Shown: positions 1-40,159 of the stretch, one piece after another
How the letters are laid out: every line of letters starts with the position of its first letter
How positions within the stretch are numbered: the first letter of the stretch is position 1
Assembly (NCBI GenBank): GCA_964556105.1
Contig: CAZKWG010000002.1
Location: 1-40,159 of the forward strand
From: an uncultured Enterobacterales bacterium
GTDB taxonomy: Bacteria > Myxococcota_A > UBA796 > CAZKWG01
Direction of reading: 5' to 3'
DNA length: 40,159 nucleotides
Notes under the pieces: model-generated
Databases searched by the model: none
Told to the model about the DNA's origin: nothing
Seen by the model: only the letters and a program-made list of their open reading frames with translations
Made by a program: the position numbers and the translations under genes

Positions 1-3
1 CCC

Positions 4-3000
4 TCACCCCTTCCGAGCGCGCGTAACCCCCGCCTTCAGGTTCTCGACCCACAGGAAGATCACCGGCACGACCAGCAGCGTCAGGAACGTGGAGCTGATC
101 ACGCCACCAATGACGGCGATCGCCATCGGCGCGCGGAACTCGGACCCCACGCCCGTCCCCAGCGCCGTGGGCAACATCCCCAGCGCCATCGCCGCGCTGG
201 TCATCAGGATCGGCCGCAGCCGCCGCGGGCCCGCCTGACGCAGAGCCTCGATCGGCGTGTGCCCGTCACGAATGGCCTGAAGCGCGCCATCGACCAGGAG
301 GATCGCGTTCTTGGTCACCAGCCCCATCAACAGGATCAGCCCGATCAGGCTGCCCATGGAGATGCTGTTCCCCGACAGCCCGAGGCCGAACACCGCGCCG
401 ACCAGCGCCAGCGGGATCGACGCCAGCAGCGTGAACGGGTGCACGAAGCTCTCGAACTGGCTGGCCAGCACCATGTAGATGAAGGCGCCCGCCACCAGCA
501 CCGCCAGACCCATCGCCGAGATGGTGTCCGCCATGTCCTTGGCCTGGCCATCGACCGTCAGGTAGTAGCCTTCGGGCAGGGGATTCTGCTTCATGTCCTC
601 GTAGAAGGAGTCGACGAGCGTGCCCAGCGCTCCGCCGGCGCGCACCTGTGAGCTGATGGTGACCGAGCGCATGCGGTTGTAGTGCTCGATCGTGCTGGCC
701 CCCGTCTCCATCTCGATGCTGGCGACGTCGCCCAGCGCGACCTGGCCGCGTGGGCTGGGCAGCGGCAGGGCGCCGATGGCCGCGGCGTCCAAGGCGAAGG
801 TCGGCGCGGCGCGCATCCGAATGTCGGCCTCGCTGCCGCCATCGCGCAGCGTGCCGATGATCTCGCCGTCCACCAGCATGCGCGCCGTGGCTCCCGCCAG
901 CGCCGTGGGCACGCCGCGATCGGCGGAGGCGGCGCGATCGATGCGCACGACCAGCTCCGGCCGGCCCGGATCGATGGTCAGGCGGGTGTCGGAGGCGTCG
1001 GGCTGGGCCGCGAGCACGTCGCGGACCTTGCGGCCCTCCTTGAGCACGCCCTCCAGCGTGGGGCCCTGCAGGATGAGCATGAGGGGCGGAAAGTCGCCGA
1101 GGCCCTCGATGATGGCGGGCTCCGTCAGCGTGGCCTCGGCGCCGGGCACCCCCTCGATGACCTCGCGCACCCGCGCCTTGAGCTCGTTGAGCGACTCGGC
1201 GCGCTCGTCCTTGTCCTTGACGCGCACCCGGTACCGGGCGCGGTTCGGCTGGTTCTCGTGCCCGATGATCGTGTAGACGCGCACGACGCCCGGCACCGCG
1301 CGGAGCTGCTCCTCCACCGCGAGCGACATGGCGTTGGTGGCCTCCAACGCCATCCCGACCGGAAGGCGGACGTCGGCGAGGATCTCGGAGCGATCCTGGG
1401 CCGGCACGAACTCCTTGGGCAGCAGGGCCAGCAGCACGCCGGAGAGGGCGAGCACGCCCAGCACGACCGCCACGGTCATGTTCTGGTGGTTGAGCACGCC
1501 ATCCAGGATGCGGCGATAGCCGTCGTCCACCCGGTCGAGGAAGGCGCGGACGCGGCGCGTGACCGGGCCGTCCTCCTCGTGGTGGTGGACCTTGGCGAAG
1601 CGCGCCGAGAGCATCGGGTCCAGGGTGAAGGCCACGAAGAGCGAGAGCAGCACAGCGACGGCGATGGTGAGGCCGAACTGCTTGAAGAACTGGCCGACGA
1701 TGCCGGACATGAAGGCGACGGGCACGAAGACCGCCACCAGGCTCAGCGTCGTCGCGAGCACGGCCAGCGCGATCTCCGAGGTCCCGCGGCTGGCGGCGAC
1801 CTCGGGCGGATCACCGGCCTCCAGCCGGCGGGTGATGCTCTCGCGCACGACCACCGCGTCGTCGATGAGCAGCCCGATGGCGAGGCTCAGCGCCAGCAGC
1901 GTCATGGTGTTCAGCGAGAAGCCCAGGGCCTCCATGAAGGCGAAGGTGCCGATGATCGAGGTGGGCAGCGCCAGCGCGCTGATGATGGTGCCGCGGAGGT
2001 CCAGCAGGAAGAAGAGGATGACCATCACGGCGATGGCGCCACCAAAGTAGATGGCGATCCAGACCTCGTGGGCGTTGGCCTCAATCTCGATAGACTGGTC
2101 GGAGATGATCTCGAAGCTCGCGCCCTGCGCCATCCCTGGCACGACCTCGGCGAGCTTCTGCTGCACCGTCTCGCAGACCTCGATCGTGTTCGCGTCCGAG
2201 CGCTTGACCACCTCGATGGCGACGGCCTCGAAGCTGTTGTTTCGGACGAACCGATCGGGCTTCGTGGTGCCGTCGATGACGCTCGCCACGTCGCCCAGGC
2301 GCACCTGAACGCCCATCGGCGTCTGAAAGACGACGGCGTTCTTCAGGTCGTCTACGGACGTAAACTGGCCTTCGCTGCGGATGCCGATCGCGTAGTCGCC
2401 CTGGCGGTACTCGCCGATGGGCAGGCTCATGTTGTCCGCGCCGAGCCGCTGCGCGAGCTGGCTCACCGGGATGCCGAGGGCCGCCAGCTTGTCCAGATCC
2501 AGGTTCACCTGGACCTCGCGGTCCTGACCGCCGAGGATGTTCACGGAGCCGACGCCCGGGACCTGCTCCAGGGCCGGTCGCAGGCGCTCGTCCACCAGGG
2601 CGCGGGTGGCGTTGATCCCGCCCGGCGTGCTCACCGCCGCCACGATCACCGGCAGCGCGCCGATGTCGATCTGGCGGATCACCGGGTCCTCGGCGCCGCT
2701 GGGCATGTCGCGTCGCGCGCCGTTGACCCGGTCGCGCACCGCGTTCGTCGCCTCGCCGAAGTCGGTGCCCATGTCGAACTTCAGGATCATGAAGGTCGAA
2801 TTGGTGCGGGTGTATGAGCGGATGTCCGAGAGGCCGGAGATGCCGGCGACGGCGTCCTCCAGCGGCTTGACCACGTCGCGCTCGATGTCCTCCGGCCCTG
2901 CGCCCGGGTAGACGGTGAGCACCGAGAGGAAGGGGAACGTGACGGGCGGGTAGAGCTCAGTGCGCAGCCGGCCGATGGAGAGCAGGCCCAGGACCACGAA

Positions 3001-3060
3001 GACCATGCTGAGCATGGTCGTGAACACCGGCCGCCGGATCGCGACGTCGGAGAGGTTCAT
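4..3060 (-). CDS. RND-family efflux transporter, inner-membrane permease subunit (AcrB/HAE-like)
   Basis: 1018-aa ORF. The N-terminus MNLSDVAIRRPVFTTMLSMVFVVLG, the length, and the alternating TM / large-loop layout are typical of AcrB-type pumps. Its ATG (3058-3060) overlaps the stop of the upstream adaptor gene (ATGA). Confidence 0.9.
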   Translation of the reverse strand: MNLSDVAIRRPVFTTMLSMVFVVLGLLSIGRLRTELYPPVTFPFLSVLTVYPGAGPEDIERDVVKPLEDAVAGISGLSDIRSYTRTNSTFMILKFDMGTDFGEATNAVRDRVNGARRDMPSGAEDPVIRQIDIGALPVIVAAVSTPGGINATRALVDERLRPALEQVPGVGSVNILGGQDREVQVNLDLDKLAALGIPVSQLAQRLGADNMSLPIGEYRQGDYAIGIRSEGQFTSVDDLKNAVVFQTPMGVQVRLGDVASVIDGTTKPDRFVRNNSFEAVAIEVVKRSDANTIEVCETVQQKLAEVVPGMAQGASFEIISDQSIEIEANAHEVWIAIYFGGAIAVMVILFFLLDLRGTIISALALPTSIIGTFAFMEALGFSLNTMTLLALSLAIGLLIDDAVVVRESITRRLEAGDPPEVAASRGTSEIALAVLATTLSLVAVFVPVAFMSGIVGQFFKQFGLTIAVAVLLSLFVAFTLDPMLSARFAKVHHHEEDGPVTRRVRAFLDRVDDGYRRILDGVLNHQNMTVAVVLGVLALSGVLLALLPKEFVPAQDRSEILADVRLPVGMALEATNAMSLAVEEQLRAVPGVVRVYTIIGHENQPNRARYRVRVKDKDERAESLNELKARVREVIEGVPGAEATLTEPAIIEGLGDFPPLMLILQGPTLEGVLKEGRKVRDVLAAQPDASDTRLTIDPGRPELVVRIDRAASADRGVPTALAGATARMLVDGEIIGTLRDGGSEADIRMRAAPTFALDAAAIGALPLPSPRGQVALGDVASIEMETGASTIEHYNRMRSVTISSQVRAGGALGTLVDSFYEDMKQNPLPEGYYLTVDGQAKDMADTISAMGLAVLVAGAFIYMVLASQFESFVHPFTLLASIPLALVGAVFGLGLSGNSISMGSLIGLILLMGLVTKNAILLVDGALQAIRDGHTPIEALRQAGPRRLRPILMTSAAMALGMLPTALGTGVGSEFRAPMAIAVIGGVISSTFLTLLVVPVIFLWVENLKAGVTRARKG

Positions 3061-4094
3061 TCCACACCCAGCCCGCTCGGCGGATCAGAGAGCACCCGGT
3101 CGCTCGCGGTGAGCGCCCCGGTGACGATGGCGCGGTCTCCGTCTTTGCGGATCAGCTCGACGTTCACCTTGACCGGCTGGCTGGGGTCGCCGCCCTCGCG
3201 CACGGCGAAGACGACGAACTCCGGCCGGGCGACCACCGCCGTCGCGGGGACCGACCAGGCGCCGGCGTCCTGGCTGGACTGGATGGTGGCGCGGGCGAAG
3301 GTGTAGGCGCGCAGGCCCTCCGGCGGCGCGCTGACGACCAGCTCCACGGGGAGGCGGCGGGTCATTGGATCGAGCGCGTCCAGCACGCGCGACACCTTGC
3401 CCGGGGCGCTCACGCCGGAGCCGCCGACCACGGTGGCGTCGAGGCCCTCGCGGAGCCAGGTCGCCGACTCGGGCGCCGTGCCCTTGAGCTGAAGGGTGGA
3501 CAGGTCGGCGACCAGGAACAGCGGCATCCCCGCGCCCACGACCATGCCTGGGTTGTCCGGCGCGTTGGTGACGACCCCGGCGATGGGGCTGATGAGCGTG
3601 TGAAAGCCCACGTTGGTCTTGGCCAGCCGCAGCGCCGCGCGCGCCTGCTCCACGCCGGCCCGCCCGGCCTCGATCCCCGCCTTGGCGTCGGCGAACTGCT
3701 GCTCGGACATGCCCTTCGCCTCGTAGAGGGCGACCGCGCGGGCGAAGCTGGCCTCTCCCGCCTCGAGCTGGGCCTGGGCGCCCTTGACCGCGGCCTCGGC
3801 CTGCGCGAGCTGAGCGCTGGCCATGCTCGTGTCCAGGCGGCCCAGGGCCTGCCCGCGCTCGACCAGCTGGCCGCGGGTGACCAGCAGGGTGGCCAGCCGA
3901 CCGGGCACGTCGAAGCCGAGCTGCACGGAGGCGACGGGCTCCAGCGAGCCGGTCAGCTCGAGCTCGGGTCGGAACACGGCCGCCTCGACCGGCGCCATGT
4001 CCAGGTTCGCGGGGGCGCCTCCCGTGGTCGGCGTCGGCGCCGCGCCATCGCAGGCAAAGAGATTGAGCGCGAGGGGGATCAGCAGGAAGAGCAT
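3057..4094 (-). CDS. RND efflux periplasmic adaptor (membrane fusion protein, HlyD/AcrA family), lipoprotein
   Basis: 345 aa. The signal peptide has lipobox LNLFAC. A coiled-coil Ala/Gln-rich hairpin segment (AQLAQAEAAVKGAQAQLEA...) is flanked by beta-barrel-like segments. The gene is translationally coupled to the RND permease. Confidence 0.85.
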   Translation of the reverse strand: MLFLLIPLALNLFACDGAAPTPTTGGAPANLDMAPVEAAVFRPELELTGSLEPVASVQLGFDVPGRLATLLVTRGQLVERGQALGRLDTSMASAQLAQAEAAVKGAQAQLEAGEASFARAVALYEAKGMSEQQFADAKAGIEAGRAGVEQARAALRLAKTNVGFHTLISPIAGVVTNAPDNPGMVVGAGMPLFLVADLSTLQLKGTAPESATWLREGLDATVVGGSGVSAPGKVSRVLDALDPMTRRLPVELVVSAPPEGLRAYTFARATIQSSQDAGAWSVPATAVVARPEFVVFAVREGGDPSQPVKVNVELIRKDGDRAIVTGALTASDRVLSDPPSGLGVE

Positions 4095-4135
4095 GGGGGG
4101 CGTCCGTACATGACGCCGGACACCCGGCGTCGGGC

Positions 4136-5881
4136 TCAGGGCTCTATCCTGTTCGGGCGCACCCGGGAGCCCTCGCGCGCACCTCGCAGCAGCGTCTCGT
4201 CGGCGCCCAGGGTCGCCGCCTGCGCGCGCGATCGCTCGGCCTCCTCGCGCTGCCCAGCCTGATCCTGGGCGAGCGCGAGCTGGTACCAGACCTCCCAGCG
4301 ACGGGGGTGTTGTCCGGCGAGGCCGTGGAGCGCGCGCAGCGCCTCGTCAGCGCGCCCGAGCTGCAGCAGGAGGCCGGCGTAGGTGAGCTGCTCCTCCAGC
4401 CGCCCGGGGCTCAGCGCGACGACGCGGGCGTAGAGGTCTACGGCCGCCGCGGTCTCCCCGGCGCGGACCAGGGCGCTCCCCACGTTCGCCGCCTCGGCCG
4501 CCTCGCGCTCCACCCCAGCGTGTCGTGACCAGGAGAGGGCCGGCCCGCCCGCCATCCCGTCGGGCAGCACCAGCCGGCCGATGAAGGGGTCCGCGCTCAG
4601 GAGCAGGCTGAACACCGGCGCCCAGAGCAGGCGTCTGGGCTGCCGGATCCCCAGCGTCAGGCCCGCCGCGGCGAGGGGCAGCAGGCCGGCCCAGGCGGGC
4701 AGCCGATAGCGCTCGACCACGCCGAAGGGGGCCAGGGACAGGGCGAGCACCAGGACGATCCCGCCGAGCAAGGTGGCCTCCCGTCGGCGCCCCGACGCCC
4801 AGAGCAGCCAGGCGCCCACGACGGCGAGGCCGGGCAGCGCCCAGCTCGGGTCGGGCAGCAGGCCGAGGAGGCGCCTCTCCCGGCGGTGCGCGTCATAGGC
4901 GTAGTGGTCGTGCTGGCTCCAGGTGGCCAGCGCGACGTAGAGGCGGCCCGCCGTGCGCTCGGCCGCGCCTCTCCAGTCCTGGGCGATGCGCGCCTCCGCC
5001 AGGTGCCGCCAGTGACGATCGGCGGACGCGGGGGAGAGCGGGCGACCGAGCGCCAGCTCTGCCTCGCGCTGGAACCAGGCCGTCATCGCCTCCAGGTTGT
5101 TGGGGCAGGGCGGCGGCGTGAGCTGCACGCTGAAGGAGCCTGGCTCGTGCGCCATGTAGAGGTTGGCGCCCAGGTTGGCGCTCACCGCGACCGGGTCGCC
5201 GCTGACCGCGACGTTTCGCGCCGTCCCGACCAGCAGCGTGAGCCCCAGCCCCAGACCCAGCAGCCCCGCCAGGCGCAGGCGCTGCGCTCGCGTCCGGAGC
5301 GCTCCCTCGGGCCAGGCGACCACCAGGGCGAGCACGGGCGCGAGCAGCAGCTGGTTCGGCCGCAGGTAGCAGGAGAGGCCCAGGGCCAGACCGGCGCCCA
5401 GCGCGGCGGCCGGCGTCGCGCGCAGCACCAGCAGGCCGGCCAGGGCGACGAGGGCGAGGGGAGGGGAGACCCCCAGCAGGGTGAGCGCGTGAAACGGGAG
5501 GTTGGGAGCCAGGGCTGCCGTGCCACCTGCCAGCAGACCGGCCCAGGGGCCCGCGACGCGCTCGCCCAGCCGCCGGATCAGCTCCACCGCCAGCAGATCG
5601 AGGCCCAGCAGGAGCAGCGCCGGCGGCCCCGTCCCCGCGCCTCCCAGCGCGCCGGCCAGCGCGAACAGGAAGCCCAGCCCCGGCGCCACCACCCAGGTCG
5701 CGTCCGAGCCGTCCAGGTCTCCGCCCAGCACCCTCCCGGCGAAGGCCATGTGCCAGGCCGGGTCGAGCACCGCCACCCGCGCGCCCAGCCAGGCCCGCCA
5801 CTCCACCCACAGCCCGATTCGCACCCCCAGCGCGACGAGGAGGAGCAGGGGAGCCAGGAGCCGGGCGGAGGGTGCGCGCAC
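4136..5881 (-). CDS. Polytopic membrane protein with C-terminal TPR repeats (GT-C/ArnT-PMT-like glycosyltransferase fold suspected)
   Basis: 581 aa with a GTG start. About 10 hydrophobic helices are followed by TPR-like repeats (AVDLYARVVALSPGRLEEQLTYAGLLLQLGRADEALRAL...WYQLALAQDQAGQREEA). The enzymatic assignment is inference. Confidence 0.6.
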   Translation of the reverse strand: MRAPSARLLAPLLLLVALGVRIGLWVEWRAWLGARVAVLDPAWHMAFAGRVLGGDLDGSDATWVVAPGLGFLFALAGALGGAGTGPPALLLLGLDLLAVELIRRLGERVAGPWAGLLAGGTAALAPNLPFHALTLLGVSPPLALVALAGLLVLRATPAAALGAGLALGLSCYLRPNQLLLAPVLALVVAWPEGALRTRAQRLRLAGLLGLGLGLTLLVGTARNVAVSGDPVAVSANLGANLYMAHEPGSFSVQLTPPPCPNNLEAMTAWFQREAELALGRPLSPASADRHWRHLAEARIAQDWRGAAERTAGRLYVALATWSQHDHYAYDAHRRERRLLGLLPDPSWALPGLAVVGAWLLWASGRRREATLLGGIVLVLALSLAPFGVVERYRLPAWAGLLPLAAAGLTLGIRQPRRLLWAPVFSLLLSADPFIGRLVLPDGMAGGPALSWSRHAGVEREAAEAANVGSALVRAGETAAAVDLYARVVALSPGRLEEQLTYAGLLLQLGRADEALRALHGLAGQHPRRWEVWYQLALAQDQAGQREEAERSRAQAATLGADETLLRGAREGSRVRPNRIEP

Positions 5882-6028
5882 AGGCTCTGGCTATTCCGGC
5901 GCCGCGCGGTCGTCCGTCGACCGTCGACGGACCTCCGTCAGGGGCGCCCAAAGCTGGCGTTTGAACGTTGGCACGCCGCTTGCTTCCCCCATCGGCGAAC
6001 CCGCGTCGCGAACCTGACAGGAGGTCCC

Positions 6029-6220
6029 ATGCAGCCCAGAAGTCGTCTGTTTCAGATTGGTGATCATGAGCCCCGGCGCGCGCAGAAGCGCCCCGCGGCC
6101 GCCACGAAGAGCCCGTCGACGGGCGAGAGCCTCTTCGACGAGCTGCGCCGCGACTGTCTGCTGCGCCACGGCGTCGCGCCTCGCCGCGCGATCTGGCCGA
6201 GCGATCCCTGGGGTCTCTGA
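6029..6220 (+). CDS. Small hypothetical protein (63 aa)
   Basis: The ATG is preceded by a strong SD (AGGAGG at 6020-6025, 3-nt spacer). GC3 is high in the distal two-thirds. I recognise no family. It lies in the divergent intergenic region. Confidence 0.3.
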   Translation: MQPRSRLFQIGDHEPRRAQKRPAAATKSPSTGESLFDELRRDCLLRHGVAPRRAIWPSDPWGL

Positions 6221-6274
6221 CGCGCGGGCCTCGCGGAGCGCAGGCCCTCGCCCGCCCGGTTATCCCCCCGGGCC

Positions 6275-7435
6275 ATGAGCGCCCCCAGCCCCGCGATCGC
6301 CGCCGCCCGGACCCGCGTGCGCCTCTCGGCGCTCTACGCGCTCTCCTTCGGATCGTTGGGCGCCATCTTCCCCTATCTGGCCGTGGAGCTGCGCGCGGCG
6401 GGGGCGAGCCCCCTGCTGGTCGTGGGCGTCCTCTCGGCCGCCCCGGCCATCCGCCTCGTGGCAGGTCCCGTCTGGGGGATCCTCGCCGACCGCTTTCGGA
6501 TCGAGGATCGGATCCTCTGGGTGGGGGCCACGGTCGCGCTGCTCGGGTCTGCGCTGCTGGCCGGTGGGCCGGCGCTGGCCTTGCCGGGGGCGATCCTGCT
6601 GGCCCTGGGGCGCACCCCCATCGACACGACGCTGGAGGGGATGACCCTGAACGCGCTGGGGCCGGATCCGGTGGCCTACGGGCGCGTGCGGCTGTGGGGA
6701 TCGCTCGGCTTCCTCGCGGCGGCGCTCTGCGGGGGCTGGATGGAGCGAGGCTCGGGGCTGGGGCCGATGACGCTGGGCGCGGTCCTGGCGGGGCTGATGC
6801 TCGTGCTGGCCCTGACCACGCCGCGGCCGGGGCGCTTCGAGCCGGTCCCCATCGGCCCGGCGCTCCGCGCGCTCTGGGGGCAGGTGCAGGTGCGCTGGTT
6901 CCTGGTCGTCGCGGCGCTGCATTTCCTCTCGCATGCCGGCGCGACCGCCTTTCTGGCCGTGCACCTGGAGGCGCACGGCGCGCCCGGCTGGGTGACCGGC
7001 GTGACCATCTCTGTGGGCGTGGCGGTGGAGATCGTCGTGATGGCCCGCTCGCGCTGGCTCTTCTCGCGGATCGCCCCGAACACGCTGCTGCTCGGCGTCG
7101 TCGCGCTGGGCCTCCCTCGCTGGCTGCTCAACGCGGCGTTCACCAGCCCGCTCGAGGTGGTGCTGATCCAGACCCTGCACGGCCTGACCTTCGGCGCGTT
7201 CTGGGTGGCGGCGACGGCCTGGCTGGGGGCCCGCGCCGCCCCGGAGATCCGCACCAGCGCGCAGGCCCTGCTGGGCGCGGCGGTGGCGGGCGTGGGGGCG
7301 CTGGGCGGCAACCTCCTGGGGGGCTGGCTCATCGAGCGCACGACCACGGACAGGATGTTTCTGGGGATGGCGGCCGTCTCGGCCCTGGCCATCCTCGCCG
7401 CGACCCGCGCCTTCCTCCCGGTCAGGACACGTTAG
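6275..7435 (+). CDS. MFS transporter (MFS_1_like / HcaT-PPP-like)
   Basis: 386 aa with 12 predicted TM helices. The N-terminal pattern LYALSFGSLGAIFPYLAVELRAAG...GPVWGILADRFR is typical of this MFS subfamily. Confidence 0.85.
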   Translation: MSAPSPAIAAARTRVRLSALYALSFGSLGAIFPYLAVELRAAGASPLLVVGVLSAAPAIRLVAGPVWGILADRFRIEDRILWVGATVALLGSALLAGGPALALPGAILLALGRTPIDTTLEGMTLNALGPDPVAYGRVRLWGSLGFLAAALCGGWMERGSGLGPMTLGAVLAGLMLVLALTTPRPGRFEPVPIGPALRALWGQVQVRWFLVVAALHFLSHAGATAFLAVHLEAHGAPGWVTGVTISVGVAVEIVVMARSRWLFSRIAPNTLLLGVVALGLPRWLLNAAFTSPLEVVLIQTLHGLTFGAFWVAATAWLGARAAPEIRTSAQALLGAAVAGVGALGGNLLGGWLIERTTTDRMFLGMAAVSALAILAATRAFLPVRTR

Positions 7436-7479
7436 AGGAGAGGGACAGTGATCGCGCGTGCCGCGATCAGGAGGTCGCT

Positions 7480-7836
7480 GTGGACGAGCTCCAACCGCCG
7501 ACCCCGCTCCCCGGCGCCGCCGAGGTGACGGGCTATCCACTGTGGGTGGAGCGCTTCGTCCTTCCTTTCGTGCGGGATTCGAGCCTTCTACCGATTCTCA
7601 TCGCGATCATCGGCCATTTCTCCATCGCGCTCGCTCCACTCCTGCTCTGGGTCTTTCGCGCGCACAACCCGGTCGGCGCGGCGGCCCTGCTGGGCTTCCT
7701 CGTCCTGAGCGTGGAGGTCGTTTCGCTCGACCTCAAGGCGGCGCGGCGCCCGGCCGGGCTCTCGGCGGTCCTGTTCAGCACCTGGGCGCTCGCGGGTCTC
7801 TTCGCCTGGATCGGGAACCGCTACGGGCTCTTGTAA
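7480..7836 (+). CDS. Small integral membrane protein (about 118 aa, 3-4 TM), unknown function
   Basis: GTG at 7480 with AGGAGG at 7469-7474. Hydrophobic segments include LLPILIAIIGHFSIALAPLLLWVF, AAALLGFLVLSVEVV and VLFSTWALAGLFAWIG. This is the in-frame tail of track ORF 6694..7836. Confidence 0.55.
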   Translation: MDELQPPTPLPGAAEVTGYPLWVERFVLPFVRDSSLLPILIAIIGHFSIALAPLLLWVFRAHNPVGAAALLGFLVLSVEVVSLDLKAARRPAGLSAVLFSTWALAGLFAWIGNRYGLL

Positions 7837-7855
7837 GCGCGGGGAGCCCAGGGAC

Positions 7856-10246
7856 ATGTTCACGGACCTCGACCGGGACCCGCCGCTCCGCGCGCTGCTC
7901 GGGCCGACCAACACAGGGAAGACCTGGCGCGCCATCCGGCGCATGCTCGGGCACCGCTCGGGGATGATCGGCCTGCCGCTGAGGCTCCTGGCGCGCGAGG
8001 TCTACGATCGCGTCACCAGCGAGGTGGGTGAGGAGGCGGTCGCGCTGATCACCGGCGAAGAGAAGCGCATACCGGCCCGCCCCCGCTACTGGGTCTGCAC
8101 CACCGAGTCCATGCCCCTGGACCGCCCCGTGGACTTCCTGGCCATCGACGAGGTGCAGCTCATCGGGCACCGCGAGCGCGGCCACACGTTCACCGACCGC
8201 GTCCTGCGCGCCCGCGGGTTCCGCGAGACCTGGCTGATGGGCTCGGACACGGCCGAGCCGCTGCTGCGCGCCCTGGCGCCCACGGTGGACGTCGAGCGGC
8301 TGACCCGCCTGTCCAGCCTGCGCTGGGGAGGCGTGCGGGCCCTGGAGAAGCTGCCGCCGCGCACCGCGCTGATCGCGTTCTCGACCGAGGAGGTCTACCG
8401 GCTGGCCGACGCGCTCCGCCGGCGCCACGGCGGGGCCGCGGTGGTCATGGGCGCGCTCTCGCCCCGGACACGAAACGCCCAGGTCGCGCTCTACCAGTCG
8501 GGCGAGGTGCCCTGGCTGGTGGCCACGGACGCGATCGGCATGGGCCTGAACATGGACATCGACCATGTCGCCTTCGCCAGCCTGTCCAAGTGGGACGGCC
8601 GCGAGACGCGCGCGCTGACCTGGCCGGAGCTCGCCCAGATCGCCGGGCGGGCGGGGCGCTACAAGCGCGACGGCACCTTCGGCACCCTGGACAGCGTGGG
8701 CGAGCTCGCGCCCGAGGGCATCCTGGCCTTGGAGAGCCATCGCTTCCCGCCGCTGAAGACGGCCTTCTGGCGCAACCCCGAGCTGGACTTCTCCTCGCCC
8801 GACGCCCTGGTGGCCAGCCTGAAGGTCCCGCCGCCCGCTCGCGTCTTCCGCGGCGCGCCGCGCACCTCTGACCTCGACGCCCTCGAGCAGCTCGCGAAGC
8901 ACCCCGCGGTGCGCGGGGCGGCCTCCAACCCGGCCCGGGTGGCGCTGCTCTGGGAGATCTGCCGCCTGCCGGACTTCCAGCAGACCTTGACCGCCGATCA
9001 CGTCGCGCTGCTGCTCTCGCTCTGGCGTCAGCTCACGGGGCCGAAGGAGACCCTGGACAGCGACTGGTTGAACGCCGAGATCGCTCCGCTGGAGCAGACG
9101 GACGGCGACCTCGAGACCCTGCTGGTGCGCCTCACCCAGATCCGCACCTGGAACGCCATCGCCTTTCACCCGAGCTGGGTCCAGGATCGCGGCTGGCGGG
9201 AGCGCACCCGCGCCATCGAGGATCGCCTCAGCGACGCCCTGCACGAGCGCCTGATGCAGCGCTTCGTCGATCGCCGCACCATGGCCCTGATCGGCGGCGG
9301 TCAGACGCCGCGCCCTCAGGTGACGGACGATGGCAGGGTGAGCGCCGCGGGTCAGGCCATCGGCCAGCTCCAGGGGCTGCGCTTCGCCTCCGACCACCCC
9401 GCGGATCGCGCCGGCTGGCGGGTGGTGCGCGAGGGGCTCAAGGACGAGATCGCCCGCCGGGTGGAGGCGCTGGTGGCGGCGCCGCACGCGGAGATCACGC
9501 TGGGGGGCGACGGCGCGATCTTCTGGGAGGGCGGGCGGCTGGGCCGCTGGGTGGCCGGAGACGCGCTGCCGCTGCCGCAGGTGCGGATGGACGAGCTGCC
9601 GCTGATCGGTCCGGGGGCGCGCCAGCGGGTTCACCGTCGCCTCGTGGCCTGGAGCCGGGACGCGGTCGCCCGCCTGCTCGAGCCGCTGCGCGGGCCGGAG
9701 CTCGGGCAGCTCGACCGGGCCGGGCGTGGGCTGCTCTTCCTGCTGGAGCAGGGGCTGGGCGCGGTCTGGCGCGAGGACGTCGCGGACAAGGTAGACGCGC
9801 TCGGCGCGGGAGAGCGCAAGGCGCTCGGGGCGCTGGGGGTTCGGCTGGGAACGGTGGTCGTCTACAGCGCGCCCCTGCTCGAGCCGGAGGCCGTGCGCCT
9901 GCGGGCGCTGCTCTGGGCGGTCTGGCGGGGGCAGGTGCCGATCATCGCCACCGCGGAGGCCTCGTTCCCGCGCGCGGGCGACCCGGACGCGCTCCTGCCC
10001 ATGGGCTACGCGCGGGTGGGGGCGCGCGCCGTGAGGCTGGATCGCCTGGAGGACGCCCTGGCCCGCCTTCGCGCCGCCGCGCGCGCGGGCCCCTTCGCGC
10101 CGCCGCCCGCCCTGACCCGGGTGCTCGGCGTGACGCCCGAGGAGCTGCCGGAGCTGGTCATCGCCCTGGGCTGGCCGCGCCGCGCCGACGGCCTGCACGT
10201 CCGCGCCCCGCAGCGCGAGCCCCGTCGCGCCCGGAGGAGCGCGTGA
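7856..10246 (+). CDS. SUV3-like superfamily-2 ATP-dependent RNA helicase
   Basis: 796 aa. It has Walker A GPTNTGKT, motif II DEVQ, and ATDAIGMGLNMDIDHVAF (SUV3-type motif VI region), plus a long C-terminal extension. Confidence 0.8.
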   Translation: MFTDLDRDPPLRALLGPTNTGKTWRAIRRMLGHRSGMIGLPLRLLAREVYDRVTSEVGEEAVALITGEEKRIPARPRYWVCTTESMPLDRPVDFLAIDEVQLIGHRERGHTFTDRVLRARGFRETWLMGSDTAEPLLRALAPTVDVERLTRLSSLRWGGVRALEKLPPRTALIAFSTEEVYRLADALRRRHGGAAVVMGALSPRTRNAQVALYQSGEVPWLVATDAIGMGLNMDIDHVAFASLSKWDGRETRALTWPELAQIAGRAGRYKRDGTFGTLDSVGELAPEGILALESHRFPPLKTAFWRNPELDFSSPDALVASLKVPPPARVFRGAPRTSDLDALEQLAKHPAVRGAASNPARVALLWEICRLPDFQQTLTADHVALLLSLWRQLTGPKETLDSDWLNAEIAPLEQTDGDLETLLVRLTQIRTWNAIAFHPSWVQDRGWRERTRAIEDRLSDALHERLMQRFVDRRTMALIGGGQTPRPQVTDDGRVSAAGQAIGQLQGLRFASDHPADRAGWRVVREGLKDEIARRVEALVAAPHAEITLGGDGAIFWEGGRLGRWVAGDALPLPQVRMDELPLIGPGARQRVHRRLVAWSRDAVARLLEPLRGPELGQLDRAGRGLLFLLEQGLGAVWREDVADKVDALGAGERKALGALGVRLGTVVVYSAPLLEPEAVRLRALLWAVWRGQVPIIATAEASFPRAGDPDALLPMGYARVGARAVRLDRLEDALARLRAAARAGPFAPPPALTRVLGVTPEELPELVIALGWPRRADGLHVRAPQREPRRARRSA

Positions 10247-10968
10247 GCACCTCCTCTCTCGGCCTGGAGCTCCTGGGAGAGGATGATCGCGCCCTCTACC
10301 TGATCAAGCCCGCGGGCCTGCCCGTGTTCCCTCCCCACGCCGACCCTGCGGGCGACTGCGTCCTGCGCCGCCTGCTGGCCTCGCGGCCCGAGCAGGCCGA
10401 GATCCCCTTTCCCCCTGGCTTCGAGGGTGGGATCGCCCACCGTCTGGACAACCCCACCAGCGGGCTGCTCCTGGTCGCCCGCTCCACCCGCGCGCTGACC
10501 GAGCTGCGCGCCCTCTTCTCGGAGCGGCGGCTCCGCAAACATTATCTGCTCGTCACGGAGCGTCAGGTCCCCTGGCGCGCGCACCGGGTCCTCACCCCGC
10601 TGGCCCACGACGCGCGCCGCCGCGACCGCATGATCGCCCAGCGCGGCGCCAGCACGCCCCACCGCGGGCGCTGGTACGAGGCCGAGACCGAGCTGAGCTG
10701 GCAGGGCCGGACCGCGCTCGGGGATCGTTGGGAGGCGGTGATCACCACCGGCGTCATGCACCAGATCCGCGCGCACGCGGCCTCCGTGGGGCCGGCCCTG
10801 CGCGGGGATCGCGTCTATGGGGGGGGCGATCCGCTGTGCGCCGCCCAGCTCCCTGGCCTGCCGGTGGGCGTCGGTCTCCTGCTGCACCACGCGCGCCTGG
10901 AGGGGCCCGGCCTGCCCGATCTGCGCTGCCCGCCACCCGCGTGGTGGCCGCAGATCCACGCGCGCTGA
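10243..10968 (+). CDS. RluA-family pseudouridine synthase (no S4 domain)
   Basis: 241 aa. The catalytic motif is HRLDNPTSGLLLVARS, and TGVMHQIRAHAA resembles the conserved TGRTHQIR block. The GTG start overlaps the helicase stop (GTGA). Confidence 0.85.
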   Translation: MSTSSLGLELLGEDDRALYLIKPAGLPVFPPHADPAGDCVLRRLLASRPEQAEIPFPPGFEGGIAHRLDNPTSGLLLVARSTRALTELRALFSERRLRKHYLLVTERQVPWRAHRVLTPLAHDARRRDRMIAQRGASTPHRGRWYEAETELSWQGRTALGDRWEAVITTGVMHQIRAHAASVGPALRGDRVYGGGDPLCAAQLPGLPVGVGLLLHHARLEGPGLPDLRCPPPAWWPQIHAR

Positions 10969-10993
10969 GCTGGCCATGAGATAGGATGGTCGC

Positions 10994-11998
10994 GTGTACG
11001 AGATCGAGCTGATCGTGGAGGGCGAGGGTGGTCCCCGACTGCGTGTCGGAGGGCGCGTCCTCTTCGTCGGGCGCGGACGCCAGTGCGACCTTGTCCTGCA
11101 GGACGAGGCGATCTCCACCCGCCACCTGGCGATCTGGTCGGGAGATGGCCAGCTCTTCGTCGAGGACCTGCGGAGCCGCAACGGGACGCGCATCAACGGC
11201 CGCCCGCTGCAGGGGCGCGGCGAGCTGCGCACCGACGACGTCATCGAGCTGGGCGTGAGCGTCCGCCTGCGCGTCCTGGACGTTCCGTCCGAGCGCGCCA
11301 GCCTGCCGCAGGAGCACCCGCTGGTGGAGGACATGGCCTCGGGCGCCTGCTTCCCGCTGCGCAAGGAGCGCTTCGTCTTCGGCGGCGAGAGCTCGGCCGA
11401 CGTCTACATCCCCGGGGCCGCGCGCTCCGCCGCGGTGCTGATCGTCCACGCCGACGGCGAGATCTGGCTGGGCGCCGACGCTGAGGACAGGCTCCTGCAA
11501 AAAGATGAAGAATTTCAGGTATCTGGGCGTCGGTTTCGACTCAGCACCCCCGCGCACGACCTCGGCCTCACCCGCGAGCTGGTGACGGTCGGCTACCCCT
11601 ACGGGCTGTTCGCCTCCCTGGACGGCCCCGCCGGCCCCGTGGCGACCATCACCCACCTGGAGAACAACGTGGCGGTCGAGCTGCGCGCCGAGACCCGCGC
11701 CGTGCTGCTCTACCTGCTCGGCCGCAAGCTGCGCGAGGACATCGCCTCCGGCGTCCCCGCGCTGGACCGGGGCTGGCTCTCGGAGTCCGAGGCGGCGCAG
11801 GGCATCTGGGGGCGCGGCGGGGTCGCCAACCGCGGGACGGCCTTGAACGTGCTCATCTTCCGCATCCGCAAGGATCTGGAGGCGGGCGGCTTCGACCCCT
11901 GGTGCCTGGAGAAGCGCGCCCGCTGCCTGCGCATCCGCGTCGAGCAGGCGGAGATCGGCGGCTCACAGGATCAGAACCCCGATCCCAGGAGCAGGTAG
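10994..11998 (+). CDS. FHA-domain transcriptional regulator (FHA + second FHA-like domain + C-terminal OmpR/PhoB-type winged helix)
   Basis: 334 aa. FHA signature: VGRGRQCDLVLQDEAISTRHLAIW...LRSRNGTRINGRPL. The second module is FVFGGESSADVYIPGAA...IVHADGEIWLGA. The C-terminus WLSESEAAQGIWGRGG...ALNVLIFRIRKDLE...CLRIRV resembles trans_reg_C. Confidence 0.8.
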   Translation: MYEIELIVEGEGGPRLRVGGRVLFVGRGRQCDLVLQDEAISTRHLAIWSGDGQLFVEDLRSRNGTRINGRPLQGRGELRTDDVIELGVSVRLRVLDVPSERASLPQEHPLVEDMASGACFPLRKERFVFGGESSADVYIPGAARSAAVLIVHADGEIWLGADAEDRLLQKDEEFQVSGRRFRLSTPAHDLGLTRELVTVGYPYGLFASLDGPAGPVATITHLENNVAVELRAETRAVLLYLLGRKLREDIASGVPALDRGWLSESEAAQGIWGRGGVANRGTALNVLIFRIRKDLEAGGFDPWCLEKRARCLRIRVEQAEIGGSQDQNPDPRSR

Positions 11999-14230
11999 AC
12001 CGCGCCAGCGTCGCTGTGCGCGCCCGGCGCGCCGATGAACAGGTCGGGGGCGCCGTCGCCGTCTACGTCGCCGCTGCTCAGCGCCGCGCCGGTCTCGTCG
12101 GTGCTGCCGTCCCCGCTCAGGGTGAGATCGGGGGCGCTCAACGCGCCGGACAGCCCGCCGCCGAACCAGAGCGCCGCGCCGTTCGCCCCGCCCAACAGGA
12201 CCTCTCCGATCCCGTCCCCGTCCAGATCGCCCAGGACATGCACGGCGGAGCCGAACCCCGAGTCGCCGCTGAAGGTCGCGTCGGCGCTGGCCAGCGCGGC
12301 GGGGGCGGAGGTGAGGGGGCCGAGGACCAGGCGGGCGCGGGAGGCGTCGCCGTCGGCGACGAGCAGGTCGTCCGTGCCATCGCCGTCCACGTCTCCGGCG
12401 TGGAGCGCGCCGCCGGTGGTGCCGTCGGCGGAGCCCGTGAACGTGCGCACGGCGCTGCTCTCGCTGAGCGCCCCCGCCCGAAGACAGATCGACCACATAG
12501 ACGGTCGGCACCGGGCTGGCGCCGAGCACCCCTGGGTTGTAGGCCGAGACGACCAGCTCGCTCACGCCGTCGCCGTCCGCGTCGGCCACGGCCAGCGCCC
12601 GGCCGGTCTGGCTCTGCGCCTCCTCGGCCGAGGGCTGGAAGGTCGCGGTCGCGTCGTCGCTCTCCAGCTCTCCGCTGAGCGGCCCGGCGAGGAGATAGGC
12701 CATGCCCACGTTGGCGGACTCCAGGCCCAGGCCCAGGGCGACCGCCTCGTAGGGCGCGCCGAGGGCCAGATCCGCGTCCCCGTCGCCGTCCAGGTCGCCC
12801 ATGACCATCGCCGCGCCGAAGCCCGTGCCGCCCCCCGGTCCGCTCACCACCACCTCGGCGCCGGAGAGCCCGCCGCCTGCGTCCGCCGGGCCGCTCAACA
12901 GATAGGCCACCTCGCCCCCGGGCGCGCTCGCGGCGATCTCCGCGTAGCCGTCGCCGTCCAGATCGCCGCCCGAGGCCAGCGCGTACCCGGCGTCGTCACC
13001 CTCCGTCGTGCCCTTCCAGGCCACGTTCTCGCCCAGCTCCGAGGACGCCTCGGGGACGTCGAGCACCACGTAGACGCCGCCCTTGCCGTCGTACCGCTCG
13101 GTGGCGCCCACGACGAGGTCGGCGCGCCCGTCCCCGTCCAGGTCCTGGCCGCTCAGCAGCGACACACCGGCGCGCTCGCCGTCGGTCTCCCCGTCGAAGA
13201 TCAGCGGCAGGTCGATGAGCTCCAGCGTGCAGTCGGTCGTGCCGCCGTCGCAGTCGTCGTCGCTGGCGGTCGAGCACACCTCGACCGCGTCCGGGTTGAT
13301 GTCCTCGTCGGCGTCGTCGCAGTCCTGATCGTCGGCCACGGTCCCCGCGGGTTGCTCGCAGAAGGGCGCGCCCTCGTCGCCCTCGTCGCCGAAGCCGTCG
13401 CCGTCCGCGTCGGGGTAATAGAGGGTCAGGCCGCTGGTGTTCAGGGTTGGATCGGCGTCGTCGATCAGCTCGTCGCAGTCGTCGTCCAGGGTGTTGCAGA
13501 CCTCGTCCGCGTCCGGGGAGACGGCCGCGTCGCCGTCGTCGCAGTCGCCCTCGCAGCCCTTGACGCCGTCGCCGTCATCGTCCAATGCGCCGTTCAACCC
13601 GTCGCAGTTGTAGTCGGCGTCCTCGCAGGGCTCCTCGGCGTAGGGGTGAACGGCGGCGTCGGCGTCGTCGCAGTCGCCCGCCTGCGCCACCGTGCCCGCG
13701 GGCGCCTCGCAGGCCGTCACGCGGCTCTCCTCGACGCCGAAGCCGTCTTCGTCGGCGTCGGTGTACCAGGCCGTCCCGTCGATGGCCGAGTCATCGGCCT
13801 CGCCGTCGCAGTCGTTGTCCACCCCGTCGCAGATCTCGGCGGCGTCCGGGTTCAGGCTGGCGTCGCCGTCGTCGCAGTCCAGGCCGTTGGTGACGCTGCC
13901 CGTCGGCTGTGTGCAGGCCACCACCGTCGCGGCCGGGTCGCCGGCGCCGTCCTCGTCGAGATCGGCGTAGAAGATCGTCTCCTCGCTCATGGCGACGTCG
14001 TCGATGGCGCCGTCGCAGTCGTCGTCGAGGGCGTTGCACGCCTCGGCGGCGTCGGGGTTCACGCTGGCGTCGCCGTCGTCGCAGTCAGCGCCCCCGAACT
14101 GGGCGGCCTCGTGTCCGTCCCCATCCTGGTCGGCCCGCTCGGCGAGCTCCGCTTTGGTGATCCAGCTGCAGCTGGCGCACAGCAGCGGCAGCGCGAACGC
14201 GAAGATCGAGCGTTGGAGCCGGTCATGCAT
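11971..14230 (-). pseudogene. Lipoprotein with 5 MopE-type Cys-rich 'putative metal-binding' repeats and a 7-blade FG-GAP/integrin-alpha-like propeller; reading frame broken by a 1-nt frameshift near 12471-12475
   Basis: The N-terminus has lipobox LLCASC. There are five DCDDxDxxxxPxAxExCxxxDxDCDG modules, followed by FG-GAP/DxDGDG blades. After ...PVPTVYVVDLSSGG the track frame turns into Arg/Pro junk. The ORF at 11971..12498 in a different frame continues with three more perfect FG-GAP blades (...ALSESSAVRTFTGSADG...). Confidence 0.75.
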
Positions 14231-14239
14231 GGTGCGCTC

Positions 14240-15100
14240 CTACCACTGGAGGAGGACGAGCGCGGCCACGCCCGCGCCCACGGCGAGCGCCGCGGAGGAG
14301 CCGGAGGCCACGACCAGGCTGTTGGTGCGCGCGCGGCTGGCGACCAGATCCACCCGGTCCCACTCGGGATGATCGGCGTCGAAGTCGCTGGCGGACCCGG
14401 CGGCCAGCCCATACAGCGCGCCCGCCGCGATGCCGGCCGCCAGGGAGCCCCCCGCGAGGGCCAGCCGCGCGCGCCGCTGGGGCGCCTCGCCCCCCGTCCT
14501 TGCGCGAGCGTCCTGCGGCTCGGCCGCCAGCATCGGGTAGGCGGGCATCGCGTCGCCCGGGAAGAGGTAGGCGCTGGCGACGGGCACGCCGTTGGCGTCC
14601 TGGACCTGGACCAGGGTGGGCCAGCGGGTGGGGCGGTCCAGGCTCTCGACGCCGTCGAAGCGCACCGCGCCGTCGCGCGGCCGGGGGACACGCTCAGCGG
14701 CGGCGTTGTCCAGCGGAAACTGTCCGTACAGGTCGCGGATCATGTGCCCCTCGGGCACCAGCCAGCTCGGCAGGATGTAGGTGCTGTCCGCCGCGCGGGC
14801 GGCGGCGAAGGCCTGCACGGCGCGCGCCTCCTCGCTGGCCACGAACTGGCGCAGACCCTGGAGCCGATGAATACGCGCCACCGCGCCCACGTCCAACACG
14901 TCGACCAGGCAGGGGACCGCGTAGCTGGCCTCGTCCATCGCCTCGAGGAAGGTCTCGACCTGAAGCTCGCTGAAGGCCGTCTCCGCGCGCGCGAGCGTCT
15001 GCTCGAGCGCCGCGGCGCGGGTGGGCGCCGGGCAGGCTGCCTGCGCGTGGACCACCCGCGGGCCGATGACGAGGAGGAGCACAGACAGGGCTCGCGTCAC
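14240..15100 (-). CDS. Hypothetical exported protein with C-terminal membrane anchor
   Basis: 286 aa with a GTG start. It has an N-terminal signal peptide (LSVLLLVIGPRVVHAQA) and a C-terminal Gly/Ala-rich TM region. It ends 9 nt upstream of the FG-GAP gene start, so the two are probably co-transcribed. I recognise no family. Confidence 0.6.
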   Translation of the reverse strand: MTRALSVLLLVIGPRVVHAQAACPAPTRAAALEQTLARAETAFSELQVETFLEAMDEASYAVPCLVDVLDVGAVARIHRLQGLRQFVASEEARAVQAFAAARAADSTYILPSWLVPEGHMIRDLYGQFPLDNAAAERVPRPRDGAVRFDGVESLDRPTRWPTLVQVQDANGVPVASAYLFPGDAMPAYPMLAAEPQDARARTGGEAPQRRARLALAGGSLAAGIAAGALYGLAAGSASDFDADHPEWDRVDLVASRARTNSLVVASGSSAALAVGAGVAALVLLQW

Positions 15101-15179
15101 GGGGACCTCACGGGTGAAGGGGCTGCGTTGCTCTCTACCTGGGCGTCCGCGGCGGGACAGGGGGGCTGTAGCTGCGCTG

Positions 15180-16871
15180 TCATCGGCACAGCTTCAGGCC
15201 GGCCTCACAGCGGATAGTGTAGGTTCGCCCTGCGACGACGTCGAGCGTCAGGACCGAGGTCGGGGTGCCCGGCTCGAAGAAGACGCTGAGCGTGTAGCTG
15301 CCGGGGGCGATCCTGCCGGGCCGGTGACGGGCGCCGCTCGCGTCGATCAGCCACGCCTGGCTGACCCCGCTGACCGTGACGTTGTCTCCGCTCGGCTCGG
15401 CGGTCGCGCGGGCGGGTGTCGGCGCTGGGGGCGGCGCCGCGGGCGGGGTGGCCTCGGGGCGTGGCTGGGCGGCGGACGGGGCTCGGGCCTGGCTGGCGGA
15501 GGGCGCTGACGTCGGGCTCGGCGTCGCGGGCGCGTCGAGCTCCGCCGCCAGGGGCGCCTCTACCTCTGCGGCGGCGGCGCTGGGGACCTCGCGGGGGGCC
15601 TCGCGCGCGGACGTGGGCGGGCTGGGGGCCGGATCGGAGGGCGTCGCGTCGCGCAGCATCCAGAGGCTCAGCGCGCCGAGCAGGACCGCCAGCAGGCCCG
15701 TCAAGACCAGGGTCCGAGGTCGAGGCGCGCCGCGGAGCTCATGGACGCTCGGGGCCACCTCGACCTCGGACCTGGAAGGTGGCGCGGTCCTCCAGGTCAG
15801 GGAGGGCGGCGGCGAAGTGGGCGGCGGCGGCGGCGGCAGGGGCGGCGGCAGCACCTCCGGCGGGTCGATCCGGCTCCCCCCGTGCTCGGGCGTCGGGGTG
15901 ATCAGCGCCTCGCTCGCGTCGCAGGTCTCCGCCGAGCGCTCGAAGAGCGGGGGCGCGAGGGCGCGGATCAGCGCGAGGTGCGAGGTCTCCCAGATCTCGG
16001 AGAGATCGTCGGGCAGGGCGACGAAGCGCCCCTCGGATCTGCCGGTCCAGACGTCCAGGAGCTGCTCGGCGGTGGCGATCCGCTCGCCGTGCTCGGGGCG
16101 CAGCGCCCGCTCGATGGCGCGCACCATCCGGTCCGGGGCCGAGGGGACCAGCTCGCGCACCGGGCGCCAGGCGTTGGCGGCGATGGCCCGGTAACAGCCC
16201 ATCGCGTCCACCTGCGGGAAGGCCATCACGCCGGTCAACATCTCGTAGAGCGTGGCGCCCAGCGCGAAGAGGTCGGCGCGCGCGTCCACGCTGGAGGCGT
16301 CGCTGAACTGCTCCGGCGCCATGTAGGCGGGCGTCCCCATCATCACGCCGTGCGAGGTCATGCGCGGGCCGGCGGGGAGCTCGTCCGAGGTGACGCAGAC
16401 GCGCGCCAGCCCGAAGTCGCTGATCCGCGGCTGCGCGGCGCGCCCTTGAACGGAGACGAGGATGTTCGCCGGCTTCAGGTCCCGGTGAATGAGGCCGGCG
16501 CCGTGCGCGTGGGCCAGCGCCTGCATGAGCGCGCGGGCGAGCGCGTCGGCCTGCATCAGGCTCGGGTGGTAGTGGCGCAGCAGGCTCTCCAGGCTCGGGC
16601 CGTCCACCAGCTCCATCACCAGGGCCGGGGAGCCGCCGACGCGGAACACGTCCACCACCGAGACGATGTTCTCGTGCTTGAGCATCGACTGGATGCGGCC
16701 CTCCTGGATCGCCCGCTGCATCACCCCCGGAGAATTGCGAGTGATCAGCTTCAACGCCCGCTGCAGGCCGAGCTCGAGGTGCCGGACGCGGTAGACCTCG
16801 GCCAGGGCTCCGCGGCCGAGAAGACCCTCGACACGGTATCGATCTACGATTTCTCCGCTTTGAAGGGGCAT
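15180..16871 (-). CDS. Hanks-type Ser/Thr protein kinase with Pro-rich linker, one TM helix and a PEGA-like extracytoplasmic C-terminal domain
   Basis: 563 aa. Kinase motifs are GRGALAEVY...ALK, HRDLKPANILV, DFGLAR and GTPAYMAPE. The TM helix is LVLTGLLAVLLGALSLWML. The C-terminus GRIAPGSYTLSVFFEPG...VVAGRTYTIRC is PEGA-like; that part is inference. Confidence 0.9.
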   Translation of the reverse strand: MPLQSGEIVDRYRVEGLLGRGALAEVYRVRHLELGLQRALKLITRNSPGVMQRAIQEGRIQSMLKHENIVSVVDVFRVGGSPALVMELVDGPSLESLLRHYHPSLMQADALARALMQALAHAHGAGLIHRDLKPANILVSVQGRAAQPRISDFGLARVCVTSDELPAGPRMTSHGVMMGTPAYMAPEQFSDASSVDARADLFALGATLYEMLTGVMAFPQVDAMGCYRAIAANAWRPVRELVPSAPDRMVRAIERALRPEHGERIATAEQLLDVWTGRSEGRFVALPDDLSEIWETSHLALIRALAPPLFERSAETCDASEALITPTPEHGGSRIDPPEVLPPPLPPPPPPTSPPPSLTWRTAPPSRSEVEVAPSVHELRGAPRPRTLVLTGLLAVLLGALSLWMLRDATPSDPAPSPPTSAREAPREVPSAAAAEVEAPLAAELDAPATPSPTSAPSASQARAPSAAQPRPEATPPAAPPPAPTPARATAEPSGDNVTVSGVSQAWLIDASGARHRPGRIAPGSYTLSVFFEPGTPTSVLTLDVVAGRTYTIRCEAGLKLCR

Positions 16872-17035
16872 GATTGGATTCCATGCCGATTCTATGATCC
16901 TAATCCTGTTAAGTCAATCGGAGAGCTGTGCGTTGCAGCGGCGCTGTAACTGCGGAGAAACCGGTCGGGCGATCCACCTGAGGTAAATCTTCAGGGAGAA
17001 CGACCACCTCGGAGCGCTGGGACCTGGAGGTGAAC

Positions 17036-18106
17036 ATGTCGCGACTCCTCCTGCATTCCTGGAGCGCTTTGTTGGAGGCGCTGACGCAGGGGCTGTTCCG
17101 ACCGGGGCGGCCCTGGCACACGCTCCTCGCCGCGTATCTGATGGCCTCGGCCGTCGGCCTGGTGTCGCTGTTGCTGCCACGATCGGCGCAGTTCGACGCT
17201 TCCCTCGTGATCTTCGTCATCCTCACCGGGCCGGTGCTCAGCGTATGGATCGCCTGGCGCAGGGATCGCCTCAGCGGCGTCGAGCAGACCTCGCTGCTCG
17301 TCTACGCCACGGCGGCGGTCACCGCGGTCGACCTGCTCTCGGGCAGCGCGGCCAGCCCCTTCGTCAGCCTTCAGATCTGGCCGGTGCTGACGGCGGCGCT
17401 GCTCCTCCCACGCGGCGCGCTGTTTCTCGTCACGGCGCTGGCGGTCGGGGGAGCGTTCCTCTCCATCGGGCTGGGCGATCGTTCGGGGGACGGGCTGATC
17501 CGCGTGCTCGTGCTGAGCGTCACGCTGATCGTCACGGCCCTGGCGACGCGCCGGGGGGTGCGACAGGTGCGCACGCTGCTCGCGCAGCTCGAGGCGCAGA
17601 CGCGCACGGACGCGCTGACCGGGCTGCTGAACCGGCGGGCCTTCGATGAGCAGCTCACGCAGGAGGTGGGGCTGGCGGCGCGCGGGGACACGATGTTCTC
17701 CCTGGCCATCCTGGATGTCGATACCTTCAAGGCGGTGAACGACGCGGGCGGTCACGCCGCGGGAGACGCCACCCTGCGGAGCGTGGCGGAGGCCCTCCGC
17801 GGCCGGCTGCGCGCGACGGACGAGGTGTTCCGCGTCGGCGGGGACGAGTTCGCCGTCCTGCTGCGGGGCTGTGACGCCGAGGCCGCCGTCCTGGTGCTTC
17901 AGGACGCCGTCTACCCGCTGCGCAAGAGGGCGGCGCCCTTGACCCTCAGCGGGGGGATAGCGGGCTGCCCGGAGAGCGGCTGTGACGAGCGCACCCTGAT
18001 GTCTGCCGCGGACAGCGCGCTCTACGCGGCGAAGCAGGCCGGGCGGGATCGCCTGCGCGTCGCGCCGCCGCACGCCCGGACGCTCCGGGCGGGACAGGGG
18101 CGCTGA
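17036..18106 (+). CDS. Membrane-bound diguanylate cyclase (GGDEF domain with RxxD I-site)
   Basis: The ATG at 17036 follows GGAGG (17026-17030); the track start GTG at 17030 is an alternative. About 6 N-terminal TM helices precede RTDALTGLLNRRAF...LDVDTFKAVND...RATDEVFRVGGDEFAVLL. Confidence 0.9.
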   Translation: MSRLLLHSWSALLEALTQGLFRPGRPWHTLLAAYLMASAVGLVSLLLPRSAQFDASLVIFVILTGPVLSVWIAWRRDRLSGVEQTSLLVYATAAVTAVDLLSGSAASPFVSLQIWPVLTAALLLPRGALFLVTALAVGGAFLSIGLGDRSGDGLIRVLVLSVTLIVTALATRRGVRQVRTLLAQLEAQTRTDALTGLLNRRAFDEQLTQEVGLAARGDTMFSLAILDVDTFKAVNDAGGHAAGDATLRSVAEALRGRLRATDEVFRVGGDEFAVLLRGCDAEAAVLVLQDAVYPLRKRAAPLTLSGGIAGCPESGCDERTLMSAADSALYAAKQAGRDRLRVAPPHARTLRAGQGR

Positions 18107-18203
18107 TCGGGGGGCTGCACGGGGGCCGAGCGCTGCAGCGATGCGATCCACGGTCGCTTCCGCTACACTGACCAGCGCCGTGCCGGTACGCCGATGGAGA
18201 CCC

Positions 18204-20651
18204 ATGCGCGCCTCGCTCTTCCTCTTCGTCCTCCTGGGTCTGCCGGCGTGCGAGTCGCGCGTGGACGGCGTCCCCGCGGTGATGGTCTCCGGTCCCACCA
18301 ACGAGGCGCGGCTGGACGCGGCCCTCGCCCGCGCGCCCTCCATCCGGCTCAGCGTGGCGGCGGCGAAGCAGCTCGAGGAGGGCGGCGCCATCCTGGCGGA
18401 CGCGCCCGCGGCGGTGCTCGGGCTGTCCAAAGACGCCACCATCAAGCCTCTCTTCGAGCAGCCCGAGGTGCGCGCGGCCCTGCTCGCCCGCGACGAGGGC
18501 GCCGCCGCGAAGGCCGTGCTGGCGACGGGGGCGAAGATCGTGGTCGTCCACCGCGCGATCACGCCCAGCCTCGACCGCGGGCGCACCGTGCTCAGCCGGC
18601 TGTACAACCACGACCAGCTCAGCCTGTTCTCGCTGGTGCGCGTCACGGACGGGCTGCTCGTCTACCGCGTGCTCGACCGCCCGCTGGGCTTCCCGCCCAA
18701 CCTCGCCCAGCTCTGCCTGCAGTACCTGCGCTATCGCCTCCAGGGCGGCCCGCTGGTCGAGCTGCCGCAGGTGCAGAGCGAGAACGGGCGCTGGGTGTTC
18801 ATGGCGACCCTGCGTCAGGCCAGCGGCGGGCGCGAGCAGGCCATCGCCTTCGCCCAGGACGGCTCGCTCCAGGCCGCCCTCGAGGAGCTGGCCATCGATC
18901 TGGAGCGCCAGCACCGGCGCGAGGTGGAGCTGTGGGGCTTCCCGAAGCTGCAGGAGGCGATGGCCGACCTGAGCCTGGAGATCCAGCGCGTCGTCGAGCG
19001 CGCTGTCGTCGAGCCCCGCGACGAGGCCACCCTGGAGGACCTCCTGGAGATGGGCATCGACGGCGCCTTCGTGATGACGAAGGACCAGAAGGAGCGCGGC
19101 TATCTGCCCGGCTCGGTCGCCTACACCCGCGCCATCGTCACCGCCGACAACTTCCTGCGCCAGACGGCCGAGCAGGGCGGCATGTCGGAGCGCCGGCCCT
19201 GGCGCGACCCCGACGCCCTCCTGGAGATCCTGCGCACCCTGCACTACCGCGAGGGGAAGGACGGCCAGATCCAGGGGCTGTACCGCGGCGTGCCGCCCGT
19301 CGCGCTCAGCGACGTGACCCTGAGCTCCGTGCGGGCGTCCATCCTCGCCTCCGGAGACTGGTATTTGAAAAACCTGTATCCGGACGGGCGCGTCACCTAC
19401 AAGGTCTGGCCCGCGGAGAACCGGTACTCCGACGAGTACAACCACGTCCGCCACACCCTGGCCACCTGGAACCTGGTCCAGGCCTGGCGCCTCGATCCCC
19501 GCCCCGAGTACCTGGAGGGAGCGAAGCGCGCGCTGGACTGGACCAACCAGAGCCGCAAGGACGAGGGCGACCGCGCCGTCTACGAGTACGGCGGCAACCG
19601 CAAGCTGGGCAGCGCAGTCGTCGGGCTGCTGGGCATCATCGATCTGGCCGAGGCCACCGGCGACCCCCAGTGGGACGATCTCATGGCGCGCCTGGGCCGC
19701 TTCACCATGGCCATGCAGCTGGAGAGCGGCACCTTCAACGGCTACGACGTCCCCGTCGGCCACCCCTACTATGGCCAGCAGAACGACATCGTCCCCGGCG
19801 AGGCCGCGCTGGCGCTGATCCGCCTGGCCGAGCACACCGACGACGACCAGTGGATCGCCGGCCTGCCGAAATTCTGGGCGTACTACAAGCCCTGGTTTCG
19901 GTCGCGGGCGGCGAAGCGCGACCCGAACGTGGCCTGGCCGGCGCTGCAGTACGACAACGCGACCCGCCTGGAGCTGGTGCAGTTCGGCCCCTGGACGGTC
20001 ATGGCCGCCAACGCCTGGCACCGCCGCACCGGGGACCTGGACGCCGCGCGCTTCGGGCTGGAGGTCGCGCGCTGGATGATCGAGAGCTACCAGTGGGACG
20101 AGGAGCGGGCGCCCTACCCCGATTATATCGGTGGATACTACAAGCTCGCCGGCGAGCTGCCCGCCATGCAGGCCTTCTGCTACGCCGAGGGCACCGCCGC
20201 CGCCTACCAGCTCGCGCTGCGCATGGATCCGGAGAGCGCGCCCTTCTTCGAGCGCAAGACGCGCGAGGCCATCCGCTTCGCCCTGAACATGCAGTACGGC
20301 GAGGGCAGCATCTACCCCTTCACCCGCGGCGACGAGGTCAAGGGCGGGATCCGCTACGCCTTGAACGAGACCAAGGTGCGCATCGACTACGTGTATCACG
20401 CGCAGTCGGCCTTGTTCCAGTGGTATGAGGCGGCGGTGAACGACCCGGCGCTGCCCGCCGCGCTCAGGGGAGCGAGCCCGCCCGCCCCGCCGTCCGCGCC
20501 CGCCTCCTCCCTCCTGGAGACCCCGAGCGCAGCTCCGGCCGTGGCCCCCGCGCCGTCCTCGCCCGGCGTCGCCCCCATCGGCGCCCGCCACGGCACCGCG
20601 GGGACGGCGCCGAAGCCCGACGAGGAGCGCGAGGGCGAGGTGGGCGAGTAG
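18204..20651 (+). CDS. Large lipoprotein: AMMECR1-like central region plus C-terminal alpha/alpha-toroid-like domain; function unknown
   Basis: I chose the internal ATG at 18204 because it gives a lipoprotein signal, MRASLFLFVLLGLPAC. GIDGAFVMTKDQKERGYLPGSVA resembles the AMMECR1 core. The C-terminal half has repeated W/Y-rich helical pairs. It ends in a Pro/Ala-rich tail. Confidence 0.65.
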   Translation: MRASLFLFVLLGLPACESRVDGVPAVMVSGPTNEARLDAALARAPSIRLSVAAAKQLEEGGAILADAPAAVLGLSKDATIKPLFEQPEVRAALLARDEGAAAKAVLATGAKIVVVHRAITPSLDRGRTVLSRLYNHDQLSLFSLVRVTDGLLVYRVLDRPLGFPPNLAQLCLQYLRYRLQGGPLVELPQVQSENGRWVFMATLRQASGGREQAIAFAQDGSLQAALEELAIDLERQHRREVELWGFPKLQEAMADLSLEIQRVVERAVVEPRDEATLEDLLEMGIDGAFVMTKDQKERGYLPGSVAYTRAIVTADNFLRQTAEQGGMSERRPWRDPDALLEILRTLHYREGKDGQIQGLYRGVPPVALSDVTLSSVRASILASGDWYLKNLYPDGRVTYKVWPAENRYSDEYNHVRHTLATWNLVQAWRLDPRPEYLEGAKRALDWTNQSRKDEGDRAVYEYGGNRKLGSAVVGLLGIIDLAEATGDPQWDDLMARLGRFTMAMQLESGTFNGYDVPVGHPYYGQQNDIVPGEAALALIRLAEHTDDDQWIAGLPKFWAYYKPWFRSRAAKRDPNVAWPALQYDNATRLELVQFGPWTVMAANAWHRRTGDLDAARFGLEVARWMIESYQWDEERAPYPDYIGGYYKLAGELPAMQAFCYAEGTAAAYQLALRMDPESAPFFERKTREAIRFALNMQYGEGSIYPFTRGDEVKGGIRYALNETKVRIDYVYHAQSALFQWYEAAVNDPALPAALRGASPPAPPSAPASSLLETPSAAPAVAPAPSSPGVAPIGARHGTAGTAPKPDEEREGEVGE

Positions 20652-20718
20652 GGGCTCCCGCGCGGGGGGCGAGCGGGATATCCGCTCTCTCCCGACCCTT
20701 CCGCGCAGGAGCGCTCCC

Positions 20719-21186
20719 ATGTCCGAGGCCCGCTGCTGGCTCGTGAAGACCGAGCCCGAGAGCTACTCCATCGACGATCTGGCCCGCCAGGGCAGCACCG
20801 CCTGGGAGGGCGTGCGCAATTATCAGGCTCGAAACTCGATGCGCGACGACATGAAGCTGGGCGACCCCGTGCTGGTCTACCACTCCAACGCCACGCCGCC
20901 GGGCGTGGTCGGGCTGGCGAAGGTCGCCCGCGAGGCCTACCCGGACAGCACCGCCTTCGACCCCCGCTCGAAGTACTTCGACGAGAAGTCGGACCCTGCC
21001 AACCCGCGCTGGGTGCTGGTCGATCTCGCCTTCGTGGAGAAATTCCCCCGCGTCGTCGCCTTGGACGAGCTGAAGAGCGACCCCAGCCTGCTCGGGATGG
21101 AGGTCACCCGCAAGGGCTCGCGCCTCAGCGTCACCCCGGTCTCCGCGGCGCACTTCGCCCGCGTGCTCGCGCTCGCCCGCGGCTGA
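20719..21186 (+). CDS. EVE (PUA-like, DUF55) domain protein
   Basis: 155 aa. WLVKTEPESYSIDDL...WEGVRNYQARNSMRDDMKLGDPVLVYHS is the classical EVE-domain N-terminus. Confidence 0.85.
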   Translation: MSEARCWLVKTEPESYSIDDLARQGSTAWEGVRNYQARNSMRDDMKLGDPVLVYHSNATPPGVVGLAKVAREAYPDSTAFDPRSKYFDEKSDPANPRWVLVDLAFVEKFPRVVALDELKSDPSLLGMEVTRKGSRLSVTPVSAAHFARVLALARG

Positions 21187-21207
21187 CCCGAGCGGGCGCA
21201 CGGCGCC

Positions 21208-21239
21208 TCCGTGATCCCGTGACGGAGATCCCGTCACGG
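21208..21239. promoter_or_regulatory. Candidate upstream activator sequence 1: TCCGTGATCCCGTGACGGA plus inverted repeat CCGTGACGG-N5-CCGTCACGG
   Basis: The 19-mer at 21208-21226 matches 22476-22494 at 18 of 19 positions. There is a 9-bp-arm inverted repeat at 21217-21225 / 21231-21239. The element is centred about 70 bp upstream of the -24 GG of the porin promoter. Confidence 0.5.
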
Positions 21240-21286
21240 CCTGGGTCTCCTGGGGAGAGATCCGCGTAGACGGCCGATCCTGCTCC

Positions 21287-21301
21287 TGGCACAGGTCTTG
21301 C
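21287..21301 (+). promoter_or_regulatory. Sigma-54 (-24/-12) promoter of the porin gene
   Basis: cTGGCACaggtcTTGCt is a perfect match to TGGCAC-N5-TTGC. It lies 33 nt upstream of the ATG at 21334. Confidence 0.75.
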
Positions 21302-21333
21302 TTTCCCGTGAGTCACCTCACGGAGAAAGAACG

Positions 21334-22470
21334 ATGGTCCTGCCGCTGTACCTCCTCACCGCCCACGCCGCCCTGGCCGCCGACGCCGCTGGCGACAAGC
21401 CGCTTACCCTCGGGCTGAGCTTTCAGCCCCGCCTCACGGCGACCTTGAACGGCGACCCGGACAGCACCGACGCCGACGCCGTCAGCGACGCCGGCCTGCG
21501 CGTCCGCCGCATGCTGGTCACGGCGAGCGGGACGATGGCCGAGCGCGTCGACTACCGCTTCCGCATCGACGCCGCCCGCGCGTTCACCTTCAACGACCTG
21601 GACGGCAAGAGCCAGCAGGCGACGAGGCCCCTGCTGGACGACGCGCAGCTCGTGCTGAAGCTGGCCGACCCGCTGAAGATCTCGGCGGGCCAGTGGAAGG
21701 TGCCGTTCACCGCCTCGCGGATGATGAGCGACACGACCCTGCTCTTCCCCGACCGGCCCCTGCCGCTGGACGGAGCGAAGTACGGCGACCTCAAGCTGAC
21801 GGGCTTCGACTGGTCGCGCGACGCGGGCTTGGCGCTGCTGGGCGATCTTGGCGAGAAGCGGCTGGAGTACGCCCTGGGCGCGTTCGGCGGGGACGGTCAG
21901 AACGTCTGGCCCACCACCGACGAGGCGCCGCTGTGGGTCGCGCGCCTCGCCCTGGCGCCGCTGGGGGAGCTCAAGTACGACGAGGTCGATTTTGTGCGAG
22001 GCGCGCCGAAGCTGGCCGTTGGGCTGGGCGCCACGCTGGAGCGCACCCCTCTCTACGACGAGGCCGAGGCGCTGAGCGGTCATGTCTCCGACCTGCGCGC
22101 CAGCGCCGACCTGCGCTTCGCCGTCGCGGGGCTCTCGCTGAACGCCGAGGCGATCTACGGGCAGCTCGGGGCCGAGGGCGCCGATCCGACCCGCAGCCTG
22201 GGGGCCTACGGGCAGCTCGGCTACTTCCTCCCGGTCGGCCTGGCGCCCGGCCTGCGCTGGGCTCGTCTGGATCCCTCCCTGGACGCCGAGGATGACGGCC
22301 TCACCCACCTGGAGGCCGTGCTGAACGCCTACCTGCCCGACCCGGCGAAGGAGGGCGCCACGCTCGGCCACAAGGCGCAGCTCCAGCTCGCCTGGACCAC
22401 GGCCCTTCAGGACGGGCTCGACCGCCCGCTCTACCACCAGGTCCAGCTCGCGACGGCCGTCGGGTTCTGA
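21334..22470 (+). CDS. Anion-selective outer-membrane porin (OprO/OprP 'phosphate-selective porin O and P' family-like)
   Basis: The ATG at 21334 follows GGAG (21322-21325). The signal peptide is MVLPLYLLTAHAALA. The sequence has a beta-strand alternation pattern, GQWKVPFTASRMMSDTTLLFPDRP resembles the family motif, and the C-terminus ends in an aromatic residue (...TAVGF). Confidence 0.65.
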   Translation: MVLPLYLLTAHAALAADAAGDKPLTLGLSFQPRLTATLNGDPDSTDADAVSDAGLRVRRMLVTASGTMAERVDYRFRIDAARAFTFNDLDGKSQQATRPLLDDAQLVLKLADPLKISAGQWKVPFTASRMMSDTTLLFPDRPLPLDGAKYGDLKLTGFDWSRDAGLALLGDLGEKRLEYALGAFGGDGQNVWPTTDEAPLWVARLALAPLGELKYDEVDFVRGAPKLAVGLGATLERTPLYDEAEALSGHVSDLRASADLRFAVAGLSLNAEAIYGQLGAEGADPTRSLGAYGQLGYFLPVGLAPGLRWARLDPSLDAEDDGLTHLEAVLNAYLPDPAKEGATLGHKAQLQLAWTTALQDGLDRPLYHQVQLATAVGF

Positions 22471-22474
22471 CCGA

Positions 22475-22517
22475 ATCCGTGATCCCGTCACGGAAAATCC
22501 GTGTTCCCGGGTGATCC
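22475..22517. promoter_or_regulatory. Candidate upstream activator sequence 2: TCCGTGA-TCCCG-TCACGGA with flanking ATCCGTG / GTGATCC repeats
   Basis: The 19-mer at 22476-22494 is itself a 7-bp-arm inverted repeat. ATCCGTG recurs at 22475 and 22497. GTGATCC recurs at 22479 and 22511. The element is centred about 80 bp upstream of the -24 GG. Confidence 0.5.
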
Positions 22518-22563
22518 TGCGCCACACGCCAGGAAGAACCTCAGGTTCTGCCGTGCCATGCCC

Positions 22564-22578
22564 TGGCACGCATCTTGC
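22564..22578 (+). promoter_or_regulatory. Sigma-54 (-24/-12) promoter of the sulfate ABC transporter operon
   Basis: cTGGCACgcatcTTGCt is a perfect TGGCAC-N5-TTGC. It lies 37 nt upstream of the ATG at 22615. Confidence 0.75.
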
Positions 22579-22614
22579 TTACTATGCCGCGGCCCCTGCC
22601 GCAAAGGACCCTCC

Positions 22615-23646
22615 ATGCTGCGATTCCTGCTCCCCCTCTTCATCGGCTGCGGCGCGTCCCCGGACGAGCCGGCTGCGCCCGCGACCGCTTCGACCCCCGC
22701 CGCGGTCACCCGCACCCTGACCCTCGCCGCCTACACGACGCCGCGCGAGGCGTACGGCAAGGCGATCCTGCCGGCCTTCGCGCGCCACTGGAAGGAGAAG
22801 ACCGGCGAGGACGTGACCTTCGAGGAGTCCTACCAGGGCTCCGGTGCCCAGGCGCGCGCCGTCAAGGAGGGCTTCGAGGCCGACGTCGTCGCCCTCTCGC
22901 TCGACCCGGACGTGGACGTGCTGGCGAAGGCGGGCCTGATCACCCACGACTGGCGGGCGGCGGGCGCGGGCGGGATGGTCACCCAGTCCATCGCCGTCAT
23001 CGCCGTGCGACCGGGCAACCCGAAGAAGATCCTGGACTGGCCGGACCTGGCGCGGGCGGACGTGGACGTGCTCACGCCCAACGTGCGCACCAGCGGCGGC
23101 GCGATGTGGAACGTCCTGGCGCTCTGGGGGGCCGCCACACGCGGCTTCGCTGGGAACAAAGCGGGGGATGGCGCGGGGGCCGAGAAGCTGCTGGGCGGCG
23201 TCCTCGCGCGGGTCAGCGTCATGGACAAGGGCGCCCGCGAGAGCATCGTGAACTTCGAGAAGGGCGTCGGCGACGCGGCGATCACCTACGAGAACGAGGT
23301 GCTGGTGGCGAAGCAGGAGGGCCAGGCCATGGACTACGTGGTCCCGCCGTCCACCATCCTCATCGAGAACCCCATCGCCGTCGTGGACGTCTACGCGAAA
23401 AAGAAGGGCAACGAGGCGCTGGCGAAGGCCTTCGTGGACTTCTGCCAGGGCCCCGAGGCGCAGAAGGCGTACGCCGAGTACGGCCTGCGCCCGGTTGACC
23501 CCGCCTTCGTCCCGGCCACCCTGCCGAAGCCCACCGATCTGTTCACCATCCGCGACCTGGGCGGCTGGGATACCGTCAAGACGGACGTCTTCGGCGCGGG
23601 CGGCGCCTACGACCGCGCGGCGGGCGACGCGGGCGCACCGCGGTGA
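22615..23646 (+). CDS. cysP: Sulfate/thiosulfate ABC transporter periplasmic binding lipoprotein
   Basis: The internal ATG at 22615 gives lipobox LFIGC. It aligns by eye to E. coli Sbp/CysP blocks: SYQGSGAQARAV..GFEADVVALSL, VRPGNPKKILDWPDL, LTPNVRTSGGAMWNVLALWG. Confidence 0.9.
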   Translation: MLRFLLPLFIGCGASPDEPAAPATASTPAAVTRTLTLAAYTTPREAYGKAILPAFARHWKEKTGEDVTFEESYQGSGAQARAVKEGFEADVVALSLDPDVDVLAKAGLITHDWRAAGAGGMVTQSIAVIAVRPGNPKKILDWPDLARADVDVLTPNVRTSGGAMWNVLALWGAATRGFAGNKAGDGAGAEKLLGGVLARVSVMDKGARESIVNFEKGVGDAAITYENEVLVAKQEGQAMDYVVPPSTILIENPIAVVDVYAKKKGNEALAKAFVDFCQGPEAQKAYAEYGLRPVDPAFVPATLPKPTDLFTIRDLGGWDTVKTDVFGAGGAYDRAAGDAGAPR

Positions 23647-24443
23647 GGGGATCCTGGCTGCTCCGCGGGGCCGTCGCGGCCTGGATCGGGCTCCTCGTGG
23701 GCCTGCCGGCCGTCGTGCTCGTCCTGCGCGGGCTCGAGGGCGGCGTGGACGGGCTGGTCGCCGTCTTCGCCTCGAGCACGGCGCGGGCGGCCCTCTCGCT
23801 CTCCTTGTGGACGGCGCCGCTGGCGGCGCTGGTCAACGGGGTGGCGGGCACGGCGATCGCCTGGGCGCTGGTGCGCTGGGATCTCCCCGGTCGGCGCGCC
23901 CTGGCGGCGCTGGTCGACCTGCCGCTGGCCATCCCGACCCTGGTGGCGGGCATCCTGCTGGTCGCCCTCTTCGGCCCGCAGACGGCGCTGGGCGGCTGGT
24001 TCATCGCCCAGGGTTGGCCCATCGCCTTCGCGAAGCCGGGCATCGTGCTGGCCCTGCTCTTCGTGACCCTGCCCTTCGTCGTGCGCGCGGTGGAGCCGGT
24101 GCTCGAGGAGCTGGACCCGGCCGAGGAGGAGGCCGCCTGGACCCTCGGCGCGGGCCGCGGGATCACCTTCCTGCGCGTGCTCCTGCCGCCCGTGCTGCCG
24201 GCCGTCGCCGCGGGGATGGTCCAGACCTTCGCCCGCTCGGTGGCCGAGTTCGGCTCGCTGGCGGCGGTCTCTGGGAACATCCCGCAGCGCACCCTGGTCA
24301 TGCCGGTGTGGATCCTCGGCGAGGTGGAGGCGGGCAACGTCTCCGGCGCCGCCGCGGCCAGCGTGATCCTGCTGGCCCTCGCCCTGGTCCTGCAGCCCCT
24401 CTCCGCCGGGCTCGCCCGCCGCGCGGGAGCCGGCCGTGGGTAG
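23643..24443 (+). CDS. cysT: Sulfate ABC transporter permease CysT (CysU)
   Basis: 266 aa with 6 TM helices. The EAA-like loop is EEAAWTLGAGRGITFLRVLLP, followed by FARSVAEFGSLAAVSGNIP. The GTG start overlaps the binding-protein stop (GTGA). Confidence 0.9.
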   Translation: MRGSWLLRGAVAAWIGLLVGLPAVVLVLRGLEGGVDGLVAVFASSTARAALSLSLWTAPLAALVNGVAGTAIAWALVRWDLPGRRALAALVDLPLAIPTLVAGILLVALFGPQTALGGWFIAQGWPIAFAKPGIVLALLFVTLPFVVRAVEPVLEELDPAEEEAAWTLGAGRGITFLRVLLPPVLPAVAAGMVQTFARSVAEFGSLAAVSGNIPQRTLVMPVWILGEVEAGNVSGAAAASVILLALALVLQPLSAGLARRAGAGRG

Positions 24444-25242
24444 CCGCCGACGCAGCCCGGATCGCCTCAGCCGCGCCGTGCTCGCGCTCATCGGGCTGTA
24501 CATCGGCCTGCTGCTGCTGGTCCCGCTGGGCGCGCTCGCGCTGGAGGTGCTGCGCAACCTCGGCGAGGTGGTCAGCGAGCTCTCCCGCGAAGAGGCGCTG
24601 AACGCGCTCGGGCTCTCGGCCGCGGTGGCGGCGGCCTGCGTCCTGCTGAACGGCGTCTTCGGGGTGGCGGGCGCCATCGTCCTCACCCGTCACCGCTTCC
24701 TCGGGCGGCGGCTGCTGGACGCGCTCGTCGATCTGCCGCTGGCCCTCTCGCCCGTCATGACCGGCCTGGCCTTCCTCCTGCTCTTCGGTCGCAGCGGGAT
24801 CCTCCGCCCTGTATTGGACGCTGTACAGTTCAAGGTGGCCTTCGCCTGGCCGGGCGTGCTGCTGGCCACGCTCTTCGTGACCCTGCCGTTCACGCTGCGC
24901 GAGGTGGCGCTGGTGCTGGCCGAGCTGGGCGACAGCGAGGAGCAGGCCGCCGCGACCCTCGGCGCCTCGCCGTGGCAGACCTTCTGGCTGGTCACCCTGC
25001 CGAACATCCGCGGCGGCCTCGTGCTGGGCACCACGCTGACCCTGGCGCGCGCGCTCGGCGAGTTCGGCGCCGTGCTCGTCCTCGGCGGGTCGGTGGCCAA
25101 CGACACCCAGACCGCCACCACCTTCATCCACGCCGCCGTCGAGGAGCGTCAGGAGCCCGCCGCCTTCGGCATGGCCCTCATCCTGGCCGCCGCCGCGGTG
25201 GCCCTGCTCTACGTCCTCTCGTCCCGCCGGAGCCCCTCATGA
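24436..25242 (+). CDS. cysW: Sulfate ABC transporter permease CysW
   Basis: 268 aa. It has EEQAAATLGASPWQTFWLVTLPNIR and LARALGEFGAVLVLGGSV. It overlaps cysT by 8 nt. Confidence 0.9.
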   Translation: MGSRRRSPDRLSRAVLALIGLYIGLLLLVPLGALALEVLRNLGEVVSELSREEALNALGLSAAVAAACVLLNGVFGVAGAIVLTRHRFLGRRLLDALVDLPLALSPVMTGLAFLLLFGRSGILRPVLDAVQFKVAFAWPGVLLATLFVTLPFTLREVALVLAELGDSEEQAAATLGASPWQTFWLVTLPNIRGGLVLGTTLTLARALGEFGAVLVLGGSVANDTQTATTFIHAAVEERQEPAAFGMALILAAAAVALLYVLSSRRSPS

Positions 25243-26267
25243 GCATTCGCGTCTCCCAGCTCGTGAAGTCCTTCGGCGCGGTGCGCGTCGTAGACGACGT
25301 CAGCTTCGAGGTCGGCGCCGGAGAGCTGGTCGCCCTGCTCGGACCCTCCGGTGGCGGAAAGAGCACGATCCTGCGCGTGATCGCCGGGCTGGAGACGGCG
25401 GACGCGGGCGAGGTCTGGCTGGACGGCCGCCGCGTGGACGGCCTCGTGGCCCGCGAGCGCGGGGTGGGCTTCGTCTTTCAGCACTACGCCCTCTTCCGCC
25501 ACATGACCGTGAGCCAGAACATCGCGTTCGGGCTGGCCGTTCAGGGCGTCGGCAAGGCGGCGCAGCGCGAGCGCGTCGAGGCGCTGCTGGAGACCATGGG
25601 CCTGCGCGGCCTGGGCGATCGGTACCCCTCCCAGCTCTCCGGCGGTCAACGTCAGCGCGTCGCCCTGGCCCGCGCCCTGGCGCCCAGGCCCGCCCTGCTG
25701 CTCCTCGATGAGCCGTTCGGCGCCGTGGACGCCAAGGTGCGCGAGGAGCTGCGGCGCTGGCTGCGCAAGCTGCACGACGAGGTCCACACCACCTCCATCT
25801 TCGTCACCCACGATCAGGAGGAGGCCTTCGCCATCGCCGACCGCGTGATGATCATCCAGTCCGGTCGGCTGGAGCAGGCCGGGCCGCCGGCGGAGATCCT
25901 CGATCATCCGGCCACCGAGTTCGTCGCGCGCTTCGTGGGTGAGGTCAACGTCCTGGACGGCCTGGTCCGCGAGGGCCGCGCCTGGGTGGGCCCGCTGGCG
26001 GTGCCGGTGGAGGGCTTCGTCGATGGCCGTCGCGTGCGCGTCGTCGTGCGCGCCTACGACTTCCGCTTCTGGAAGGATCCGCTGGGCGTCGCCACGGTGG
26101 AGCGCCTGCTGCCGCTCGGCGACCGGGTGCGCGTCGAGGCGCGGCTCGACCAGGGGGAGCCCCTCTTCGCGCAGTTCCCGCGCCGGTCCTCGCTGCTGGA
26201 CGGCGTCGCCCCCGGCGTGCGCGTCGGCGTGGAGGTCGCCCACGCGCGCGTCTGGCCGGCGCAATAG
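25239..26267 (+). CDS. cysA: Sulfate ABC transporter ATP-binding protein CysA
   Basis: The ATG at 25239 overlaps the cysW stop (ATGA). It has Walker A GPSGGGKST, signature LSGGQRQRVALARAL and Walker B LLLLDEPF, plus a C-terminal TOBE-like regulatory domain. Confidence 0.92.
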   Translation: MSIRVSQLVKSFGAVRVVDDVSFEVGAGELVALLGPSGGGKSTILRVIAGLETADAGEVWLDGRRVDGLVARERGVGFVFQHYALFRHMTVSQNIAFGLAVQGVGKAAQRERVEALLETMGLRGLGDRYPSQLSGGQRQRVALARALAPRPALLLLDEPFGAVDAKVREELRRWLRKLHDEVHTTSIFVTHDQEEAFAIADRVMIIQSGRLEQAGPPAEILDHPATEFVARFVGEVNVLDGLVREGRAWVGPLAVPVEGFVDGRRVRVVVRAYDFRFWKDPLGVATVERLLPLGDRVRVEARLDQGEPLFAQFPRRSSLLDGVAPGVRVGVEVAHARVWPAQ

Positions 26268-26276
26268 GGGGAGGAT

Positions 26277-27785
26277 GTGAATTCGCCTGCCGTCATCCCG
26301 CCCGAGCTGCTCACCGAGGTGTGGCGCGAGGTCTGCCGCCACCTGGACATCGAGGAGTCCGCCCGCGGCCTGCTCACCCTGCTGCGCCCCCACCTGCGGC
26401 TCGAGCACCTGATCGTCCGCCGCTGGGACGCCGAGCGCCTGCGCCTGGACACCGTGGCCTCGGCCGGCGGCGGCGCCTGGATGGACGGGCTGGGTGCGCG
26501 CAGCGACCTGAGCGGCCCGCGGCGGGACGAGCTGCTGCGCTGGGCCGCCGCGGGGAGCTCCAGCGCCTGGCGCGGGCGCGAGCAGGACACCCTGGCGCGC
26601 GCGCTGGTGCCGGAGGGTGTCCCCGGTCCAATCACCGTCGGGCCCCTGCTGGAGGGCGGCGTCCTGGTCGGCGTGCTTGTGGTCGGCCTGGGCGGCCAGG
26701 ACGGACCTCGACGGACCGACGCCCTGCTGGAGCCCTTCGCCGCCGCGCTGGCCAACGATCACCGCCTGCACGAGCTGAGCCGCCTGCGCGAGGCCGCCGA
26801 GCAGGATCGGGCCGCCCTGCTCTCCCGCCTGGCGCGCCAGGACGTCTCTGACGCCATCGTCGGCGCCGAGGCCGGGCTGGCCTCCGTCATGGCGCGGGTC
26901 GATCAGGTCGCCCCCACCGACGCGCCCGTGCTCATCCTCGGCGAGACCGGCTCCGGCAAGGAGGTGGTCGCCCGCGCCGTCCACGCCCGCTCGCGCCGCG
27001 CCTCGGGGCCCTTTCTGCGCGTCAACTGCGGGGCGATCCCGCCCGAGCTCATCGACAGCGAGCTGTTCGGGCACGAGCGGGGCAGCTTCACCGGCGCGGT
27101 CAACCTGCGCAAAGGCTGGTTCGAGCGCGCCGACGGCGGCACCCTCTTCCTGGACGAGGTGGGCGAGCTGCCCGCCGCCGCCCAGGTGCGCCTGCTGCGC
27201 GTGCTGCAGGACGGCAGCTTTCAGCGCGTCGGCGGCCAGAGCTCGCACACGGTGGACGTGCGCATCGTCGCCGCCACCCACCGCGACGTCACCACCATGG
27301 TCCAGCAGGGGCAGTTCCGCCAGGACCTGTGGTATCGCATCAGCGTGTTTCCGGTCACGCTCCCCACGCTGCGGCAGCGTCGGGGCGACATCCCCGCGCT
27401 CACCCGCCACTTCTCGGCGCGGGCCGGTGAGCGTCTCTTCGGGCGCGCCCTACAACCCACGGTGGAGGACATCGCGCTGCTCCAGGGCTACGACTGGCCC
27501 GGGAACGTGCGCGAGCTGGCCTCGGTCATCGAGCGCGCCGCCATCCTCGGCGGCGGCCGCACCCTGGACGTGAGCACCGCGCTGGGACCAGGGGTCAGCC
27601 TCGGGCCGGCCAGCCGGGGCCCCGACGAGCGGGAGCAGATCCTGGACGCCTTGAAGAAGACGCGCGGGCGCATCGAGGGCCCCTTCGGCGCGGCGAAGCT
27701 GCTCGGCGTCAACCCCCACACCCTGCGCTCGAGGATGCGGCGCCTCGCCGTGGAGTGGTCGGAGTTCCGCAAGGGCGAGGGCTGA
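26277..27785 (+). CDS. Sigma-54-dependent transcriptional activator (GAF sensor - AAA+ sigma-54 interaction domain - Fis-type HTH); no receiver domain
   Basis: 502 aa. It has Walker A GETGSGKEVVARAVH, the sigma-54 contact loop DSELFGHERGSFTGA, the FLDEVGEL Walker B, and the C-terminal HTH AAKLLGVNPHTLRSRMRRL. The N-terminal ~170 aa look GAF-like. The start is uncertain: GTG at 26277 lies 9 nt after the cysA stop, and the SD spacing is short. Confidence 0.9.
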   Translation: MNSPAVIPPELLTEVWREVCRHLDIEESARGLLTLLRPHLRLEHLIVRRWDAERLRLDTVASAGGGAWMDGLGARSDLSGPRRDELLRWAAAGSSSAWRGREQDTLARALVPEGVPGPITVGPLLEGGVLVGVLVVGLGGQDGPRRTDALLEPFAAALANDHRLHELSRLREAAEQDRAALLSRLARQDVSDAIVGAEAGLASVMARVDQVAPTDAPVLILGETGSGKEVVARAVHARSRRASGPFLRVNCGAIPPELIDSELFGHERGSFTGAVNLRKGWFERADGGTLFLDEVGELPAAAQVRLLRVLQDGSFQRVGGQSSHTVDVRIVAATHRDVTTMVQQGQFRQDLWYRISVFPVTLPTLRQRRGDIPALTRHFSARAGERLFGRALQPTVEDIALLQGYDWPGNVRELASVIERAAILGGGRTLDVSTALGPGVSLGPASRGPDEREQILDALKKTRGRIEGPFGAAKLLGVNPHTLRSRMRRLAVEWSEFRKGEG

Positions 27786-27825
27786 GGTCGCGGCCGGCGC
27801 CCGCGGGCCAGGATAGGGCGCCACT

Positions 27826-28209
27826 GTGACGAGGCTCCTCTCCATCCTCCTGGCCGGCGGGCTCGGCAGCGTCGCGCGCTACCTGGTCACGACCGGGCTG
27901 GCGGCGACCCTGGGGCCGGCGCTCCCCTACGGCACCTTCGCCGTGAACCTGCTCGGCTCGGGGCTGATGGGGCTGCTCTTTGCGCTCGTGGGCGCGGCGC
28001 CGGCGAACGGCCCCACCCTGGCGCTGGTGCTGGGCACGGGCTTCCTCGGCGGGTTCACGACGTTCTCGGCGTTCAGCCTGGACACCTTCCGGCTGGTGCA
28101 GGAGGGGTCGGCGGGGACGGCCTTCGCCTACGCGGCGGCGACGCTGGCCGGCTGCCTGGGGGCGACGGCGCTCGGGTTCATGCTCGGGCAGCGGATCGTT
28201 GCGGGCTAG
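27826..28209 (+). CDS. crcB: Fluoride ion channel CrcB/FluC
   Basis: 127 aa with 4 TM helices. GGLGSVARYLV and GFLGGFTTFSAFSLD are signature blocks. Confidence 0.9.
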   Translation: MTRLLSILLAGGLGSVARYLVTTGLAATLGPALPYGTFAVNLLGSGLMGLLFALVGAAPANGPTLALVLGTGFLGGFTTFSAFSLDTFRLVQEGSAGTAFAYAAATLAGCLGATALGFMLGQRIVAG

Positions 28210-28214
28210 ATTAA

Positions 28215-28757
28215 CTAGCCTGCATCTTCGCCCGCCAGCTCCTCCTCCTCGCGCGTGCCGCTGCGCTCATGGCACCAGGCGCAGCTCGTCTGCCCGCACT
28301 CCGGGCGCGGCTGGCGGCGGACCAGCATGACGGGGACCTGGGCGTGGCGGGCCACCTCCTCGGCGACGCTGCCCAGCACGGCGCGGGCGACGCCGGTGCG
28401 GCCGTGGGTGCCCATGAGGATGAGGTCCGCCTGAAGCGCCTCCGCCTCGCGCTGGATGGTGGGGGCGACGGGGCCGGCGTGGACGACCAGCTGGGGGTCG
28501 GTGGCGCCGTGGGCGCGGGCGATCTCGGCGAAGGGGCGCATGCGCTCCAGCGCGCCGTGCTCGGCCCAGGCCCGCGCGCTCATCGACTGGCCCTCGTGCT
28601 GCACGATGGCGCTGGCGCTCAGGCCCTCGGGCAGCTCGGCGACGTGCAGGAGGGTGACGCGCGCCCCGGTCTGGCGAGCCAGCTCCCCGGCGCCGCCCGC
28701 GACCTGGAGCGAGCAGGTGGAGAAGTCCACAGGGACGAGGATGTGATGGATCTCCAT
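28215..28757 (-). CDS. Universal stress protein (UspA family) with Cys-containing acidic C-terminal tail
   Basis: 180 aa. It has ILVPVDFS...LLHV...LILMGTHGRTGVARAVLGSVAEEVARHAQVPVMLVR. The tail is ECGQTSCAWCHERSGTREEEELAGEDAG. Confidence 0.85.
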   Translation of the reverse strand: MEIHHILVPVDFSTCSLQVAGGAGELARQTGARVTLLHVAELPEGLSASAIVQHEGQSMSARAWAEHGALERMRPFAEIARAHGATDPQLVVHAGPVAPTIQREAEALQADLILMGTHGRTGVARAVLGSVAEEVARHAQVPVMLVRRQPRPECGQTSCAWCHERSGTREEEELAGEDAG

Positions 28758-28773
28758 GGCGGACTCCTGAGGT

Positions 28774-29211
28774 TCAAGGGTTGGTTCTGGCCGCGCGACG
28801 CGCCTCGACCAGGTGGTGAAGCCCCATGCCGCCCAGCATGGCGCCGACGAAGATCAAGGTCGGGGTGGCGCCCGAGACGGCGGCGGTGATCGCCGGCCCC
28901 GGGCAGTAGCCGCCCAGCCCCCAGCCCGCGCCGAAGAGGACCGCGCCGCCCAGCAGGCGGCCATCGACGTCCTTGCGCGTGGGCAGGGCCCAGTGGTCCG
29001 CCATCAGCGGCGCGCGCAGGCGGGGCACCAGCCGGTAGGCCAGGAAGTGGACGGCGATGGCGCCCACCATGACGAAGGCCAGCGAGGGATCCCAGAGGCT
29101 GTCCACGGTCAGGAAGCCCAGCACCTTGTCGGGGCGGGTCATGCCCGAGACCACCAGCCCCAGGCCAAAGATCGTGCCCGCGAGCAGAGAGACGAGGTTC
29201 GAGCGGCTCAA
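28774..29211 (-). CDS. YeeE/YedE-family sulfur-compound transporter half-protein (DUF6691-like)
   Basis: 145 aa with 4 TM helices. It has GLVVSGMTRPDKVLGFL and GAGWGLGGYCPGPA with the conserved Cys. The TTG start overlaps the upstream stop (TTGA) and is preceded by GGAGG. Confidence 0.8.
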   Translation of the reverse strand: MSRSNLVSLLAGTIFGLGLVVSGMTRPDKVLGFLTVDSLWDPSLAFVMVGAIAVHFLAYRLVPRLRAPLMADHWALPTRKDVDGRLLGGAVLFGAGWGLGGYCPGPAITAAVSGATPTLIFVGAMLGGMGLHHLVEARRAARTNP

Positions 29212-29642
29212 GACGCACCTCCACCGAAGAGGGAGACCAGGGTCGCGACCAGGAAGCCGACGCCCATGAAGGTGATCACGCTGGCCAGCGAGCGCGGGCT
29301 GAGGCGGGAGAGCCCGCAGACCCCGTGGCCGCTGGTGCAGCCGTTGCCGAGGCGCGTGCCGTAGCCGACCAGCAGCCCGGCGATGACCAGCTGCGCGGTG
29401 GAGCGGTCGGTCACCACGGCGAGGCTCTGGGGCGCCAGCAGGCTCGCGCCGAGGCCGGCCAGCAGCAGCCCGGCGATGAAGGCGCCCCGCCAGCCCAGGT
29501 CGCCGGGCTTCGGGGTCAGCAGGCCGCCGACGATGCCGCTGATCCCGGCCACCCGACCCTGGACCAGGAGCATCACCGAGGCGGAGAGGCCGATCAGGGC
29601 GCCGCCGAGGGCCGCGGGGATGGGAGAGAAGTCTGGGGACAT
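29208..29642 (-). CDS. YeeE/YedE-family sulfur-compound transporter half-protein
   Basis: This is the C-terminal portion of track ORF 29208..31058. It has GRVAGISGIVGG and GTRLGNGCTSGHGVCGLSRLS (conserved Cys motifs). I chose the start at 29642 (MSPDF...); 29654 (MERHMSPDF) is also possible. Confidence 0.8.
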   Translation of the reverse strand: MSPDFSPIPAALGGALIGLSASVMLLVQGRVAGISGIVGGLLTPKPGDLGWRGAFIAGLLLAGLGASLLAPQSLAVVTDRSTAQLVIAGLLVGYGTRLGNGCTSGHGVCGLSRLSPRSLASVITFMGVGFLVATLVSLFGGGAS

Positions 29643-29674
29643 GTGCCGCTCCATCCGTGAGGTTCGGGGGAGAA

Positions 29675-30415
29675 TCAGGCTTGCTGATAGAGGACGAAGG
29701 CCGCCATCATCAGGACGAAGGTGGCGAAGCCGCGCCGCAGGGCGGCGGGCGGGATCTTGTTGGCCAGGGCGCCGCCGAGGACCGAGCCGAGGACCGCGGC
29801 GGTGGAGATCATCGCTGCCAGCTGCAGGTCTACCTCGACGTGCCCCATGTGTCCGGCGAAGCCGGCGAAGCTCTTCATGGCGATGACCAGCAGCGAGGTC
29901 CCGATGGCCAGCGTCATGGGCAGTCCGCCCAGCAGCGCCAGGGCGGCGACCACCAGGAAGCCGCCGCCCGCGCCGACCAGGCCGGTGACCACGCCCACCA
30001 CGAGGCCGTCCACGACGATCTTCCAGGGCTTCATCCCCTGCGTCGCCTCCGCCGTCGGCTCCTTGCGCCCGCGGAACATGGCCAGCGAGGTGGCGATCAT
30101 CATCAGCGCGAAGAGCACCATCAGGACGTTGGCGGGGACGAGCGCGGCGAGCTTGCCGCCGCCGAAGGCGCCGACCATGCCGGCCGCGCCGAAGATGAGC
30201 CCGATCCGCCAGGAGACGTTCCCGGCCCGCGCGTGCTGGGCCAGCCCGGCCAGCGAGGTCACGCCGACCACCAGCAGGGAGGTGGCGATGGCCGTCTTGG
30301 GCTCCATCCCGAGCGCGTAGACCAGGATGGGGGTGGTGAGGATCGAGCCGCCGCCGCCGAGCAGGCCGAGCGCGACGCCGATGAGGACTGAGAGCACCAG
30401 GGCCAGCGGGAGCAT
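29675..30415 (-). CDS. TauE/SafE (DUF81) family sulfite/organosulfonate exporter-type permease
   Basis: 246 aa with 7-8 TM helices. GLLGGGGSILTTPILVYALGM is the family N-terminal motif. The ATG is preceded by GGAGG. Confidence 0.85.
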   Translation of the reverse strand: MLPLALVLSVLIGVALGLLGGGGSILTTPILVYALGMEPKTAIATSLLVVGVTSLAGLAQHARAGNVSWRIGLIFGAAGMVGAFGGGKLAALVPANVLMVLFALMMIATSLAMFRGRKEPTAEATQGMKPWKIVVDGLVVGVVTGLVGAGGGFLVVAALALLGGLPMTLAIGTSLLVIAMKSFAGFAGHMGHVEVDLQLAAMISTAAVLGSVLGGALANKIPPAALRRGFATFVLMMAAFVLYQQA

Positions 30416-30457
30416 GGGACCTCCGTGGGGCGGGGAGCGCCCACGGTGACCACATTT

Positions 30458-30472
30458 GCAAGACCCGTGCCA
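30458..30472 (-). promoter_or_regulatory. Sigma-54 (-24/-12) promoter of the tauE-yeeE/yedE-usp operon
   Basis: The minus strand reads tTGGCACgggtcTTGCa, a perfect TGGCAC-N5-TTGC. The -12 element lies about 43 nt upstream of the ATG at 30415. Confidence 0.7.
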
Positions 30473-30588
30473 ATCTTAGAATGGCCGCGTTCAACCATCG
30501 GATGTGGCGAAAGCTCCCCCCCCGAGCGGGTCGAGGAGCGCTCCAGGCGTGCCGATATGAGGCGACACGTCGCGACGTCTTGCGACGC

Positions 30589-31049
30589 CAGGCCGCGCTC
30601 AGCCCGTCAGCCAGCTCAGCAGCTCGGGCAGGGCCAGGGCCAGGGTCGCGTCGTCCATCGTCTCCAGCGCGAAGCCCACCGTGATCACCCGCCGCGCGTG
30701 GATCACCGCCGCCGCGCCGCCCGTGTCGTAGGACCAGATGGTCTCCTCCCCCGAGAGCACGTCCGGGTAGTCCTCTTCGTAGGTCACGCCGAAGGTGTAG
30801 GCGCCCGCGACCACGCTGCCGGCGTCGTCGGAGACGTAGGCGGCGTGCAGGTTCTCGGCGAGCCAGGTCGGGTCGGTGGCGTAGCCCAGCTCGGCGCCGC
30901 TGATGATCAGCTTCCCGCCGGCCGCGAGGTGGGCGGCGATCAGGCTCCGCTCGGTCGCGTCCAGGGTGGTGTCCGCGCTCGACTCGTCGCCGAGCAGCCA
31001 GATCACGCCCGCGTAGTCGCTGAGCAGGACGTCGCCGCGGATGACCGCC
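30589..31049. repeat. Direct repeat copy A (461 bp), near-identical to 32667-33127
   Basis: By-eye alignment at a constant offset of 2078 bp found one mismatch (31028 G versus 33106 C, synonymous in the minus-strand frame). Confidence 0.95.
30599..31049 (-). pseudogene. 5'-truncated duplicate of the last 150 codons of the 682-aa lipoprotein gene (32677..34725)
   Basis: The translated sequence ...VIRGDVLLSDYAGVIWLLGDESSADTTLD...LPELLSWLTG is identical to the C-terminus of the downstream gene. Homology stops abruptly at 31049, and there is no plausible start or signal peptide. Confidence 0.85.
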
Positions 31050-31146
31050 GACGACCACGTCTCCTATGAGGACCGCGTCCTGTTCCCGTACCTTCGCGGC
31101 CAGCTCCCGGCGCTCGCGCCGACTCCACCCCCAGTTGCAGGCGAGG

Positions 31147-31530
31147 GGGCAGACGGGGTCGGTGACCGCGACGCAGAGACCTGGCTCAGCCCAAACCGGT
31201 CTGGAGGACCTAAACCTCCATTTCCACTCGATCTTTCTGGACGGATGCTACGCGCGCGATCCACAGGGCAGACCGCGATTCCGGCCCGTGACGCCGCACA
31301 CGTCCGACGTGGAGAAGCTGCTGGTGGAGATCGCCATCGCCTGCGAGGACTGGCTGTCGAAGTCCGGCTTCGCCCCGGTCTGGAGGACCCGACGACGACG
31401 TGTCGGATCTGGACGACGATGGCCTGGGCCTGTTCCAGGCCGCGGCGGCGGCCGGGTACTCGGCGGTGCGGGGCGTGCCGACCCCTGTGGCACGGCGGGT
31501 GCAGGTGATCCGGGGAAAAGAGCTGGAGAG
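31147..31530 (+). mobile_element. Degenerate internal fragment of an IS91-family (HUH rolling-circle) transposase gene
   Basis: GSVTATQRPGSA...LNLHFHSIFLDGCYARDPQGRPRFRPVTPHTSDVEKLL resembles the IS91-family block around the HUH motif (G.VT.IQRFGS.LNLN.HFH.L.LDGVY). After a frameshift near 31380 the similarity continues as DDDGLGLFQAAAAAGYSAVRG...ARRVQVIRG. The N- and C-terminal parts of the transposase are absent. Confidence 0.45.
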
Positions 31531-31705
31531 GGAGAGCTGTACCACCTCGCGTTCGACATCGCAGAGATAGAGCACGGTAACATCAACGTCGAGCCCGAAG
31601 CGGAGGGGTGGATGCACCTCGTCGTCGAGGGAGATCTGAGCTCTGGCCACCTGGAGGGTTCGGCGTCTACGGATATCATCTCCTACTTCACTCAGGAGCC
31701 GACCG

Positions 31706-32068
31706 GTGAACGAGCAGAGATCATCGCGCAGGCCTTCAACAAGCTCCCTTTCACTCACTGAAACCACACCCTGTTCCCACAGCTCGCTGGCCCTGCCGCG
31801 CGGGCTGCTCCTCGCCCTGACCTTCGTCCTGGGGTGCGCCGAGGACCCGACCGTGTGTGACTGGGTCGAAGGGGAGTTCTGCTATCAGTGTAACGATGGC
31901 GCCGTCACCTGCACCTACGACGGCGTCTCGGTGACGACCGAGGCCTGCGACGGCTGCCAGACCCGACTCGCGCTCTTCGACGAGCTGTGCGCGATGGGCC
32001 GAACCGAGAGCCGCGCGGAGGTCGATGCGTCGATGGTGTGTGAGCCCGCCGACACGGGCGCGGAGTAG
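31706..32068 (+). CDS. Small Cys-rich putative lipoprotein (orphan)
   Basis: GC3 is high. The signal-like segment LLLALTFVLGC contains a lipobox. The roughly 75-aa mature part contains 8 Cys. The start is uncertain: GTG at 31706 gives a long N-terminal region, and the 5' end may be disrupted. Confidence 0.35.
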   Translation: MNEQRSSRRPSTSSLSLTETTPCSHSSLALPRGLLLALTFVLGCAEDPTVCDWVEGEFCYQCNDGAVTCTYDGVSVTTEACDGCQTRLALFDELCAMGRTESRAEVDASMVCEPADTGAE

Positions 32069-32079
32069 CCGGCCCCGCC

Positions 32080-32643
32080 CTACTCCTCCGCCCCGAACTC
32101 CGGGTAGCAGATCGCCACGCTCCCGCTGACCACCCAGAACCGGAACCCCGCCTCACCGCCGCCGCGGTGGGTCATGCGAACGTCCAGCGGGTAGACGCCG
32201 GACCGGATGGAGACCGTCTGGTTCTCCGGGGCGAAGGTCTCCGTGGCCTCCACGCTGGCGATCACCTGGTCGTCCAGCAGCACCCAGCCGTCCGTGGTCG
32301 CGCCCAGCGCCAGCACCACGTCCCCGCTGGACAGCGCCCGCAGCCAGGCCGTCCAGCGCACCGAGAAATAGCCCGGGTTCTCCGCCAGATCCTCGTCCAC
32401 CGGCCACCAGTTCTCGCCGAACACCAGGCTCGTGTCGTAGCGCTGGAAGGCCAGGTCCCCGGCCTCCCACAGCGGCGCTGTCAGCGGGTCGAGGTCCGAC
32501 AGCTCCAGGCCCTGTTCCGCCTCGGCGCCAGGCGCGTTCACGCCACGCGGGCGGTCCCGCACCGCGAGCGCCTCGCCGTTCAAAAAGCCGAACCGACGAG
32601 AGCTCGCGCGCCGCGACCTCGGACGCTGGGCGACACGTCGCAA
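32080..32643 (-). CDS. PA14-like domain protein, probably a 5'-truncated fragment
   Basis: YFSVRWTAWLRALSSGDVVLALGATTDGWVLLDDQVI...GVYPLDVRMTHRGGGEAGFRFWV matches the PA14 pattern (FSVRWTG...DDG..L.IDG...G.YPI.V.Y....G.A...L.W). There is no signal peptide. The N-terminal 30 aa look non-native, and the ATG lies inside the 32630-32661 hairpin. Confidence 0.45.
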   Translation of the reverse strand: MRRVAQRPRSRRASSRRFGFLNGEALAVRDRPRGVNAPGAEAEQGLELSDLDPLTAPLWEAGDLAFQRYDTSLVFGENWWPVDEDLAENPGYFSVRWTAWLRALSSGDVVLALGATTDGWVLLDDQVIASVEATETFAPENQTVSIRSGVYPLDVRMTHRGGGEAGFRFWVVSGSVAICYPEFGAEE

Positions 32644-32661
32644 AAGGGTGCGACGTGTCGC
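32630..32661. repeat. Perfect 12-bp-stem inverted repeat GCGACACGTCGC-N8-GCGACGTGTCGC
   Basis: Read directly from the sequence. It sits 6 bp outside the left end of repeat copy B, between the stop of the 682-aa gene and the PA14-like ORF. Confidence 0.8.
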
Positions 32662-32666
32662 GACGT

Positions 32667-33127
32667 CAGGCCGCGCTCAGCCCGTCAGCCAGCTCAGCAG
32701 CTCGGGCAGGGCCAGGGCCAGGGTCGCGTCGTCCATCGTCTCCAGCGCGAAGCCCACCGTGATCACCCGCCGCGCGTGGATCACCGCCGCCGCGCCGCCC
32801 GTGTCGTAGGACCAGATGGTCTCCTCCCCCGAGAGCACGTCCGGGTAGTCCTCTTCGTAGGTCACGCCGAAGGTGTAGGCGCCCGCGACCACGCTGCCGG
32901 CGTCGTCGGAGACGTAGGCGGCGTGCAGGTTCTCGGCGAGCCAGGTCGGGTCGGTGGCGTAGCCCAGCTCGGCGCCGCTGATGATCAGCTTCCCGCCGGC
33001 CGCGAGGTGGGCGGCGATCAGGCTCCGCTCGGTCGCGTCCAGGGTGGTGTCCGCGCTCGACTCGTCGCCGAGCAGCCAGATCACGCCCGCGTAGTCGCTG
33101 AGCAGCACGTCGCCGCGGATGACCGCC
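32667..33127. repeat. Direct repeat copy B (461 bp), part of the intact 682-aa lipoprotein gene
   Basis: See copy A for the alignment. Confidence 0.95.
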
Positions 33128-34725
33128 TCGTTGCTGGCCACGGAGAAGGGCTGCCCCAGCCCGACGCCGACGCGCGCGGCGAAGTCGTGGGTCGGGCTGC
33201 GATAGCTGCCGTCCAGCACGCGGTCGAAGCCGTCCACGACGAGCCAGCTGCTGCCCGTGCCGCCGTAGACATCGGAGGGCGCCGAGGTCCCGAGCTCGGG
33301 CGAGAGCTGCCGCACGCGGATCCAGGGCCGCGCCTCGACCGTGCCCGCGCTGACGCCCGCCCCCGCCGCGTCGTCCACCTGCGTCAGCGAGGCCCAGGTC
33401 ACGCCGTCGGTGGAGCCCTCCACGAGGATGGTGGGCGAGGACGGGGCGCGGTCGTTCCGCCAGGTCACGGTGGCCTGAGCGCCGTCCGAGACCACCGAGA
33501 GCAGCTCCGGCGGCGCGAAAGGTGAGCGTGGGAGCCCGCTCTGGGCCAGCCAGCGGGCGTAGGCCCGGCTCTCGTACAGGCAGCCGGAGTGGGTGGACGA
33601 GGAGGGGCCGATGCTCAGGTCGCTGGTCGCCAGGCTGTCATCGTCGAAGCTCGCGCTGACGGTGTAGCCCTCGGCGGCGAGATCGGCGGCGAGGTCCTGG
33701 TTGTCGTCGTCCGTGCCGCCCGTGCTCGTGTAGACCGAGCGCAGGAGCCCGCCGCCGCGGACATAGTCCTTGTAGGTCCCCGCCTTGGCGTAGAGGGCGT
33801 CGAAGAGGTGGACGCCTTGGATCTCCGCGCCTCGATCGTCGAGGATCGCCGCGGTGCACAGGTAGCCGCCGGAGTGCGCGCTGATCACCTGCGCTCCCGC
33901 CTGTGGGCGCAGCACGAGCCCGTCGCGGTAGAGCACCGACAGGGCGTCGCGGATCAGCGTGGCGTGGGCGCCGGGCTCCATCAGGCGGCCAAAGTCGCCG
34001 CTCGCCGCCTCCACCGGGCCCTGCGGGACGACGAGGATCGCGTCCCGCCCCGAGAGGGCGTGCTGCTCGACGAGGAGCTGCGCGCTCACCACCTCTGAGA
34101 GGGTCGCGTTGTGGCCGTGGATGTGGGTCACCACGCCCACCTCGCCCTGGTCGGAGAGCCCCTCGGGCACGAAGATCAGCACGCTCCCGTCGGTATAGGG
34201 CGCGTCCTCGTAGGGGAAGGGCGCGGAGGGCAGGGTGACGACGGTGCGGGCGCCCCAGGTGTCCTCCTCCCAGACGGCGTCGCGCAGGAGCGGATCGCCG
34301 ACGACGGCGACCAGCGCGACGTCTACGGACTGGCCATCGACGGTGACCGTGACCGCGCCCATCTCGATGGCCGGCGCGTCGGGGTCGCCTGTGTAGCTGA
34401 CCTCGAAGCTGCGCGCCTCGTAGCTGGAGAGCGGGCCTGTGTCGCCGGAGATCTCGAAGGCCCCCGACACCTCGAAGCTGACCTTGCCCCCGGACCCGCC
34501 GCCGCCCACCTCGCGGATCTCGAAGACCCCAGGCTCCGGGTCCTGGCCGGCCGTGACATAGGGCAGGTCGGCGAGCTCGTCGGCCTGCAGCAGGAAGGCG
34601 TCCGAGCCCTCGCCCTCGGCCTCACCCTGGCGGGTGTCGTCGTTCTTGTCGCGCTTGCAGCCCAGAGCAGGAAGCAGTGTGAGGCTGAACAGGTGTGCGG
34701 TAGTGAGCCAGAGCGCTGCTTTCAT
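32677..34725 (-). CDS. Large lipoprotein with putative alpha/beta-hydrolase-like core, FN3-like segment and a conserved C-terminal domain; function unknown
   Basis: 682 aa. The signal peptide has lipobox LPALGC. It contains HIHGHNA...VISAHSGGY (a GxSxG-like nucleophile elbow; inference), TVTWRNDRAPSSPTILVEGSTDGVTW (FN3-like), and the C-terminal VIWLLGDESS...GGKLIISGAELGY. Confidence 0.75.
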   Translation of the reverse strand: MKAALWLTTAHLFSLTLLPALGCKRDKNDDTRQGEAEGEGSDAFLLQADELADLPYVTAGQDPEPGVFEIREVGGGGSGGKVSFEVSGAFEISGDTGPLSSYEARSFEVSYTGDPDAPAIEMGAVTVTVDGQSVDVALVAVVGDPLLRDAVWEEDTWGARTVVTLPSAPFPYEDAPYTDGSVLIFVPEGLSDQGEVGVVTHIHGHNATLSEVVSAQLLVEQHALSGRDAILVVPQGPVEAASGDFGRLMEPGAHATLIRDALSVLYRDGLVLRPQAGAQVISAHSGGYLCTAAILDDRGAEIQGVHLFDALYAKAGTYKDYVRGGGLLRSVYTSTGGTDDDNQDLAADLAAEGYTVSASFDDDSLATSDLSIGPSSSTHSGCLYESRAYARWLAQSGLPRSPFAPPELLSVVSDGAQATVTWRNDRAPSSPTILVEGSTDGVTWASLTQVDDAAGAGVSAGTVEARPWIRVRQLSPELGTSAPSDVYGGTGSSWLVVDGFDRVLDGSYRSPTHDFAARVGVGLGQPFSVASNEAVIRGDVLLSDYAGVIWLLGDESSADTTLDATERSLIAAHLAAGGKLIISGAELGYATDPTWLAENLHAAYVSDDAGSVVAGAYTFGVTYEEDYPDVLSGEETIWSYDTGGAAAVIHARRVITVGFALETMDDATLALALPELLSWLTG

Positions 34726-34792
34726 GCGATCTTCTAAGCCGTAGAGGCCTCGCGCACAAGATCGTCGGGCGCCGACAGGATAGGCGCTGTGT

Positions 34793-35398
34793 ATGCCCGA
34801 TCGTTACCTGGCGCTGAGCCCTGAGCAGGGCGGCACCTGCTTCGGACCCTTCCCCTCCGGCACCCTCTGCGTGGGGACGGACAACCGCACCTGTCGCGTG
34901 GTGCTGGGCCCCATGCCCGGTCTGCGGCCCATTCACGCGCAGATCACGTTCTCGCCGGACGGGAGGGCCTTCCTCCAACCGGGCGATCGCGCGGCCGCCC
35001 TCTGGGTTCACAGCCGATCCGGGCAGGTCTCGGCCGTGGACGGCTCCGCCGCGCTTCAGCTCGGGGACGCCTTCTCCCTGGGCAGCCCGCAAGGGCCTCG
35101 CTTCATCGTCTGTGATGTCCCGCCCCTGCAGACGGTGCGTCAGGCGCCGCCGCCTCCGCCGCCGCCGGGCGCGGGAGGGGTCACCCAGCACATGCGGCGG
35201 GACGAGCGCTACCAGACCAGGGGCGCGACGATGGCCGGCGACCTGACCCGCGGGGCGGTCCAGGACATGGCGCGGATGAAGGAGGAGTCGAAGACGAGCC
35301 CGCTCTTCATCGTGCTGGCGGTGCTGGGCGTGGGCGGGATCTTCGCGGGCACCTGCGCGGGCCTCGCCGCGGGGATCTGGGCCTGGACGCAACAATGA
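34793..35398 (+). CDS. FHA-like domain protein with Pro-rich linker and C-terminal TM anchor
   Basis: 201 aa. It has LCVGTDNRTCRVVLGP...IHAQITFSPDGRAFLQPGDRAAALWVHS...LQLGDAFSLG (a divergent FHA-like beta-sandwich pattern), then PPPPPPPG, then the TM helix LFIVLAVLGVGGIFAGTCAGLAAGIWAW. Confidence 0.6.
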   Translation: MPDRYLALSPEQGGTCFGPFPSGTLCVGTDNRTCRVVLGPMPGLRPIHAQITFSPDGRAFLQPGDRAAALWVHSRSGQVSAVDGSAALQLGDAFSLGSPQGPRFIVCDVPPLQTVRQAPPPPPPPGAGGVTQHMRRDERYQTRGATMAGDLTRGAVQDMARMKEESKTSPLFIVLAVLGVGGIFAGTCAGLAAGIWAWTQQ

Positions 35399-36033
35399 GC
35401 GAGGAGCCTCGCGTCATCGACCGTCGGCCGGCCCACGATCGGCTGGCGCGTCGCGCGCTGGGGGTCGGGCTGGCGGCGCTGATCCCGCTCCCATTCATCG
35501 ATGAGATCATCCGTAAACGCCTGCTGCGCTCCTCGTACCGGCACGCCGCCGCGGACGCGGGGGTGAGCTTGAGCCCTGACACGCTGCGCGCGTTGACCCT
35601 GGGCCAGGGAAGCCTGCTCTGGGCCATCGCGAAGGCGATCCTCGTCTGGCCGATCAAGAAGCTCTTCAAGACCATCTTGTATTTTCTCACCATCAAAGAC
35701 GTGCTGGACTGGACCACGGAGGCCGCCCTGCGCGCGGAGATGGTGCACATGGCGGCGAAGGCCGGCGCGTTGCCGGCGGGCGCGCGGCAGGTGGCGGCGC
35801 AGATGGACGCGACCTTGGAGCGCCACCGCTTCAGCCCCGTCACCCGCTGGCTGCGCGGTCCCCGGCGCCCGCCGATGGTCTGGCCCCAGGGCGCCGATCC
35901 GCTGCTGGGCGGCGTCGGGACCCTGGTGGCGCTGGGCGGCGGCGCCAGCGTGCTCGCGGCCTTCGAGGAGACGCTGAAGGAGGGCTCCGCGCCGGTGCCC
36001 GCGCTGGTGCCCGCGCCCGCTGTCGAGGGCTGA
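35395..36033 (+). CDS. Hypothetical protein (DUF697-like N-terminal motif)
   Basis: 212 aa. The ATG overlaps the upstream stop (ATGA). LIPLPFIDEIIRKRLLRSSYRHAAADAGVSL resembles the P.P..D motif region of DUF697/YcjF-type proteins; this match is weak. Confidence 0.55.
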   Translation: MSEEPRVIDRRPAHDRLARRALGVGLAALIPLPFIDEIIRKRLLRSSYRHAAADAGVSLSPDTLRALTLGQGSLLWAIAKAILVWPIKKLFKTILYFLTIKDVLDWTTEAALRAEMVHMAAKAGALPAGARQVAAQMDATLERHRFSPVTRWLRGPRRPPMVWPQGADPLLGGVGTLVALGGGASVLAAFEETLKEGSAPVPALVPAPAVEG

Positions 36034-36043
36034 GCCGGATCGT

Positions 36044-36727
36044 TCAGACCGCGCGCAGATCGGCCGTCCAGACGCCGACGTCGCGGATCTCGTCGTCATG
36101 GCTCGCGTCGCGCCAGGTCTCGGCCACCCCCGCGGCGTACCAGGCCTCCATGGCGGGCAGGGCGCGCAGCCGGGCGGCGTAGGCGTCGGCGTCCGCGCTC
36201 AGCGAGAGCCCATAGGTCTGCATCCGGTAGGCCACGGGGGCGAAGAAGGCGTCTACGGCCGTGAAGCTGGCTCCAGCCAGGAAGGGGCCGCCGAAGCGGG
36301 AGAGCCCCTCGCGCCAGAGCGCGTCGAGGCGGCGCAGCTCGCGCTCCAGCGCCTCGGGGCGCGCGTGCAGGCGCACCCGGACGCCGACGTTCATCGAGCA
36401 GGTGCTGCGCAGCGCGCTGAACCCGGAGTGCATCTCCGCCGCGGCGGAGCGCGCCCAGGCCCGCGCGGTCGGGTCGAGGGGCCAGACAGCGGCGTGGCGC
36501 TCGGCCAGATACTCCACGATGGAGAGCGAGTCCCAGACCACGGTCTCTCCGTCGCGCAGGGCGGGCACCTTGCCCGCGGGCGAGAGGGCGCGGAGCGCGT
36601 CCCAGGCGGGCCCGTCGCCGAAGCGCAGGAGCGTCTCCTGGAAGGGGATCTCCAACACGGTGAGCAGCGCCCAGGGTCGGAGCGACCAGGAGGAGTAGTT
36701 CTTGTTGGCGATGAACAGCTCGTACAC
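36044..36727 (-). CDS. Glutathione S-transferase family protein
   Basis: GTG at 36727 follows GGAGG with a 6-nt spacer. YELFIANKNYSSWSLRPW, GKVPALRDGETVVWDSLSIVEYLAE (the thioredoxin-fold G-site) and a C-terminal helical domain are present. The long N-terminal extension in the track ORF is rejected. Confidence 0.85.
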   Translation of the reverse strand: MYELFIANKNYSSWSLRPWALLTVLEIPFQETLLRFGDGPAWDALRALSPAGKVPALRDGETVVWDSLSIVEYLAERHAAVWPLDPTARAWARSAAAEMHSGFSALRSTCSMNVGVRVRLHARPEALERELRRLDALWREGLSRFGGPFLAGASFTAVDAFFAPVAYRMQTYGLSLSADADAYAARLRALPAMEAWYAAGVAETWRDASHDDEIRDVGVWTADLRAV

Positions 36728-36771
36728 GGACGACCTCCGGCTCTCACGAGCGCGCGCTCGGGCACACCAGC

Positions 36772-37479
36772 CTAACGCCCGCTCCACCAGAGCAGCCCGC
36801 CGAGGACGGCCGCGAGCGGTGAGAGGACCAGGAGCCAGGCGATGAGGTTCAGGACGAAGAGCCCACGCTTGACGGTCGCCGTGTCGTTGACGTGCGGGAA
36901 GGGCTCGGCAGGCACGGGCACGCCGAGGAAGGCGCAGAGCGGCGCCCAGCCCTGGCTGGCCTCGAAGACCAGCAGGCGATCGGGCGGCACCTCGCGCTTC
37001 ACCGCGTCCAGGTGGGCGCGAAAAACGGCGAGGGCATGTGCCTTGTCTTCGAAGCGCCCATCGAAGGTGCGCTCCCAGACCAGGCGCTTCGCCATGTCCG
37101 TGGCCGGGCCGACCCGCGGGAGCCAGGGCAGCACGAGGCGCAGCGGGAACATCGAGACGGGCTTGAAGATGGTCTCGCGGCAGCTCTGGTACCAACGCTC
37201 CGGGTCGCGCACGCTCAGGATCACCCGCGCGTCGGGGTGGGCGGCGAAGATCTCCTTGTAGAAGCTGCAGGCGGGCCAGTCTACCGAGGCCCCCCAGCCC
37301 GTGAAGAAGGCCGCCCAGTCCACGCGCTCACCGCGCGTCGCGGCGTCCCAGGTCGCGACGTGCGCGGGGTGCGCCATGACCTCGGTCATGTGGTAGCAAG
37401 GCCCCAGGCCCAGCTTCTCCAGCGCCACCTTGAGGGTGAGCGTGCCCGTGCGGCCAAAGCCCGCGCCGATGACCTTCAT
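36772..37479 (-). CDS. Sulfotransferase-family protein (Sulfotransfer_4-like) with C-terminal TM helix
   Basis: 235 aa. MKVIGAGFGRTGTLTLKVALEKLGLGPCYHM is the PAPS 5'-phosphosulfate-binding loop region typical of this family. The C-terminal segment is FVLNLIAWLLVLSPLAAVLGGLLWW. Confidence 0.75.
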   Translation of the reverse strand: MKVIGAGFGRTGTLTLKVALEKLGLGPCYHMTEVMAHPAHVATWDAATRGERVDWAAFFTGWGASVDWPACSFYKEIFAAHPDARVILSVRDPERWYQSCRETIFKPVSMFPLRLVLPWLPRVGPATDMAKRLVWERTFDGRFEDKAHALAVFRAHLDAVKREVPPDRLLVFEASQGWAPLCAFLGVPVPAEPFPHVNDTATVKRGLFVLNLIAWLLVLSPLAAVLGGLLWWSGR

Positions 37480-37536
37480 CGCCTCTCCTCTCCGTTGGAG
37501 AGGGTAGCATGGGTGAGCTCGCCGCGGCCGAGCGCC

Positions 37537-39072
37537 TCAGTCGTCGTCCTCGACGTCGGCGTTGGGATCGCCCGCGTCCCCCTTCGGCGCCTTCTCCCCG
37601 TGCTGCAGCGGGTAGGGGCTGGGGCGCAGGGTGAGCAGCCAGGCGTCGCCCAGCCTGGACATGCGCTCGGCCCGCGCGCGCCCGAGCAAGGTGTCGGACA
37701 GATCGTGATCCTCGTCGGGATCCTCGTCCATGTCGTACAGCTCGCGCAGCTCGGGCCGGCCCAGGTCGGGGTCGGCCTTGAAGCGGATGAGCTTGTAGCG
37801 TTGATCGCGGACCATGATCTGCGGCGGGAGCTTGTTGTTCGGGCGGCCGCCGAGCGTGGCGAAGAGGTGCTCGGGCCCCGGATCCTCGCCGCGCAGCGCC
37901 GCGGAGAGGTCGCGCCCGCTCAGGTCGGCGGGCGGGGGCAGGCCGGCGAGGCCCGCCAGCGTGGGCAGCAGGTCGGCGCCGCTCATCAGCGCAGGACAGG
38001 TCGTCCCCGCTGGGAGCACGCCCGGCATGCGGACGATCATCGGGATGCCGCAGGAGGCGTCATACATCAGGCCCTTCAGCCAGAGCCGCTTCTGCGCCGC
38101 CATGTCCCCATGATCGCTGGTGTAGACCACAATGGTCCGATCGGCCTGACCGCTCTGGTCGAGCAGGTCGAGGATCACGCCCAGCACGCGGTCCGTGTAC
38201 GTGATCGCCGCGGCGTAGCGGGCCAGGCAGAGGCGGTGCTGGGCCTCGGACATCGCCGCCCAGCCGTAGCGCTGGCGGTTCTCCTCCGGGACGCGCGCGA
38301 GGGTCGGCGGGCCGGCGCTGGGCAGCGGGATCGCGGCGGGATCGTAGCGCCCGTATACGTCGCTCGGCAGGTTCCAGACCCAGTGGGGCTCCGTCCAGGA
38401 CCCGTAGTAGAAGAAGGGGCGGGTCGGCGGCTCCCCCAGCCAGAGGCGCATGACGTCCATCACCACGGCGCTGATCGGCGTCCACGGGGCGGCGATGGGG
38501 GCGCCGCGCAGGCGACGGTCGGCGATCCCCTCCCACAGCGCGCGCTCCGCCTCCGGCACCGGCAGCGGCTCGGTCCCTTCTTTGCGCGCCCGCAGGAGCA
38601 TCTTGAACGCGTCGCTCTCCTTCGAGAGCCAGGTGTCGAAGCCGTACGACGAGGTGGAGCGGTTCACGTGGGTCTTGCCCACGCAGGCGGTCTGATAGCC
38701 GGCCTCGCCGAAGACGTGGGCGATGGTGCGGTTGGCCGGATCGAAGCTGTGGCCGTTGGAGAGCACCGCGGTCTCGGCGGGGTGCTTGCCGGCGAGCAGG
38801 CCCATGCGGGCGGGGGCGCAGATCGGGCTGGTGGCGTAGGCGCGGGTGAGCGTCACGCCCTCGGAGGCCAGCCGGGCCAGATTGGGGGTCTCCAGCCAGG
38901 GCGTCCCTCCCGGCGCGGGGAGGCGCGGGCTGTGCTCGTCCGAGACGAGCAGCAGGACGTTCCAGGGGCGATCCTGCGCGTTCGCCGCTCCAGAGGCGCC
39001 GAGCGCTCCCGCCGCCGCCGCCCCGCCCAGCAGGCGGAGCACGTCGCGGCGGCTGCGGGGCTGAGTGGGCAT
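37537..39072 (-). CDS. Tat-exported Cys-type sulfatase (arylsulfatase family)
   Basis: 511 aa. The twin-arginine signal is SRRDVLRLLGGAAAAGALGASGAANA. It has LLLVSDEH, the formylglycine motif CAPARMGLLAG (C-x-P-x-R) and YTSDHGD. Confidence 0.9.
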   Translation of the reverse strand: MPTQPRSRRDVLRLLGGAAAAGALGASGAANAQDRPWNVLLLVSDEHSPRLPAPGGTPWLETPNLARLASEGVTLTRAYATSPICAPARMGLLAGKHPAETAVLSNGHSFDPANRTIAHVFGEAGYQTACVGKTHVNRSTSSYGFDTWLSKESDAFKMLLRARKEGTEPLPVPEAERALWEGIADRRLRGAPIAAPWTPISAVVMDVMRLWLGEPPTRPFFYYGSWTEPHWVWNLPSDVYGRYDPAAIPLPSAGPPTLARVPEENRQRYGWAAMSEAQHRLCLARYAAAITYTDRVLGVILDLLDQSGQADRTIVVYTSDHGDMAAQKRLWLKGLMYDASCGIPMIVRMPGVLPAGTTCPALMSGADLLPTLAGLAGLPPPADLSGRDLSAALRGEDPGPEHLFATLGGRPNNKLPPQIMVRDQRYKLIRFKADPDLGRPELRELYDMDEDPDEDHDLSDTLLGRARAERMSRLGDAWLLTLRPSPYPLQHGEKAPKGDAGDPNADVEDDD

Positions 39073-39096
39073 TCGTCGCTCCAGATCCTGAACCCC

Positions 39097-40068
39097 TCAG
39101 TACACGTTGTACTTCCGACGATAAGCCTCGTGCTCCGCTTCGTTGCGCGAGGGGTGCAGGTTCTTGTCGGCGTCGTGGAGGTAGTACCAGAACTCGCTCT
39201 GCACCGGCTTGATGGCCGCCTCGAGCGAGGCGAGGTTGGGGTTGCCGATGGGCCCCGGCGGCAGGCCGGCCTTCAAGCGGGTGTTGTAGGGCTCGTTCGG
39301 GTCGCGCAGGTTCTTCATGAAGGCCTTGCGGTCGTTCCAGTCGGCCAGCGTGTAGCGGCTGGTGGCGTCTACCCCCAGGTTCCAGCCGCTGTCGATGCGC
39401 TTCCAGAGGATCCCCGCGACCATCGGCCGGTTCTCGGGCCTGGGCTCCTCCCGCTCCAGCAGCGAGGCCATGATCACCACGGCGTGCAGCCCCCGCTCGC
39501 CGAGCTCCGCCTGGTAGGGCGTGGCGAAGCGCTCCCCGAAGAGGTCGAGCTGGCGCTGGACGAAGGCCTTGACCTCGAAGTTGTCGGGCTCCACCCGGTA
39601 GGTCTCGGGATAGAGATAGCCCTCGAGCGAGCCGGCGGGGAGCGGAAAGCTGGCCTTGTAGGCAGCGCTGTCGGCGACGGCCGCGGCGTACTGGCCGGGC
39701 TCGATGAGCTTCGCCGCGACCAGCGCCTCGTCGATCTCGCGCACCCGCCAGCCCTCGACGATGGTGAACGGGATGTCCTCGGGGACCGGCGCGCCGCAGA
39801 CCGCGGTCAGGATCTCCTGGGCGTTCATGCTGCGGGAGAGCCGGTGCCGCCCCGCCTTCATGCACGCCCCCTCCTTCGAGAGGCGCACGTACATCTGGAA
39901 ATCGCCCGCGTCGTCGATGATGCCGGCCTCCTCGAGCACGTCGCCGAGGGCGCGCGGCGTGGTCCCCTTCGGGATCGTGACCAGCTTCTCTGCTTTGTCC
40001 GCCGGATCCGCCGCGTCGTTGAAGCTGCTCGACAGCGAGGCGCAGGCGGTGAGGAGCAGGAGCAGCAC
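39097..40068 (-). CDS. mltG: Endolytic murein transglycosylase MltG (YceG-like)
   Basis: 323 aa. The GTG start follows GGAGG, and LLLTAC is a lipobox-like signal. YNTRLKAGLPPGPIGNPNLASLEAAIKP is the YceG signature block. Confidence 0.9.
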   Translation of the reverse strand: MLLLLLTACASLSSSFNDAADPADKAEKLVTIPKGTTPRALGDVLEEAGIIDDAGDFQMYVRLSKEGACMKAGRHRLSRSMNAQEILTAVCGAPVPEDIPFTIVEGWRVREIDEALVAAKLIEPGQYAAAVADSAAYKASFPLPAGSLEGYLYPETYRVEPDNFEVKAFVQRQLDLFGERFATPYQAELGERGLHAVVIMASLLEREEPRPENRPMVAGILWKRIDSGWNLGVDATSRYTLADWNDRKAFMKNLRDPNEPYNTRLKAGLPPGPIGNPNLASLEAAIKPVQSEFWYYLHDADKNLHPSRNEAEHEAYRRKYNVY

Positions 40069-40159
40069 GAGAGACCTCCGGAGTTCGCGAGGAGATATCG
40101 CGGAGGGCAGGGCGGGGCGAGGGGGGCTGGGAGGGCCGCTGGCGGTGACGGTGGTGTTG

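Follow-up and report, generated by a model that had tools for sequence, protein, structure and literature searches.

The window, the whole 40,159-nt stretch of DNA that was analysed, carries a porin gene followed by a sulfate ABC transporter operon whose last gene encodes a sigma-54 enhancer-binding protein (EBP). The porin gene and sbp are each preceded by a -24/-12 promoter and a putative enhancer (UAS). The features are as follows.

21198..21239, no strand: porin putative enhancer (UAS), a half-site cluster gCACGGc-gcc-TCCGTGA-tc-CCGTGACGG-agatc-CCGTCACGG that includes 19-mer copy 1
21287..21301, + strand: porin promoter, sigma-54 (-24/-12), TGGCAC-aggtc-TTGC, 33 nt to the ATG at 21334
21334..22470, + strand: porin of the phosphate/anion-selective OprO/OprP family (Porin_O_P PF07396, 45.2 bits, cutoff 20.9)
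22476..22504, no strand: sbp-operon putative enhancer (UAS), three half-sites TCCGTGA-tcccg-TCACGGA-aaa-TCCGTGt
22564..22578, + strand: sbp-cysTWA-EBP promoter, sigma-54 (-24/-12), TGGCAC-gcatc-TTGC, 37 nt to the ATG at 22615
22615..23646, + strand: sulfate-binding protein, Sbp/CysP type (TIGR00971, 218.9 bits, above the 155.5 cutoff)
23643..24443, + strand: sulfate ABC permease, CysT-like (TIGR00969/TIGR02139, 231.8 versus 240, just under the cutoff)
24436..25242, + strand: sulfate ABC permease, CysW-like (TIGR00969, 253.5 bits, above the 240 cutoff)
25239..26267, + strand: sulfate ABC ATPase CysA (TIGR00968, 358.6 bits, above the 342.75 cutoff)
26277..27785, + strand: sigma-54 EBP with a predicted GAF domain (about residues 1-145), coiled linker, AAA+ domain and HTH_8

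Profile matches confirmed the gene identities proposed by an earlier sequence-only reading of this DNA (porin, sulfate ABC operon and EBP). The porin has a signal-peptide-like N-terminus (MVLPLYLLTAHAALAADA), and its alignment to PF07396 is limited to residues 43-164. All four components of a sulfate/thiosulfate ABC transporter lie in one operon, CysT alone scoring below its cutoff, and the junctions are overlapping or tightly coupled: the CysT-like start overlaps the sbp stop (GTGA), and the cysA ATG overlaps the cysW stop (ATGA). The sulfate-binding protein (SBP) is a probable lipoprotein (LFIGC). Genes of SulP, arylsulfotransferase, sulfatase and TauE/YeeE-like type also lie nearby.

The substrate could in principle be another oxyanion (molybdate, tungstate, selenate or chromate) or thiosulfate, in which case the regulon would not be one of sulfate assimilation. 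The permeases also match molybdate and tungstate models, CysT falls just below its subfamily cutoff, the SBP does not reach the cutoffs of the narrower Sbp and CysP models of E. coli type, and the best NCBIfam match of the porin, a very weak one, is the selenite/tellurite porin ExtI. We nevertheless regard this as very unlikely: SBP, CysW and CysA exceed the sulfate-specific cutoffs of TIGR00971, TIGR00969 and TIGR00968, the ModA match reaches 31 bits against a cutoff of 62.5, and at other loci the EBP and its motif accompany a sulfonate-type ABC transporter, a Na+/sulfate-symporter-family protein or cysteine dioxygenase. The sulfur-related genes nearby point the same way, towards sulfate.

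The two perfect sigma-54 promoters claimed by the sequence-only reading can be read directly from the sequence and are not a product of chance: TGGCAC-N5-TTGC occurs four times in the window, whereas 100 dinucleotide shuffles gave 0.06 on average and none reached four (0/100). All four sites are correctly oriented and lie 33-60 nt 5' of an RBS and ATG; the GGAG RBS of the porin gene is at about 21322. At the porin and sbp promoters, the GG and GC dinucleotides of TGGCAC-N5-TTGC(A/T) are exactly 10 nt apart, and both promoters are intergenic, in the right orientation and conserved at orthologous genes, as expected of the sigma-54 class. A promoter scan of 20700-22900 detected no sigma-70-like promoter. 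Within the window, rpoN is not encoded and no RpoN box was found; the promoters and the EBP are what suggest that the genome carries rpoN. A third nearby sigma-54 promoter, at 30458-30472, lies ahead of a TauE/YeeE-like operon. An enhancer common to that promoter was considered and rejected, the conserved element there being ACGTCGCGACGT-GTCGC. The promoter at 5969-5983 has a similar yet distinct palindrome, TCCGTCGA-ccg-TCGACGGA, at 5913-5931.

Upstream of the porin and sbp promoters lie two copies of a 19-mer, TCCGTGATCCCGTGACGGA at 21208-21226 and TCCGTGATCCCGTCACGGA at 22476-22494, which are identical at 18 of 19 positions and constitute the only two matches in the window when ≤3 mismatches are allowed (0.05 expected). 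Copy 2 is a perfect inverted repeat with 7-bp arms, TCCGTGA-N5-TCACGGA. Copy 1 runs into a second unit and gives a 9-bp-arm repeat, CCGTGACGG (21217-21225)-N5-CCGTCACGG (21231-21239), with GATCCCGT[G/C]ACGG units of the porin element repeated at 14-bp spacing. These copies, their identity and both repeats had been noted before and hold at coordinates read directly from the sequence, and the earlier estimate of "about 70-80 bp" upstream proves correct, the 19-mer being centred 71 nt (porin) and 80 nt (sbp) from the first G of the -24 GG. The half-site layout is not alike in the two enhancers. In that of sbp, half-sites 1 and 2 form 19-mer copy 2, and half-sites 2 and 3 form a 17-bp palindrome (22488-22504) whose centre is 68 nt from the -24 GG. 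The proposal that the 19-mer is the enhancer site needs amendment: it does belong to a conserved upstream element, but it is not the whole site. TCACGGA-N3-TCCGTGA, which overlaps it, is the best-conserved unit. The 19-mer is an overlapping neighbour dyad within a putative enhancer of three to four half-sites.

Comparison with related loci revealed conservation of both promoter and upstream element. A -24/-12 site with ≤1 mismatch (GG and GC fixed) precedes the first transporter gene in 27 cases, counting sbp, porin or an equivalent first transporter gene (including NMT1), where the background of such sites is 0.045 per kb per strand. A perfect or one-mismatch site was found 5' of sbp in L001, L002, L003, L006, L011-L013, L017, L019, L020, L022, L025, L064, L069 and others. 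Porin and sbp each have their own -24/-12 element in the window and in L001, L002 and L064, the orthologous porin promoters reading TGGCAC-N5-GTGC, TGGCAC-N5-TTGC and CGGCAC-N5-TTGC, respectively. Scanning of the divergently arranged Acidobacteriota/Gemmatimonadota loci detected no -24/-12 site with ≤1 mismatch in most of them, and only weaker candidates, CGGCAC-N5-ATGC or CGGTAT-N5-TTGC, overlapping a half-site. With so few ≤1-mismatch sites there, the promoter assignment is solid mainly for the Myxococcota-like and Planctomycetota loci, and we do not claim sigma-54 control for the divergent ones.

In a de novo 7-mer enrichment across the 27 promoter regions, TCACGGA, CACGGAA and similar 7-mers ranked highest; 19/27 regions contain TCACGGA, versus 161/5193 background windows, a 22-fold enrichment. 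The conserved core is the 17-bp palindrome TCACGGA-N3-TCCGTGA, with 36 matches in 1.13 Mb at ≤2 mismatches. The distance from the palindrome centre to the GG is 70 or 71 nt in nine loci (L001, L006, L011, L012, L013, L020, L022, L064 and L074) and 67 nt in L026, with a range of 67-71 nt over 11 loci. In L001 (80 % identity), the porin enhancer layout and its 71-nt spacing, counted by hand, are kept despite a different upstream gene. The earlier reading had named absence of the 19-mer from orthologous loci as evidence against it; instead, de novo enrichment recovered the half-site, and the element keeps a constant distance from -24. A UAS typically comprises dyad-symmetric sites about 70-150 bp 5' of -24/-12 that are kept alongside the regulator, and the palindrome fits this description.

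The same data bear on whether the 19-mers are 3'-end stem-loops of the EVE and porin genes that precede them, acting as terminators or stabilising the mRNA. Both copies begin 6-22 nt past a stop codon (EVE stop at 21186, porin stop at 22470) and both can form 7-bp GC-rich hairpins, yet neither hairpin is followed by a T-run or called by a terminator scan, and the motif also occurs at places with a divergent or another gene upstream (L006, L003, L026 and the L001 porin). Moreover, it is the sequence and not the pairing that is kept: among deviations in the palindrome arms, 0 are compensated and 14 uncompensated, a pattern that suits a protein site rather than a hairpin. The spacing to -24 is likewise fixed, at 70±1 nt. 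On the terminator scan and the uncompensated arm changes, we rejected the hairpin explanation, which is extremely unlikely.

The predicted ligand of this enhancer is the EBP encoded at the operon end. Its Walker A (GETGSGKE at 222), GSFTGA (at 269) and Walker B (LFLDE at 290) motifs are all intact, and the HTH_8 motif NPHTLRSRMR is at 479; GSFTGA is the Ser variant of the GAFTGA loop, and GAFTGA itself occurs in some family members. Profile matches comprise PF00158 Sigma54_activat (233 bits), AAA_lid_14 and PF02954 HTH_8 (26.4 bits, cutoff 22). An AAA+ domain, a Fis-type HTH and an N-terminal sensor domain together place the protein among the bEBPs of the NtrC/NifA superfamily. Family members hardly differ in the HTH recognition region, GRIEGPFGAA-LG[VI]NPHTLR, which would match the conserved DNA half-site. 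Pfam detected no GAF domain in the window EBP itself, which is too divergent; GAF_3 matches were obtained in 5/11 family members. Searching the PDB by sequence profile with the N-terminal domain yielded only marginal GAF matches (E about 0.06-0.08), so a fold search was needed to settle the assignment. The AF2 model of this domain (pLDDT 89.7) has GAF domains as its top Foldseek matches (E about 1e-7), including those of the sigma-54 activators 4g3v and 3k2n; as modelled, the N-terminal domain is a GAF fold. The EBP GTG start lies 9 nt past the cysA stop behind a GGAGG RBS, and the gene is therefore probably co-transcribed with sbp-cysTWA and autoregulated.

The EBP family comprises 464 representative clusters at E≤1e-10. 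In a tblastn survey, full-length relatives (identities of 50-80 %) adjoin sbp-cysTWA in about 50 of the 80 loci listed; among these listed matches, all come from MAGs, of Myxococcota, Planctomycetota, Acidobacteriota, Gemmatimonadota and some Pseudomonadota. The EBP gene directly follows sbp-cysTWA in L001, L002, L003, L006 and the P0042 contig, and in L005 it adjoins a divergent porin-sbp-cysTWA; the full porin-sbp-cysTWA-EBP synteny is present in L001, L002 and L064. At a few loci the EBP neighbour is instead an NMT1-type (sulfonate-type) ABC transporter (L004, L041), a Na_sulph_symp (Na+/sulfate-symporter-family) gene (L026) or cysteine dioxygenase (L074). About 30 of the 80 listed loci have no sulfate ABC genes within the flank examined, some of these being short contigs. 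The regulon theme would seem to be sulfur acquisition in general, beyond the sulfate ABC transporter and porin.

We consider it highly probable that enhancer-dependent sigma-54 promoters drive both the porin gene and the sbp-cysT-cysW-cysA-EBP operon, with the GAF–AAA+–HTH_8 product of the last gene as activator and the half-site cluster as the upstream site for that operon-end activator. The conserved promoters, the upstream element and the EBP linkage support the original suggestion that sulfate uptake and a dedicated porin form a sigma-54 regulon. The activator HTH would bind the cluster of TCCGTGA/TCACGGA half-sites, its core dyad being TCACGGA-N3-TCCGTGA or the overlapping TCCGTGA-N5-TCACGGA, centred about 70 nt 5' of the -24 GG. 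The activator would oligomerise at these half-sites, and ATP hydrolysis via the GSFTGA loop would open the closed sigma-54 holoenzyme complex, while the GAF domain would place this activity under the control of a small molecule, one that most plausibly reports sulfur status. Because the activator gene apparently lies inside the operon that its product would turn on, the circuit would be a positive feedback loop. We infer binding of this motif by this EBP, rpoN-dependent transcription and a sulfur-limitation signal, the last solely from the nature of the target genes.

A variant of this scheme retains the sigma-54 promoters and assigns the half-site cluster to another factor, a repressor or a different activator, with the adjoining EBP acting elsewhere or through other sites. 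The two further perfect sigma-54 promoters in the window have different conserved upstream palindromes (ACGTCGCGACGT; TCCGTCGA-ccg-TCGACGGA), so several EBPs must operate in the genome, and the dyad layout differs between the porin and sbp promoters. Against this, the motif co-occurs with the EBP family across phyla and with varied targets (sulfate ABC, NMT1 ABC, DASS symporter and CDO), the EBP gene itself being the common denominator of motif-bearing loci. The near-invariant family HTH pairs with a conserved half-site, and a fixed spacing of about 70 nt upstream of -24 is the place of an enhancer, not an operator. These findings make binding by another factor unlikely and favour the linked EBP as the activator.

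Knowledge of sulfate-assimilation regulation comes mainly from CysB-type (LysR) regulators in Proteobacteria and a few Gram-positive repressors. To our knowledge, its control is essentially unknown in Myxococcota, Planctomycetota, Acidobacteriota and Gemmatimonadota, phyla that are abundant in soils and waters. Many uncultured bacteria share the arrangement reported here, which seems to be previously undescribed. Full-text literature searches, with subscription journals mostly outside their scope, found no description of sigma-54/EBP control of sulfate ABC uptake, in agreement with the sequence-only reading, whose author knew of no such regulon; SfnR, discussed below, is a partial precedent. 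Likewise, passages of the comparative sigma-54 regulon papers PMC3162934 and PMC4641369, and of PMC2725144 and PMC11887813, describe no such regulon.

The locus presents a concrete regulatory module, consisting of an activator family, a predicted motif of 17-19 bp with fixed spacing and sigma-54 promoters, from which sulfur-acquisition regulons could be predicted in MAGs. It would widen the scope of sigma-54 from nitrogen, carbon and envelope functions to primary sulfur uptake, and its GAF domain would be a new sensor, with a ligand that could serve as a measure of sulfur status in the cell. As the proposed mechanism is canonical enhancer-dependent transcription, the advance would lie in a new regulon and regulator, not in a new principle. 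We lean slightly towards a broader view, in which this phylum-spanning family of GAF-type sigma-54 EBPs may be the primary sulfate/organosulfur regulator where CysB is lacking or bypassed, acting via TCACGGA-N3-TCCGTGA and using its divergent GAF domain to sense a metabolite indicative of sulfur status. If so, sigma-54 would govern a second macronutrient, S, besides N.

Among known systems, enteric control by CysB/Cbl (LysR-type) shares the sbp and CysTWA targets and, presumably, the response to sulfur status. CysB works at sigma-70 promoters, with N-acetylserine/O-acetylserine as inducer. The window differs in its -24/-12 promoters and AAA+ activator and in the absence of a sigma-70-like promoter from 20700-22900, and there is no LysR gene among the genes annotated around the locus that would make it a CysB regulon.

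NifA, FhlA and NorR have the same GAF – AAA+ (sigma-54 interaction) – HTH_8 architecture as the window EBP. They are its best NCBIfam matches, which cover the AAA+ part and all fall far below the equivalog cutoffs. The NifA site is TGT-N10-ACA and the NorR site GT-N7-AC, both unlike TCACGGA-N3-TCCGTGA, and the targets differ as well, sulfur uptake here versus nitrogen fixation, formate or NO. For NorR, passages of PMC2941729 report that the GAF domain keeps the AAA+ domain repressed as long as no ligand is bound, and passages of PMC2831303 that three enhancer dyads are all required; the multi-dyad putative enhancer in the window parallels the latter arrangement. QseF/GlrR is a sigma-54 EBP tied to a sulfate and phosphate signal via QseE, according to a table entry in Francke 2011 (PMC3162934). 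Unlike the window EBP with its predicted GAF domain, QseF is a receiver-domain response regulator, and the genes under its control are those of OM proteins and sRNAs, not of sulfate uptake.

The closest known case is SfnR, and sigma-54 in sulfur assimilation is thus not wholly unprecedented. SfnR of Pseudomonas putida DS1, like SfnR1 and SfnR2 of P. aeruginosa, is a sigma-54-dependent activator of sfnFG, sfnA and msu genes, according to titles that PMC8234197 and PMC13352529 cite, namely those of Endoh 2003 (Microbiology 149:991), Endoh 2005 (Mol Microbiol 55:897), Habe 2007 and Lundgren 2019. SfnR is, as the window EBP would be, a sigma-54 EBP dedicated to sulfur acquisition, and by the same titles its induction occurs under sulfate starvation. 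SfnR differs in targeting organosulfur (dimethyl sulfone/methanesulfonate) monooxygenase genes and in being under CysB control; neither the window nor the related loci inspected showed sfn or msu genes. Sulfate uptake in SfnR organisms stays CysB/sigma-70 dependent. The window EBP, in contrast, appears to control the primary sulfate ABC transporter and the porin directly.

The porin gene, the sulfate ABC genes and the gene of a GAF–AAA+(sigma-54)–HTH_8 enhancer-binding protein (EBP) are arranged as follows, with promoters and repeated elements read directly from the sequence and genes assigned by Pfam/NCBIfam unless a specific model is named.

20719-21186, +, EVE-domain gene
21208-21226, 19-mer copy 1, TCCGTGATCCCGT(G/C)ACGGA
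21287-21301, +, porin sigma-54 promoter TGGCAC-aggtc-TTGC, 33 nt before the porin ATG (21334)
21334-22470, +, Porin_O_P porin
22476-22494, 19-mer copy 2, TCCGTGATCCCGT(G/C)ACGGA
22564-22578, +, sbp sigma-54 promoter TGGCAC-gcatc-TTGC, 37 nt before the sbp ATG (22615)
22615-23646, +, sulfate-binding protein (sbp; TIGR00971, above cutoff)
23643-24443, +, sulfate permease 1 (cysT)
24436-25242, +, sulfate permease 2 (cysW)
25239-26267, +, CysA (TIGR00968, above cutoff)
26277-27785, +, EBP, 502 aa (sigma-54 interaction AAA+, 233 bits; AAA lid; Fis-type HTH)

Because the junctions within sbp-cysTWA overlap (GTGA, ATGA) and the EBP starts at a GTG 9 nt past the cysA stop, preceded by a GGAGG ribosome-binding site, sbp-cysT-cysW-cysA-EBP reads as a single putative operon whose activator would be autoregulated. 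Upstream, a large ORF (18141-20651, +; 836 aa, GC3 0.95) has no Pfam domain and is apparently conserved beside the EVE gene in the related locus L001 (843 aa; L001 1-2257). Downstream, the EBP is followed by CrcB (27826-28209) with no toxin-antitoxin pair at that spot; such a pair lies directly 3' of the EBP in two related genomes (MazE/PIN, L001 11582-12204; RHH/PIN_3, L002 11599-12249).

Reading of 20900-22800 confirmed the coordinates that the sequence-only reading had given for both promoters and both 19-mers. The two -24/-12 elements match TGGCAC-N5-TTGC perfectly; 19-mer copy 2 is, as claimed, an inverted repeat, its 7-bp arms pairing without a mismatch across a 5-nt spacer, and a second unit does lie 14 bp beyond copy 1, giving CCGTGACGG-N5-CCGTCACGG. 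The window (72.4 % GC) holds four perfect TGGCAC-N5-TTGC sites versus 0.06 expected in shuffled sequence, and at ≤3 mismatches the 19-mer occurs only at its two sites versus 0.05 expected; neither is a chance occurrence. A further inverted repeat (CGTGCCA-tgccc-TGGCACG, 22552-22570), flagged by a terminator scan, overlaps the sbp -24 element, giving it a mirror-image TGGCACG; it is probably fortuitous, since it is not kept in L001.

The EBP carries a Walker A (GETGSGKE), the sigma-54-contacting loop GSFTGA and a Walker B (LFLDE). Pfam finds nothing in its first 150 residues; we nevertheless assign them as a GAF domain because GAF_3 is matched in 5 of 11 relatives, the AlphaFold model is confident (pLDDT 89.7), and a structure search with that model ranks GAF domains highest, among them those of two sigma-54 activators, Aquifex Nlh2 (4g3v) and a Chlorobium regulator (3k2n). 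Many full-length relatives share 55-80 % identity, and a profile search with the GAF+linker region against 1.84 billion representatives returned 464 clusters at E≤1e-10. Across the family the HTH segment GRIEGPFGAA-LG[VI]NPHTLR-R-R is almost invariant, predicting a conserved DNA site. Scanning species-representative genomes with a family-specific GAF+linker alignment recovered at least 80 loci in Myxococcota, Planctomycetota, Acidobacteriota, Gemmatimonadota/Longimicrobium, Hydrogenophilales and others. All 80 matches listed (L007-L086) are MAGs, with no cultured isolate among them, which may account for the system having escaped study.

Gene neighbourhoods tie this family to sulfur. In a tblastn survey, sbp-cysTWA directly adjoins the EBP in about 50 of 80 loci among the matches listed. 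The order porin-sbp-cysTWA-EBP recurs in L001 (80 % identity) and the Myxococcota MAG L002 (70 %), and sbp-cysTWA-EBP in L003 and L006 (66 %) and on contig P0042; a Vicinamibacteraceae MAG (L005) has a divergent porin-sbp-cysTWA near the EBP, and SulP, sulfatase, TauE and YeeE-like genes lie close by in several loci. In the planctomycete L004, a sulfonate/taurine-type NMT1 ABC transporter precedes the EBP. In Planctomycetota L004 (7240-11584), L041 (5374-9548) and L028 the EBP-family gene directly follows an NMT1-type (SsuA/TauA-like) ABC with a perfect TGGCAC-N5-TTGC upstream, so that sulfonates or taurine, rather than sulfate, may be the substrate whose uptake is controlled there. By gene content, the shared theme of the EBP-linked genes is predicted sulfur acquisition.

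The promoters recur with these genes. The transporter gene that opens the operon has a perfect TGGCAC-N5-TTGC ahead of it in L001 (sbp), L002 (porin), L003, L004 (NMT1), L006, L013, L019 and L041; with 1-mismatch versions retaining GG and GC, 27 operon starts among the loci listed carry a -24/-12 element, against a background of 0.045 sites (≤1 mismatch) per kb per strand in 1.13 Mb of loci. Porin and sbp have separate elements in the window, L001, L002 and L064, and divergent-layout Planctomycetota also have ≤1-mismatch sites. Most Acidobacteriota and Gemmatimonadota loci lack a site at ≤1 mismatch and show just weaker candidates, such as CCGTGACGGCAC-N5-ATGC, so the promoter claim is restricted to the other groups. 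In Acidobacteriota, a TCCGTGA/TCACGGA-type half-site is fused to a weak candidate in L005 (about 5740-5760, -; CCGTGACGGCAC-cgctc-ATGC) and L023 (about 7840-7865, -; CCGTGACGGTAT-ggctg-TTGC), which may represent a clade-specific promoter variant or another control mode.

The enhancer was sought without presupposing the 19-mer, by counting 7-mers in the 220-nt regions ahead of the 27 promoters and comparing them with all 216-nt windows of the loci. TCACGGA ranked first (19/27 versus 161/5193 windows, 22-fold), and CACGGAA, ACGGAAA, ATCCGTG and CCCGTGA were also enriched. The composite element is CCGTGA-N4-5-TCACGGA-WWW-TCCGTGA, frequently followed, some two helical turns downstream, by a fourth TCACGG. 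Its best-conserved unit is a 17-bp palindrome, TCACGGA-N3-TCCGTGA, with only 36 matches at ≤2 mismatches in 1.13 Mb of loci. Measured upstream from the first G of the -24 GG, the distance to the palindrome centre is 70 or 71 nt in L001, L006, L011, L012, L013, L020, L022, L064 and L074; it is 68 nt for sbp in the window and 67 nt for L026. At sbp, half-sites TCCGTGA (22476) and TCACGGA (22488) form the 19-mer, and the latter forms the conserved palindrome with TCCGTGt (22498). The porin promoter is arranged otherwise (gCACGGc-gcc-TCCGTGA-tc-CCGTGACGG-agatc-CCGTCACGG), with the 19-mer dyad itself centred 71 nt from the -24 GG; L001 keeps this arrangement and distance (counted by hand) despite a different upstream gene. 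As the proposed EBP site the 19-mer is incomplete, the best-conserved unit being the overlapping palindrome within a cluster of three to four half-sites. We rejected a hairpin or terminator reading of the 19-mers, since 0 of 14 arm deviations are compensated and the terminator scan called none at the 19-mer or palindrome positions.

The enhancer+promoter unit also precedes other genes, and the window holds further sigma-54 sites:

L026 3965-6064, unit before a Na+/sulfate-symporter-family gene (Na_sulph_symp, DASS) and Usp, directly upstream of the EBP
L074 about 6400-8000, -, unit before an FAD-oxidoreductase and cysteine dioxygenase (CDO_I), Phycisphaerales MAG
L003, unit before a second porin-like OMP adjoining an arylsulfotransferase
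Window 30458-30472, -, third sulfur-related sigma-54 unit, TGGCAC-gggtc-TTGC, perfect match, ATG 43 nt on
Window 28215-30415, -, genes of that unit: TauE 29675-30415; Sulf_transp 29208-29660; DUF6691 28774-29211; Usp 28215-28757
Window 5969-5983, +, fourth perfect site, TGGCAC-gccgc-TTGC

The genes behind the unit in L026 and L074 are candidate regulon members. Behind TauE, Sulf_transp and DUF6691 form a split YeeE/YedE-like pair; the upstream element, ACGTCGCGACGT-GTCGC (about 30549-30565), has a palindromic sequence of its own that is also conserved in L001, and the TauE unit is probably under a different activator. Only about 40-55 nt before the fourth site lies TCCGTCGA-ccg-TCGACGGA-cc-TCCGTCAGG (from 5913), a palindrome resembling the TCCGTGA half-site plus one extra base; the site is followed by a ribosome-binding site and ATG (6029) of a short ORF only, the next clear gene being an MFS_1_like transporter (6275-7435). 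A 1-mismatch sigma-54-like site (TGGCAC-ggcgg-GTGC, 31488-31502, +) lies about 200 nt before a 120-aa ORF (31706-32068).

This strong comparative evidence supports the earlier proposal of a sigma-54 regulon for porin and sulfate ABC genes, and we consider it highly probable that both elements function as sigma-54 promoters and that the adjacent EBP drives them via the TCCGTGA/TCACGGA enhancer. The EBP would bind the half-sites clustered some 70 nt ahead of the -24/-12 element, oligomerise and remodel the sigma-54 holoenzyme there, its GAF domain gating AAA+ activity as described for NorR, NifA and FhlA (PMC2941729). Since the EBP gene sits within its own target operon, positive feedback would follow. 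Judging solely from the target genes, we lean slightly towards sulfur limitation or a sulfur-status metabolite as the signal.

The claim that no such regulon was known agrees with the literature searched (including two comparative sigma-54 studies, Francke 2011 and Kazakov 2015, work on the RpoN regulon of Geobacter, and a 2025 sulfate-reducer paper), in which we found no sulfate ABC transporter under sigma-54/EBP control; most subscription journals lay outside this search, and a prior description is possible. In sulfate reducers, the 2025 paper describes regulation of sulfate uptake by WalR-type two-component systems and TetR repressors. With its several dyads, the enhancer recalls that of NorR, for which three sites are reported (PMC2831303). 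The nearest precedent is Pseudomonas SfnR, described as a sigma-54 activator itself under CysB (PMC8234197, PMC13352529); SfnR targets organosulfur monooxygenase genes, whereas the predicted target here is a sulfate ABC transporter. For QseF, sulfate is described as a signal, yet uptake is not its target in that account (PMC3162934). Given these differences and the absence of a precedent in the literature searched, the predicted system is enhancer-dependent in the canonical way, and what is new in it is the regulator family, the DNA motif and the physiological target.

Follow-up and report, generated by a model that had tools for sequence, protein, structure and literature searches.

In Cupriavidus pinatubonensis JMP134 and Acinetobacter baumannii (A1S_1707-1711), sigma-54 and a dedicated bEBP serve a sulfide/persulfide detoxification operon with TauE, FisR being the sigma-54 activator of pdo-sqr-tauE, while BigR controls yeeE-yedE-pdo2 (PMC7315123). 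FisR has also been listed as a bEBP-type sensor of reactive sulfur species (PMC12754779). The locus studied here, which lies in a 40,159-bp stretch of DNA (the window, meaning the whole stretch that was analysed), likewise has a sigma-54 promoter box before tauE, and its relatives resemble the FisR regulon in having operons with a persulfide dioxygenase and a divergent EBP. However, the FisR operon has neither YeeE halves nor Usp, unlike the window and the relatives, and the myxobacterial-type EBP of the relatives differs from FisR in its PAS-like sensor domain. The window differs further in that no EBP, persulfide dioxygenase, SQR or rhodanese adjoins the operon, and no enhancer is recognisable.

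A second group of systems, comprising PmpABC of Serratia sp. ATCC 39006 and the BigR/PigS operons (bigR-blh of Xylella and Agrobacterium; yeeE-yedE-pdo2 of A. baumannii), encodes the same two halves of ~130-145 aa and is associated with persulfide dioxygenase (PMC11582611, PMC7315123). A heterodimer has been proposed for PmpA and PmpB, half-size YeeE proteins that contain a single cysteine apiece (PMC11582611). ArsR-family persulfide sensors (BigR, PigS) act as repressors of these operons. The BigR/PigS-controlled operons have sigma-70-type promoters, and Serratia also has a TauE-like PmpC. In contrast, the window locus has a sigma-54 box, places tauE first in the same predicted transcript and includes Usp as a fixed fourth member. 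The YeeE/YedE superfamily further includes TsuA (YeeE), known with TsuB from E. coli and from the Spirochaeta thermophila structure, and SoxT; the cysteine motifs in the window match those required in TsuA (PMC11582611). Both TsuA and SoxT consist of one chain of 330-350 aa that has nine helices and three cysteines, and TsuA, for which import has been demonstrated, requires a TusA-like partner. At the locus studied here, the putative four-helix-type halves are encoded separately, and a TusA-like gene is lacking.

Organization of the operon and its promoter

The following features were delineated, with coordinates counted from the first letter of the window:

30457..30473, minus strand: sigma-54 -24/-12 promoter box tTGGCACgggtcTTGCa (GG 30471-30470, GC 30459-30458)
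29675..30415, minus strand: tauE, TauE/SafE (TSUP) family anion permease, 246 aa (PF01925, 171.3 bits, E 3.5e-50)
29208..29642, minus strand: half-size YeeE/YedE permease (PmpA/B-like), 144 aa (PF04143 Sulf_transp, 35.3 bits against a cutoff of 27)
28774..29211, minus strand: second half-size YeeE/YedE-type permease, 145 aa (PF20398 DUF6691, 151.8 bits, E 1.9e-44)
28215..28757, minus strand: usp, universal stress protein, 180 aa (PF00582, 118.9 bits, E 3.2e-34; PDB USP matches)
28204..28220, no strand assigned: palindrome GGCTAG-ttaat-CTAGCC, where the converging genes usp and crcB both have their stop codons (crcB matching PF02537)

The Pfam matches agree with the original prediction of a TauE/SafE permease, two YeeE/YedE halves of ~145 aa joined by a TTGA overlap, and a USP, in that order; the successive intergenic gaps are 32, -4 and 16 nt, and all four ORFs are intact with high GC3 (0.97 in tauE). 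The TauE match (cutoff 32.6 bits) covers model positions 2-235 of 237, and a hydropathy scan revealed many hydrophobic segments. The two halves have the form of a PmpA/PmpB-type pair, namely adjacent genes for YeeE halves of ~130-145 aa with a conserved cysteine in each: the Sulf_transp half bears the motif GNGCTSGHG, with a second cysteine in VCGL, and the DUF6691 half, which has a TTG start within the overlap and matches its HMM from residue 6, bears GGYCPGP. A crude hydropathy scan gave 3-4 hydrophobic blocks in each, and the 4-nt overlap between them is conserved wherever measured (L151-L154). Usp carries the nucleotide-binding motif G-x2-G-x9-GS (GTHGRTGVARAVLGS) typical of the ATP-binding type of the UspA superfamily, together with an acidic C-terminus and a CX4CX2CH tail that is kept in L001, L151, L153 and L154. 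The operon likely ends at the palindrome shared with crcB; a terminator scan detected no U-tract terminator downstream of usp. Two short unstranded contigs of a biofilm metatranscriptome cover 30160-30264 and 30291-30431 at 100% identity, ending within the predicted 5' UTR (30431), short of the predicted start at ~30446.

The box had been described as perfect and as lying ~43 nt before tauE, and both points hold. Its 15-nt core, TGGCAC-gggtc-TTGC, occupies 30472-30458 (-), flanked by t and a to give 30473-30457 (-), and the tauE ATG (A at 30415) follows 43 nt after the last base of TTGC (C at 30458). The GG and GC are spaced exactly 10 nt apart inside TGGCAC-N5-TTGCW, and the box is intergenic, faces tauE and is kept at orthologous loci. 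Exact matches to TGGCAC-N5-TTGC number four in 40,159 bp against 0.06 expected, about 70 times the count in shuffles, and none of 100 shuffled windows held more than one, in keeping with the earlier claim that such boxes are unlikely by chance. That claim had counted three perfect boxes, the one before tauE being the third (promoter 3, after promoters 1 and 2); the count has to be corrected to four, the extra one being at 5969-5983 (+). A sigma-70 scan found no sigma-70-like site facing tauE; its sole match, at 30455-30482 (+), is the reverse of the promoter-3 region and is directed away from the operon. The gene rpoN is absent from the 40-kb window, and the presence of sigma-54 is implied by an EBP gene at 26277-27785. 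The decisive support for a real sigma-54 promoter at the head of tauE, the two YeeE/YedE halves and usp comes from comparison with relatives, in which box and gene order recur (see below).

The predicted leader contains one further element:

30423..30446, minus strand: 5'-UTR hairpin CCGUGGG-N10-CCCACGG, starting at the predicted transcription start

This start (~30446) is predicted from the spacing to the -12 element, and the 3' arm of the hairpin overlaps the Shine-Dalgarno sequence GGAGG (30424-30420). The inverted repeat had been noted in the original prediction and is indeed present, though it folds no better than shuffled sequences (z = -1.34). L152 has the same hairpin architecture with one compensatory pair (U-A to A-U, giving CCGAGGG/CCUCGG), and L001 has a different hairpin in which the Shine-Dalgarno sequence is covered. 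Because L152 keeps the pairing with a different sequence, we regard the hairpin as an RNA structure and not an EBP site. A half-site search with variable spacing near promoter 3 returned only CCGTG-N14-CACGG, which is this hairpin itself and was discarded as a candidate EBP site. An Rfam scan of 27700-32800 (E <= 1) detected no riboswitch or leader family, only a spurious miRNA match.

Conservation of the box and the module

The relatives comprise 13 further lineages, Myxococcota-like and of high G+C, whose flanking DNA differs and does not align. Upstream of the module's first gene, at a distance of 27-72 nt, these lineages have a -24/-12 box; a relaxed box was present at 13 of the 13 loci scored, against 0.021 expected per 85-nt upstream window, and L159 and L160 provided two more. 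The boxes are as follows:

Loci: L152, TGGCACgggtcTTGC; L001/L151, TGGCACagggtTTGC; L153, GGGCACagttgTTGC; L154, TGGCACcgccgATGC
Further loci: L159, TGGCACgccccCTGC; L156, GGGCACggcgcTTGC; L157, TGGCACggcggTTGC; L158, TGGCACatcccTTGC; L160, TGGCACgggtgTTGC
Further loci: L002/L081, TGGCATacatcCTGC; L019, TGGCACgccgcTCGC; L074 and L130, TGGCAC-N5-TTGC; L088, TGGCATggaggGTGC

Eight other loci, whose flanks differ, show the gene order tauE-Sulf_transp-DUF6691-usp unchanged, and most relatives have a fuller operon, rhodanese-tauE-half-half-usp-persulfide dioxygenase. In L156, L157, L160 and the P0028 contig the operon is joined by a rhodanese and a 233-aa MBL-fold protein, which in L156 matches PDB 4ysb (1.4e-83) and the human persulfide dioxygenase ETHE1 (6.5e-72); a persulfide dioxygenase is present in these four and in L158. 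The L157 operon also has a SoxA/TsdA-type cytochrome c, and no SQR was seen. Neither rhodanese nor persulfide dioxygenase was found within the 40-kb window. Judged by these comparisons, the window locus is a trimmed copy of a module widespread in Myxococcota-like genomes, one that the literature searched does not describe in myxobacteria. The window's link to the persulfide module rests on orthology, since a hexamer of the kind described below is missing from its promoter region, and a PAS-type EBP, a rhodanese and a persulfide dioxygenase are missing from its 40 kb.

Actinobacterial TauE homologues (~60% identity) have neither the box nor adjoining YeeE halves, and those sampled adjoin persulfide dioxygenase-rhodanese fusions. 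A reading of TauE as a sulfate importer like CysZ of C. glutamicum is not supported, as the actinobacterial homologues sampled adjoin persulfide dioxygenase-rhodanese genes and not cys genes.

Enhancer elements and candidate activators

Promoters 1 and 2 have the enhancer TCCGTGATCCCGTSACGGA (CCGTGA...TCACGG), which, even when 3 mismatches are tolerated, has no occurrences in the window besides those at 21208 and 22476; promoter 3 lacks it at that tolerance, as had been predicted. The element is absent upstream of promoter 3 not only in the window but also in L001, L151-L154, L156-L158, L002, L019 and L074. What every relative has instead is TGAAAC/GTTTCA hexamers 79-123 nt upstream of the GG of the box (background ~2.4e-4 per nt), the closest relatives having a single half-site only. 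Within 220 nt upstream of the window box, a stretch that includes the ~70-150 nt expected for a sigma-54 enhancer, neither these hexamers nor CCGTGA...TCACGG were detected, and all of the 14 lineages except the window have a recognisable hexamer.

A PAS-type EBP is encoded near the module at five loci in four lineages, divergently in L156 (gene at L156:5910-7259, minus strand), L158 and L002/L081 and nearby in L019 and L020. Those of L156, L158 and L002 share 55-81% identity over their full length, including the sensor domain, in which a CPxGVVC pair in L156 and L158 is only suggestive of FisR-type sensing. They share only ~45% identity with the window EBP, in the AAA+ core only. The 40-kb window has no PAS-type EBP and no EBP adjoining promoter 3; its sole EBP (26277-27785, PF00158, 233 bits) is linked to cysA, and its N-terminal 190 aa gave no Pfam or PDB sequence match.

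It is conceivable that this cysA-linked EBP, the presumed activator of promoters 1 and 2, also activates promoter 3, so that the window would hold one sulfur regulon devoted to the import of thiosulfate or sulfite during sulfate starvation. The gene is the only one of its kind in the window, lies 2.7 kb from promoter 3 and is convergent with the operon; L001 retains its linkage to the module, and in L153 the C-terminus of the orthologous EBP is 2.1 kb from usp, with different intervening genes. A YeeE protein, TsuA, moreover imports thiosulfate (PMC11582611). Against this, the window and L001 share CCGTGA-N5-TCACGG without any change at promoter 2, and yet the element is absent before promoter 3 at every locus searched; in the relatives a different enhancer and a different EBP adjoin the module, whose companions there are persulfide dioxygenase and rhodanese rather than genes of sulfate assimilation. 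We therefore regard a single regulon as improbable. The TGAAAC/GTTTCA enhancer and PAS-type EBP of the relatives support the earlier suggestion that promoter 3 may respond to another activator than promoters 1 and 2, and a PAS-type EBP encoded elsewhere in the genome, rather than the cysA-linked one, is the most likely regulator.

The duplication beside promoter 3

The DNA upstream of promoter 3 contains the following features:

30549..30556, minus strand: ATCGGCAC, without consensus hexamer, at the aligned position of the TGAAAC half-site in L152, L001 and L151
30561..30588, minus strand: GTCGCGAC-type palindrome remnant, 3' of the upstream gene's stop codon, common to copy B (32630-32666), L001, L151 and L152
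30589..31049, minus strand: copy A of a 461-bp direct repeat (equal to 32667-33127 with 1 mismatch)
31141..31365, plus strand: ISCR/IS91-family transposase fragment (NCBIfam NF052416, E 2.4e-5, model positions 174-248 of 509)

The rearrangement junction that had been proposed at 30589 is real, as the near-perfect repeat starts there. Copy A duplicates the 3' end of a 682-aa gene (32677-34725), weaker similarity extends beyond 30589 through the palindrome to ~30561, and unitigs from two independent metagenomes span both repeat junctions. The DNA of the window is present in the biofilter runs X1 and X2. The ISCR fragment, which has tblastn matches in 4363 plasmid records, lies within the 1.6-kb segment separating the repeats; an annotated plasmid match showed no informative feature, and a Pfam search of the ORFs in 31041-32068 gave no match. 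The palindrome, centred near -126 at promoter 3, travels with the end of the upstream gene. As a candidate promoter-3 enhancer it was rejected, since it is also found 3' of the intact upstream gene in the promoterless copy B, with a terminator-like fold; against shuffles it folds with z of -0.42 beside promoter 3 and -3.9 in copy B.

It had also been proposed that the rearrangement altered the upstream region. Compatible with this, the window alone lacks the hexamer, and the hexamer-less site is 5-12 nt past the edge of the duplicated segment, as counted from the end of the duplicated palindrome. The proposal fails for CCGTGA...TCACGG: L001, L151 and L152, which lack the insertion, also lack this element, and its absence at promoter 3 is therefore ancestral.

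A more drastic outcome would be an orphaned promoter, whose ancestral box is intact but whose enhancer was lost beside the ISCR-associated duplication, leaving the operon silent or expressed only by read-through or cross-talk. This would account for the ATCGGCAC sequence where L152, L001 and L151 have TGAAAC in the one hexamer-less lineage of the 14, for the closeness of that site to the duplicated palindrome and for the lost fold of the palindrome by promoter 3. However, the -24/-12 box is still a perfect consensus, the four ORFs are intact with high GC3, fragments of tauE RNA are present in the metatranscriptome, and the single half-site of the closest relatives suggests that the hexamer requirement may be loose; such silencing is thus doubtful. 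Equally tentative is the view that the enhancer has been turned over, with the flawless box kept and GTTTCA/TGAAAC lost beside the duplication, and that the operon has been drawn into a sigma-54 sulfur-homeostasis network together with the neighbouring sulfate ABC transporter and porin, in which the EBP with the unclassified 190-aa sensor would replace the usual CysB-type control. That the sigma-54 match is a functionless coincidence and the genes are read from another promoter is very improbable, for while GG...GC pairs are plentiful in high-GC genomes and the window holds 18 relaxed boxes, only 0.06 exact 10-base matches would be expected in a window, the box stands at the same place in 13 other lineages with flanks that do not align, and no sigma-70-like site is directed toward tauE.

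Proposed mechanism and function

The explanation that we favor, with a probability of roughly 0.7, is that of a sigma-54-driven four-gene operon for handling sulfide or persulfide, regulated by a PAS-type EBP encoded elsewhere, in which the enhancer consensus has been lost. The sigma-54 (RpoN) holoenzyme would sit on the -24 GG/-12 GC box as a closed complex, which an ATP-hydrolysing EBP would open, allowing transcription from near 30446 of one mRNA for tauE, both halves and usp. The YeeE/YedE halves would be translationally coupled and probably form a PmpA/PmpB-like heterodimer with a conserved cysteine in each. In the relatives, the module would be driven by a promoter of the same kind, with a GTTTCA-N4-TGAAAC-type enhancer placed ~80-120 nt further upstream and often an adjoining gene for a PAS-type EBP. 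In the window, the loss of this consensus beside the mobile-element-associated duplication may have left activation weak or rewired.

By analogy with FisR and BigR/PigS, the module may handle sulfite, thiosulfate or sulfane sulfur derived from sulfide or persulfide, TauE most likely exporting sulfite or thiosulfate. The original prediction had grouped promoter 3 with sulfur-transport genes, and the permeases do belong to sulfur families, but the context in the relatives is that of persulfide and sulfite handling and not of the adjacent sulfate-uptake regulon. Promoter 3 thus appears to belong to a FisR-like sulfide/persulfide module and not with the sulfate-uptake promoters.

Conclusion

The locus is fairly ordinary in that it adds to known types of sulfur-handling operons. 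The operon, which would otherwise be read as four "hypothetical transporter / stress protein" genes, is now securely annotated, and as a natural enhancer-less variant the window can be compared with its relatives. The module is a tractable system in which to ask what TauE and PmpAB transport and how sulfur species are sensed by a PAS-type EBP. For uncultured Myxococcota-like bacteria, it points to a conserved sigma-54-type module for reactive sulfur species, which unites TauE and PmpAB-type halves that are separately regulated in the proteobacteria studied, with Usp always present.

The predicted sigma-54 promoter and operon

We could read the sigma-54 box upstream of tauE (promoter 3) directly from the sequence; its sequence, its orientation on the minus strand and the 43 nt separating the end of its TTGC (C, 30458) from the tauE ATG at 30415 were all found as in the original prediction. 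The features of this region are:

30473-30457, minus: sigma-54 box, t-TGGCAC-gggtc-TTGC-a
29675-30415, minus: tauE, TauE/SafE (Pfam, 171 bits)
29208-29642, minus: YeeE/YedE half, Sulf_transp (Pfam, 35.3 bits against a cutoff of 27)
28774-29211, minus: second half, DUF6691 (Pfam, 151.8 bits)
28215-28757, minus: usp, Usp (Pfam, 118.9 bits)
28204-28220: palindrome GGCTAG-ttaat-CTAGCC, whose arms hold the TAG stops of usp and crcB
27826-28209, plus: crcB, convergent with usp at the operon end

The Pfam assignments and the spacing of successive genes (32 nt, a 4-nt overlap at TTGA, and 16 nt) agree with the four closely packed genes that had been described, which have a GC3 of 0.94-0.97; for the DUF6691 gene, alignment of its Pfam model from residue 6 onwards supports the TTG start. 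Both halves carry cysteine motifs typical of YeeE halves, namely GNGCTSGHG in the Sulf_transp half and GGYCPGP in the DUF6691 half, and the Usp shows the nucleotide-binding motif G-x2-G-x9-GS. The C-terminal tail of the Usp, ECGQTSCAWCH (CX4CX2CH, encoded within 28215-28310, minus), is kept in the related loci L001, L151 and L153 and takes the form CX4CX2C in L154, while an acidic C-terminus (...AExxG) is seen in all module-linked Usps; such a tail could be metal-sensitive, redox-sensitive or used for docking. The stop codons of usp and crcB (both TAG) are just 5 nt apart.

Exact matches to TGGCAC-N5-TTGC number four in the window (5969, 21287, 22564 and 30458), against an expectation of 0.06 from dinucleotide shuffles of the window, with 0 of 100 shuffles yielding more than one. 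The three perfect boxes originally counted are thus all real, and the one at 5969 raises the total. A promoter scan detected no sigma-70-like site facing tauE, and an Rfam scan matched no family in the tauE leader.

5969-5983, plus: fourth perfect TGGCAC-N5-TTGC box, in the 5882-6274 gap

This box lies ~290 nt ahead of an MFS_1_like transporter gene (6275-7435), and close to it are two (5490 and 6049) of the three TGAAAC/GTTTCA hexamers in the window.

Conservation of the box and gene order

Related loci were gathered from a reference-genome scan, a metagenome scan and the contigs of TauE homologues with 73-82% identity. All collected loci having tauE beside two YeeE halves were high in G+C and Myxococcota-like, and all had a -24/-12 box 27-72 nt ahead of the first gene of the module, where a relaxed box is expected by chance 0.021 times per locus (85-nt upstream window). 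The DNA surrounding these boxes shows no alignment between loci.

Sigma-54 boxes of the related loci
L152: TGGCACgggtcTTGC
L001/L151: TGGCACagggtTTGC
L153: GGGCACagttgTTGC
L154: TGGCACcgccgATGC
L159: TGGCACgccccCTGC
L156: GGGCACggcgcTTGC
L157: TGGCACggcggTTGC
L158: TGGCACatcccTTGC
L160: TGGCACgggtgTTGC
L002/L081: TGGCATacatcCTGC
L019: TGGCACgccgcTCGC
L074: TGGCACaagggTTGC
L130: TGGCACgggcgTTGC
L088: TGGCATggaggGTGC

Neither YeeE halves nor box were found with the actinobacterial TauE homologues (~60% identity) that served as the negative control. The order tauE-half-half-usp is identical in L001, L151-L154, L156, L157, L160 and the P0028 contig amidst differing flanking genes, and the halves overlap by 4 nt in every locus measured (L151-L154). 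This constancy of order and overlap is strong indirect evidence that the genes, Usp included, would form a single transcription unit. In L074 (9525-9539, minus) and L130, usp stands outside the tauE operon and is transcribed divergently to it, along with a GST-like gene, from a perfect sigma-54 box of its own, and TGAAAC sites are situated between the two divergent promoters.

Leader and RNA data

The inverted repeat in the promoter-3 leader starts at the predicted +1 and extends into GGAGG through its 3' arm; on its own its folding is not significant (z -1.34). The same design recurs in the L152 leader, with a single compensatory change at the fourth pair, from U-A to A-U. The L001 and L151 leaders have a different hairpin covering the Shine-Dalgarno sequence (SD), and little if any such structure is seen at this position in more distant loci. 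Tentatively, the repeat may be a lineage-specific mRNA hairpin that protects the 5' end and partly masks the SD. Two contigs of a biofilm metatranscriptome (X19) are identical to 30160-30264 and 30291-30431, with no other X19 match in 21000-31100, and show that tauE is expressed somewhere. The second ends 15 nt inside the predicted leader, which is compatible with the predicted transcription start near 30446, though the contigs prove nothing about sigma-54 dependence.

Candidate activator and enhancer of promoter 3

The boxes at 21287 and 22564 (plus; promoters 1 and 2), each ~100 nt downstream of the enhancer element CCGTGATCCCGTSACGGA, respectively precede a Porin_O_P-like gene and a sulfate ABC transporter (SBP, CysT, CysW, CysA; NCBIfam TIGR00971, TIGR00969, TIGR00968).

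26277-27785, plus: gene for a sigma-54 activator (enhancer-binding protein, EBP), after the sulfate ABC transporter genes
21306-21323, plus: CCGTGA-N6-TCACGG in the promoter-1 leader, directly before the SD

The protein encoded at 26277-27785 is the sole EBP found in the 40 kb, and its 190-aa N-terminal (sensor) domain had no match in Pfam or among PDB sequences. The promoter-2 box and enhancer are both conserved in L001, the CCGTGA...TCACGG element perfectly so; for promoter 1 the comparison covers the box alone. The counterpart of 21208-27785 (plus) is L001 14161-20735. Such putative sigma-54 control of sulfate uptake, where a CysB-type regulator would be usual, may merit separate attention. 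The half-sites of the 21306-21323 repeat are identical to those of the upstream enhancer, so that the repeat may represent either a hairpin in the RNA or a protein site on the downstream side.

Upstream of the module, CCGTGA...TCACGG was absent from all loci searched (window, L001, L151-L154, L156-L158, L002, L019 and L074), confirming that promoter 3 is without the promoter-1/2 element. Every relative has TGAAAC/GTTTCA, a hexamer rare in these genomes (~2.4e-4 per nt), 79-123 nt upstream of the GG of the -24 element, frequently as GTTTCA-N4-TGAAAC (for example, GTTTCAttatTGAAAC in L160, GTTTCAaccaTGAAAC in L157 and GTTTCAccggTGGAAC in L154). In L002/L081, L156 and L158 a PAS-type EBP gene and the module are divergently arranged; in L019 and L020 such a gene lies near the module. 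Across their entire length, sensor domain included, the EBPs of L156, L158 and L002 share 55-81% identity, as against ~45% with the window EBP, in the AAA+ core only. Given these adjacent EBPs, the hexamers proper to the module and the missing CCGTGA...TCACGG, the regulator of this promoter class is most likely a PAS-type EBP and not the cysA-linked EBP, in line with the different activator originally suggested. Regulation of promoter 3 by the cysA-linked EBP is kept alive by one caveat, L153, where an orthologue of that EBP occurs 2.1 kb from usp. In that stretch (4045-6458) the orthologue is followed by its own sigma-54 box, TGGCATgggacTTGC (6055-6069, minus). Downstream of this box are a 52-aa ORF and a gene for a CDO_I/FAD-oxidoreductase fusion, which run convergently to the tauE operon.

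Among these loci the window stands apart: a hexamer scan found no TGAAAC/GTTTCA within 220 nt of its promoter-3 box. In the closest relatives (L152, L001 and L151) a single TGAAAC directly follows a GTCGCGAC(GT/AC)GTCGC palindrome, itself located after the stop codon of the upstream gene; the equivalent position in the window reads ATCGGCAC (30556-30549). The same palindrome is also found behind the intact copy of the upstream gene (32630-32666), where no promoter exists. Against shuffles it folds with z -3.9 at 32630-32666 and z -3.4 in L001, both terminator-like, and z -0.42 beside promoter 3, where it is not. We rejected the palindrome as an enhancer because it is tied to the upstream gene, has a promoterless copy and folds like a terminator.

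The rearrangement upstream of promoter 3

A 461-bp direct repeat (30589-31049 = 32667-33127, one mismatch) begins exactly at the junction that had been placed at 30589. It corresponds to the last 461 bp of the gene 32677-34725, which encodes a 682-aa secreted-type protein and directly adjoins the tauE promoter in L001, L151 and L152; similarity of lower identity continues beyond the repeat, through the palindrome, down to ~30561. Between the copies lies a 1.6-kb insert, in which G+C falls to 66%:

32080-32643, minus: PA14-like ORF
~31780-32068, plus: small Cys-rich lipoprotein-like ORF
31141-31365, plus: ISCR/IS91-family transposase fragment, 75 residues (NCBIfam NF052416, E 2.4e-5)

Both junctions are spanned by unitigs from two independent metagenomes; hence the duplication is no assembly artefact. 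The suggestion that this rearrangement altered the upstream region fails for the promoter-1/2 element, since neither the insertion nor the element is present in L001, L151 and L152; the element was therefore not removed by it. For TGAAAC it may hold, the missing half-site being just 5-12 nt away from where the rearranged DNA ends; a point mutation would account for the loss equally well.

Farther upstream, 6-9 kb from the operon, are further sulfur-related neighbours, syntenic in L001 and L151:

36772-39072, minus: sulfotransferase (PF17784) and sulfatase (PF00884) genes

In the remainder of the window, a G+C of 72% and the presence of FG-GAP/MopE repeats, an FHA protein and a Ser/Thr kinase suggest a myxobacterium.

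A probable reactive-sulfur-species module

A longer operon, rhodanese-tauE-half-half-usp-(DUF202)-MBL-fold protein, is present in L156, L157, L160 and the P0028 contig, and L158 has the order tauE-half-half-MBL-rhodanese. The L156 MBL-fold protein (233 aa) recovers PDB 4ysb (1.4e-83) and the human persulfide dioxygenase ETHE1 (6.5e-72). L157 adds a SoxA/TsdA-type cytochrome, L160 has DsrE, DUF302 and a second rhodanese as neighbours, and L153 a CDO_I/FAD-oxidoreductase gene; the actinobacterial TauE homologues adjoin persulfide dioxygenase-rhodanese fusions and YgaP-like rhodaneses. The conserved company of the module is therefore persulfide and sulfite chemistry, and not sulfate assimilation. 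The literature on proteobacteria gives the same picture: the sigma-54 activator FisR drives pdo-sqr-tauE, and yeeE-yedE-pdo2 is under BigR control (PMC7315123), while the half-size YeeE proteins PmpA and PmpB have one essential-type cysteine each and are proposed to form a heterodimer (PMC11582611).

Thus, the promoter-3 observation and its main interpretation hold. On this comparative evidence, we take the window locus to be a trimmed representative of a FisR-like reactive-sulfur-species module that is conserved, is predicted to be driven by sigma-54, and joins TauE, PmpAB-type halves and Usp. The principle is already known; what is new is the combination as described and its occurrence in this phylum.
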